Assembly (NCBI GenBank): GCA_965113315.1
Contig: OZ220364.1
DNA from: Podarcis vaucheri
Lineage: Eukaryota
Length of the DNA stretch: 64,000 nucleotides
Direction: 5' to 3' (one strand)
Shown here: one piece after another, positions 1 to 64,000 of the stretch
Layout: every line of letters starts with the position of its first letter
Position numbering within the stretch: position 1 is the first letter of the stretch
Made by a program: the position numbers and the translations under genes
Notes under the pieces: generated by a model
Told to the model about the DNA's origin: nothing
What the model saw: only the letters and a program-made list of their open reading frames with translations
Database searches by the model: none

Positions 1-227
1 GAAGAAAGCATTTTGGGGGCAATGCATAGTCATGCCCACCCTGGCAGGAAAGGTTAAGGATAAATTCAGAAGTTATTGGTTCTTCGGACCAACTAATATG
101 GGTAAGGTGAAATGCAATCAGAGAGAGTTGCAGCCCCTTCTTATATGAACAAGACAGGCAGGCAACCAAAAATCTCTTTTCACAAAAGGAGACACTACAA
201 TCTTTTGTGACATGGTTCACACACTTT

Positions 228-306
228 TTTTATTTGTCCAGTAGCACCTTATAGACCAACTAAGTTTGTTCTGGTATAAGCTTCCGTGTGCAGGCACACT
301 TCTTCA
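228..306. mobile_element. Penelope-like element terminal fragment
   Basis: ttgtccagtagcaccttatagaccaactaagtttgttctgg recurs at 35442-35483. Family assignment from recall of squamate PLE ends. Confidence 0.5.
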
Positions 307-1532
307 TATATTTTTATTCATTAGCTTGCTCTATCTAGTAGGATGGTGAAGGAAACTGCTCATTTCCCCCCATGAAACATTCATAAAGATAAGATGTGTT
401 CTCATCCTTATTCATCACAGAAACATGAAATTGAGCACTATCTACATATATAAACCATATCAATCCACAGCTTGCCTTGCAATGTTATTCTAGTCTAGGG
501 ATTCACTATGTAGTCTAGGCAGAAAGAAGAACCACCATTAAGTTGACCAATAAGGTTGTTTACTACAGTAAGTGTTCTAAAGAGGCTACTCAAGAACGAG
601 ACATTTCTAGCACTTATAAATTTTATGTTCTCCATTGCAAATTAATATTCACAGTTGGCAGTGACTAAAACTCAAAGTACTTTAACCTCTTCAGTTTTCT
701 GATATATTAATGAAGTATAGTCATATTTCCTTCTCCAGTATCTTTTGGAATCTACTTAAATCGTTCATTCACACAATCATTACAGCTACTTAACCAATCA
801 ATGTTTACTTATCCCTGTTAGAAATACCTTTCCATTTTTTTGCAGATGAATCAAACAAATGGCTGACTGCCATCTTACGATCAACAAAAAATCCAATACA
901 TTCTCATTTCTTATTTGCGGCTAATGGGTCCTTAGCAAACAGTATTTCTTCTTATAATGCTTGATTCATTTTTTAATTCAATTCTATTTTTGTTATGCTA
1001 ATCATTGGGATATCCAGTCAATTCTGCATAATGTTCTCACTTTTTAGTATGTATTAACAAAAATCCCAGCATGATATCATTATGGTTCCAAATCCTACTA
1101 TTACAACCCATAAATTATAGTATGTGTGGGTAAACATATTGTTAAAAAATTGCTTACAGGAAAAAAGGCAAAAGTTAGTTACATTTGGGTTGTCACTAAT
1201 GATTAAGTATTTCAAAACACTGAGATTTACTGAAACATTACCCAAGGAACAGCTGTTGTACCTTTAGTTGCGTTGGCAATTTACTGTTACCAGTTTATGA
1301 GTCTTTACATTTTAACACAAAATCCTTCAGAAAAACTATTCTCTCATCTGGAAACAGAGTGAATGGGGAGTTTTTAGAAAATGTCTGCCATCAAAAGAAT
1401 CAACAACTTGGGGAAGCAGGGATGCATATACTTAAACGCAAGTAGCCAGAGGATACTGTGTCTATCAATTTAAACATGAAGTGGATCTGATAAGTGAGTG
1501 ATGTGAGACAATAATATACCAAAGGTACTGAC

Positions 1533-1544
1533 CTGGAAGTCAAG
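1533..1544 (-). CDS. ERC2: 12-nt microexon of ERC2, phase 2-2, giving ...IAELE-SLTS-R...
   Basis: cccctgcttcaaccag|CTTGACTTCCAG|gtcagt. Joined to the AG ending exon 8073 it reads AGC TTG ACT TCC AGx = SLTSR, matching the optional SLT(S/L)R insert recalled from ERC1/ERC2 proteins. About 125 nt AG-free pyrimidine tract, ACTAAT at 1630-1635. Confidence 0.9.
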
Positions 1545-1635
1545 CTGGTTGAAGCAGGGGTGAAAGCAGCAGTTTGGAGAGTAAACACAAAAAGGAAGGA
1601 AATAGCAAGAGAATAAACGAAGGAAAAACATTAGT
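1545..1635 (-). promoter_or_regulatory. Microexon 3' splice-site region: branch-like ACTAAT, extended polypyrimidine tract, three UGC motifs (1554-1556, 1566-1568, 1569-1571)
   Basis: Motifs read directly from the sequence. UGC near the acceptor plus a long AG-exclusion zone is the established signature of SRRM3/SRRM4-dependent neural microexons. Confidence 0.7.
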
Positions 1636-2895
1636 TTTTCAACATAAAAGTGAGCAGATGTTATATCAGCAATCTCTTGTCAAAAACAGAAATCAACAAA
1701 TAAACGTTAGTGTACAGTGTTTCTAAGATGGGTGATGACCAAAGCAACAGCTTAGGAGGAAGTAAACATGTTGCTTATGTATGATGGAAAAGCTACCTTA
1801 GAATATGTATACATTCTCATGTGTATACACATACAAGTGAAACACTATAAAGCTGATGGCAGTTGCTAAGGCATATGTTTGACAGGAGGCATTCATGCTT
1901 GGGGAAAATAATGTTGCTTGGACCAACAAGGATTTGAGGATGACTCATATACAGCAAGTCATCTTCACCCATGAAAAATAAAGGAAGCTCAATGGCTTGG
2001 CTAGATGTTCAAAGAATTTTGTCAGAGATTCTCAAGTACTGATCACTTACACTGATCAAAGACACCACTTTTTCCCATGGAAACATAGACCTTTCTAAAG
2101 CTGAGAGCAATCTTTTTCAGTCCCAAGAATAAGACCAATACTTCATCACTGAGAATAACCAGATGCATGATAAATATTTTTTTTTACAAAAATATTTAAC
2201 ATGTCCTTTCAATTAGCCAAAACACACATACAAACCCTTATCTAATGCCAAACCAAAAAGAGTCCCCCAGAGCCATCACAGGTGCACATTCCTGCATCAT
2301 TTTGCAAAAGGTGATTTATTTATTTTTTAAACATCAGAAATAGCTGCATAGTGATTTGGTATGCTGGTTTTTTTATTTCAGCGGGTTTTTTTCTCTTGAA
2401 TTTTCTGCGTCCCTCCCACTACCATACTATTGCATTGTTGTTTCAGTATGGTGATATAAAGGAACTGTAAGCTTAAGTATTTTGTCAAAATATGACAGAA
2501 CATTCATCAGGCATTCGCCTTCACAGAGGCACAAGCCTCTCTTAAGTTGGAACAGCCTTACTCAAGGCAACTTGTGAAACATGAACTACAGCACTTGTTT
2601 TTCATTTCCTGTTGGTTGGTTGGTTGATTATTTATTTGGGGCTCTCAGTTTGATGTTATTTAGCACATGTCCAAGTGAAGGTTTACTGTGGAATTTCCCT
2701 GCCTTTGTATACTTTAAGAGAAGAAATTAACTAAAAAGCAGTAAAAGATGGCAGTATCATATGAGAGACTAAGGTTGAACGGATTCATGTCTGTGTTCAG
2801 TACATGTCTACAAAAGTAGACTATAAAGTCTATTCCATCAACTGCCCATCCAGATTTTTAAAAGAAAAAATATTTTAAAACCTGCTTGCTTTTAG

Positions 2896-2897
<2 letters not shown>

Positions 2898-2938
<41 letters not shown>
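2898..2938. repeat. (GA)n microsatellite
   Basis: Direct dinucleotide run. Confidence 0.95.
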
Positions 2939-2941
<3 letters not shown>

Positions 2942-5262
2942 ATGTATTTAAGAGAACTTAAGAAATGATCATTCTTCCTTAAAAAAACAAAACTCCTATT
3001 TCTAGCTTCCCCAAGCAGCTGAAATATGCAGCACTTGTTGTGCTCACTGGACATTGTGACCAAAAACCTGCTGGAAGCAGCAGTATACTGAGATCTTCAT
3101 AGGTAACTCTACAAATAGAAAAGTGGTTCTTCCCCCCCCCCATCCCCAACAACCCATTTAGCAGGGATATTGTATGGGGGAAAATATGGCTCCCCTAAAA
3201 AAAGATTAATTGGAGCAGCCATCTTGTTCTTGATATAGCTATCCAGGGTTTTTCTGGGGCATTGTGGGAAATTTGAAATGAAGGACAGTTCACAGCAGCC
3301 TGTTGCATATCACAGCATTACTGCTGCTTTCCTTCCCTGCTGCTGCTAAGCCTCCTAATGCTGGGCTACAGTAAATTTTAATGAAAGATAATGGCAGAAA
3401 CCAAACATAGGGTACACACAGAGGCAGAGAGAGGCTTAATTCCATTCTTTAATCAAGTAGCTTTCATGGGCCCCACGCCCTTTCAGAATAGTTCCGCAAG
3501 ATGAGGAAGGTGGTGAACTGAGTTTCACAGGGCCCCTCTTCTGAGGTGGATTTAGGGCAGTGACAGAGATGTGGGGGCACTGGCACATAGCTGAGGCAGG
3601 CACCTTCTCAAAGCCCGGTAAGCACCTGCCCAGCTTCAGGAAAGAGGCATGAGGACTCTGACAGGGTCCTAGAGTCCTATTGCCTCCTTCCCCCAGGTTT
3701 TGGGAAGGAGAAGAGGGCTCTAGGACCCCAACAGAGCCCTGTGGCTCCTTCCCAAAGCCCAGCACTTTGTTTACCCTAAGCCTGCACTGGAAGGTGTCAA
3801 ATGTTAGCCTCCCACAGGACAGCATATCCTCAAAGTTTGCCCCTGCCCTGTCTATCTTTCCTTCCCACCATTAGCAAATGAGGTACAGCTAATTGCATCT
3901 ATAAGCTGCAGTTCAACTTCGGCACCAACCTTTACTGGGGTCAGTAATAAGCTGCACCTTCCTTCTACAACTAAAGGAAAATTCAGTCATAGATCTTACA
4001 AGGATTTGCAGCTGTACGTAAAAGAACAGAGGTCATTCACAGTGATTAGCAATTGTGCCCTTATTTCAAATGCTCTAGTTGAGGCATTAAAGAGAAACTG
4101 ATGTTTTCAAAGAAACAAAACAAAAAAAACCCTGGTCCACTCATGGTGTTTTTTTCACCTTTTTCATGTTAAGGCAGAACCAATATGCTATTCATCTCCA
4201 AACTTATGTGTGTAGGCTTTCTGTCTTCATTACATTTTAAGGCCAATAGTAATTCCATCCATCAGTAACTCAAAAACTCAAACCTCTTAGCTGTTTTAAG
4301 TCTGTATGATTGTTGTGGAGTGCTTCAGCTTGGTTTTCAAAGACTTCCATGCATCCCGGATTTAAAGTTAAAAACTATTAAGCATGCCACCATTTTAAAA
4401 CGAAACACATTCATGTATGTGTGAAGAGAATCACATGGGACAATAGGGACCCACAAGCCCTGAACTGAATTGCCCAAGGATAGCTCTCTCATCTTGCTCA
4501 AAAGAATTCATGAAGAAACAGCTTTAGAAAGAGTCTAAAGCAATGTTCGGTTGCCAGGAGCCCAGAGATTAAAATAACTGAAGAAAACACTGAAATGGGT
4601 GGCTAGAGGAGTGGGGAAGAACCATCTCTTGTACATTGCCTGGTCTAAAGGCAGATTGGATGGGGGGAGGAAATTCAACCTGGCAAAGGTTGGGGTGCCT
4701 CAGCTGAGGACGTTTGCATTTTGGCTATCCACTAATTGGTACAAAAGCCAGTATCCAGGCAACTATGCCAAATGAGCCAAGTTGCCTCATCACATAATTT
4801 GCTACAAATGGGGAAAGAGCTTGTATTGAGTCCCTATCCACTCCACTGGAAATATTTTCACATCATTCAGCATGCAAGGCTCCCAGTTCCTGGGTGACAG
4901 TAAAAGCAGCTGAAGGAATGTAGTCCTGTTGAAATTGTTTGAGAAATTGAAGTTAATACGTATCCTCCACAGTGCAGGGAACTGCGTAGCCAGATATCAG
5001 CGCAGAGTCTGGACTGAGCATTGTAACCATTTACTGTCATTGACCAGACATATAAAGTCACTCAGAGATACACCTCATATTGGAAATATGCCACCCATTT
5101 TTATCCTGCTCTGCATACATCTGAGACTCATTCCTCTGAATGAAACTAAAGCACAAGCATGTAAAATATCCACCCATTAGAATTCCTGCCTTTGCTCTCC
5201 AGTCTGTGACAGTAATTTTAAAATGGCTCTGTATTCTAAATGGTTCAAAAAGTTCACATAAA

Positions 5263-5293
<31 letters not shown>
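5263..5293. repeat. (CA)n microsatellite
   Basis: Direct dinucleotide run. Confidence 0.95.
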
Positions 5294-5301
<8 letters not shown>

Positions 5302-6204
5302 TTAGTTCAGGAAATCACATTCCTATGCATGAAGAAAAGCATAAGGTCTTTTCATATATTGTGTCTGTCTGCAATTGATTATATTTTGCAAGTGAATTGC
5401 TTTAAAAGCTAGATGTTCTATTTTGCTAAAAATTCTCCCAGGCTAGAGGATACGAAAAGAAAAACCTGTGCCTTCTTCCACAAAGTGTTGAGTATTTGCC
5501 ACACACACTGATTTAATTAAGAACTATTCCACTAGGTTAATGAAAGGATGTTACAAAATAGCATTTCAGCTACACAAAACAGAAGGCAAGAAAAGTCACC
5601 TTGCGTATTGGAGAGAGATGGGAGTCATGCTATGGCTCCTTTATCCTATTAGCAGCATTTCCACTTTCTAGCAACAATTTTCTAGATATTTCTAGCAGGA
5701 GTCACACAGTAGAAGGATGTGGTTTGCAAATACTTGTTATTTTAAAAAATCCTGCTACAGGACATAACTTTGTGTTCACGAGGAGCTAGAAGTCCTCAAA
5801 GGTGCCCAGGCACAAGATTAACAGGTATCATATTGCTTTGCAGATATCATATTGTAAAGTTGTAGGTTGGAGTCCTAAAACCGTGGAACATATTCTGCTA
5901 GTCAGCACTGCTGAAGGAATGCAAAACAGGAATTTCATAACCTATGATTGACAGGTGGTTATCTCTACACACCAGCTAGGTGAAGTCACATATTGTAACC
6001 TAGAGAATCAGGTTCATAAGACTATAGGTGCACCTGCAGTCTCATAACTCATCCCTCTGACCCTTATGGGAGGGTCTTTAGGACCTTGGGCATGTGACTC
6101 ATGTAGGCAGACAGCAGATGGAACAGAGGAATGAAGCAGACTGTGAAGGGTTTTATTCTAGTTGTGCTTAAGTGCTCAGTTTAAGTGCCTTGTTTAGTCT
6201 AAGT

Positions 6205-6540
6205 CAGTGGTTCCAAAAGTGGGTGGTACCGCCTCCTGGGGGCAGAGGGATTGCCCAGGGGGGGGGCACTGAGAAGCAAGTAAGTGGCAGGGAGGCACTG
6301 AAGGTGTAAATGATTATCAGATTTTGAAAAGCTGGTCTCAATGGATCATCAGTTTTGTTGAATTAATTAAACTAAACAATTTTAACTGGATGTTGAATAA
6401 ATGTGCAATTAATTGTTACTGTTTTGACGTTTATTGTGTTATCTTCTTATTTAGTGGGTTGTGCAAACCACTATTCAGGCATGGGGGGTGAATTTATGGA
6501 ACCAAGGAGGCAGTGGCCCCAAAGAGATTGCGAACCGCTA
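6205..6540. mobile_element. Old non-autonomous hAT DNA transposon
   Basis: Ends CAGTGGTTC.../...GAACCGCTA (degenerate TIR). 8-bp TSD gtctaagt (6197-6204) / gtccaagt (6541-6548). Confidence 0.65.
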
Positions 6541-7566
6541 GTCCAAGTAGGTTCTGTGTACGTTTGTTGCTGCATTTTATGTCTAATATTTGCTGTACAA
6601 GTAATAAAACTTGAAATCTTCACCCACAAGTGTGCTTATTGCCACTTATCTCCTTTTCTTGTGTGCCCACCCCAAATCTACTCCAGAGGGCTGGCAGGAA
6701 ACCCAGTACAGATTTTTTGGGGGGTGCATGGTAGGAGTAGAGGGAGGGGACGTTCTGTTGCTCAAGTGGAAGTCCTTGCATTAATGGGACAACTTGGCTG
6801 GATACAACCCCAGGACTATTAATTATGTACACTATTTAGACAATTTGAAGAATTTTGTTTGTTTCTTTGTAGTACTGCTACCGGGCATGTCATTTGGAGG
6901 GATGCCAAGAGCCCCCCCCAAAAAAAAATCAAGGAGGGGATTGGGCCCCCTCAAAATCCCCCAGTGGCTGTGCACACATGTTGTGGGGCATGCTTGTGTC
7001 ATGTGCACAAGCCACGGGGTGTGACCGTGACATGTCAGCACGCCCCGTGGTGTGCATGTACAGTGTGAGAACGCCACAGCGTGTGCTGATGCCGCATGGC
7101 CCTGGAGCCCTCAATAGCGGAGACAAGGCAGCAGGCTTGACTGCTGCACTGGCCAACTCAGAGATTCAGAAGAGGGTGGTCTATAACATCTAAATAATCA
7201 ATAATGCCGAGTTGCCTTCATCATCATACATGACTGAATCTTTTCCAGTTTTTCCAAATCAGTCTTCATTTGTAGAGTCTCATACCCAAAGTAGACATGC
7301 TGATTTTGTCTTGTTTCATCAAGACTTGAATGCAAGCTTTAAAAAACAAACAAAAAATAGCCCAGAAATAGCATAGCTCACAGATAGCATCATATTGTTG
7401 TCTCACTTGTAACTAAATCTCTTTCAATGAAGCATCATATTGGCGCCTCATTTGTATCTAAATCTCTTCAGCAAAGCACAAATTATTCAGTTAGCCAGTC
7501 TGTTACTTGCTCATTTTGTTCTCTGTGCAAAACTTTACATTTTTGTTAAAAATATTCCTAAAAATG

Positions 7567-7708
7567 CAGTGCTTTTTTTCTAAAAAAATGTTTAGGGGTA
7601 CTCTCATTTTCCTACTCACTGAAATACTGCCCCTCAATGAGGCGAAACTTAGATTCACAAAATGTTTAGGGGTATGCATACCCCTGCATACCCCACCCAA
7701 AAGCACAG
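7567..7708. mobile_element. hAT MITE (CAGTGCTTTT-TIR family), copy 1
   Basis: Near-identical to 20107-20257. 8-bp TSD taaaaatg/tataaatg. Confidence 0.8.
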
Positions 7709-8072
7709 TATAAATGTATTAAGGATCAATTTCTATTTTACTTCCAATATTCTATCACCTAAGTACCAATTTCCACTTCACCCGGTGTATTTTTTGTGTG
7801 TGCAGAGTACTTCATACTATGTATTGTGCAACATTCTTCCTTTCCCTTCCTCCACAACATAGGAGTCCCTTCCCTTTCTTTTAAAGAAATATTGTCTTTC
7901 CAGAAGACACCATGGGCTGCTCCTGACCTTGAAAAATATCAGAACAAAGAATCCATTCACTGTTTGATTGCTTTTTTGTTATTCTTCTGTTAGAAAAATG
8001 TTGCCATTGTTTCTCATCAAAGGTGAGTGTAAAAGGCATTTGTTGAGAAAACACAAATGATGAGGAATTTAC

Positions 8073-8266
8073 CTTTCTAATTCAGCAATTTTCTTATCTT
8101 TGTCATTTTTTTCATTTTCTACTTCCTTGAGGATTTCTAGAAGTCTGTCAACCTCAGCTTGAGCTTTGCCACATTCGTCTCTATAGTAGGCTGCCTCTTT
8201 GTCAAGCTGTTTCATCCTGTCAGCAAATTCAGGGTTCATTCGTGCCTCCTCCTCTGCTTCATGAGC
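8073..8266 (-). CDS. ERC2: ERC2 coding exon, 194 nt, phase 0-2: AHEAEEEARMNPEFADRMKQLDKEAAYYRDECGKAQAEVDRLLEILKEVENEKNDKDKKIAELE(S/R)
   Basis: aatttaacag|GCTCATGAA...TTAGAAAG|gtaaat. 64 codons plus 2 nt. RMNPEFAD...QLDKEA.YYRDECG is the ERC2-type rather than ERC1-type segment as recalled. Confidence 0.96.
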
Positions 8267-9500
8267 CTGTTAAATTTACCAAGAAAACAGAAAGAAATCA
8301 CTACCATTTCAGGTAGCTTCACTTTATTCTGAAGTCCCAGACTTCATACGACGAAAGGATTTATGGGTATCCTGTTAGTTGGCAATGTTTTCTCAATGAT
8401 TCCCATAACAAGGACATGTTTTTGGAGGAAATTCATAGCACCCTGGCTTAGGAAATAAAATGCTAACTTAAGAGAGAGAGAAACACTGCTAGGTTCTGAC
8501 TCTTGTTTCAAAAAACTGTCCTGAACAACTTAATATAAACTAACATATAATATGGTTTAATTTAATAACTGCATTAAACAGTTTATGAACGATTTAATGC
8601 ATACTGTTTTAGGTAAGATGAGAATGCATTTAACAGACAGTTTTACCCAAAATCCTTTCCCCTCTTTTTTTCATTTCATACTGCCAATATTTAACCTGAA
8701 ACATAAGAAGAAACAAGCCCCTTGGTGGAACAGCACAAATAAATATACCTGGCAAACACATGCATGAGTGGGTGGTCAGTTCACAAACAAGAAGGAATGC
8801 AATGAACACAACAGAAAACAAGAGTGCAAAGCCCACTCCTGCTCCCATTAAAGCTAATGGCAAAACCCAATTAACGTCAGTGAGAGCATGAATGGGCCAA
8901 AGTGTTTAAAACATTAGACTGAAATAATCACACACAGATGTAAACAAGAATGCACTGCAATGCTTAGCCTACCCCTTGTTTCCCATTATTCCTAATTGGC
9001 ATCTTCAAAGAGCAGGCAGGGAGAAAACAAGTAGTTTAACCGCAGTGCACATTAAACACACATAATTCAGAGAACACTTTTTAAATGCACACACATACAT
9101 TTTAAAGGATTAAGGACATTTAGAACTGCACGTCCTTCCGCTATCTAACAATATATAACAGATGCTGGGTTTGGGTTCAATCCACACTTAGTCATGCCTA
9201 AAGCAGACTCAATGAAATCAATAGTTAGCACTTAAATCCTGTTGGTTTCAATAGGTCTCTTCTAAGCATGACTAAGGCTGCAATCCTAATCCCACTTACC
9301 TGGGGCTGGGAGTAAGCCCCATTGAATTCAACAGAGCTCACGTCTAAATAGACATGGCCAGGATTGTGCTGTTAGTCTGGAGCCCAAGCCTTCATTTTAA
9401 TTTCCATATTTATATTTACTTCAGGGAATAGATAAGCAAGCAATGAAACAAGTGTTGGTTAAAAGGCAGCATGCAAGTTTAGATAGAAGGTAATACTAAC

Positions 9501-9524
9501 ATAAACTCCTCGAAGTTTGACATC
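9501..9524 (-). CDS. ERC2: Candidate 24-nt microexon of ERC2, phase 0-0: DVKLRGVY
   Basis: atcatTGCaaag|GATGTCAAACTTCGAGGAGTTTAT|gttagt. In frame, no stop, TGCATG 26-31 nt downstream (9470-9475). Splice sites are weak (AAG acceptor, GTTAGT donor, upstream AGs at about -20). Confidence 0.42.
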
Positions 9525-10568
9525 CTTTGCAATGATTTAATCCTCTTTGGTTTTCAACACGTTTAAGTAAAACATTTTTATTATGAAGAAATGTGCAAAA
9601 AAATAGGCTACTGAAGAACTAACGGCTGTTCCCCACCCCCCTGCATGTAACATATCATTTAAGCATGAGGATAATCAAGAAAATAGTTTCGTTTCAGTGG
9701 ATTTCTTATTCTCAAAGAGATGTCTGAGGCCACTTCAAATGTGATGAATTTTCTACATAGACATAATGCATGCAAATCAAGTGTGTTTTAGTTATCCACA
9801 GCAAAAATAAAAAAATAAAAACAAAATCAGTGTGTGATTTCTCATGTCTGATAATGTGCAAGTGGTTTGCAGACTGCCTTTTCTACACAGAAATGTTAAT
9901 AATGTAGGAAAGTCACCATGTTTGAAGCAGCCCTGGGTTTAAACATATGAGGGGAGCATTTTCTACATAAGTAATACATACATTATGCACAAAGGGTACA
10001 GTCTACACATAGCCTCCACTCATTTCAGTGGGAGCTTGAACAAGGTTCCATTTGGTACCTAGAGAATTATGTCCATAATGTTTGATTCAGCTCCCTTTGA
10101 AATAAACAGGAGCTGTTGTACTTTGCAATGTATGTGAATAGACCCGTTAATCTTTACAAGGCTGGGCTCTATATGGAATTCCAAGCACTTCTGAGTGTTC
10201 ATCACAGTCTGCCTGATTTGTCACTCCAAAGAGTAATCCACCATTAAGACGTGGCTTCAAGGGGCATGAGGACAATGATGTGAAAAGGGTCTTGGAACTC
10301 CCAATGGGTTGCAATTCTGTGCACACCCCTTGAATCTGGTACAGAGTCTTGTGTATGCATGAAGGCTTTTGCTATTGGTTATGAGATAAAAAGAGACTTT
10401 CCACCTTTCCCATAGCCAATAGGAGAAATGTCTCACAACAGAAGATTAATAGACCAGCTATGCCAGTTCACAACCAAAACAGAATATATCTACACCACAA
10501 ACTTAAAGCACCAACATAATAATATAACCATCATTGGGCGACTCCTCCATAGGTCTACTCAATAGATT

Positions 10569-10690
10569 CAGGGTGGCCAATGTTGTGCCCTCCAGGTGTT
10601 GTTGGATTACAACTCTCTTCATCCTTGACCATTGGTCATGCAGGCCAGGGCCAAAGAGAATTGTAATCGAACATCTGAAAGTTGCCATCT
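10569..10690. mobile_element. Degenerate copy of the palindromic ~136-bp hAT MITE
   Basis: gccctccaggtgttgttggattacaactc...catccttgaccattgg aligns by eye with copies at 30972, 34008 and 42119. Ends approximate. Confidence 0.55.
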
Positions 10691-13610
10691 ATCCCTACAA
10701 CAGATCATGGTAGGCTCCATGGTAGTTCAAGGCATTCAAGGCATATTCACACACGACGTTATAGTTGAGTTTAAACGGCCATGTCAGGGGCTGTTGAAAG
10801 GCGACTCAGCATCTACAATTCTTGATGGCCCCATCCCAGCTGAATGTAAATGCAGCAAGGCTGAAAATTGCCTGGCATGGAGGCAAGAGAGTGATGGGAG
10901 CACCAGCTCCACCATTGCTGGTATATAAACAGCCAAAGAACAGCAGCAATAGCCTTATTATGGCCAGCATACTGAGGCACACAGTTGGGAGCTTTTGCCA
11001 CAGTGTGGGATGAAAACAAAACAGCTAGCAGAGAAAGCCTCAGCAAGGTGGGAGAGAAGTAATTGGAAAACTGTGAGGTATATGCAACTTCACAGCTCTG
11101 AGGAAAAGGAAGAAAGTAGGAAATGTTTTTTAAGATGTTATTATACTGGAAGGCAAAACCATACAATTTGAAAGGTGGTGATGAGAAGAATCCAGGAATT
11201 CCTGAAGAAAGGACTCACTGGGTCTTCCTCTAAAACTCATTGAGTTAGAACTGGGGCTCTGAAAGACCTGAAGCCACTGTAATTCACTGCCAGCTCTTAA
11301 GGGAAAGAATCTGCAACATGTCACATACTTAACCTGCCATGGTTTTCCTTAAAACAGCCTGGAAACTTTGATTTGGTAAACAGGCTAAAGCTGTTTTCAG
11401 GAAGCTGAAGCACTCTTATTGCACACTTGGAACTGAGATTGTGAGGATTAAGGCTAAATAACTATCCTATTTGTTGGGAAGAATACGTTTTCAGCAGAAA
11501 ACATATATAAATATGTGAGTAGAGTAAGTACTATATGGTGCATTTAAAATGGTAAGTGTAGAAGTTCATATCATAAATTGAAGTAACTTAGCATAATAAA
11601 ATTCAGCTTTTCGATTTTTTAGCCAAGATATAGCCAACTCCTCGTGCCAAAGGAATTAGCAATTATTTTCAACTATGTCAACTCAAGTGTTGTAGGGTGA
11701 CACTGAATGAAGTCTGCGGTGTAAATAGGGCAACATGGGGGCTTTCAATGGATCTAAATGATATCTAGGAGATCGCACGCACGCACAAACACACATACAA
11801 GAAAAAACTTACACTGGTTTGTTCACATTCTCCTTTTGACAGCTAATTCACAACCATTGTTTGAAAAAAAAACAAGACTTTCCTTGTTGCTTTTTATGAT
11901 CACATCAGTCACGGGTCATGTAGGCAGTGTACTTAAAATTACCTGGTTGTCATGGCTGGACCATGGTGCATTTTGGATTTATTGTGGCAATTACTGTGCA
12001 TTGGGAAACCAATGAAATCTGTTCTCAGAGACTTATGGAACCCGGCGGATTCCTGAATGCTCTGGAGAATTTTCCAGTGGAGAGAGCTAGCAATACTGCT
12101 GCGGCCTTGGTAATGCTCTGGAATGGGGAGATGAAGCAGGCCATCAACATGATTGCTCCCAAGTGCCCTCTTTGGTGCTCTGGAGCTCACTTTGCTCACT
12201 GGTAAACCAGGAGCTTATGAGTGATGAAACAGACTGGAAGACGACTAGAAGGCAAGTGGCAGAAATCTTGTGCTGAAGCTGACTGAACACTGGTTAGAGC
12301 ACTGTAACTGTGCCTAATAAGTTGTGAGAGGTGACAACAAAGGCCTACTTTGGTGCCTCCACTACATCCTCTACTAGCTAACGGTGCCTTTTACCAGCTT
12401 GGGTTGATAAGTCAGCTATAGCCATTCCTAGCTCAAGATAGCTTGACATCGGTGGTCCAGGCACTGGTAACCTCAAGACTGGATTAGTGTAATGCACCCT
12501 ATGTGAGGCTTCCCGTGGACTTAACCACCAGTGCATCTTGCAGAAGCTAAATTGTTGACGGGGGTATCCTGTCAACTCCATTTAACACCTCTGCTGAGGG
12601 AGCTGCACTGGCTGCAAATATGCTACTGGGAACAACTGAATATTGTACTTTTAAAGCCCTAAAGAACTTGGGCCCAGGTTATTCAAGGGACTGCCTCGAC
12701 CCAACTGTGCCCCTCAGATGGGTCATCGCTGACAGCACACACTGTATAAGAAATTGGACTTCTAGTTGCAGCTCCAGCCCTCTGAAATAAGTCACCCACA
12801 TTTTTGTTTAAGAAGACTTTTTCAGAGGCGTGACCCGGTCATTTATAGACTATTAATTTTGCACTTGTAGAGGTTGTTTTCCTGTCTTTACAGTTAGTTG
12901 GAGTGGTTTCAATTGTTTTCAGACCTTTTATTGTATCTCATTGTTATATGATATTACATTGGTTCAATGGCTTTAGGCTGTAAAGCAGTTTATAAATTTG
13001 AAAAATAAAATTCAGCAAGGGACAGGAAAATTCACTTCAAATGTGTATTGGAAGCCCATTCACACACAGGTCATAGTGAGGAAACTCCCCCCCCCCAGCC
13101 TCAATTATTTTTTTCTTATGGCTAGGAATGTCTTGTTTAACTGCTTGGAAGCCAGAAGAAAAGACAGGAAGACGAGAACTTTAAGCTCTCCATCTTCTCT
13201 TCAGTTACTCTTCTTCAATCAGCAAGCCATGCCAGATCGCCTTCAGCCAGATTAACCAGTTCCTTGAATAATGCTATTATGTGGATTAAAACACAATGCA
13301 CATCATATTTTTAAAGGTATGTAAAAAAAAAGACTGTTCAGCAATTATTTACAGGCACAAGACGGTCTAAACATTTTTCCAACTAATTCCCAAGCACCTT
13401 CATTGTTCCACAAAGTATTCACTGAATGAATTTAACAGCGTACAGTAATCCAAATCTATAATGACACAACTGAGAAATTGAATGATTATATCACTGAACG
13501 GTGTGATCCATAAACGGTTGTGTGGGTTAAATGTATCTCTTTTTCACTGCTGCCAACATCAGTCTTGGTAGCCAAGCCCATCGGTCAGTGGTCAGTGGAA
13601 TGGCTGCAAC

Positions 13611-13746
13611 CAGTGCTATTTTTCTACAAAAATATGTGCCGGAACTCACCCTGAATGCCACCCTTGTTCTCTTACAATGGCATTGGCACCCACCTGAGAG
13701 GTGCTGGGACTGAGTTCCAGTGAGTTCTGGCTGAAAAAAAGCCCTG
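13611..13746. mobile_element. hAT MITE
   Basis: CAGTGCTATTTTTC...GAAAAAAAGCCCTG imperfect TIR. 8-bp TSD gctgcaac/gttgcaac. Confidence 0.75.
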
Positions 13747-15164
13747 GTTGCAACTGCTGTGGCCAGTCGAAGCAGCCTTGGGAGAAAGATGCATGGTTGT
13801 GTCGGGGTCAAGCTCTGTCAGTCTTCAGTTGTCCATGCTACAACCAGTGAGTTGAAGCTTTAGTACAGTACAGTCAGTGTGGAATCATGACCTAAGCTAC
13901 TAGAAAAGGAGACCCATACATAATTTTAAACAATTGCTATTAAATATATCATTTGCATCTTTCCAGATATTTATAGAAAGCGGGTGTAAGAATACAACCA
14001 TGTTGGATCACAGAATTTTAAAAAATGATTATAGAACATATGGCTTGAATTGCTTAGTATGCCCATGTCTTGGAATATGAATTGTCACAAATTTTATTAT
14101 TTTATTTTATTATTTTACAATGAATACTCAAAACAGAATGTCATGCTTCACTGATCACTGGTTTATAAGAGGAGATGGGGCCATACGGAGGAATCAAAGA
14201 GGTCAGTCCTTATTAATGAACTGGCCTTCAAGTCTCTGCATTAATTAAACATCTAATAACACTACAATTTTACTTTAAAAAATGATTATTAACATACTTT
14301 CCTATTTTAGAGCAGTGGCTCTCCAAGTGATACAACCTCTAGTCTAAGCCCCATTTTGTATTTGGGTGTCTTGAACCCTAATTTGCTTGCATTGCACAGG
14401 GAGTAGCAGAGTTATGTCTCCATATCATACAAACTTACTATATACACCAATATTACATAATTGTGCCAAATACAAAGAAATTGAAAACATGTGCTTTATT
14501 AATTAGCATGCGATGGGCACTGTTTAGTCTTCTGCCAATGGTACATATACATAAGACCAGTACATCTTAACTTAAAAGAGTCAAAAGAGCCATATAATGA
14601 TGAATAAATAGAATGAGACAGCAGAAAGATACATGCAATAAAATACTTTAGTTAGATCCTTCAAACTATTGATAAATAATATAGAATTCAAGAGAATGTT
14701 AACGTTCAGTTCATTATTAGTTAATACCTCGGCTTGAGTGAAGGAAGTAATTTTAAACTTGCCTCCTTTGTATTTGCAGTGTTGAACTTAGAAGCTGCAT
14801 GTTTCTTGTCATTAGTTCTCAATTTCCACAGAACAGCTGGAAAAACATAATCTATCAAATGGATAGCAATGTTTTAATGTAGAACAAAAATAGTTCCTGC
14901 AAGGTACTAATTGCCTCAGGGCAAATTCAGGAACTCTAGAAGATATTGTCTCAAACGCTATCATCTACAAACCAGTAAAGATGGAAGCTATGGCCAAAAT
15001 AGCTCTAAACCGGGAGATAGTGGAATGTCTGTTCATTTTGTCCATATTAGTTAGCTATAGATATGCACCAAGTAATATCATACATGGACGGAAGTCAGCA
15101 CCAAGGCTCCACTGGCTTCAATTAAATCAAAGGTTTACCTATTTATGGTAAGGCTGCTTGTCAA

Positions 15165-15660
15165 TTATTATTGTTGTTGTTGCTGTTGTTGTTATTATTA
15201 TTATTATTATTTCTACACCACCTTTCATCTGAGGATCACAGGGTGGTTTACAATATAAAAACACAAAAATACATAACAGAATGACAAACAGAAACAATAA
15301 CCCCCCCACACAGTTTAAAAGACTATAGATTGATTAATGAGCCAAAGGCCTGGGGAAAAAGGAATGATTTTACCTGGCACCTAAATATATGTAATGAAAG
15401 CGCCAGGTAACAGTGGCGTAGCGTGGGGGGTGCAGGGGGGGCCGGGCGCACCGGGCGCAACATCTGGGGGTTAGGGGGCGCAAATCCACGGGTTAGGGGG
15501 CGCAAATTACTTGCCTTGCCCCGGGTGCTGACAACCCACGCTACGCCACTGCCAGGTAAGCCCCTCCAGGGAGAGCATTCAAAAAGTGGGGAGCCACTAC
15601 AAAAAAGGCCCATTCTTGTGTTGCTGCCCTACAGACCTCTTGACGAAGAGGCACCCAAAG
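15165..15660 (-). mobile_element. L2-type LINE 3' fragment with (AAT/AAC)n tail, interrupted by a MITE
   Basis: Reverse complement of the 3' fragments at 36980 and 57595, and collinear with 27949. Boundaries approximate. Confidence 0.65.
15411..15551. mobile_element. Young GC-rich 141-bp hAT MITE
   Basis: Perfect 17-bp TIR CAGTGGCGTAGCGTGGG / CCCACGCTACGCCACTG. Perfect 8-bp TSD ccaggtaa (15403-15410, 15552-15559). Confidence 0.92.
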
Positions 15661-15859
15661 ATGGTTGCCTCCCCCAACGTTGTGTACAATGAGGATTTCA
15701 AGTGTGAAATGCTTTAGCCACCCACCCAGAGAAAACAAAGGAAGTCCTGCTTTTTTTTTGCCAAAACCAGTTTTGGGATGCTGACAACTGGAGAAGCTCA
15801 TGGCGCTCTTAAAAAAAGCAAGGACTGCTCCACCCCTACAGAGATGGCAGATATAACAT

Positions 15860-16090
15860 ATTATTGATTATTTATTGCATTTACATCCCACCTTATTTTC
15901 CACAGAGCTCCAGGTGGTGTGGTTCTGCTGCTCCTCATTTAATACCCGCAACAGCCCTGTGAGGTTGGCGGGGACACTGTGACTGGCCCAAGGTCACCCA
16001 GTGTGTTTCATGGCTGAGTAAGGGATTAGACCCCTAATCTCCCAGGTCCTAGTCTGACACTCTAACCACTACACCACACCACACCGGCTC
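15860..16090 (-). mobile_element. Old tRNA-derived MIR/CORE-like SINE
   Basis: Reverse complement resembles 20421-20630 (tggtgtagtggttagagtgt...ggactaggacctgggaga head). Ends approximate. Confidence 0.6.
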
Positions 16091-18039
16091 TCAGACCTGT
16101 TTGGCCCCTATGCACCAAAGTTTTAAGGCTGTTGTTTGGCATGCTGGAACACAGAGAAGCAGTAGAATCAGTCAGCCAACCTCTCTGCTGTGCTTTCTTC
16201 CAAAACAAGAGGGAAAAAATCATCTTCTGTACACAATCCCTATTAGTAGTTGTAACCCCTTTCCACTCAAGCCTACGTCATGCATTGCTCGTGTGGAGAG
16301 GGTGTGTTGAATTGCACATTTATCCCTACTCAGAAAGTCATGCTGCTGCTCCTGCCTTTACTATTACTATTACTATTACTATTACTATGTTCAGGGTAAC
16401 ACCCGCAGTGGGGCACCTTAGCTACGCATGGAGGCTCCCTGTGCAATTTGGAAACCTTGTTAAACAGGGTTGTAAATTGCAGGGGGGTTTCATGCATGGA
16501 GGATTTCTGCTGTAAACATAATCCTGAACACAATGACAATAAAAGTGGGTCAGGGGGAGCAGGACAACTTTGTGGGTGGAGCTAAATAGGCAACCCTAAG
16601 CCCCCATTCAACACACTTTTCCTCTACACAAGAACAACACAGGAGGAAGGCTTCCATTGCCTGCAATCTGGGAAGCATATATTTTAACCCAATCCTGACA
16701 TGTGGGAGATGTGTGAGGCAAGAGAGAGGCCAGAAGCTCATCATCTTGCCCAGTGACTGTGCTGGGCACTACCCTTCACAGTCTCAGCATAAAAACTATC
16801 TTTCCCGCTCTACTTATCACAGATAAACCACATTTAACACAAATGTGTGTGGGTTGTTTTTTTCAAAAATCAAATTCATGGTAAAGGAAAAGTCCCAGAA
16901 TATAAAAGAAGTGTAGAATAGAGAAGAAGAAAAAAGGATTATATCATGGTCCTTTCCAACTCTGCAATTCTGTGATCCTAATCCTGCTGTAGCAGTGATC
17001 TGCAAAAATGGTTTTATAAAAAAATTATATGCTTCCCTTCCTTCCCAAATGTTCCAAAGAGCTACTTGAGAAATTAGTGCTAAATGAAGTTTTAAGTTAA
17101 GTCAGAATTTCAATATTTAGCCATTTTGTCCATTAAACTGGCACTTGTTTCAGTTTAAAAAGCTACAATATTCAGTAAATGCTCTTACTAGGGTGGGCAC
17201 CTTCTACTCTTCTTTCTATTGCAGATACATTCATTTCTTGGTATACTGTGGTAAACTAACCAGAACAATAGACATATTTTGCCTTGAGGCAGGACATTGG
17301 ATTTGGTCACTTTTTTGCCCTGCCAATTAAAATAAAAAATAAAAGTGAGAAATACAATTGTTTGTGGGAGTCTGGGTGTAAATTAGTTGAATTTATGGTC
17401 AATTTTAACTTTTAATTTTCATTATGAAGGGGGGAATCAATAACAGTATAAGTAATGCAGCAAAGGGAGAGGAAAAGATCATTACACAATAGGCTCACAA
17501 TGCTGACCACAATGCTGAACCAAAAAAAAACCCCACATTGAATTCAATGTTCTTTCTTGCCACAGCAGCTGCCAATGTCAAGTTTACAATTTGGGTTTTA
17601 TTGTTGAAAGAATTTAAACGGCAGTTTGAGGCCTACCATTTGGCAATGCCACAATAAAATTCTGGATGTTCTATATGCTCCCCTAGATGAAAAACTACGC
17701 TACAGAGTCATATTAAATCAAAATACTTTTATTTAAATCAGTATCCTTTTTGGCTTGAACAGGCTAAAAGCCAGCTTCTACAGCTTAACTGGGTTATAGG
17801 ACAGAGATCTAAGGGGGAGGAAGAGTTAGGGACAATTCAAAGAATGCAGGATGCATATGCACTGGGTTGTGAGAGTAAGCCTGGTTTTAATGCACCCTCT
17901 CCCATTCTGTGCAGAACCTTTGATATAAATCCATCACTAGAACCTACTCAGGTAATCCCTCCAGCACAAGAAAGCTTCTCAAGTAGACATTTATGCATAT
18001 AGACAGGAAAGGTTCATCGTGATGGGGAGAGGGTGCACA

Positions 18040-18160
18040 CCTGTGACTCTTAATCCCATAGTCGTAGGTTCAAGCCCCACGTTGGGCAAAAGATTTCTGC
18101 ACTGCAGGGGCTTGCACAAGATGGCCCTTGTGGTCTCTTCCAACGCTATGATTCTATGAA
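18040..18160 (+). mobile_element. Short tRNA-headed SINE with CR1-like 3' tail
   Basis: B-box-like ggttcaagccc followed by ...tcttccaacgctatgattctatga, the ATTCTRTG-type CR1 tail. Confidence 0.5.
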
Positions 18161-20106
18161 AGCTCCTGAATATGAAGTAAGAAATTGGAAATCATCTCAC
18201 GTGGAATAAAGTGGGTGTTAAGAGTACTCATGAATCGGATTAATATCAGGCAATTTATATCCTGCTGCTCAGGACTGACCTGCTGGAAGCCTGAGGGGCC
18301 CTGCCCTGCTTCTCTCCACCTGGCTTGGTGGACTGCTGCCGCCGCTGCTGGACGGAGAGGGCTCCGTTTTTGTTTTGTTTAAAAATTGCTTTTATTTTTT
18401 ACCTATGTCATTTAAAATTGTGATTGCTATTAATGCTGTATTCTTAGTTTTGGATTTTATGATTTATGCGGAAATTGTTTTCCATTTGGTTGTGTACTTT
18501 TTGATGTGTTTTATTTATTGTTTATGACTTTTGTTATGTTGGTAATTATGTAAATTTTGTCATGTTGTAAGCCAGCTTGAGCATTGTTTTAACTATGGAA
18601 AGGCGGCATACAAATAAAATGATGAATGAATGAGTGAATGTTCAGCAGCGACACAAATATGTAAGTTGACAATGGTCCAGCTGTCACATTGCCGTAAACC
18701 ATACTTAACCAGTTACCACGAACTTGCCAATCTGAGCCCCATTGCTTCTCCCTGTTGGTGTATGGAGGGGGGTGGGAAATCAAAATTCTTGACTTTGCAT
18801 TATTAGGGCTGAGTTTGTTTGTTTGTTTGCTCAGATAAACCAAAACCAGTAAGCCAAGAACAAATCTTGGCCAGAGATCATGCTTTCTTTGGGGCAAAAT
18901 GAACAATGGTTCCTTTGTTCACATTCATAGCAAACCATTAACTAGGCGAGGAATGGTGGGATATAAATTCATCAGAATCATAGAGTTGAAAGGGAACCCA
19001 AGGGCCATCTAATCGAACCGGCTGCAATGCAGGAATCAATGCTAAGGGCATTTGCCCCCGCTCCTTCCCCTCAGGAAAATCTGCAGTTTAGTGCTAAATC
19101 AGAACAAAGAGCAATCTGGTTTTCTGCTCAATGCTTTTTGTTCTGATTTAGGGTTTCAAGGGGAAATTGAAGGAGCAAAGTCAAAACTGCTTAGAATCAT
19201 GATCAGAAAGCATAGGACATGCAGAAAACCACTTGGTAGGCATGGGATAAGTGTGGATGAACCCCAAAACATCCCTGGCAGGTGGCCATAAACAATAACA
19301 AATAATTAACACTGGTTTACTATAATGCATGAGTAGGGCCAATGTGATGTGGGATGGGGAATTTCATCCTGTAAGAGCAACTGCACCCATTTCCCATCTA
19401 CTAAAATCATCTTGCTGCAGATTTTATTTTAATTTTAATTTTGGGGGGGCAAAATACATGATGTTTTGTTGGTAACTTATCTAAAAGTATACATATGGCA
19501 AAGTAGGAATAAATTTAGACCTTATATGAGAACATAAGATCTACCTAAAACTAAATGTAATTACAGGCTAATTTTGGATAAATAAATGTGGTGTGTTTTA
19601 TGAGGCCTATTATTTCCTCACCAGGACATTAAATTTTCATTACAACTGTGGAATTTGCTCAAATACAATGAAGAGGAATAATGCCCTAGCTGCACATAAC
19701 AGAAATTTTCCTTAGAGATATGCCACACCTTCCACCTGCAATTACAAAACACTATGTAATTTAAAAACAGGTTTCTATAATACAGCTTTAACATTCTTTC
19801 TGCCTTTTAAAAGGTACAATAATTTTCATTATCAGTGTAAATCTGTCACTAAGATATAAAAATGCTTTCATTTCTAGACGATATATCTATGTAATACATT
19901 TATATATAACCGTCTATGTGTCTTGCTGTTCCTCAAATTACTTATAATGACTATCAAGTTATTCACTCAGATTCATTTGAGTTGAGTGTTGTTTCTGGCA
20001 TTGCACATCTGTTAAAGCAAGTTCTAGCACACAACATAATAAGATGTGTTTGTTTGTAAGGTGCCATTGGACATTTTATTCTTTACATTGTTGGAATACA
20101 TGGAAC

Positions 20107-20257
20107 CAGTGCTTTTTTCCCTAAAAAAAAATGTTTAGGGGTACTCTCATTTTCCTACTCATATTGAAATACTGCCCCTCAATGAGGCCAAACTTAGATT
20201 CACAAAATGTTTAGGAGTATGTGTACCCCTGCATACCCCCAGGGGGGAAAAGCACTG
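20107..20257. mobile_element. hAT MITE (CAGTGCTTTT-TIR family), copy 2
   Basis: TIR CAGTGCTTTT/AAAAGCACTG. Perfect 8-bp TSD catggaac (20099-20106, 20258-20265). Confidence 0.88.
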
Positions 20258-20420
20258 CATGGAACTAAAACTGAATTGTGGTATTTAAACTTAAGCAGCA
20301 AGAGTATATTTTCCTGTTTTAAAAAGGCACACTGTGGTAAGTGGCATCTGGGTACACTTCTATGGGAGAAAGTCCCATTGATATCAGAAGCTCTCTCTTT
20401 CTAGCAAGTATGTTTGTGAA

Positions 20421-20632
20421 AGCCATTGTGGTGTAATGATTAGAGTGTTGGACTAGGACCTGGGAGACCAAAGTTCAAATCCCCACTCAGCCATGAAGTT
20501 TGTTGGATGATCTTAGGGCAGTCTCTTAGCCTAACCTACCTCACAGGCCTGTTGTGATGATAAACTTGGTGAGGGGGAAACCGTGTACATGAGCTCCTTG
20601 GAGTGGTTTATAAAACGTAATTAATAAATAAA
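20421..20632 (+). mobile_element. Old tRNA-derived MIR/CORE-like SINE
   Basis: A-box-like tggtgtaatgattagag, B-box-like agttcaaatccc, core cctacctcacagg..tgttgtga, (AAAT)n tail. Confidence 0.65.
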
Positions 20633-21159
20633 ATTCAAGTGTTCGTGACAACATTTTAAAAGGCTGCTATAAGGAACATTTAATGTTGTGACGTAGCAAT
20701 TCCCTGTCTGCTGCCAGAAACCTACCACACTACATTTTTTATAACGCAAAGAAAATAGACAGTAACTATTTATTCTTCATTTAAGATATTCTGAATAACA
20801 TTCCAGAGCTTAAGTTTAATTTGAAGGATCCACTGAAGTACTCCATGAGTATAGCAGTAAAATAACAACAAAGCCTGATATCTGCATGCTTTCTTACACT
20901 GAAGTAGTTGAGGACCTGAAGGCACTTCAAATTTGATCGCAAAACTTACTGATCCAATTTCTAATAAACACAATTTCCCACAAACGTTTGAAAATATAAT
21001 AGCCTTAAAGTCCGCAAAGCTCACTTTATTTCAACACAACGCAAATGAAGCCATCATTGTTTTGCAAAGCTCCACAGAGGAAGAAGGACAACATGGTGGT
21101 GGTTAAATGGATCCTCATGCTTTCGTATGTTACAGCGGACACTTTCTGAAATGACTTAC

Positions 21160-21195
21160 TGGATTGTACATCTGATTGAACAACTGTTCAGCTTG
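21160..21195 (-). CDS. ERC2: Candidate alternative 36-nt cassette exon of ERC2, phase 0-0: QAEQLFNQMYNP
   Basis: CTAAT branch-like motif (21263-21267), about 70 nt AG-free pyrimidine-rich tract, ttTGCaatgtag|CAAGCTGAACAGTTGTTCAATCAGATGTACAATCCA|gtaagt. Length is a multiple of 3, no stop, phase matches the host intron. Confidence 0.72.
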
Positions 21196-24100
21196 CTACA
21201 TTGCAAAGTTGGGAAGGAATGAAGCACAGACAGGAAAAGAAGGAAAGATCCAGGAAAACAGTATTAGCTCAGCAAATCCAGCACATTTGCACAGAAGAAC
21301 TTGGAATTTTATTTTTTTTAAGTAGAAATTTAAGTTTCTAAACATTCTTTAGTGCAAGTGAGAGGCACTGGGGGAAAATAAATGTTGACTTTGGCTCCTA
21401 AAAAAGAATAGCTGGAGTAAGAAATCTAAGGTTTGTGTTACTTTCCCTTTCTCAAGTGAAATAACCCATGAAATACAGAAAGCTGTCCACTTTTGATGAT
21501 ACATTAAGTGCTGGTCTCTAGCAATGAATCACTAGAAGTGCTTTTGGCCAAGGCTGCAATTTATCACCAAAGCTTCAAAGATGGTAATAATAAAAGATTA
21601 ATTAAACTTTATCATTAAATTTATGGCCTTCCTTTCATATTAACACAAAACTGCATTTCAGTTTTATTTGAATTCTGAACAGTACAGTTTGGCAAACAGT
21701 AGTGGTGAGGAAATCTAAGCGGCAGCGAACAAAAGGAAGACATTCTGAAGTGGAATAGTCTATAAGGAAGCAAAACAAATGATGCTGTAAGCTATAAACC
21801 ACTTACTCTAGAGCAGTCTCGCTGAAGTCCTACCACCCTGTGGGACTTCAGCTTTATGACGACCCCATGACAACTCAATCACTGGGGTGGGAATGGGGGG
21901 TAGGGTTTGAACAGGATGCCAGTGATTGAAAATCCACAACTGCCTCCATCAAGGGTATTCACTGAGACCACTTCAGGACAAATGGTTTAAGGATTACTTA
22001 CAGCCGTTAAACAAAGAAAATTCCTATGACTTCTTCATTCATGAAGGCAAAATGTCTATAAAACGAACATCCACTGGGGCGTTTTTCTGTTAATGCTCTA
22101 ATGCCTTTCACACTGCAAGCTTTCTTTTATTAAGCTCCGATCCAAAGAGCCTCCTGAAAATTCACGGATGCAGTGAAGCTGTCCAGATTTCTCCCTCCAC
22201 TGTGGATTCTTTTGCCACATTGAAAGAAAGTGCAGCAAAGAGTCCCTCCTTGAATTTCAGAGGAGGCCTCAGAATCCCATGTGTGAACTGAATCTCTCCC
22301 ATGGCATTTTTGGTTCTCCCTCTTCATAATCCTGCCTAGTGTGGCCACTTACATAGCCCAAAAACAGAGCAAATGCATCATAAAGAGGGCACAGATTTGC
22401 ACAAAATGCCGCATGCCAGTTTATGTGCACGGATGCAAATTTAGAAACATTTGCTATAATTTAAATAGGTATACATTGCAAGACAGCAGGGACAACTATG
22501 GCGAGACGACCTCTATGGTTCAGGAGATATCTGCTATTGGGCAACTTAAGGGGCTCTGCCCTCCCTTCTTATAATTCTTGATCTTTTAACCAGATAGGCC
22601 CATCGAATAGACAATACCTTGAAATAGAGAGCCGACAGCCCTTCATATAGAGGACTGTCATCTGTAAAGTTGGATATCCTAGTGTTCATTTTTAACTGTC
22701 CAAATGACTTTTTTATCTCCACTCAAGGGAAATGGATAGGTATGCAATATATATATTATTTCAACACTATAGCAGTGTTGCCATACGTCCGGAATTTCCC
22801 AGACATATCTGGAAAACTGCTCAACAACTTTTCTGTCCTGATTTTTGCTGTTTGAAATATGATAACCCTACAGTATAATATACTGTAATAAAATATGCAA
22901 GTTTCCATTTTTTGTTGTAGTTCTTTTGTATAGATTCTGTGTTCCCCTCCCCAAGGCAATGCGGTTGGTGTATAATTATGCCAGCTTGAAAAGCAGCAAG
23001 GTGTTTTGAAAGCTGAAAGAATTCTGATGCTGGTGAATCAGTTTCCCTGTTTTATCCATTTCCTAGCTCAAAAATATATGAAAAGAAGAACTAGCAGAAA
23101 ATGAGAGAAAATAGCAGGGAAAAAACCCTAACCTCTACAAATTAACTTTAGGCATACCACATGCTTTCTTGATTATACCTTGCTGTTATTGTAGCCAGCG
23201 GGAACTAAACACCAGCAGTTGTTTGAAAGATGATCATACTAATTATTAAGGTGAGGCACAAAGAATTGTAATTGAAGCTAAACAGTAAAACAAGGTTCCA
23301 GTCCTCATGCCACTTATATAAAAGTAGGATAATTAATGTGACAACTCCAAGCTTAAATTCTGTGTAGCTCCAAAACCTCACATCATTCAGTTCAGGGTTG
23401 GTTCCAGAAGGTGGCCAGGTTGGGTATCTGTTAAGGCCCCAAGACCAGAGAGGGCCCATGGTTGAAATAATGCTGCTATTTTTACTTCACACAGAATATC
23501 CAGGATCAGATGCAGCCTAAGGAAATTTTCACTTGCGTGTCCCAACTTTTCCAGGTTAATGGAGGCCACTGACAATACCATGCCTAAGAGGCCCCAAAAT
23601 GCTGGAGCCAGCACTGATGCAAAAAGGTCAAGATCTGTTATATAGAGATAGCTTACAGACCCATATGCCACCTGATTACTGTTTTCAGGCCAGTTTTCTC
23701 TGCATAAACAGAACAAGAAACAGGTCAGTTGTGAATGGGCTACTTTTTGTAAATACAGAAGTACTTTAAGTGGTTTGAAGTGATTTGATCATTTTAATCA
23801 TTCTTTTAAAAACTAATCAAAAAGTAAGTGTGTGTGTGTGTGTGTTGGAATGATACGTTACATGCAACTTCCAAAAGCAAGTTTTTCTTTTTTAATGATA
23901 AATTTGAAAACATGCTTTTGAAGTTTCATCTGGAATTTATTTTCCAATTTTAACAAATATTTCAGTTCTACCATTCCTGCAGTTTCCTGACCCATCACTA
24001 CTGTGGAATGCAAGTTTCAAAAAACATCTCTCTACCTATAGGAACAAAGGCATATCAATACTTCATCACTTTCATCACCAACCAAATGCACGAACTTAGG

Positions 24101-25997
24101 TTTTCCTAAAAGTTCAAATGGCTGAACACTAAGCATGCAGATCTGTTGTATGACCATCTTCTCACACAATGTTTGGAATTTCAGCTAAAATTAAGCAACA
24201 CTGCCAAATAAAACATACATTAAAAAGAACTGTTTGAGGTCAATTATCAATAACAATTCATGTTTCTGTTTAGCACCTCAAATTTTAAACTTTCATTGTA
24301 GAAGTACCTGTTCTTTTCACAAACCAGTGAATATTGCTAAACATGGCTGATGAATAATACAGATTTTTTTAAAGCAACACTTGGTATAAAAACTTGAGAT
24401 CTGTTACATCTGTGAAAATCTGGCTCTTTAATGTGCTAAGCATTGCATAGCCCACTATTACAGCCAGTACTGCCAGGACAGCAACCTTGAAGACACTGTC
24501 CGGAGACACTGTCCTTTTGAGGCTTTTGAGGCGTCTTCCGTTGAAACTTTTGAAAGACTATTGAAAGGCTGTCCTTAGACATCTGTTTTGAACACACGGC
24601 TTGACGGTCCTCGCTACCACTCTGTTATATTGTACATATGAACTTTGATTGGCTTATTCCTATAATTTGAATGATATCATTATTCTATTATATATTCTCT
24701 ACTAACTATTAGCCCACGTGTTGTGTTTGTATTGTTGTGATGACAGCAACCTTGGGGAGCAGGTGTTGAGGGACAAAGCTGTGCAAGCCACACAGTTGCG
24801 CATGCATCCCCTGAGTCAACCTGCAGCGTTGAAGTAAGGTTCAACTGAGAACCTGGTCACCTTCTGCATCTGGAATGGAAGGGATGCCATCTTGTCCTTT
24901 TGCTTCAGGCAGCAAACGGTGTTGAGTCAGACCCGCCCAGCAATGAAGCGCAAATATATCCTTAGCTTCTGGAGTGAAAGGGGTGGTTGCAGCACATAAT
25001 TTAACTGCAGCATGCACGCACATGCACGCACACTCCTTGAATTGTATGGATGCTAAACCTACATTGGTGCACTGGATATTATGCGCAATGCACTGATTTT
25101 GGTAAGTTGTTTCATCTCAGATTTCAGTCCAGTTAGGACTGTTTGGGGTTGCATCTTGATGTTGTTTATATATGATTATTATTACCTTTTGGTGTGTTTT
25201 TTGACATTTAGCATGCTGCAACCTACCGTATCTTGAACTGTCAAGCACTTATCAGGCAATTCAACCCAGATATGAGGACTGGGCTGTCTCTCCCTTTGCC
25301 TGTGAGTTTACAAAAGATTGTACAAGTATAATCTTCTGTCCATGTGGTGTACATGGGACCTTGCACTTTTGCCTTGTATGAAATTTAATGTTCATATAGT
25401 TCATATAGTTAATCACTTTGCAAGCACCTGTCCACAATGATGTATGGGCCACACAAGAGCCAAATTTAAAGATTTTTTTTTTCCAAGTTGCACCTTCAAT
25501 GAGAGTTAAATGTGCTTAACTTTGGCCTGACTATGCCCTTGTTTAAATGATCTATTGGCAACATGAGCCCGTTTACAAGGTGTGGAAGGCAAACATGATG
25601 CTGAAACCAAGAAGTATGCCATGAGTTTGTGTTTCAACGATGAACATACACAATACTAACTCACATAGGAAAGAGAAACAATGTATGGTAGAAATGTGCT
25701 AACATGATTTCCAAATCATTTTGACAAAATCATTTAGACTAAATGTGATTAAATATGCTGTACATTAAAAAAAAAGTTCCCATATATATTTACATGGCTT
25801 TTCTGCTGAAGACAAATTTTTAAAATGGCAATAATAATACAGTATTATTATTTTAAAACTGCCAACAGGTTTCAAGCTTAATAAACAAACACATTTCTGT
25901 TCATTAACAGTAGTTTCGACTTGAAACTAACAGATGACATATTTCACTGCAGAAACGCAGGCATGCATTGGAAATAAGATCTGTTGTTAGTATTTAC

Positions 25998-26138
25998 CTT
26001 TTTCAGTTGTGCTTCTAGCTTACTACACTCCTCCTTCTTTTGCTCTATGGCTATTTCTAAAGACTTTAACTTGGAGTCTCTTTTCAGTCCAGCCGAAGCC
26101 AATGATGATGCATGTTCTTTGAGGTCAATTAAGCTAGA
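25998..26138 (-). CDS. ERC2: ERC2 coding exon, 141 nt, phase 0-0: SSLIDLKEHASSLASAGLKRDSKLKSLEIAIEQKKEECSKLEAQLKK
   Basis: tatttag|TCTAGCTTA...AAAAAG|gtaaat. 47 codons, open. Confidence 0.96.
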
Positions 26139-27732
26139 CTAAATACATGTAATATATATAAAAGAGACAATTGAAAGAGAAGGTTACCAGAAAACATAGA
26201 ACCAATTTTTAATCCCTACTAAGCCTTTTACAGCGGGCTTGGAGACTGTGAGGTGCCGTCCTCTAAAGCACAGCTGCAATGATGTTCCAGAGCACATAGG
26301 TAATGAGCCATGGGTAGAAAGCCCGACACTATGTTTAGTCCCTGCTGCAAAGAGCTTAGAGGAAATCAACAGCATAGGAGCATAGCGCCTCTGTGGGCAC
26401 ATGTATACACTGCCCACTTACCCTCCTTCTGGCCTAACTGAAAGTAAACTGATGATGACGGACAGTAGTGGATATTTATTAAGTTCAATGGACCTCTTTT
26501 GATTCTTTACTGGGGCTCTTCTCTCTCTAAGCAATTGCAGTGGACCCACTTTAAACCTAAACAACAACAAAATATGGGCTTCTTATATTTATGTGGAGTT
26601 GCAGACCTGCCGGTTTACAGGGGAGAGGGAGGGGGCTTCCAATTTATGCAGATGTCTCAGCCTCTGCACCAACACAACGGGGAAATATTAAGACATCACT
26701 AATTATTAACCATTAAGCAGAACAAACATTTGCAAACGCAGTTGTGGAAAAACCCTGGGTTCTGACATATATATAGCAGCAAATATTTCCACTGCAGCCT
26801 CAAAAGAACAATCTCATAAACATGCCCAAGTACTAGCCTCCAGGAGCAGGACATAATTCTAGTGCTATCACATTAAGTCTGAGAGGCATGTTCATAGTTT
26901 TGAATAGGTCCAACCAACATAGTGACACAACTTTAGCCTTGTTTGTCTCTGGTTCTTTCCAACAGGGTGCAATTATACAATAATTTTCTTAATGTGTCTC
27001 ATCTCCCCTTTACTGCTATTATCAGTTCTCAAAGGGACAGGATGGCAGAGCTCAGCATGGGTGTAACCAAGGGGAAGAGGACACAATATTTACTGAAAAG
27101 CGTGGAAAGTACTCAATTAATTAAGGTGCCCCCCCAGCAGATGCCTGGCCCCTAACAAAAATCCTGGCTACGCCTATGGGGCTCAACGAAAAAATTATAG
27201 TGTGACATTGTTCTCATTACAGCCATCATTTACATGCCACAGTATGTTATTCAAAGAACTTTGCATATGTTATCTGTGTAATCCTTACAACAGTCAGTCT
27301 TATGAAGGCCACCTGCAGCTGAGAGTGGAAGGGGTGAAGTGGAAAGAAAAATGCCTTGGCTAAGGCCACCTAGTGAGTCCAAAGCTGAAGTGAGTTTTGA
27401 ATCGGGGACTTCCTGGGTTACAGCTGCAGTTAGCACAATCATGCAAAGCAAAGTTAAAAAGATAAGGACAGAAATGAAGTAACCTTTAATTCCTGGAAGC
27501 CTCTGCTGGGTCCAAATTGTTTCTCTTCCTGGAATGGCATGTTTGAAGCCCAGCCACTATTAAATTATATGTAAAAGTTGGAAGCCCAGAAATATGGTTG
27601 CTTTGGAGATATTACATCCCAAATTATTTAAATATATTTGCTTTCACCTGAAACATCTCACTCTGTGACTGTAAAACTATACACAATTTGAATCACAGCA
27701 ATACAAATATTCAATTAATTGCAAACACTGAC

Positions 27733-27873
27733 CTCTTTTTCTGTTAACTCTGCTTGCAAAGCATTAACTTTTTCCTTCAGGTCTTTGTTTTCTTTTTTAA
27801 AGGATTCAATTTCTTCAATCCTTTCACGGTCATCTCTTTCCCTCTGCTCCTTTAATCGCTCTATAATTCTCTC
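27733..27873 (-). CDS. ERC2: ERC2 coding exon, 141 nt, phase 0-0: ERIIERLKEQRERDDRERIEEIESFKKENKDLKEKVNALQAELTEKE
   Basis: tatttag|GAGAGAATT...AAAGAG|gtcagt. 47 codons, open, in frame with neighbouring exons. Confidence 0.96.
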
Positions 27874-27948
27874 CTAAATAGTGAAAACATGGTTACACTT
27901 TATAACTTGAACCAGCAGCTTGGAAAATATGTGACACACACACACACC

Positions 27949-28356
27949 ATCCTTCATCTGAGGATCATAGGGTGGTTTACAATATAAAAACGCAAAAATA
28001 CGTAACATTAGCCAAAGGCCTGGCAAAAGATGAATGTTTTCACCTGGCATCTAAAGATATGTAATGAAGGCACCAGGTGAGCCTCTCTGGGGAGTAAAAG
28101 GTAAAGGTAAAGGTACCCTGCCCGTACGGGCCAGTCTTGCCAGGCTCTAGGGTTGTGCGCTCATCTCACTCTATAGGCCGGGAGCCAGCGCTGTCCGCAG
28201 ACACTTCCGGGTCACGTGGCCAGCGTGACAAGCTGCATCTGGCGAACCAGCGCAGCACATGGAACGCCGTTTACCTTCCCACTGGTAAGCGGTCCCTATT
28301 TATGTGCTTGCACCCGGGGGTGCTTTCGAACTGCTAGCATTCTACAAATGGGGGCT
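27949..28356 (-). mobile_element. L2-type LINE 3' fragment interrupted by a Sauria SINE
   Basis: Collinear with the 15221-15590 copy (ccttcatctgaggatca...gccaaaggcctgg...gggag|agcattc). Confidence 0.65.
28095..28337 (-). mobile_element. Sauria SINE, 5'-truncated
   Basis: (ACCTTT)n tail on the minus strand. Body similar to 29152-29515 but lacks the tRNA head. Confidence 0.85.
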
Positions 28357-28851
28357 TGTAAGAGGCTCAAATAAGAAATTCCTTTTAAACAGTCATTCTG
28401 GATTTGCTGTCATTAGAAGAACATCAAGAATGAGGTCACAATCCAAGAAACTGCACACACAGCTCAATGCACGTACGTCTGGCTTCAGAAATATGACCTA
28501 TCGAGTTCAACACAGCCTATCAGCCAGCATGTTGTGGTTTGAGAACACCCCTCTGCTTCTGAATTCCTAGACCAGTAGGGAATCTGCTGAGCCACTAGTT
28601 TGTTTCCATGCAGGGCAGGCAAATTGTAGCATTTGGCTTGATGGATCACAAACTGTGCATCCTACCTTGTCAAATGACCTTCTGACTCCTTACCCCACCC
28701 ACATTATCGTCTCCCTGTATCCCATTGTAAACCAGTTTTGAAAAGGGAGTGTTGATCTATAAATGGTTTTCCTAGAAGGATGTAAGCTTACGTTTCCAGT
28801 GCAACTACCCTCTTCTCTCTTCCTACTGGACAAACAACTGTTTTCAATATA

Positions 28852-29093
28852 CAGTGGTACCTCGGGTTAAGTACTTAATTCGTTCCGGAGGTCTGTTCTT
28901 AACCTGAAACTGTTCTTAACCTGAGGCACCGCTTTAGCTAATGGGGCTTCCCGCTGCTGTTGTGCCACCGGATAACGATTTCTGTTCTCATCCTGAAGCA
29001 AAGTTCTTAACCCGAGGTACTATTTCTGGGTTAGCGGAGTCTGCAACCTGAAGCGTATGTAACCTGAAGCATATGTAACCCGAGGTACCACTG
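28852..29093. mobile_element. Tc1/mariner (Tigger-like) MITE, 242 bp
   Basis: TIR CAGTGGTACCTCGGGTTA / TAACCCGAGGTACCACTG with TA duplication. Sister copies at 37169 (inverted) and 50688. Confidence 0.88.
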
Positions 29094-29151
29094 TACTGCT
29101 ATCTCAGCCTGAGCTAGTATCACATTATGATACTGTCTGACAGGAGATGTA

Positions 29152-29515
29152 AAGGTAAAGGTAAAGGTACCCCTGCCCGAACGGGCCAGTCTTGACAGAC
29201 TGTGGGGTTTGTGCGCCCATCTCACATTTATTGGCCGGGGGCCAGCGCTGTCCGGGGACACTTCCGGGTCACGTGGCCAGCGTGACATCGCTGCTCTGGC
29301 GAGCCAGAGCCGCACACGGAACGCCGTTTACCTTCCCGCTGGTAAGCGGTACCTATTTATCTACTTGCACCCGGGGGTGCTTTCGAACTGCTAGGTTGGC
29401 AGGCGCTGGGACCGAGCAGCGGGAGCGCACCCCGCCGCGGGGATTCGAACCGCCGACCTTTCGATCGGCAAGCCCTAGGCGTTGAGGCTTTAGCCCACAG
29501 CGCCACCCGCGTCCC
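29152..29515 (-). mobile_element. Sauria SINE, full length, young
   Basis: Head GGGACGCGGGTGGCGCTGTGGG and B box GGTTCGAATCC on the minus strand, (ACCTTT)n tail, 14-bp TSD tgacaggagatgta (29138-29151, 29519-29532), CpGs largely intact. Confidence 0.92.
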
Positions 29516-30971
29516 TAGTGACAGGAGATGTACTCAGGTGTAAATGTAAGCTTCATTTCAGAAGGTAGCAGTTAGTTAAAGGAAGTGCAAATATTTGTGT
29601 TTCTCCAATAAGCTTAGTTCTTTTCTACTGTAATACAATATAGTACATGACATGAAAGTGCTTTCTGTTATGTATGGGAAAAGCTGGGCATTGTGCTACA
29701 TGTACAAATATATAACTAATGTTTAATATTATTGTGAGATTTTTAACATTCAAGAGAAGACATTTATTTAACCAAGTAATAAGGCCTCAGTCAAGGGAAT
29801 TTTCAAGCATACACATTTGGAGCTTTTTGACATAGAAAAATAATCAACTCTAAGACCAATGATCTTGAGATAGATCTTGAAATAAGAATGTTGATATAGA
29901 ACAGGTATTATTAGCTACTGCATTTTAAAAGCTTTTTCCCCCCAGAAGAACTGGAAGTCCTTAGGTTGATAGCAATGCTGAACTGCACATAATCCTGGTT
30001 CACCTTCTAAAGTAAGGCAAATTACAGCACTGACAAATTTAGATATACTTTAGGCATCCGCTTGAAGTCAAACAGAGTTTGAGAGTATTCATTTAACATA
30101 TGGTTATTACTGGATATTATCATAACACTAACCCGCATCTCACCCTGTGAGGATATTGAGATGGACCACATGGATAAGCCTGGGTTCCTATACACTTGAT
30201 TCCTGTGTTGTCTGAAAGCTCAGAGTTTGCTAGTTTTGCAGGGAAATCATTCAAGGCTCCTAGGTAGCAACGATGCTCAGCGTCGGAATAACTGTTCCTG
30301 TTTTCTTTTCCCTGTCCCACTGTTCCTGTTTTTGCCTTTGAAAGATGCCTTGTTAAAACATTGAATAAGGGTTTCTAGATTTCTCATACATGTATTATCT
30401 CTTGAGTCAATGCCTACACTTGAACATACATTACAGGTACTGGGGGATATTAACTATGAACACAGGAGCCCATCCCATTTCACTGCCTGAGGCAAAACTG
30501 AGGGTGCTGCCTCCTCAACAGCCTCACCCTCTCACCAAAACCTCGCTTACCAAGATTGCACAGCAGCTTACGGCAAAATCTCACAAGAGTTCTGTGAGCT
30601 CTCATGAGATTTCTGCGAGATCTCATGAGATCTTGGCTGAAACTGCCTTCACTGTTTCTCTTCCCTCCTCTGGCAGGGGCAGCCAGGGAACCCACAGGAG
30701 CTCCACCTCATGGGATTCCACCACCCAAGGCAGCTGCCTCAGACTGCCTCATGGGCAGGCTGACCCTCACGATGGATATCCTTGCCCTGACATCTCCACA
30801 GATTGTGGAATGGGGAAGAGAATAATGCTATGCTTATTTGGAAAGTTAATTCAGACTGTTCCTTTAACAGCTCTCCTCCTGCTCCAGTTTCAATACCCTC
30901 AGTCCCAAACCACCCCTCATGGAAGTTGTTGGTCTTCACCTTCACCTTCTCTCTCACTGTAGCTTATAAGT

Positions 30972-31107
30972 CAGTGGTGGCCAAACTTGGCCCTCCAGCT
31001 GTTTTGGGACTACAACTCCCAACATCCCTAGCTAACAGGACCAGTGGTCAGGGATGATGGGAACTGTAGTCCCAAAACAGCTGGAGGGTCAAGTCTGGCC
31101 ATAACTG
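30972..31107. mobile_element. Palindromic ~136-bp hAT MITE
   Basis: Long arms ccctccagctgttttgggactaca / tgtagtcccaaaacagctggaggg. 8-bp TSD ttataagt/ttctaagt. Confidence 0.85.
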
Positions 31108-31562
31108 TTCTAAGTGAACAGCCTCTCTCTCTCTCATTAGTGCTATACTTAAGATTGCAAAAAAACAACAACAAATATGGGCAGTAGAGTCCACAGCCAT
31201 GGAAACGTCATGTAGGAGAGTGAGGCATGAGGAAATGTGGCACTTTAGTGTTTATATGGGCAGCACAAGTTTCCAGTTAGGCACGGAACTTCTGCTATTA
31301 GGTATGGGTGAGTACCTGCATGCTAGGCCCCCCCCAAAACAATAAGGCTTTTTAAGTGTGCAATCCATTTCAGTGTTTGACTAGAACGCTCAAGCAGTCT
31401 AATCTCCCATCCCTCTCAAAGCCTCTCTACTCCCTCTATAAGCTTGCCTGAAATAAATGGTGTGTTTTGAGACTAATTTGGCCCAGGCCCTTGATTCCTC
31501 ACTCCCCACACGCCCTTTCAATTGTCCCACTTTACAAGAAAGAAAAAATCCTTGCCGTAGGG

Positions 31563-31930
31563 CAGGGTTGGGGAACCTTCTTCAGACCAAGGGTCGCATT
31601 CCCTTGTGGTCAACCTTCCAGGGACCACACACCTTTGGTGGTTGAGACCAGAGGTAAAAGTGGGCAGAGCAACTAATGTGGGAGGACTTCCCTTTGTACA
31701 GCAGGCTATAGTTTCTTTACACTCAAACACCCCTCTACAGCCTCCATCTGGGCCAACAAGAAGCATTATCAGAATTCAGGGACACTTTCCTTCCAAATGA
31801 AAACATTCAAGGAGGATGCAAAGAAGAGGTAGCGTGTTTGTGGGTATCTCAGGAGGGTGTGTGATCTGGGAGACTCCTGAGGGTCAGAGAGAGGGGCCTA
31901 GAAGGCTGTACCTGGCCCCAAAGGGACTGG
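31563..31930. mobile_element. Old hAT-like non-autonomous element
   Basis: Starts cagggttggggaacctt and is related in reverse orientation to 41915-42401. Right end approximate. Confidence 0.5.
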
Positions 31931-32997
31931 GGTTGCGGAGACAAGAAGCAAAATGCTTTTTGCTTCTTGGGGAAGGGGTATCAGGGAGGGTAGGGAAGCT
32001 AGCCAGGTAACAAGTCAGGTGTTGCAGCACCTTTTCAAGTTTGGCCCAGCCGTACACAAAATGAAGTTGATCAAACTGAACAGAAGGGGAGGGTACATTT
32101 TTGAGAGGGTTGCATATTTTAAATATTTGCCACATCTCTGATTTTAATGTTATTGTGGATAAACTGATTCTATTTGTTGTCTCTCCAAAGTTTGGCATGG
32201 AAAGTAGATTCCCCAAAATTCAGTGAAATTGTCTGGCCATCCTCTATTTTAATAGGAAGCTGTCGTATAAAGTTATGGCTTACGGACATTTCTTTAAAAT
32301 GTTTAAAAATATTTTCCTTCCCAAATAGTACAAGCATGATCCCAAAAGCATTTGTGCTGTTAATCATGATTTAATTTTTATATTTTATTAAATGTTAAAC
32401 AACATAATTCTAAAGCACAAAACGAAGATTAATTGAACTGTAATCTGCTTGAGCTAGATGTTGAAAACACATGTTAAAATACCCTAATACACCATGTTGT
32501 CTTTGATTAACCACTAACATGATGAAATCCCAACAATGTATCCTTTCTAGTATTATTTGCATTGGCAAGCATTCCTGGTGTATATATCTATCCCCCTTAC
32601 AGGCCTAATCTACATGCATTTTATCACAAAAGCAAGCAAGAACTAAATTGCAGCGGCTGAAAGCTCTGTATCGGGCACATTCAACTGCTTATTTCCAGCA
32701 ATACCACAGTTATCTCAAATTGTTAGCACACAAAAGTAACTGCAGCTTAATTTGAGCAAGGACGCAACAGGAGCTAATCCTCTTCACACTTACAAATGTT
32801 CCAGCAGTAGCTTCCATGATGTCTGATTGTTCAGAAATCCCCCTACCCACCAAAACCGGCACTGGGACTCCCTAACCATGCAGTGCAAATACTGCCCCCA
32901 AGAGCAGAATTATTGTGCGCAATTATTCGTGCAATCGAACTAGCAGCTACAACATTCAGAACCTGCTCCTAAAAGGACGTGTTCAACAAAACCATAC

Positions 32998-33135
32998 CTT
33001 CTCTGATAGAGCTTCTTCCAATGTTGCTAGAGCTGTGTCTGTGTTACTGGAATCAGTCTGCAACGACTTCACTCTGTCTTTCAAATTGGTTAGCTGTTTG
33101 TCTTTATCCCTAAGTTGCTCCTGAAGATTTTCAAT
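32998..33135 (-). CDS. ERC2: ERC2 coding exon, 138 nt, phase 0-0: IENLQEQLRDKDKQLTNLKDRVKSLQTDSSNTDTALATLEEALSEK
   Basis: ttttaaag|ATTGAAAAT...GAGAAG|gtatgg. Hand translation continues the frame of the previous exon. Not in the ORF track. Confidence 0.96.
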
Positions 33136-33453
33136 CTTTAAAACAAAGAATGCAAGATTACTCAGTACTGATTATGAAAAGGAGGCTTTAGAATGGCAAG
33201 CTCTGTTGGCAAAAGTAGGCAATTCATGAACACTTGTTGTGTGGGGGGGGAGGTTTAAAATACAGCAAACACATTACTGAAATATTCATAGTCTGAAATC
33301 ATTCAGTTCTGATTTTAACCTCTGTGAATCTCCAACAGCCAACAAAACAGAAAGATCTCAGTGGAAGGCAACCTCACTCAGTTCAATCCTTAATGCGAGT
33401 TTCCAACGTATGCTTAAAACTGATTTGTTTTAGATTTGTTTAAGCATTAGCAT

Positions 33454-33593
33454 CAGCGCTTTTTTTTCCCAGGAGGTACTCAAGGCTACACAGTCCTAGC
33501 ACCTCTTTTTTGCTGTTGTTAAAAAGTGTGGCGCTTACTGTAACAACTTTATGGTGATTACCGGCACCTATTTTTCTAGAAAAAAAAGGACTG
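33454..33593. mobile_element. hAT MITE
   Basis: CAGCGCTTTTTTTT...AAAAAAAAGGACTG imperfect TIR. 8-bp TSD attagcat/gttagcat. Confidence 0.75.
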
Positions 33594-34007
33594 GTTAGCA
33601 TGCTCCTAATAACATACATTTGCTTTAGGATGCAGAGGTTCCTATATCCTCTTTTTCCTACCAAAACTTCCCTAAAAGGGGAGTAAGATGGTTCATGACA
33701 GAACTTCTGTTAGGCACTAGATGCTGCTACAAGGGTGTTTGGCAGCATACAGGAGCACCCAGGAATCAAGGGTACAATGAGAACTAGCTTTTCCATGGTT
33801 CCAGGGGAGCTAGATGGTACCGCATATGTCATATTTGTAGCAATTACGTATCTAGGAACTAACCAGAGCATCAACATAAGCCATTGTTTCCTGTGAGTAT
33901 CTTTGGGTAGGGAAAGGGAAGTTGACAGTGATAAAGCCGGGGGGGGGGGACAAGCCCACGTTAAACCAGGCCTAAAGTGTGGTGGGTCTGGGCTTGACTC
34001 AGTATAG

Positions 34008-34143
34008 CAGGCATAGGCAAGCTCCAGCCCTCCAGATGTTCGGGACTACAATTCCCATCATACCTAGCTAACAGGACCAGTGGTCAGGGATGATGGGAAC
34101 TGTAGTCCCGAACATCTGGAGGGCCAGAGTTTGCCTCTGCATG
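34008..34143. mobile_element. Palindromic ~136-bp hAT MITE
   Basis: TIR CAGGCATAGGCAA / TTGCCTCTGCATG. Perfect 8-bp TSD cagtatag (34000-34007, 34144-34151). Confidence 0.88.
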
Positions 34144-35422
34144 CAGTATAGGATCAGAACAGTCATGTGGAGCTGGCCTACGTAAACTTACATTTAAGCC
34201 ACTTTTTTTTTTTTACCTTTCCCCCTTGCTGAAAAGCTGTTTTGAAGTAGGATCTGACTTTGCTAGATCGCCTTGAAAGAAAGCTTGTTAGCTTCATTTA
34301 TTTAAATATTTAATCACTATTTAACTATGAAGCTGCTGCTGCTGATAACATACTTTTAAATATCCTTATTGTGCAGACCTCACACCCAATTCAAATAGTG
34401 GAGATCTGCATTCTGCATCATACCTTGGTACTGTCTTCAAGAGAAGACCCAAATAGCATTTTCAGTTCAGTAATGGGGGTTCAAAATATGATTTGTTGCA
34501 GCAACAAACATCTAACACAGCACTGCAACTCATTCAGCGCAGAGCTGTTGCATCGTTGCACGGAAGGGAAATGCAAGTGCTTAGTGATTGATACCTTTCA
34601 GGATGGTGTTTCTGGTAACCCTTTGCAGCATGTTAATTAGGTAGAGGGCAAGCCTTCAGCTGCTGCTTCCTCTATCATTGTAACAATCACAGAAAATGAA
34701 ATGGAGATGACAGCTGACCTAAGGATTCCACTAGTGCAAAGCCAGCATATGATTTGGTCCTCTGTAATCAACACTCAACAGCAGGCTCTTAAGAGGAAAG
34801 AATCTTTGGCATGAATCAGGTCAAGTAAGTATGAAATGGCATATCTCTTTATACTGTGCAACTTGAGAGCAATGAAAATAATTAGCATTCCTTTTCACCG
34901 TGGGTATCACTGACTGGCTTTGAGTAAATATATTTCCTGAACTCTCCTCACCTTATCCCTTTCCAACATGACCCCAGTTATTCAAGTGGGGTAGCTTGCA
35001 GTTATGCAATACTTAAGCATCACTAAAACAAATGGAGCTTGCCACATGGCCAAGAGAATTGTGCTGTAAGGCATCAGTCACAGTTGGCATATAGCAGTGC
35101 TCTGTATACAGTTATGCAAGGAGAAACTTGTGTCGCAGCAGCTAAAGTAACATCCTGTCTTTGACCAAGTGCCTTTTAAAAGCTAAACAAACAAATAAAG
35201 CAAGTTTCAGGGGCCACTGCTACCCTGGGTTATAGAGGGGAACAGACTAAACCTGTGCATATTGTGTGAGAAGGTGGAAGGCTCTGCCCTGGGAAAGGAT
35301 CTGTCCACAGTAATGCTTTCATTTATGTGTGTTCATATTATGCAGAAAAAAAGAGAATACATGCTAAAGAGCTAAGAACCAGTTGTTTTATAGTGCACAC
35401 TACACTGCCAAATAGAACACTT

Positions 35423-35591
35423 AAATTAAAAAAGGAATAAATTGTCCAGTAGCACCTTAGAGACCAACTAAGTTTGTTCTGGGTACCCAGAACAAACCTA
35501 GTTGGTCTGTAAAGTGCTACTGGAGAATTTTTTAATATATTTTTTTCTGTCTGTGTCAGACCAACACAGCTACCTACCTGAATCTAGAAAC
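35423..35591. mobile_element. Penelope-like fragment containing a spacerless 80-bp palindrome
   Basis: Arms 35445-35484 and 35485-35524 pair at 37/40. Flanking direct repeat agaacactt (35414-35422, 35592-35600). Confidence 0.6.
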
Positions 35592-36979
35592 AGAACACTT
35601 GTTAGTGTTCAGAAGAGGGTAGACCATGTTCATTTCCTTTCTGCGCTAATAGAGGTTCTAACAACTACCTCATGACACCCTGTGGAATACTAGAGCCACT
35701 GCACATTTTACATCCAGTAAGCTGTACTCTTAAAACGTTGGGGACAAGACAACCAAAAAGAATGAACTGAAAACATGCAATTAGAAGTGAGATCTTGGCC
35801 GTGCTCTTTCGTTACGATTCTATTATGCCATGTACACCAGAAACATTAATTTGAAACGTTATTCCCCTGTCATTTGCTTATTTCAATACATTTACATCTC
35901 CTTTCTCTTAGAGACGTTTCTAAACATGACACAAAATTTATCCAGGACAACAGGTCTAAAAATGTTATTCGCAGATGTAAAGGGCATATGCTGCAAAGTA
36001 TAGGCACCTCCACTGATTCATAAATACCTTTAGACATGAAGCTCTGCACATAGCTTGAAGATAGCAGAAAAGGGATGTTACTGCTGGTGTAAAAGCCTGA
36101 TAGCTTCATAACAGCAGCTTTGGTTGGAGGGGGCAGCAAGATTCAGATTCAGTAACTGAGAACTTTGCGCTCATATATTTAAATAAAAATATAAGAGATG
36201 ACATTTCTTCTCCACCATTCCCTTTCACACCCAAGAAGATCTTCCTGTTGCTTTTTGATTCATAGAAATAAATGCAAAATTGGCACATATTAACAGGTGA
36301 GTGGCTGGCATTGGAATCTTCCATGCCGCTGGCCTCCCATCAGCCACATCACTGTGCATACTGGGAGGGGTGAGGTGGTGAGGTCAGCGCGGCACAAGCA
36401 CAGCAGATATCTGCTGCTCTGTTTGCACCACACCAGATTCTCTGCTGCCTCTCCCGTCCCTTCTGGCTTGGGGAGGCTCCCTCTTGGAAATCCTGGCAAG
36501 CCACTGCCAGCCAGCATGGACAATACTGAGCTACATGGAGGTAGAAAGAAAAGGCTATCCAGAGTTGGAGTAACCTGTCCTGGAGTGACCCACGGAGAAC
36601 AGGCAGACTGAATACCAGGGAGTCTGGGCAGGATGAAGGGCCTTCAAAGGTTCTGTTTCCTTAGGGAGGGGTTCCCTAAATAAAAGGGGAAGGCCAAATG
36701 TTGGATGAGAAAGGAGGCATTTACAAAACAAAAGGTGCTTTTGTTAAGTAACCAGAGGTAGGAAGCTAAGATTTCTGCCACACAGCAGCCACATGTGGGC
36801 TTAAGGAGCAAAGTGTGTGCTGAGTGCAACACTGAGTAAGACAGCTGTAAACAAAGCTTAAGGAGTTAAGAGTCACGTTCAGTGTACCGAAGAAGGCCGA
36901 GCACCTTGGCAGCAGACAATTCTACTCCTGCGCACACTTTATTGAGAGTATTCTTAGTGATTCTCAGAGGATTTACTGC

Positions 36980-37625
36980 AAGGACCTCAAGGACCCACCT
37001 CTCCCTATATAAACCATCCCAGACTCTGCATAAATCTGAGGCCGTTCTTCATGTGGCTCCTCCACATGAGGCCTGGAGGGTGGTAAAACAAGAACAGGGC
37101 TTTTCTGCAGTGGCTCCCCATTTGTGGAATGCTCTCCACTGGGAGGGTCGCTTGGCACCTTCATTATACAGTGGTACCTTGAGTTACAAACGCCTCAGGT
37201 TACAAACGCTTCAGCTTACAAACTCTGCTAACCTGGAAGACTTACCTTGAGTTGAGAACTTTGCCCCAGGATGAGAACTGAAATCATGTGCCGGCGGCAC
37301 AGCAGCAGCAAGAGGCCCCATTAGCAAAAGCACGCCTCTAGTTAAGAACAGTTTCAGGTTAAGAACGGACCTCCCGAACGAATTAAGTTCGTAACTAGAA
37401 GTACCACTGTGTATTTTTAGGCACCACATAAAAATGTTCCTTATTAATCAGGCCTTTGGCTGATTAATATTCTACAGCCTTTTACATGGATTTGTGGGAA
37501 AGGAGGGTTATTGTTTTGCTGTTTTCATTTTAACTATTTACTTGTGTTTGTACCTTGCATTTTATTCGGTGAATTGCCCTGAGATCTTGTGATGATGGGC
37601 AGTATAATTTTTTCAATAACAATAG
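36980..37625 (+). mobile_element. L2-type LINE 3' fragment interrupted by a TcMar MITE
   Basis: Collinear with 57770-58070 (ctcaagg.ccc..ctccc...cagactctgca...tctgaggcc...ttgtggaatgctctcc). Confidence 0.65.
37169..37409. mobile_element. Tc1/mariner (Tigger-like) MITE, inverted relative to 28852 and 50688
   Basis: TIR CAGTGGTAC / GTACCACTG. Internal sequence is the reverse complement of the other two copies. Confidence 0.82.
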
Positions 37626-37920
37626 TAATAATAGTAATGTGTGCAATTAAGTAAATTAATTTGAAATTATCATAGCTAATCTATTAGTATTTAAGTGAAA
37701 CCATGCAAACTATTTCACAAGTTGGTTACATAGAAATAGGGTACTGTTACCTGCTTTGTTTACACAGACATAGAGTTAAGGCATTTGGATTTAACCTTTG
37801 TGGTAAATAGATAAACTTTTAATAAATAACTGAAAAAGCAACAATGTTTAAGATTTGCATGTATATATGAAGGATATATATATTTTTATTCAATATCAGG
37901 TCTTTTAAAAAAGTTTAAAT

Positions 37921-38053
37921 NNNNNNNNNNNNNNNNNNNNNNNNNNNNNNNNNNNNNNNNNNNNNNNNNNNNNNNNNNNNNNNNNNNNNNNNNNNNNNNN
38001 NNNNNNNNNNNNNNNNNNNNNNNNNNNNNNNNNNNNNNNNNNNNNNNNNNNNN
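37921..38053. other. Assembly gap (133 N)
   Basis: Run of N. Confidence 1.
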
Positions 38054-39074
38054 AAGCAGCTGGCGTTGGTGTTAATTTTATTTCTCACCAGCATGGAAGC
38101 AGCTGACAAGACCAGACAAGCTGAACACCATATGCATTGCTAACATGTAATCTCTACCTGCTTTGGTTGCAGTGCTGTTGCACTATTACCTATGAAAATG
38201 ACTTCACATAATCCTTTGGTATTTCAATAAATAGGTATAATCACAGCATTTAAAACTGCCACTATATCTATTAAAAATCATTAAAAACTTTCACACGCAA
38301 TCTTTTCAATTATGCATCCTGTCAATAAACTTTTACGTGCTAATCTTGTCACTTTTTTGGCGAAAGGTTCAGGAATGCTTCTTAAATATTCAAAGGATTT
38401 AACTAAATCTCACCTGCAGACAAGCTTTATGATCCTATAGAAGCTTAAGTACTAAAAAAAATAACCTTCATTATCGAGTTTTAAGACAAAACGGTGTTTT
38501 GGAATTTGCAGGTAATGATAAAATGACATTACAACCATTAATGGAAAGTACCTCTTAAGGATTTGTTTTAAAATACGATGAGGAAGGGGGGGCATTCAGA
38601 GGTTTATTTGCAGTATTTTTATGAAACCTTGGTAATATAAACACAGGTCAATGTTTTCAATATTGTTTTCACTTACACAGTATTTTTTAATAACTGAGAA
38701 AAAACGTTTTAATTCTAAAGTTGATTTTGGATGCCTTGGCTTGGTTCTTCTCAGTGTCTAATTTCCTTTTAAAAAAATTAGTATTAAAATAAAGCAAGCT
38801 GGAACAAAGTGAATCCAAAATGAGCTATGCTACAAATTTAAAGCAAAGCCTACGCATGGAGTCCTAAAACCTCCTCAGTCCCATTTGTTTAAAAAGAACA
38901 TTTCCTCTCCCCCTCCCCAATTACATTGCAATGTGAAACATTAATACTAAAATATTTTTTTAAATTGTTAATGTAGAATAAAATATATGAATTATAATAT
39001 TCTCCTCTCCTTTTCCAACATCTGTTTTTCCTTCTTCTGGAGCTGCAGCCTTGTGGTTCCATAAGATAGGATTA

Positions 39075-39333
39075 CCGTATTTTTCGCTCTATAAGACGCA
39101 CCAGACCATAAGACGCACCTAGTTTTTGGAGGAGGAAAACAAGAAAAAAAATATTCTGAATCCCAGAAGCCAGAACAGCAAGAGGGATTGCTGCGCAGCG
39201 AAAGCAGAGATCCCTCTTGCTGTTCTGGCTTCTGGGATAGCTGCGCAGCCTGCATTCGCTCCATAAGATGCACACACATTTCCCCTTACTTTTTAGGAGG
39301 GAAAAAGTGAGTCTTATAGAGCAAAAAATACGG
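39075..39333. mobile_element. TcMar (Tc2/pogo-like) MITE with CCGTATTTTT TIR and internal 29-bp perfect hairpin
   Basis: ta|CCGTATTTTTCGCTCTATAAGAC...GTCTTATAGAGCAAAAAATACGG|ta. Confidence 0.85.
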
Positions 39334-40190
39334 TAATTGTATCACCTACAAGATACTCTCTCCCAAAGACAGGGAGCGAAGCCTGCCCACAGAGAAGGAA
39401 ACCTGATGCCATCTTTGCCATTGGATATCTAGGTGCCTATGCCCAGCTCAAGCTGATCATGCAGCCTCTCCTAGACCAGGATAGTCCACCTACATTAATC
39501 CATGTGCTGGTAACCTCTAGACTGGGCTATTGTACTGTACACTATGTGGGCCACCTATGAAAATGACATGGCAGACCCTCCAAGTGTTCCTATTCTCCAG
39601 GGATGTTCCAGATTTAGAGAAGCCATCCCAGTTTCTGATTTGATCCCAGAACATCCCTCTTTCCCTTAGGATGTCCCTATTTTTGTTGGAAGGTATGGAG
39701 TTATCCGACCCGAGTCACCTGAAGGCAATCCTGCATAGGGAAGTTTTTTAAAATGTTCAATGTTTTATTACGTTTTTATATATGTTGGAAGTTGCCCAGA
39801 GCAGAGCGCTGGGGCAACCCAGTAAGATGTGTGGGGTATATAAATAGTAAAATTATCATTATGGAATGGGACGTCCCCATTTTCATCGGAGAAATGTTGG
39901 AGGGGATGACATGGATATTATAACTGCTGCTGAATGTGGTAGCTGGGGTATGAAAAGGGGCTCCTGGTCACTCACATATAGCAAAAAAATAAATAAAAGA
40001 GTTTGCTACAATAATGCTACAATAATCTTTATTGTCATTGTCTGATACAGAACAACGAAATTGAAAAAATCTAGATCAGACATTCAAAAACAAACAAGCC
40101 TGCTATCCCAGCTATCCCAGCCTGGTTAGCCCCCTAAAAACTCTGATACCCCATAATTAAATACAATATACTACCATAGAGACTACCTTA

Positions 40191-40541
40191 AAGGTAAAGG
40201 GACCCCTGACCGTTAGGTCCTGTCGTGACCTACTCTGAGGTTGCGGCGCTTGTCTCGCTTTATTGGCCGAGGGAGCAGGTGTACAGCTTCCGGGTCATGT
40301 GGCCAGCATGACTAAGCCACTTCTGGCGAACCAGAGCAGCGCACGGAAACACCGTTTACCTTCCTGCTGGAGCGGTACCTATTTATCTACTTGCACTTTG
40401 ACGTGCTTTCGAACTGCTAGGTTGGCAGGAGCAGGGACCGAGCAACGGGAGCTCACCGCGTCACAGGGATTCTAACCACCGACCTTCTGATCGGCAAGTC
40501 CTAGGCTCTGTGGTTTAACCCACAGCGCCACCCACATCCCC
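40191..40541 (-). mobile_element. Sauria SINE, full length
   Basis: 13-bp TSD agagactacctta (40178-40190, 40542-40554). ACCTTT tail and tRNA-like head on the minus strand. Confidence 0.92.
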
Positions 40542-40789
40542 AGAGACTACCTTACACTATGTTTAAAACCAAAATCGCATTTGGATAGAAACTGTTTCTC
40601 AGGCGGCTAGTCCTAGTCTTTATAACCCTGTACCTTCTTCCAGAAGGCAGAAGCTGAAAGAGATCATTTCCGGGGTGCCCACTATCCTACACTATCTCTG
40701 CAGCTTTCTTATGACACCTGGAAGCGTAGATTTGATTTGCACTGACAGCCAGTGGTATTCTGGGCCTGATTCATGTGATGATAAAATAA

Positions 40790-41235
40790 AGCCTTTAATG
40801 ATTTGGGCCTCAAGTATCTTAAAGAATACCTGTTCCCATATCAGCCTTCCTGGCTGTTAAGACCTGTAAAGGAAGCCCCTCAGAGTGTAAAGGTAGTCCC
40901 CTCAGAGAGCAAGATCTACACTGCAGGGACGTGGAGAAGAGCTTATCTGGAGCTGCTTCACAGTTTTGGAGTAGCCTCCCTTACTTATACAGTATTTTAA
41001 TTCATTCAACAGGTAAACACGCACCTCTTTGCCCTGGCTTGTGTGAAAGGAATGAAATACATGGTATCATTTTATATCCACTTCTACTGCCTGTTTTATA
41101 TGTGATTGTTCTTAATGTAATGATGCTGCTTGGTTTTTATCAAATGTTTAATGTTAATTGGGATTTAAATACCTGTTGTTTGCTGCCCTGCAACCCCTGG
41201 GTGAAAGGGTGGACTACAAATACATTCAATAAAAT
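40790..41235 (+). mobile_element. Degenerate L2-type 3' fragment
   Basis: aaagcctttaatgatttgggcctcaagtatcttaaagaa echoes the KALNGLGP.YLK motif seen at 51297. Ends approximate. Confidence 0.45.
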
Positions 41236-41914
41236 AATTTTCTCAACTGTTTGTAATTTGAATGAATGCTTAACTAGCTTCGTTAAGCAGATTTTATTCT
41301 CTACAGGAGAAAGGCTATATAGCTCTGTTTTAGGATCTGGGATAAGTCTGTCAAGTATTTAGTGCATAAAATCTTATTTCAGTTCAGGAGTTTATAATAG
41401 ATAATATTTTTGTAGGTCTCTGCTTTTACATAGGTGTGCTTTGGACACAAAGTTATTTTTTTAGAAAATAAATGTGAGGAATTAATATGTATCTAGGTTT
41501 CGCCTCCTAAAAGTAATATGAAAAAAATGTAACGGACTGATAGACAGGCAGAACAGGAAACGTTTTTTTTGCAAGCCATCACTGATCTACAGCCAGAAAC
41601 ATACAGACTTGTGTGCGGTCATCACATGTCAAGCAGACAGGAAAGTATTTAAAATACTACATTAACAGATTTTACGGTAACAATTTAAGGACGTGATCCA
41701 ATAACAGAAACTCTCAGCTACTCCCCCTGTCCTCGATCATTTTTCAGGATTAAAGACCTTGGCTTTAATTAACAAAATGTTTCCATTGCATACATAATTT
41801 GGTGCAACAATGTGACTTCTTAAGTCTAATGCATCTTATGAAAAAGGGGGGGGAGCTCTTAAAACACATTTAGCAGAGGAAACAAATGCATTTACAAAGA
41901 CACTTTGTATTAAT

Positions 41915-42401
41915 GGTGGGGAACCTTAGGTCATGGGGTGAAATGCAGACCTCCAGGTCCCTCTATCTGACCCTCAGATCTCTCCCTAGGCCACATCCCT
42001 CACTAGGCCTGCTTCTCACCCTCCATGTTTCTGCCAGCTTGGAATGTCTCCTCGAACTGTAATCATGTCTTTTGCTTTTCTTGATGGATGCTAGGCAGGG
42101 TTGTGGGAGCCTGTATAGCAGGCATAGGCAAACTCGGCCCTCCAGATGTTTTGGGACTACAATTCCCATCATCCTTGACCACTGGTCCTGTTAGCTAGGG
42201 ATCATGAGAGTTGTAGTTCCAAAAAATCTGGTGGGCCAAGTTTGCCTATGCCTGGTGCATAGAAACTAGCCTCCCGTACAAAGGCAAATTTTATATTCAT
42301 TGCTCTGCCCACTTTTCTCTCTGGCCCTGGCCACATGTGGCCCTTGGAAGGTTGCCCAGAAGGGAATGTGGCTCTTGGTTTCAAAAGGTTCCTCACCCCT
42401 G
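41915..42401. mobile_element. Old hAT-like element hosting a nested MITE
   Basis: Ends ggtggggaacctt / aaggttcctcacccctg, related to 31563-31930. Confidence 0.5.
42119..42254. mobile_element. Palindromic ~136-bp hAT MITE (nested)
   Basis: TIR CAGGCATAGGCAAACT / AGTTTGCCTATGCCTG. Degenerate 8-bp TSD ctgtatag/gtgcatag. Confidence 0.85.
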
Positions 42402-44286
42402 CTTTAAATGCTAGTGGCATGACAAAATGCTAGTGGCAAAAATATGCATTTAAAATTATCATTTTCATTCAACATTTGTTTGGCTCCCAAGTGCGTGCTA
42501 GGTATTGCGATGGGAAGGGATTCAGAAATAGCAGAGGTCTTGTTCGCTTGGCCTAATATGAAGGCAAGTGCTTGAAAAGGGAAATGGAACAAGGAGATAG
42601 CTAAGAAGCCCCAATGAAACCACTGCAAACTAGCAGCATAGGTGGCAGAGCAGGTGTTCATACCAGTTCAATAAAGGTTCTATGGAACAAAACAAATTTA
42701 GAGAAAGGGCTTGAAGGAATAAAGTCAGTTAATAACTTAGAGGGGAAAAGAGTGGGAGATGAGCACAGAGATGAAGTGGAAAGTAGGGCAAGAGACGCAA
42801 AGCAGTAGGTTTGCATTTACAAAGCACAGAATGTGGTCTTGCGAAAAGGAGGAGGAGAGAAAAGAACCATGAGCCTGAAGACAAGATGCTAGATTTAGCT
42901 TCTATGAGACATAAAATACTTTACTGAAATTTACTGAAATCAGATTTATCAGGAGACTTGAATACAGGTAAGAAGAGTATATTTTTACATTTGATATTTA
43001 GGTTTCGTCCATGTGCTACGTGTAGTATTTCTAATGCCACAAAATTACTCGTTATGTTGCTATGAGAGTAATTTCCCTTAATTCTTTATTTCCTTCTACA
43101 ATTACACATCTGCCTACATATCCTAACATAACAGCAGGCTTTAATGGGTACCTTTGCTTGCTTGCTTCCCTGACGTTTTCCACAATTTCCCTTCTTCCTA
43201 CGTGCCAAGGTTTGATTAAGAAATTCTCAAAATCATGTGAATGGTCTAACTTCTTCATCAGTGCAACGTTTACCACCTCACCTAAGTGCATATGTGGGTT
43301 TTCCAAATAGGGGGTCACAAATAAGGACCACAAAGTCAGAGATTTTTGTTTTAACTATCTCTGACGGTTAGGTCTCAGTTGCTTAGTTATTTAAATATGG
43401 TCATTCAGAATGCTGCAGCTTCATTTGGAGTTAATTATGAATAACATATTATGCTTTGGTACAAAGTATCTATACAATTTTTTCTAGTGATTAAGTCTAA
43501 AGCTGTAGGGCTCATTGGATTGGATGTCAATCCGATCCCATACTCCTTTCTATTTTCTAAGCATTTAGAGTGACAACAATGGTAGAAATCCAGAGGTTCT
43601 GGGAACAACAGACAGCTAGGTTTTGCATTCATGCACTATGACTATTAAGAACATTCTCCCCATATTTTGTTGGAAGCCACCCTGAGTGGCTGGGGAAATG
43701 CAGCAAGGTGGGCAGAGCATAAATTATAATTATGATTATGATCATTAGGTGGAGTGAAACAACCTCCTCAGATGTTGGGGATGGTGGCATTTGTCTCCTG
43801 GCTATTCCTCCACAGACCTTCAGTTACCCCCTTTCTATGGGTAGACAGTGTTGTTACATGTGCTGTTTTAACCCATCTAAGCAAACTTGTTGCTTCAGAT
43901 GCAGTGGGGGATGCCATCCCATCGTCACTTTCCGAACAAGTTAGCTTCTGCACATGGGATGGGAAGTTGCCATCTTGTCCTTTGCTTCAGGCAGCAAAAT
44001 GTTTTGGACTGGACTGGCTTGTTCCTAAGCGCATGGCTGGCATGGTGGAGCAGCAGCACTTACCCGACCTCCCGACTGAACACTGAGTAACTGGTTCTTA
44101 CTGGGAGGGGCAGGGCAGCAGGGACATCTGCTACTTCCTAAATGGCGCTTCCATTTTCCCTCTCTTAAACTGTCACTATAGTTATAAGTGATACTCAACT
44201 TTTGTGTATAAGTGTGCCTGTTTTTGTAACTGAATCCAGTCCTTAATTCTACTGCAGTGGGATTTGTTAATGTTGCATTTAAAGTG

Positions 44287-44782
44287 CCGTATTTTTCGTC
44301 CCATAGGATGCACCGGCCCATAGGACGCACCTAGTTTTTTGGGGGGGAAATAAAGGAATTCCCCCCCTTTATTTCCCCCAAAAAACCAGGTTGGGGAATC
44401 CAAACCAGGTCGGGGAACAGCAGGATGGCAGCGCTCCGCCTCCCTGCTGTCCCCCGAGCTTGTGGGGCTGGCGCTGGGGAGAAGTGCGCTCCCTAGGCTG
44501 CGGATGTCTGCCCGAAGCGCGGGGCGCAGTGCTTCGGGGCACCCCGCGCTCCATGCAGCAGGCTGCTATCCGCAGCCTAGGGAGCCCTGCGGGAACTCCC
44601 GCAGGCTCCCCAGGCTTGCTGATAGCTTCCTGAAGCCTGGAGAGCAAGAGGGGTCGGTCCGCACCAACCCTTCTCGCTCTCCAAGCTTCAGCGAAAGCCT
44701 GCATTCGCCCCATAGGACGCACACAGATTTCCACTTCATTTTTGGAGGGGAAAAAGTGCGTCCTATAGGGCAAAAAATACGG
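44287..44782. mobile_element. TcMar (Tc2/pogo-like) non-autonomous element, 496 bp, GC/CpG-rich interior
   Basis: TIR CCGTATTTTTCGTCCCATAGGA / TCCTATAGGGCAAAAAATACGG, same end family as 39075. Confidence 0.82.
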
Positions 44783-46760
44783 TACTCCATTGCCAGTTTC
44801 TTATTTTATTGCATTTAACATTCAATATTGTTTCTGGATAAAAATCAGTGGTGACAGTTGCATCCACTTTTGGAGAAGTACTAGCACTGTGATCGTGAAC
44901 ACTACTACTTGGTAGTAAGCCCCACTGAATTCAATTAAGCTGACTTCCAAATAAGAATACTTAAGATTACAGCCTCTGAGACATCACTAAGCAGAATACT
45001 CCAGGGAAAGAGCTCTGTGTTCATTACTCAACATGTATACATTTTGCCCACAGAAAATGAAACATTTGCCACATAATTGTGGATCCAAAAAATGAGCACA
45101 AAGTAGATAAGGCGATTTATAAGACCATATTTTATGGGTCCAGCTTCTGCAAAAATTTGTACACTTTCACTAACATCTAATCCAAAGAAAGGTATCAACT
45201 TACCCACTTTGTCTTACTGAAATGGCCAGGCCAAATAAGGAATTCATTCCAGAAGCTTCACTCTTGAATAAGAACAAGCCAGCTAAACCAGAGCAATTAC
45301 TGTATAAATGCAGTAAGTGAAGGTAGTGTCAACACAGGCATATGAGGTGTGACTCAAGAAGAATGTTCATTTTTTTGGGATAAACCACTCCTAAGAACAA
45401 GAGCCCTGTTCAGTAGTTCCAAAGGCCCCCTCCCTTATTTCAATTTCTGCAAATCAACCAAACAACATCAAGCATACAGCTGAGAGATCAAAGATCAGTG
45501 TAAACAAAGCCAAGGCAAGTTGGATCTTTATCTAGAGGAATCCACTTGCAGTGAGTTGGCCTACCTATTTTTACTTATTTTAAGACAAATTTCCAAAGGA
45601 ATCTCACGAGACAGGAAATTAATAAGACATACCACACTCAGTCTGCTCTGTTGGGGTTAAATGTATATTTATTTTACCCTCCTCCAAGATATTCACAGCT
45701 CTAAAGTGTAAATTGAACAAGGAACTAATAAAAATCTAAATAGTGTTTCTAACATCTGACAGAGATACGACATAATTGAACGCCGATGTGCTTGTTGTCT
45801 CCACACATATTTCCATGACGATAACTTTCCAGCATGTGTTGGGGGGCAGGGCGGGCTGAGAACTATAGTAAAAAGCAGCCATTGACTACAGCGAGACTAA
45901 TAAACAGACTTTACTGGAAAGCAGCTACTGCATATTGCATGAACATGAATAATCATTTACATTCCACTGATAATAAACTGGCAATAGTAGTAACGCAGGT
46001 GGAACAGCACATTTCAACCAATGATCAGCCCTCAAATAGCAGCATTATTCCATTCCTCCTATGTTACATTTGCATCCTGCCCCTTCTCTAAGAAGTTCAA
46101 AGCATTAAACAAAAGAGTTATCCCTTTTTTCCTGATAGGCTGTAGAAGCTGATAGAATCCACCTGATTCAAACAGAAATCGAACATCTTTTTTCCTCTCT
46201 CACTCCCCAGCTTGCTGGTTTGCTTCTGGTCCACACTACTGCAACCTTTCTAACTAACCACGAGCTGGAGAAGGGGCTCCACCCGTTTGCTGCCTCATAC
46301 AGAACCCCTTTCCTTTATTTCTCCTAAAGGTCCATCACCCAGGCAATGATCTCATCAGGAAGCTAGCCTGGCTTAGACTGGGGACACGTGGCTCCAAACG
46401 AGGCTAGATTTGGGTGATCTCTCAGCCTAGCAGTGGATGCATTTTGGCTGCTTATTCTATAAACTAGCTTTACCTGTATACTTGCAACATGGAAGAGCTG
46501 CGAGACCCCGTTCATGTATATTTACTAAATTATATGCCGCACAAAAGAAATAAGCTAACGAAGATGTCAAACATTATTCTATTCTTAAAAGCAGAAATGC
46601 AATTTCCATGACTATAAAGATGGAAATAATTGAGAGAGCTATGGAATGTTGGAAGAGGAAGTAGGAAACCTGCAAACAATTAGTTTCTAAAGTACATTAT
46701 TGGTTAAGTTCTGCTGGGGAAGGTGTGATACTTTTGTTACACACACAAAGAAATGGTAAG

Positions 46761-46820
46761 GGAAGGAAGGAAGGAAGGAAGGAAGGAAGGAAGGAAGGAA
46801 GGAAGGAAGGAAGGAAGGAA
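46761..46820. repeat. (GGAA)n tetranucleotide microsatellite
   Basis: About 15 direct units. Confidence 0.95.
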
Positions 46821-47389
46821 GCTTACCATAGCTTTGTATATAGCCTGACCCTGAACCACAGAAATTATGACTCTATTATTACTGACCCTGAATTGAAGGT
46901 TCTATCTGTTGTTCAGGATCACATGCAGTACTTCCTCTTAGTATGTTTTCATGGCTCTCTTTCCATTTGTGTAATCTGCACACAAGACAAGATTCTTGGA
47001 GATGTGAGATCTGCCAGATATGTGCTCATGCTCTGGGCTTCCTGGTCCAGAGTTGAACTGCCAGAGTAGAACCAGCTTGTTTGATGGTGGAGATTGTCAT
47101 TCCTTCATTGAGGAAGATTGTGCCCAGCCTTTCCTGCATGAGACCAATCATCTGACTAGTACCACTTCATACGCATGAAGGATAAGGCTAATGGCTGCTA
47201 GTCATGAGATCCCAGATCAGAGACACCATGCTTCTGAATTCTAGTGGGAACAGCAGTAGGAAAGTTCTATTGCATCTGGTTGGTCACTGTGGGTAATAGG
47301 ATGCTGATGCTTTTACTTTGATCCAGCAGGGCTTTTCTTATGCTCTGAATCGAACTTCTAAAATTGAAAGCATCTTGGCAGACATAGTG

Positions 47390-47715
47390 GTTGAATGGCA
47401 CTGGAAGAAAGGCAGGGAAAGCAGAACCTTATTAATCCAGTTATTGAACCTCCAAGCAGCATCCAGGACTATCAATCATGGTATTCCTCTAGGTTACCTT
47501 CCTGTAAGTGAAAGAGGGGTGGAGGCACTGTGTATCAATAGCTCCAGCGATTCCTGGAAGATAAAGCCCAGGTGGTGGTCCTGGAAAGGGTAATTTGGTG
47601 CCACAGTGGTCCATCTTATCTCCTGTGTTATTGAACATTTACATGAAGCTGCTAGACAAAGCCATGCAGAGCTTTATAGCAAGGTATCAAGAGAATGCTG
47701 ATTATATGCAGCTCT
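47390..47715 (+). mobile_element. Highly degenerate L2/CR1-group reverse-transcriptase fragment
   Basis: ORF 47595 VPQWSILSPVLLNIYMKLL...YQENADYMQL resembles the GVPQGSILSP.LFNIYM and YADDTQL RT motifs. Confidence 0.6.
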
Positions 47716-48810
47716 CTCTGTGTGTCTGTCTGTCCTCAGTTATTATTTACAGTGACGTCTGGTTACTAACAGATTCTACGCCTTCTCTTTTTAGACAACG
47801 AATGAGAGGCAGGTATATAGTAATTATAGGAAGAATACCTGGCTACTGATTGCACTCAAAGCAAGGAAAGGAAAGACATGAAAAGAATGCCAGGAGGATA
47901 CTTGCCTTAGGGAGGGAGCTCCCCTCAAGCCAGTTGACATTTTTACAAGGTTGTTAAAGCTGCTCTGGGGCAGACTGTGTCAAGAGAAAAGGAGGGAGTC
48001 AAAACGCTCTTGTTCTGGGGACCTGGCTTCTGTTGCCAGACTTCAGATGAGGGAGAGCAGGAACATAACATAGAAATGAACTGCTGTGAGGAAGCTGGCC
48101 AAAAGAGGCCCATACCGATAACATCATAGCGTATCTGGGAATACTCATCCTCTCCTCACACCCCAATCCTAACCACCTTTATCTGGAAGTAAGTCTCATG
48201 GCTATCCGTGGAGCTTACTACCAAGTAAATGTACTTATGACTGCAGCCAACAGAGTGCGGGGCGGGGGGGGGAGACCCTACAGTTCTAAAAGGTTGGCAT
48301 TTTTATGGCTGTTGCAATGATGTCCAAAATAAATGCTTTCCAAGCATAGCTAGACACCCACAAAACATGCAATATGATTGTTGTGCCAAAGTTATGAATG
48401 TGGCCATAAGTGTTGTGAAGATAGGGAATAGATGCATTCCACAGCTTTCAGGTTGAGTGGAGGCCAGCCAAGGTACTATTTTCCTAACGTTTCAGAACCA
48501 AAATGGGGGGAAATGGGACATCCGAATGCAGCCCAGCTCACTTTGATCTTAGAATTGAATCTGATTAAGTATTTAAATTATATTCAAGTGTATATTCAAG
48601 CAAACAAGGTTCAGATTCACTTTTGAATATGGCCTTCTTCTCCCCTCTGCCTAGTGAAACAGACCATTCTGCAACCACATATATTAACTCGGCGATAAGA
48701 AAATTATCGAAGCAATCTGACCAAATTGGACAGCAGGTTCTGTCCACATCTAGCAATAATGCAAATGAAGGATGTGAAGGGTAATACCTTTCTAAGAATG
48801 ATTCAATATA

Positions 48811-48979
48811 CCGTCGTATTTTTCCATCTATAAGACGCCCCCATGTATAAGACGCCCCCTGTTTGGGGGGGACTCAGATTTAAGAAAATGGGGGGAGATG
48901 ACCCTGTGTATAAGACGCCCCCTAATTTTTGACATTATTTTTAAGGGGGGGACCTAGTCTTATACACGGAAAAATACGG
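48811..48979. mobile_element. Short TcMar (Tc2/pogo-like) MITE
   Basis: ta|CCGT(CGT)ATTTTTCC...GGAAAAATACGG|ta with three internal tataagacgccccc repeats. Confidence 0.75.
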
Positions 48980-50687
48980 TATATTTAAAAAAACCACTGG
49001 GTAACTGGAGGCTTCACATGGAAGACAGTGAGTTGAATGCATGATCGCTAACATTAAGACATTAATATCCTGAGTATTAAAATCTAGGAGAGAGACTCTT
49101 CTCATGTCCAGCTGAACCTCATTCTGGAACATGCCAGGAGACCTTTTCCATGGCCACGCCCAAGATTCAGAACTCATTGCCTGGGGAGAGTTGCTTTGCC
49201 CCCTCTCTGTTAGCCTTCCAATATCCCACTAAAACATTTTTATTCCAGGAAGCTTTTAATCTACTTCAGACGTGAGTTTAGTTGCTATTTTTTTATCTAT
49301 TTACATTGTTCAAGAGGCTGCTGCTTTATATTTGTGTGTGTTACAGCTGTTGCTGTTTTATGGCTCCTTCTCTTATTTTTATTGTTATGTTGTTTGCCTT
49401 TCAGCTGTTAATATTGTTACTGTAATCCGCCTTGAACATCCATTACCACTGGAAAGGTGGTGTGTAAAATATTGAATTAATTAATTTAAAATGGATGAAC
49501 AAACATAGATAAATGCAGAAGGTAATCGCGACAAGTTTTGGCAACAATGAAAATCCAATTCCTTCAATAAAACTTATTTTTAATATAAATATATTTCTGG
49601 GCTTATATAGCAAAACACAGCTACAGCAGTTATATTTGAAATGTGTGGTAATGGACCTTGCCAGTTGTGCCCCTGTGAGCAGCCCAGGCTGTTATAAGGC
49701 ACAATACTGACTTGAGCAAAGAAGGGGCACAAATGGGGGGGAAACTGGAAGCAATTTATAAATACAAGCCCCAGTAAATAAAGCTCACAAAGCTGGTACG
49801 TTACAACCTACTAGGCAAAAATTTGGGATAGCACTGGCTGGTCTGCATCGCTGCTGCTGTAGCTGTATCAGTGCATCCTGCACAATGAGTCCCCAATCCA
49901 ATAGTCATCTACAACTTTAGAACAAATAAGGTACACTCTACTTTATACTTTATCTTGTCAGAATTCTCCTCTCTGAGAAGATATATATATATATCCATTC
50001 AAAAATCCATTTATTAAATTTCTATCCCGCTCTTCCTTTCGAAGGAGCCCAGGTAGTCAAACAACAATAAAACACCTTGAAAACACATTGAAAACTAAGA
50101 TTCTATTCCACCTACCCTTTGCCATAACTTACCTATGAGACTCATTTTGTACACACACCCCAACACCCACACAATAGATCCACTATATATTTTGAAGCTG
50201 CCATTTCTTTTTACCTGTAGGTTTTCATTTTCTGTTATTTCTGGCTGAAGGATCTCTAGTACCTGAGCTAAGATCATTCTCTTTTTGACACACCAGAGAG
50301 CTGCTGCTGTAATGAAATGAGTAGCCCATTTCCTATCTCTAGTGCAGGTGATAAAACGTCTCAACATGAATTCAAATTTTCATTCATAAGGTTTCAAATA
50401 GGTGATATGCAGCCTACTTTTGAGAGGATATGGTTTGGCTCATGCTATAAGTCCTTTGGGACTATTTACTTCAGGTACTGTATTTATATACTGTACTGCT
50501 TAAGATTCAGAATTTCTAAGTAGTGTACATAAAATGTTTTATACACACATCCACATCTTACTCCCAGGTAAGTGGGGGTAAGATTGCAGCCCAAGTCATA
50601 TTCAAGAGTAGACCTACCAAATCAATGGACCTTCAACAATGGCTTCAGTCACATCTCACCCTGTATTTTAAATCAGCTTAGACAGTA

Positions 50688-50929
50688 CAGTGGTACCTCA
50701 GGTTAAGTACTTAATTCGTTCCGGAGGCCTGTTCTTAACCTGAAACTGTTCTTAACCTGAAGCACCACTTTAGCTAATGGGGCCTCTTGCTGCTGCTGCG
50801 CCGCTGGAGCATGATTTCTGTTCTCATGCTGAAGAAAAGTTCTTAACCCGATGTACTATTTCTGGGTTAGCGGAGTCTGTAACCTGAAGCGTATGTAACC
50901 TGAAGCATATGTAACCTGAGGTACCACTG
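50688..50929. mobile_element. Tc1/mariner (Tigger-like) MITE, 242 bp
   Basis: TIR CAGTGGTACCTCAGGTTA / TAACCTGAGGTACCACTG, TA duplication, same length as the 28852 copy. Confidence 0.88.
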
Positions 50930-51253
50930 TACTGAACTTGCGAACACCAAAATGTCACAGAGAAAGTGTTGCTGGGAGCACGCGTTAATGTCTGACAAGT
51001 GAGATGACAGTTATGAACTATCACATCATATACCATAATCAAGACACCTAAAATTATTTATGATTTTATATTAGATAGGTTTCAAAGAAATAATCAAGTC
51101 ATACCATACTTCAACTGAATAGTTAAATACAGACTGAAATATCCATTTTAGGTTTACTATATCAAACATACATTTTGTCTTCACATCAATCTTCTTGTGC
51201 TTGAAAAGGAATTTATTTTATCCTTCCCTCAACTCAAAGCAGCTCCTGCTTAT

Positions 51254-51649
51254 GTACGTTTCCGAGCACAATTCAAAGTGTTGGTGCTAACCTTTAAAGC
51301 CCTAAACGGCCTTGGTCCAGTATATCTGAAGAAGCATCTCTACCCCCATCGTTCTACCCGGACACTGAGGTCCAGCGCTGAGGGCCTTCTGGCGGTTCCC
51401 TCACTGTGAGAAGCCAAGTTACTGGGAACCAGGCAGAGGGCCTTCTTGGTAGTGGCACCCAACCTGTGGAACACCCTCCCACCAGATGTCAAAGAGAACA
51501 ACAACTACCAGACTTTAAGAAGACATGTGAAGGCAGCTCTGTTTAGGGAAGCTTTTAATGTTTGATGCATTACTGTATTTTAATATTTTGTTGGAAGCCG
51601 CCCAGAGTGGCTGGGGAAACCCAGCCAGATGGGCAGGGTATAACTAATA

Positions 51650-51684
<35 letters not shown>
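51254..51684 (+). mobile_element. L2 LINE 3' end with (ATT)n tail
   Basis: Encodes VRFRAQFKVLVLTFKALNGLGPVYLK, the typical L2 ORF2 C-terminal motif, then a 3' UTR and microsatellite tail. Confidence 0.8.
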
Positions 51685-51685
<1 letters not shown>

Positions 51686-52709
51686 GCAAAACAAGAAAAG
51701 GTGTTACAGTAATTAGCCACATACTTGATGTGTCCACAGCTGTAAAGGTCAGTGAAAGTGCAGATCTTTTTAGGGCAGTAATTAAATTCACTAATTTTGA
51801 CATTAGTGAATGCTTCAAAATTAGCATACTTAATGCTGCTGATTTACCAGAAATATATTCATCTAACCCAGAGCCGACCTGACCATGAGGCGGGGTGAAG
51901 CGCTCACCTAAGGTGGCAGAAGTGCAAGAGATGGTGCTCCACCCCACCCCCACCCCCTGCCAGTGAGAGGGTTTTCTGCCATGCAATTCCTGCGTGCCAC
52001 AATGCCAATCGGCTCCCCTGTCCAGAGGAAAAGCTGAGTGGTAATGACTGGGGGAAAGCCCCAAGTCGGGTTTGGCAAGAGCCGGGGCACAGTGGAAGTG
52101 GTAGGGGTGGGGTGCACTGGCAGCAAGAGGAGGAGGAGGCAGGAGGCAGCAATTCCACAGGCCACCCCTAATCTCACTCACTCTTCCTTCAGTGCTATTC
52201 AGCACCCTTTAGTTCCCCCAGGACCCTGCCTCCTATTGCCATTTAACTTCTTATTATGGCACCAAGTGTGATTTTGTTTATGGGAGCCTATGACATCATC
52301 ATCATCAGACCTAGCTTTGCTCCACTACTGGCAGAACAGGACGTGTCACCACAGCCAGTCAAATTAAGTAGGAAATTAAATTGGCAAGTTAAATTTTAAA
52401 AAGAGCTGAAAATAAGCAGAAAGATGAGCAAAAGGCCATCAAAAAAAATATGCTTGGGGGAAATGTCAAAACATCACTTTTCAGTACACTCAAATGCTGG
52501 TATTTACCATGCCAGGTTAAAGTAGTTTGAACTTAAGCTCAAATGAGAAGTTGCCCCCCCTCCCAATATATCAGAATACTAATATTTCAATATTTGGAAG
52601 TTGAATAAGTTTCACTAATGTTTTGCTCTTTAAAAGGGTGGGCGGAACCACCGTGACCTCTTTCTCTCCTGTATTTAAACACAATTGGAAAGGCACTGGC
52701 TTCTGCCAT

Positions 52710-52990
52710 GTTGTTGTTGTTGTTTAGTCGTTTAGTCGTGTCCGACTCTTCGTGATCCCATGGACAAGAGCACGCCAGGCACTCCTGTCTTCCACTGCCT
52801 CCCGCAGTTTGGTCAAACTCATGCTGGTAGCTTCGAGAACGCCATCCAACCATCTCGTCCTCTGTCGTCCCCTTCTCCTTGTGCCCTCCATCTTTCCCAG
52901 CATCAGGGTCTTTTCCAGGGAGTCTTCTCTTCTCATGAGGTGGCCAAAGTATTGGAGCCTCAGCTTCACGATCTGTCCTTCCAGTGAGCA
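52710..52990 (-). mobile_element. RTE-BovB LINE 3' end with (CAA)n tail
   Basis: ORF 52724..52969 LRLQYFGHLMRREDSLEKTLMLGKMEGTRRRGRQRTRWLDG is the BovB ORF C-terminus. Confidence 0.92.
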
Positions 52991-53021
<31 letters not shown>

Positions 53022-53022
<1 letters not shown>

Positions 53023-53212
53023 CCCTTCTTGGATCACTGCCTTGCCGTGGCGAAGGGGCTTGAATAACTCAGAGAAGCTATGAACTATGCCGAGCAGGGC
53101 ACCCAAGATGAACAGGTCATAGTGGAGAGTTTTGACCAAACGTGATCCACCTGGAGGAGGAACCGGCCACTCCAGTATCCCTGCCAAGAAAACTCCATGG
53201 ACAAAGACAACA
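53022..53212 (+). mobile_element. RTE-BovB 5' region, inverted relative to the adjacent 3' end
   Basis: ggatcactgccttg...cacccaagat...gtcatagtggagagttttgac...ccactccagtatccctgccaagaaaactccatgga matches the recalled BovB 5' region. Both parts lie within one 12-bp TSD ggcttctgccat. Confidence 0.75.
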
Positions 53213-53228
53213 GGCTTCTGCCATAGCA

Positions 53229-53270
<42 letters not shown>

Positions 53271-53804
53271 GTAATCCCACTAAGTTTATCAAAATCCCAA
53301 AGTTATTATCAACTTCATGTTGCAATCATTGCTTGCTTATGGTGGCAGTCCAAGAGATTTGAGGTGTACCCAATTTGTACATCTCAAATCTCCTGCTGTT
53401 GTTTGTTGCCTTGTAAGAATCCTCAACAACCCTAGTGGAATTAACTGGTAGAACAGGGATCAGGTATAACAGAAGTCTCAAGGACTCCCCCTCCCACTGC
53501 ATCTCCTTCAGTAAATAAAATTGTGTGATGTTCTCTGCTTGTCTGGTGTCAGGGCTTTGAGCATACCAGACCACAAGTGGCTTGCAATAAAACAGACACT
53601 GCAATCAGTTATGTGTTGTGCTAGAACAGACAGCTTCTGAGCATAATCAAAGTGCATTGCCAAAAGGGAAAAGATAAGCAGTCATGAAGCTGCCTGTCTC
53701 CCAAGACAGACAGATGCCAACAACAAGGGAAGATTTTGGATATACAGAGAGGGTTGTATCAGTCAATATCAGTCATACTCAGAGTTGACCCACTGAAATT
53801 AGTA

Positions 53805-54048
53805 CAGTGGTACATACCTTGGTTTAAGAACAACTTAGTTTATGAACAACTTGGATTAAGAACGCTGCAAACCCAGAAGTAGGTGTTTTGGTTTGTGAAC
53901 TTTGCCTTGGAAGCAGAACATGTTGAGTGTGTTCCATTTGTAAACTGAGTCCCCTGCGGCTATAGGAAAGCACGCCTTGGTTTAAGAACTCTTTGGTTTA
54001 AGGATGGACTTCCAGAACAGATTAAGTTTGTAAACCAAGGTGCCACTG
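53805..54048. mobile_element. Tc1/mariner (Tigger-like) MITE, related subfamily
   Basis: ta|CAGTGGTAC(ATAC)CTTGGTTTA...TAAACCAAGGTGCCACTG|ta. Confidence 0.75.
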
Positions 54049-56096
54049 TACATACAGCTAACCCAGAACCATGAACTTTGATTGGTCTACTCTATGTCAG
54101 CATTAGTTTGGATGCAGCCCAGATTCCGGTATATCCGTAAACTTGCAGCAGGGTGTGGGGAGCACAGAGGGCATTTAAAAAGGTGTGAGCAAAGGAACAA
54201 ATGAGCACTAGCCACAGAGGACGTATCTATGCATGTACAGATGACAATAATTTAGCAACTGCTCATGCTACCTGCATAGCTTGCAGGTGTGGACACTTGC
54301 AAGGCAATGGCTTTTAGAAAACCCCCAACCACAGTGTTTCAAAGGCGGAAGTCTGCACACAGACTTTCACTTGGCATGGTAAATACCAGCTGTTACCACA
54401 TGGGGGTGCACTCGTAAGAACGATTTGTCCTCTGACATTAATGACGAGCTAGAATAATCTCATGATGACTTTTCCAAGTCAAAAGTAAACGCAGGGAGCC
54501 TGCTCTAATCAGAGCTCCCGACAGTTTTGTTTTGTTTTGGGGTTGTTGTTTTTTGCAAAAGTCACCTCTTTTTACAGTGGGTGGTAATAACACAGAATGA
54601 AGATTGCTCAGCAGCACTCAAGCCCAAGTTAACACTGCTGTAAATTGTTTGACAGTTTAATCCAAGTTTAAGAACTACATGTTGTTCTGGCATAGAATTT
54701 TACTAACTGACTCTGGGCCACATACCTTCAGTTTTAATCCAAGCAGGGCAGTACCTACCAAGCATACAAGGCTCAGTCCAAGCATTCCAATTCCAAACAT
54801 TACATTATAGCTATGGTTTTATGACACCTACTGCTAACTCTAATTGGCTTGTAGGTTAGGGCAATATGTCATATAGCACTTCATTAGTTATGAGCCTCTA
54901 GCCATTAAGTATGGGAACCATAATAATTTAATGTGGAAAGCTTTGTAGGTGAAAGTGAGTACTATTTTAATCCTTTTTTTATTATCACATTCCTATCCTC
55001 TACAAAACAAAACAAAAGTCTGCCTCCAGCTATTTCCCCAAATTTCTTATGCTCAAAAAAAAGTCTAATAGCAACATCCTCCACTTTCATTCATGTTTGC
55101 ATACACATTCATTTCAAAACACAGTGGCAAAACTAAGGCTATAGTGTCCATAAATCCGCAAAGGCCAAACGAATCAAGGAATGTAAGAAACTTATATAGT
55201 TATCAGTTTTGGAAATTCTTCCTTTGAGAATTATTCCTGAGTTTTGGCAGGGGGCTCTGGGGAAGGAGGATCCATACTTATGTATTGAGACGGGCAACAC
55301 TGTGAGTGAGTCCCACCAGAACAAGTGGGTCCCACACAAAGAAAGCTGATCATAAAAAGTTTCAGAAGATTCCCTTGTTTGCAAGCACAAAAGGTACCAC
55401 TACTGGAAAGGATACTTTTCCACGCTAAACAGGTACACATAAGATGAAAGAGCAGCCAGATTGTACACAAACATGTAAGCCGCATGTCCAGTTTGTCATA
55501 GCACTAAATGCTGATGCCAAAGCACCTGTAGGGAATATTAAACTGCACTTCTGACATTAACATACTATTCAGAGGCAACACAGTCAAGGGGGGGGGGAGG
55601 CATCTAAGAATTGTACATTCCATCCTTCACCTGTAGCACTGACAGTTCAATCTCTAGCATTTCCAGGTAGAGTTGGGAAAGAATACTGTCTGAAATCCTG
55701 GAAGGCTGCTGCCAATCAGTGTAGAGAAAACTGAGATAGATAGCCTCCTGTTCATTACAGGGGATAGGTCTCTGTGGGCATTAATGACTCTGTGGTCAAA
55801 ACTGTCTTGGAAGCCCTCTTTAGTACTGGACAGAGATTTTTCCTTCTGTCGTTGAAGCAATCCTGCTAGATCTCTACCCAACTGGGAGAAAGGAAGCATT
55901 CAGAAAGGTGCTACATGACACCATGGCATCAACAGAAGCATATAAAGAAAGAAGGTTAAAGGTTGGAAAGAAATAATGAGAGGGAAACCCTAGTAAGATA
56001 AACCCATGGTTTGCAGGGGTTTTTTAAAAGATGATGAGGCACATGAACGCACCAGGGAGGCCACTAGTCCAACATCATCAACTCTGATTGGCAGTA

Positions 56097-56472
56097 AAAA
56101 AAAGGGGGGTAAAGGACCCCTGAGAGTTAAGTCCAGTTGCAGACGACTCTGGGGTTGCGCCGCTCATCTCGCTTTACAGGCCAAGGGAACTGGCATTTGT
56201 CTGCAGACAGTTTTTCCAGGTCATGTGGCCAGCATGACTAAGCTACTTCTGGCGAAACCAGAGCAGCGCACAGAAACACCGTTTTCCTTCACACAGGAGC
56301 AGTACCTATTTATCTACTAGCACTTTTTTGGCATGCTTTCGAACTGCTAGGTTGGTAGGAGATGGGACTGAGCAACAGGAGCTCACCCCGTCGCAGGGAT
56401 TCAAACTGCCGACCTTCTGATCAACAAGCCCAAGAGGCTCAGTGGTTTAGACCACAGCGCCACCCGCATCCC
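56097..56472 (-). mobile_element. Sauria SINE, full length
   Basis: 12-bp TSD tgattggcagta (56085-56096, 56475-56486). Body collinear with 40191 and 61116. Confidence 0.9.
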
Positions 56473-57594
56473 TTTGATTGGCAGTAGCTTTCCCAAATTC
56501 TCAGGCGGAGAGGTCTTACCCACTATCTGCTCCCTGATCTTTTAACTGGAGATCCTAGGCTGTTCTTCAGCGAAGCAGGTGTTTCACCACTGACCTATGG
56601 CCCCTGGTTTAGCATTATTCAGAAGTTAGCTTTTCAATAAAAATTGAGAGAGAGAGTTGCCAAAGTCAGTTGTGATCAGAATTTGGAAGGGTTCATCAGA
56701 AGGTTAAGGCAAAAAATTATCTTCAGCATCTCCAAAAACGGTACAGTAGGCCACAGAAGTCCTTCTATGATCAGGACTGTGGGATACAGCAGATTTTCAA
56801 AAAAATGCATGTCATAACATTAAATAGACAAGGAAGCCTCTGTGCCACTATATGAAATTACGAAGGACAGCATAATTTACTGGGTGCTGGGGGAAGGGAG
56901 AGACAGCTCTCTGGATAAAGCCAAGAGGAAACAGCTTTTAAAAAGGAAGGCATGTTCTATAATCAGTCTAAATGCTGATGGACTCAGTAAGGAGACCAAT
57001 TTTTTAATGCTGCTTTAAATAAAAAGAGAAAGAAGACTGCAGTTTTAAATGGAAAACTACTGAATGTCTAACTTGGGGACTGCACACTAGACCTAAGGAA
57101 AATAAACAGTGAACGTTTTCTTTATAGTATAATGATATGAATTTACTTAAACAATTGGAGGAGAAAGAGGATAATGTTTCAGCTAAAACTTTCTTCAGAT
57201 AAATCATCTGTGAATGAATTTATCACACCATCTGTTGAAAATAAATCACGTACTCCTAAAGGCCACATAGGAAACTATAGTCATAACCTGGGAGTTTTCC
57301 CTCCAAATAACATTTTTTCTGATCTTTTATCCTTACTATACCATTTAAAGCACTAGATTTGCAGGGAACATCTGTTTGAACATGTGAGTAAAAAAAAAAA
57401 AGTGACTTGTGTGTGCTATTATGAAAATCTTTCCTGAAAAGTAAGCAAGTTTTTAGCCTCCCATCTTAAACATATACACCTATAATTTGTTTGAGTAATG
57501 CGTTTCCCAACAATTTCTTGATCACAGAAAACACACACAAGAATATGCTGGATTTCACTTTGAGACAAATTATAACATGGAAGTGGGACTCTAT

Positions 57595-58070
57595 TTGTTC
57601 CTCTGAAGATGGTTTGGAAACTTCAGCTGGCACAGAATTCGGTGGTCAGGTTGCTCACTTGGGCAGGAGAGTTTGAGCATATTAAACTGACCCTGGTCCT
57701 ACTGCACTGGCTGCCAATTACGGTAGTTTCTTGGCCCAATGCAAAGTGCTTAAACGGCTCAGGAGCAAAATACCTCAAGGCCCGTCTCCCCCCATGTGAA
57801 CCAACCCAGACTCTGCATTCATAATCTGAGGCCCTTCTTCATGTGCCTCCTCCACAAGAGGAGGGTGGCAACAAGAGAATGGGCCTTTTCTGCTCTCCAT
57901 TTGTGGAATGCTCTCCCCATGGAGGTTCGTCTGGTGCCTTCATTACATATCTTTAGGCACCAGGTGAAAACTTTTCCCTTCAACCAGAATAATTAACATT
58001 CTGTGGCTCTTTACATGTGTTTGCGGTAGGGAGGTTATTGGTTTGTTTTTGTTTTATTATGCATTTTGTA
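57595..58070 (+). mobile_element. L2-type LINE 3' fragment
   Basis: ORF 57609 VWKLQLAQNSVVRLLT...HIKLTLVLLHWLPI is the L2 'LQLVQNAAARLLT...LHWLPI' motif. Confidence 0.75.
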
Positions 58071-58673
58071 TTATAGAAATTCAACTGTTAAACTAAATTG
58101 TTAAACTAATAGCAAATTCAATTGTTAAATTATAATGATTATGTTGTAGTCAAAATGGAGCTATTAAGAAACAACACGATACACCACATGCTCAAGGGCA
58201 CCACAATGGTTGCAGAAGTAGAAAAATATTTTTGGGTGGGGGATGGAAGGGGGCAAATTTTCATCTTTCTCCTAAATTGCTTTGCTAATAAAAGCAGAAG
58301 AGGTACTGTCACCAAACTGAAGCAACAGACTGTTTTGGGAAAACTTTCATTTGGGAGAAAGATGAACTCAAAAGAACTGCAATGACTTATAAGACCATCT
58401 AAGATCGTAGGTTTGATGGCAACTTCCCTCAAAACATGCAAGTGTAAGAAGTATGGATGAACTACAAAGAAAAAGTAAGAGGGGAAATCAGTCTATAAAA
58501 ATGTAGATTCTCTCCATTCTCACTTCCAAAATTTTGGTTTTTTTATTGTGGTCACTGCATTTTGACTATAACACTTTCGCCTTCCCGTGCTTCTACTTAC
58601 TTTCCCCCTGATCTTGTCATCGCCATCAAAAAAATTTCTTTGATTGCCTAATGGGCCTTGTCATGCCACTTAC

Positions 58674-58841
58674 CTTTTTTTGAAGAACATTGATTTTTCT
58701 TTCTTTGACTTCTAACATGTCTTTCATATCTCGAATTTCTCCAGCCAGAGTTCCCTTTTCTTCTGTGAGGTCTTGCAGTTGTTTGGTTTTTTTATTAAGA
58801 AAACTTTCTTTTTCTTCTAAACGTAATCTCAAGGCATCAAC
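58674..58841 (-). CDS. ERC2: ERC2/CAST1/ELKS2 coding exon, 168 nt, phase 0-0: VDALRLRLEEKESFLNKKTKQLQDLTEEKGTLAGEIRDMKDMLEVKERKINVLQKK
   Basis: Minus strand ttattatag|GTTGATGCC...AAAAAG|gtaagt. 56 codons, open. Peptide recognised as the ELKS-family coiled coil with ERC2-type residues. Overlaps ORF 58626..58832. Confidence 0.96.
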
Positions 58842-61115
58842 CTATAATAAAATATGAACATGTGGGGGTGTTAATAGATTTTTAAAATGGCATTATTTTT
58901 TGATTTAGTTGTGTTTGTTTGTTTGTTTGTTTGTTTGTTTAAAATATTTATAAGACACATTTTAGGCTGTGGTTTCCATACAGTGTTACAGGTTGCTGAG
59001 CACTTACCATCCTAATCCTGTAGTTCTCTGCGTTGTTTTTTTATTTGAAAAAAATATGCAAATCATGTCTGGGAGGGCATAGGGATGAGGGACAAATGCA
59101 ACTGAGTGCTCCTTTAAAGGTAAACCTGCCTAATGCACACTTGTCTGAACAATACATGAACTGAAAATAGGCATCCTTCAAAATTCACACTTATCTGAAT
59201 TCTGCAGTGCAGTTCTCCACTTACTTTCCCAAGGTCCCCCAGTGAGCTTTTAGGCTAAGTGGGGATTTGAACCCTAGTCCAACACTCTAACTCAGCTGCA
59301 ATATGTGAGGTGGGTCTAACTATACCACTGCCCTCTCAGTTGCAATGATTGTGGAGGGGCAACAGTGAGAGAATCACCAGGTCTCATCCTGCCCCCTCCC
59401 AGTCCTGTTAAGTGTCAACATTTCTGCAGCTAGGAGGGCAGCACCATTGCAGCACCCCAATTTCACATGCCACAGCTGTCCTAACTACATATTAATACTA
59501 CCTTGATCTTTTAAAACACAGAAAAGCACAATCAGGTGAGAATATTCACATTAATTATTGCTTATTGGTTTGAAAGCAGCATATTTCAAGGGGTGGGGGA
59601 GCTGTGTGAAGCCTTATTTATTCCATGTTCCGTTGCGAGTTTTGTGATGCTAAACTTGCTCTGAACAAAAAGCTCTCCAAATCTATTTCTGAAAGTCAAT
59701 TTGGGACTAATTTGGATGATCTGTTAGATCTCATGATGCATGTTTCTTCCTGTTCTTGAAATGGCTGAGTTCATTTCCTCATACACTGGGGGAAAGATGT
59801 ACACTGAGTTCAATGACATTTAGATATTTTCTTTTTATTACATGATTCTGGATAAGAATATCATCAGCATCATCTGTGAATAAAAATTAATGCTTCATTA
59901 TTAAGAGAACAGACAAGCGTTCATATGAAACAATGATATTAGAAAATTAATATGTGCCACCTATGACTATAAGGCCACTTATTTTAATAGTTCTTGTACA
60001 AAAGAACAAAAACCCAACTTTCAAAGGCTTATAAAAATTTACAGTTTCAGTTGCCCATCAGGTGACTGTGTGGTGGGGGAAAGCCTCATATATTTCTCTT
60101 TTCCCTCTTCTTTGTAGTGTAACTCTTCACAGAGATTTCCAAGCATGGTTACCAGATCTCAACCAGGAAATATTTTATTTATTTTTATTTAAATGATTTT
60201 ACTGTACTATTCATATAATTTCAAAATAAAGCAGTAAAAACAGCATTCAAATAAAAAAAATCAAGTCAATCAATCAATCAATCAATCAATCAACAAAACA
60301 GCAGGAGAATCACCACAGTCCACAGAACTAGGGAGAAATGGCATCCAAAATAAAAATATGAAAGAAAAGAACACACAGATTTCAGTTGTCACCAAAAAGA
60401 CAACAAGGCAGAGCGTGAGATGACCACAGAGAAGGCATGGCTCCCAGTAGAGCCTAATCTGGTCATTACATAAGATGGAGCCTGGAGCAGAACTGCTGGA
60501 AAAGATCTTCAGTCCTGCAGGGAGGGTCTGCATGGGGGTAAACATACTACCTAAGATAATCAAGATCCCAAGCTATTTAGGACTATAAAGGTCAAAACAA
60601 GCACTCTGAATTGGACCTGGAAGCAAACTGGCTGGTATCTGTCACTTTCAAAGCTCCGCAATGAGCAGGCTTTGAGTTTTGCTCCACAGGAGATACAAGA
60701 GCAGAGTGGGTGACAAGTCCAACAAGGCAGGAGGTGGCAGGAATGGCAAACACCCCTTCTCTGGAGCCGATCAAAGCTTCTAGAAACAGGCACCTGTCTG
60801 CAGACTCAGCCTGGAAATGCCATACAGCAAGCTAAAAAATGTGTGCTGGAAGCCAGCAAATGTTCAGGCAGAAGTGATCTTATTCATGCCAGCTAGATGT
60901 TCTGGTATTCAGAGGATAACCACGACAGTAAAATAAGGCCTAATTTTTTATTATTTTTGAATACTATCACTTGGAGCTTTAAACTGTCTGTATTCTAAAC
61001 ACACCAGATTTAACCATTAAAGCTACCATATTTTGATGAAACCCATCTTATAACTATTATTTAAAAAACCTCAAATTTGTTAAGTTTTTATATTACTGAG
61101 CGTTTTTTCACTAAT

Positions 61116-61471
61116 AAGGTAAAGGTAAAGGGACCCCTGACCATTAGGTCCAGCCGTGACCGACTCTGGGGTTGTGGCGCTCATCTCTCTTTATTGGCCG
61201 AGGGAGCCAGCGTACAGCTTCCGGGTCATGTGGCCAGCATAACAAAGCTGCTTCTGGCAAACCAGAGCAGTGAACGGAAACGCCGTTTACCTTCCCGCCG
61301 GAGTGGTACCTATTTATCTACTTGCACTTTGACGTGCTTTCGAACTGCTAGGTTGGCAGGAGCTGGGACCAAGCAATGGGAGCTCACCCCGTCGCGGGGA
61401 TTCAAACTGCCGACCTTCTGATCAGCAAGTCCTAGGCTCTGTGGTTTAACCCACAGCGCCACCCGCGTCCC
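61116..61471 (-). mobile_element. Sauria SINE, full length
   Basis: (ACCTTT)n tail and GGGACGCGGGTGGCGCTGTGGGTTAAACC head on the minus strand. TSD unclear. Confidence 0.9.
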
Positions 61472-62491
61472 CCCCCCCAATACACTAAAGGTATCCAAAA
61501 CTTCCTATCTTATCTCATGGGAAGGAGGGGCCCACTTCTCTTTGCTGCCTGTCTCTGCAAGCCCAAATGGGACCGAAGTTGGAGCAGCAGTTGATTTTGA
61601 AGCTCACATTCCCCCAGCTATAGTCCAGCATTTGCTTGCTTTATTTTCCCAGCTGTAAGCAGTACTAGTTCTGTTGCACAGCTGCCTTCCTAAAACACTA
61701 CGAAGCATACTCATGGTTGAAACCTGGCAGAGCAATGGGTATGGCAATACCACTAGGGAACAACTAGTCTGTACGCGCACTCTTGTGTGTGGTCTTGTGT
61801 ATGCAGACGTGTTCTTCAAGAGACAAATGAGATGGGGAATGCTGGTGGTTCTCCCTGCCTGTAATTTCCCTTGCAGCTTTATGCAATCATGGAGTAGGGT
61901 AGAGGGAATGGCTTTCCCAGCAACCAAACTACCTTTGCCTGAACTGGATCCAGCCACTTCCAATATGGGCATCAGCTATGTACTAAGCAAGCATTACGTC
62001 ATTTCTTAATTCATCTCTGGCCATGCAGATGTGTCAACTGAAAAGCGGCTCAGAGTGACATTCTTCACTTTGCAAAAGCTCAATGCAATAATATTGTTAG
62101 TTTCCTTCCTTTTTTAAAAAAGAAAGAAAGAATCACACATCTTTCAGTAAGACGCACAGGAAGAATTCAACGCAGTAGGTTACGAAAAGCACCTGGCACA
62201 CTTTTGACACAAAATAAAAGTTAAGTACTGTATGGAAAAGCTGTTTGGCGCGTTGGCTTCTTCTTTTAGAATTCTTGCCTATTTAACGCACAAGGAGAGA
62301 ATAAGAATGCATGAGGAATTCGATCTTTGTACATTCCAGTTTTGAACTGAAGCGATCCACACCTTCTGGACTAATGTGCAGGGTGGAAATCAGCTTTCAC
62401 ACTTCCCAATTGCTCTGGCACAGTTCTTGGCTCAAAAAGCAAGCTTTAAAAACTCATGCTTTTAAAGAAATGCAAGTTTTTAGTCCTCATT

Positions 62492-62639
62492 NNNNNNNNN
62501 NNNNNNNNNNNNNNNNNNNNNNNNNNNNNNNNNNNNNNNNNNNNNNNNNNNNNNNNNNNNNNNNNNNNNNNNNNNNNNNNNNNNNNNNNNNNNNNNNNNN
62601 NNNNNNNNNNNNNNNNNNNNNNNNNNNNNNNNNNNNNNN
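62492..62639. other. Assembly gap (148 N)
   Basis: Run of N. Confidence 1.
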
Positions 62640-63599
62640 TCCTCAAGCTGCCATTAGTTAAGGGTGGGAGAAAAGACAGGTAATCATACATCATACTTAA
62701 AAAGAAGCCCGAATCCATCTTGTGCCAAGGCTGATTTTAAGCATAAATGATAGGCTATTTTATTGCTCCCGGATAGTCAGAAAGAGAGAGATTGCTCCTG
62801 CATCAGAAACCATCTTGGCTGTAATTCCAGGAAGGCCTTGCATGCCTTTTTTCTCCTGGACTGAGAGGGCGGAGTTCCTGACTGACTCCAGCTACAAAAG
62901 CTGAGGCTACTGAGGTGATGTTTAGGGAGTTTGCGGGGTGGCATTGTTGCTATATCCACACAGTGATCAACTCCCACCCGGGACCCAATGTCCCCACTGT
63001 GGAAGGACATGTGGATCCAGAATTGGCCTCCACAGCATCTTTGTTTTTATATCTTATTATGATTTATGTGGAAATTGTTCAGTTTAGTTGTATACTTTTT
63101 GATATGTTTATGATTACTTCTGTTAAGTTTATAATTATGTATTTTTTATGTTGTAAGCTGCCCTGAGCATGGTTTTAACTATAGAAAGACAGCATACAAG
63201 TACAATGATGAATGATGAGTAATGAGTAATGAATGTACATCAGAGAGAGAGAGAGAGAGAGAGAGATCTGGTGTCAGATTACTCCTTTATTGCCACTTCT
63301 CTTATCCTCTGGCCCTTTATTGCCACAATCTCTTATCCTCTGGCCCAATCAATGTCAGAGCTCTGACATCAGCAGAGCTGAAAGGGGGACTGTTAGGACT
63401 ACTAATTGGAGGACTAGGCACAGATTTTGACCAGTTCAGGAACAGGTCTAATCCTAAAACATACCTCCCATTGTTTCCAAAGGAAGGGAGGAGTCATTTT
63501 GAATAGTTCTACTAAATTCCTAAAAGTTTCCACAGAGTCTCATAGAGTCAATCTTTTCCTTCCCCATTTTTCACCCCTTTAATGAGAACTCATTCAGAT

Positions 63600-63965
63600 A
63601 ACCACATCCTAGGGTCTGTATTGCTATGGGAGACAATAGTGGGGATAGTGGAGCTCCCTGATGAGTATCTCCAAGACAATTAAAAGTTTCAGAGTTGCTC
63701 TTTTTACCAAATGATAAGCCATGGGTTTTGCATATATCATTTTGATACATGCAACAAACTCTCCCCCTAGATCAAATTTATATAATACTTGAAACAGATA
63801 GTTCCACTTCATATGATCGACTGCTTTTTCCACATCCAAAGTAAAGCTCCATGTAGGCCTTCTGATTCTAAATGGAGTATATTAAATAGCTTAGATCAAT
63901 AGGTATGTGCATGGAATTTTATACCTTCAATAAATCTTTAACAATATATCTGCCTAATATCTTGT
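63600..63965 (-). mobile_element. Degenerate L1/Tx1-group reverse-transcriptase fragment
   Basis: ORF 63624..63839 (L)DVEKAVDHMKWNYLFQVLYKFDLGGEFVACIKMIY resembles the L1 RT motif LDAEKAFD.V.W.YL..VL.KFG.G..F...IK..Y. Frameshifted, ends approximate. Confidence 0.7.
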
Positions 63966-64000
63966 TTCATCTTTTGGCCTAGATGATAGTCCATATCTTA

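What the first reader, a model, noticed from the sequence alone, without database searches (positions are those of the whole stretch)
1533..21195. A 4/8/12-residue microexon set around one ERC2 coiled-coil exon, possibly co-regulated
Seen: three short frame-preserving exon-like units flank the 194-nt exon. The 36-nt (21160-21195) and 24-nt (9501-9524) units lie in the upstream phase-0 intron and the 12-nt unit (1533-1544) in the downstream phase-2 intron. Each matches its intron phase and has TGC within -5 to -12 of the acceptor. Established: acceptor-proximal UGC marks SRRM3/SRRM4-dependent neural microexons, ELKS/CAST is a coiled-coil active-zone scaffold, and a 4-residue insertion is a heptad 'stutter'. 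Inference: up to 8 isoform combinations could insert 12, 8 and 4 residues, none a multiple of 7. The inserts carry Pro or Gly and Tyr/Ser/Thr and could change register, flexibility or phosphorylation. From memory this is near the start of the Bassoon/Piccolo-binding part of CAST, which needs verifying.
Basis: partly seen in the sequence, partly recalled or inferred. Interest (0 to 1): 0.8.

Follow-up and report, generated by a model that had tools for sequence, protein, structure and literature searches.

The report
Known ERC2 mini-exons, one miscalled

Summary
The window holds eight minus-strand exons of ERC2/CAST. Their translations are identical to Lacerta agilis ERC2, so the genome is probably a squamate's.

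- **36-nt unit (21195-21160, QAEQLFNQMYNP): real.** It sits at the same junction in 120 tetrapod and many teleost ERC2 proteins. It is letter-for-letter the mouse Erc2 exon 12, whose inclusion falls from 45.8% to 0% in Srrm4-mutant vestibular macula (Nakano 2012).
- **12-nt unit (1544-1533, SLTS): real.** It is listed as a known ERC2 microexon in human and mouse brain. Its ERC1 paralogue is an RT-PCR-validated SRRM4-dependent microexon.
- **24-nt unit (9524-9501): not supported.** Its acceptor has a purine-rich tract. It ranks 243 of 685 frame-preserving candidates in its intron, and none of 430 fetched proteins carries it.
- **Missed exon: 30 nt at 9002-8973 (MPIRNNGKQG).** It has UGC upstream and is present in 58 bird and lizard proteins.

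So the inserts are 12, 10 and 4 residues. The 22-residue pair lies at the CCC/CCD boundary, about 87 residues after the Bassoon-binding domain, not at its start.

Verdict: already known, low interest.

The parts
58674..58841 (-). ERC2 constitutive exon, 168 nt (VDALRLRL...VLQKK)
   Evidence: Local tblastn of bird and lizard ERC2 proteins. Splice sites read.
32998..33135 (-). ERC2 constitutive exon, 138 nt (IENLQEQ...ALSEK)
   Evidence: tblastn, 100% identity. Acceptor ag at 33137-33136.
27733..27873 (-). ERC2 constitutive exon, 141 nt (ERIIERL...LTEKE)
   Evidence: tblastn. ag/gt confirmed.
25998..26138 (-). ERC2 constitutive exon, 141 nt, phase 0 to 0 (SSLIDLKEH...EAQLKK). It is the upstream partner of the alternative exons. 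TGCATG lies 31 nt into the following intron.
21160..21195 (-). 36-nt alternative exon, QAEQLFNQMYNP. Orthologue of mouse Erc2 exon 12.
   Evidence: Translation. The same 12 residues sit at the same junction in 120 tetrapod ERC2 proteins, and QAEQLFSQMNNP in teleosts. All 36 letters match the mouse Srrm4-regulated exon in Nakano 2012, supplementary file 4. The human 36-nt ERC2 exon is listed as 'known', used in 14 of 35 circRNA reads.
21203..21205 (-). UGC at -10..-8 of the 36-nt exon's acceptor
   Evidence: The same ...CTTTGCAATGTAG stands before the mouse exon (compared by eye).
21116..21120 (-). GCAUG 40 nt downstream of the 36-nt exon, a possible RBFOX site
   Evidence: The same AAGCATGAGGATCC string is in the mouse downstream flank (compared by eye).
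8973..9002 (-). TGC at -12..-10 and -16..-14.
   Evidence: Listed as candidate rank 5 of 685 and read. The exact peptide follows QAEQLFNQMYNP in 58 bird and lizard ERC2 proteins; mammals have KSIRNNGKQG or KPIRNNGKQG.
8073..8266 (-). 194-nt constitutive exon, phase 0 to 2 (AHEAEEEARMNPEF...KKIAELE). It starts the CCD region.
   Evidence: Pfam PF10174 is on record for the hits.
1533..1544 (-). 12-nt microexon. Together with the AG carried over from the 194-nt exon it reads S-L-T-S.
   Evidence: Rank 1 of 294 candidates. ...AELE-SLTS-RHMKDQNKK in 59 of the 120 tetrapod proteins (58 bird/lizard, 1 echidna); SLTL or SLTF in the other mammals that carry it, SLAP or SLTS in fish. Forms with and without it both exist. 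The 12-nt ERC2 exon is listed as known in human and mouse brain.
1554..1556 (-). UGC at -12..-10 of the 12-nt microexon's acceptor; two more at -27 and -24
9501..9524 (-). Most likely a chance AG...GT pair, not an exon.
   Evidence: Acceptor score -8.5, pyrimidine fraction 0.36, donor gttagt. Rank 243 of 685 overall and about 30 of 59 among TGC-bearing candidates. Absent from all 430 fetched proteins. All 120 tetrapod isoforms have only two segment lengths, 289 or 285 residues, across the window's exons.

Best explanation
The window carries eight minus-strand exons of ERC2 (CAST/ELKS2) from a squamate-like genome. Around the 194-nt exon lie three genuine, deeply conserved, already annotated alternative mini-exons:
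- 36 nt (21195-21160)
- 30 nt (9002-8973)
- 12 nt (1544-1533)

The 24-nt unit at 9524-9501 is background.

Likely mechanism, inferred from orthologues and paralogues: in neurons and sensory hair cells, SRRM4 or SRRM3 recognises the UGC that sits within about 16 nt of each weak acceptor. It recruits early spliceosome factors, and the mini-exons are included. Elsewhere they are skipped.

Effect on the protein:
- The 36- and 30-nt exons together add 22 residues (QAEQLFNQMYNP + MPIRNNGKQG) exactly at the boundary between coiled-coil regions CCC and CCD. The first nine or so residues prolong the CCC helix. The Pro/Gly/Asn-rich remainder lengthens a flexible hinge. That hinge lies between the liprin/Bassoon-binding half and the half that binds Rab6, the CaV-beta subunit and RIM.
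- The 12-nt exon adds four residues (SLTS) at the end of the first CCD helix.

Shown here: the exons, their conservation, and the UGC motifs. Taken from papers: Srrm4 dependence of the mouse 36-nt exon and of the ERC1 12-nt exon. Inferred: regulation in this species, and the structural consequence.
For: - **Exact peptides in other species.** All three inserts occur at the same junctions in 58 bird and lizard ERC2 proteins. Near-identical ones occur in mammals, and the 36- and 12-nt ones in teleosts.
- **Identity of the gene.** The window's exons are 100% identical to Lacerta agilis ERC2 X1.
- **Published Srrm4 dependence.** The mouse Erc2 Srrm4-regulated exon has the same 36 letters and very similar flanks. 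Its inclusion is 45.8% in bv/+ and 0% in bv/bv vestibular macula.
- **ERC1 paralogue.** The ERC1 microexon, whose junction primers read ELE-SLTS-RQVKDQN, was one of four RT-PCR-validated SRRM4-dependent microexons.
- **Human and mouse brain.** The 36-nt and 12-nt ERC2 exons are listed as known exons there.
- **UGC motifs.** UGC lies at -10..-8 (36 nt), at -12..-10 and -16..-14 (30 nt), and at -12..-10 (12 nt).
- **Ranking.** The three real exons are the top-scoring TGC-bearing, frame-preserving candidates in their introns.
- **Structure model.** In the AlphaFold2 model of Lacerta ERC2, a helix runs from residue 536 to 718. A low-confidence loop covers 719-742, that is the end of the 36-nt exon, the whole 30-nt exon and the residues AHEAEEEARMN. 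A second helix runs from 743 to 798 and ends in SLT.
- **Domain boundary.** ELKS2 CCC ends ...NIE656 and CCD starts DDS657, inside AHNIEDDS.
Against:
- Every sauropsid protein I saw carries all three inserts. My search was biased towards such forms, so alternative use in sauropsids, as opposed to constitutive use, is not shown.
- No source I could read reports SRRM4 dependence of the 30-nt or the 12-nt ERC2 exon.
- The structure model is a monomer with pTM 0.25 and pLDDT below 50 at both sites. The hinge reading is weak.
Confidence: 0.85

Rival explanations
1. One reading: the 24-nt unit 9524-9501 is a real microexon, perhaps lineage-specific, used alongside the others.
For: It has AG and GT, an open frame in phase 0, TGC at -7..-5, and TGCATG 26 nt downstream at 9475-9470.
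Against: - The tract before the acceptor is purine-rich: pyrimidine fraction 0.36, acceptor score -8.5. The donor gttagt is weak.
- It ranks 243 of 685 overall and about 30 of 59 among TGC-bearing candidates.
- GCATG occurs 1.2 times per kb in this window, so a nearby copy is not rare.
- No fetched protein carries DVKLRGVY. None of the 120 tetrapod isoforms has an extra 8 residues in this segment.
Confidence: 0.04
2. In sauropsids the 36-, 30- and 12-nt exons are simply constitutive parts of ERC2, always included wherever the gene is expressed, so there is no isoform switch in this species.
For: All 58 bird and lizard proteins fetched carry all three inserts. Single-model annotations such as 'ERC protein 2 [Gallus gallus]' include them.
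Against: - The search ranked proteins by match to a query that had all three inserts, so skipped forms would fall below the 120 listed.
- Mammals and teleosts have annotated forms with and without the 12-nt exon, and teleosts with and without the 36-nt exon.
- The mouse 36-nt exon is only 45.8% included, and only with Srrm4.
- ERC2 is almost neuron-specific (own knowledge). 'Constitutive where expressed' and 'neural-specific' are therefore hard to tell apart.
Confidence: 0.15
3. The three exons are regulated independently by different factors, for example RBFOX, PTBP or NOVA, rather than as one SRRM3/4 module.
For: - GCATG lies 40 nt downstream of the 36-nt exon and is also in the mouse flank.
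- TGCATG lies 31 nt downstream of the 141-nt exon.
- Annotated teleost isoforms show all four combinations of the 36- and 12-nt exons.
Against: - All three carry UGC close to the acceptor.
- Srrm4 loss abolishes the mouse 36-nt exon.
- SRRM4 drives the paralogous ERC1 12-nt exon.
- Combinations in gene models are partly the annotation pipeline's own choice.
Confidence: 0.2

Closest known systems
Mouse Erc2 (CAST1) exon 12, an Srrm4-regulated exon (Nakano et al. 2012, PLoS Genet, PMC3464207)
   Same: All 36 letters are identical. It sits at the same junction between the ...QLKK exon and the AH... exon. The acceptor string CTTTGCAATGTAG is the same, as are GTAAGTCATTTC and AAGCATGAGGATCC downstream (compared by eye).
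   Different: Another species. Srrm4 dependence (45.8% to 0%) was measured in mouse vestibular macula, not here.
ERC1 12-nt SRRM4-dependent microexon (Insplico, NAR 2023, PMC10250204; used as a helix-preserving example in NSMB 2026, PMC13759335)
   Same: Same place, directly after ...AELE. Same length, same phase-2 context, same peptide SLTS.
   Different: It is in the paralogous gene. For ERC2 itself I found the 12-nt exon listed only as a known brain microexon, not tested against SRRM4.
RefSeq and UniProt ERC2 models of birds and lizards (e.g. Gallus gallus E1C853, 979 aa; Lacerta agilis isoform X1)
   Same: They read ...QLKK-QAEQLFNQMYNP-MPIRNNGKQG-AHEAEEEA...AELE-SLTS-RHM. These are the exact translations of the window's 36-, 30- and 12-nt exons.
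   Different: Nothing of substance. The window is one more genome with the same exons.
The vertebrate neural microexon programme driven by the eMIC domain of SRRM3/SRRM4 (Irimia 2014 and Torres-Mendez 2019, from own knowledge; features restated)
   Same: Short frame-preserving exons, weak acceptors, UGC just upstream of the acceptor, deep conservation, and a synaptic scaffold gene.
   Different: 36 and 30 nt exceed the strict limit of 27 nt, though they fall inside the 51-nt limit used. Neural specificity and SRRM dependence were not measured here.

Membership tests
ERC2 / CAST / ELKS2 gene (ELKS family, Pfam PF10174) | Exon translations match ERC2 proteins and carry the family domain | tested here: met
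   The window's exons are 100% identical to Lacerta agilis ERC2 X1 and 92-100% to chicken ERC2. PF10174 is on record for all hits.
ERC2 / CAST / ELKS2 gene (ELKS family, Pfam PF10174) | It is ERC2 rather than the paralogue ERC1 | tested here: met
   The 194-nt exon reads AHEAEEEARMNPEFAD..YYRDECGK, like proteins named ERC2. ERC1-type hits read AHEA(T/A)LEARASPE(M/L)SD.
SRRM3/4 (eMIC)-dependent neural microexons | Length of at most 51 nt (strictly 3-27 nt) and frame-preserving | tested here: met
   36, 30 and 12 nt, all multiples of 3 and open in the intron's phase. Only the 12-nt exon meets the strict 27-nt limit.
SRRM3/4 (eMIC)-dependent neural microexons | UGC within about 20 nt upstream of the acceptor | tested here: met
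   -10..-8 for the 36-nt exon; -12..-10 and -16..-14 for the 30-nt exon; -12..-10 for the 12-nt exon. The 24-nt unit also has one at -7..-5, but TGC occurs 18.7 times per kb here.
SRRM3/4 (eMIC)-dependent neural microexons | Inclusion restricted to neural or sensory tissue | not testable with these tools
SRRM3/4 (eMIC)-dependent neural microexons | Inclusion lost without SRRM4 or gained with it | not tested
   Literature on relatives only: the mouse orthologue of the 36-nt exon goes from 45.8% to 0%, and the ERC1 paralogue of the 12-nt exon is SRRM4-dependent. Nothing found for the 30-nt exon.
SRRM3/4 (eMIC)-dependent neural microexons | Conservation across vertebrates | tested here: met
   At protein level, the 36- and 12-nt exons run from teleosts to mammals. 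The 30-nt exon is in mammals including a monotreme, in birds and in lizards, and was not seen in the teleosts sampled.
Coiled-coil 'stutter' (four residues inserted into a continuous heptad repeat) | The insert lies inside an uninterrupted coiled-coil helix | tested here: inconclusive
   In the AlphaFold2 monomer model, SLTS (796-799) sits at the end of helix 743-798. Residues 797-827 have pLDDT below 50. No coiled-coil register program was available. The 22-residue insert is clearly not a stutter, because it lies in a helix break.
Bassoon/Piccolo-binding region of CAST | The site falls within or at the start of the mapped binding domain | tested here: not met
   The minimal domain is aa 441-600. 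The inserts enter after residue 687 of 979-residue forms, five residues before the CCC/CCD boundary.

The most novel reading that the evidence does not exclude
The 36-, 30- and 12-nt exons might form one SRRM3/4-controlled module, included together on the same transcripts in ribbon-synapse and other specialised neurons. The module would lengthen the CCC-CCD hinge by 22 residues and shift the first CCD helix by four. That could change how the liprin/Bassoon-binding half of CAST is placed relative to the half that binds Rab6, the CaV-beta subunit and RIM. A field review states that the function of the internal ELKS exons is not known, so this has not been tested. Much less likely (about 4%), the 24-nt unit is a squamate-specific fourth member.
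Probability: 0.3. Interest if true: 0.45.

Novelty: already known. Interest (0 to 1): 0.15.

Why it matters
For genome annotation, this shows that a sequence-only reader found two of three real ERC2 mini-exons but swapped the third for a chance look-alike 500 bases away. Ranking candidates by splice-site strength together with UGC would have picked the right three.

For biology, little is new. The exons are in public gene models, and the 36-nt exon has been a published Srrm4 target since 2012. What these inserts do to CAST at the active zone is still unstudied (Held and Kaeser 2018). Their position at the CCC/CCD hinge gives a concrete hypothesis to test.

Tried and rejected
- **Word search with the 64-residue exon.** It returned only unspliced genomic ORF fragments, which say nothing about junctions.
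- **Joining exons into a spliced model.** I did not do this. Exons were searched singly by reference. Full-length database proteins found through them served as queries.
- **RNA reads.** Local scripts and the Rfam scans left them out.
- **The look-up of encoding contigs.** I asked for the chicken 979-residue protein, which is on record on 40 Logan contigs. So I had no cDNA contigs and no orthologous intron DNA, and could not test conservation of the 24-nt region.
- **Mouse flanks from Nakano's table.** I compared them by eye only and did not type them into a tool.
- **Supplements of Quesnel-Vallieres 2015.** Not held.
- **Wang et al. 2002 (PMC137906).** Not held.
- Nothing found.
- **A passing idea of three equal 141-nt exons.** Dropped: the exons measure 168, 138, 141 and 141 nt.


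Full report
**What is in the window**

The minus strand carries eight exons of ERC2 (CAST/ELKS2).

| Exon (window coordinates) | Length | Kind |
|---|---|---|
| 58841-58674 | 168 nt | constitutive |
| 33135-32998 | 138 nt | constitutive |
| 27873-27733 | 141 nt | constitutive |
| 26138-25998 | 141 nt | constitutive |
| 21195-21160 | 36 nt | alternative |
| 9002-8973 | 30 nt | alternative |
| 8266-8073 | 194 nt | constitutive |
| 1544-1533 | 12 nt | alternative |

I mapped them with a local tblastn of bird and lizard ERC2 proteins and read the splice sites directly. The translations are identical to Lacerta agilis ERC2 isoform X1, so the genome is probably a squamate's. The 194-nt exon is of the ERC2 type (RMNPEFAD), not the ERC1 type (ASPEMSD).

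**Checking the observation**

To ask whether they exceed chance, I listed every stop-free, frame-preserving AG...GT unit of 3-51 nt in the two introns. I ranked them with a simple splice-site score.

- The 12-nt unit is first of 294.
- The 36-nt unit is tenth of 685.
- The 24-nt unit is 243rd of 685. Its acceptor is preceded by a purine-rich tract (pyrimidine fraction 0.36).

Among the 59 candidates in the 17.7-kb intron that also have TGC at -12..-5, the best two are a 30-nt unit at 9002-8973 and the 36-nt unit. The 24-nt unit is about thirtieth.

**Evidence from relatives**

A single 64-residue exon finds only unspliced genomic fragments in the word search. I therefore ran the exhaustive profile search with that exon. 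It returned full-length ERC proteins.

A carp ERC2 already showed ...QLQK-QAEQLFSQMNNP-KAHE... and ...AELE-SLAP-RQ.... I then used that carp protein, and afterwards a baboon isoform, as queries restricted to the junction region. This gave 430 proteins in all.

Across the 120 tetrapod proteins the junction reads as follows:

- QAEQLFNQMYNP, followed by MPIRNNGKQG in birds and lizards, or by KSIRNNGKQG or KPIRNNGKQG in mammals.
- Then the 194-nt exon.
- Then SLTS, SLTL or SLTF, or nothing, before RHMKDQNKK.

The sauropsid strings are the exact translations of window 21195-21160, 9002-8973 and 1544-1533.

Teleosts have the 12-residue and 4-residue inserts in all four combinations. None of those sampled has the 10-residue insert.

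No protein contains DVKLRGVY. The segment spanning the window's exons has only two lengths among the 120 tetrapod isoforms: 289 residues, or 285 without the 4-residue insert. This absence is suggestive, not decisive. The list was cut at 120 and ranked by similarity to a query without that insert.

**Literature**

- Nakano et al. 2012 list a mouse Erc2 exon among Srrm4-regulated exons. Its 36 letters equal the window's, and its flanks are very similar by eye, including CTTTGCAATGTAG before it and AAGCATGAGGATCC after it.
- Inclusion of that exon is 45.8% in bv/+ vestibular macula and 0% in bv/bv.
- Rahimi et al. 2021 list the human 36-nt ERC2 exon (used in 14 of 35 circRNA reads) and the human and mouse 12-nt ERC2 exons as known.
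- The paralogous ERC1 12-nt microexon has junction primers reading ELE-SLTS-RQVKDQN. It is one of four RT-PCR-validated SRRM4-dependent microexons in Insplico.
- The same ERC1 microexon is used as an example of a helix-preserving microexon in a 2026 paper.
- A review of ELKS proteins says that numerous internal exons may be alternatively spliced and that their functional relevance is not known.

**Place in the protein**

Held et al. 2016 end ELKS2 region CCC at ...NIE656 and start CCD at DDS657. That is five residues into the 194-nt exon. The 36- and 30-nt exons therefore insert 22 residues right at the CCC/CCD boundary.

The minimal Bassoon-binding domain of CAST is aa 441-600. In 979-residue forms the insert follows residue 687. 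That I take to be the 957-residue CAST plus 22; the length of CAST is from my own knowledge.

I modelled Lacerta ERC2 with AlphaFold2, using 30 aligned sequences (mean pLDDT 65, pTM 0.25).

- One helix runs from residue 536 to 718, ending within QAEQLFNQM.
- A low-confidence non-helical stretch covers 719-742: YNP, the whole 30-nt exon, and the constitutive residues AHEAEEEARMN.
- A second helix runs from 743 to 798 and ends in SLT.
- Another low-confidence stretch follows.

I read the 22 residues as lengthening an existing hinge rather than shifting a heptad register. The 'stutter' idea for the 4 residues is neither supported nor refuted. A monomer model of a dimeric coiled coil is weak evidence either way.

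**What could not be done**

That removed both the chicken cDNA contigs and any orthologous intron DNA.
- The mouse flanks from the paper were compared by eye and not typed into a tool.

As a result, tissue specificity, co-inclusion and SRRM dependence in this species remain inferred. The 24-nt unit is rejected on splice-site weakness and absence from proteins, not on reads or alignments.

**Verdict**

The third is most likely chance, and a real 30-nt exon was overlooked. The set of 36, 30 and 12 nt is already annotated in many species. Its 36-nt member is a published Srrm4 target, and the paralogue of its 12-nt member is a validated SRRM4 microexon. This is a known feature, and interest is low. 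The open question is what the 22- and 4-residue inserts do to CAST.

Noticed in passing
window 25962-25967 (minus strand): TGCATG, the RBFOX consensus, lies 31 nt into the intron after the 141-nt exon, upstream of the alternative exons. It may help regulate them or may be chance: GCATG occurs 1.2 times per kb in the window.
   Followed up: no
window 9470-9475 (minus strand): TGCATG lies 26 nt downstream of the rejected 24-nt unit and about 470 nt upstream of the real 30-nt exon. If it works at all, it could be a distal element for the 30-nt exon rather than evidence for the 24-nt unit.
   Followed up: no
window 37921-38053 and 62492-62639: Two runs of N, 133 and 148 bases, inside ERC2 introns.
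   Followed up: no
proteins P0208 and P0224 (Papio anubis ERC2 isoforms X8 and X2): These models repeat the start of the 194-nt exon (...SQHLQ-AHNIEDDSRMNPEFADRIKQLDKE...) a second time further down. This looks like an assembly duplication or an annotation artefact in that genome.
   Followed up: no
teleost ERC2 proteins (e.g. P0108 against P0225): Many teleost isoforms have one extra lysine between the 12-residue insert and AHE (NNP-K-AHE against NNP-AHD). It also occurs without the insert (K-AHEVEV). Likely a tandem NAGNAG acceptor or a 3-nt exon. The 10-residue insert was not seen in any teleost sampled.
   Followed up: partly
They have no UGC and no counterpart in any fetched protein. They show how easily such units arise in long introns.
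   Followed up: partly
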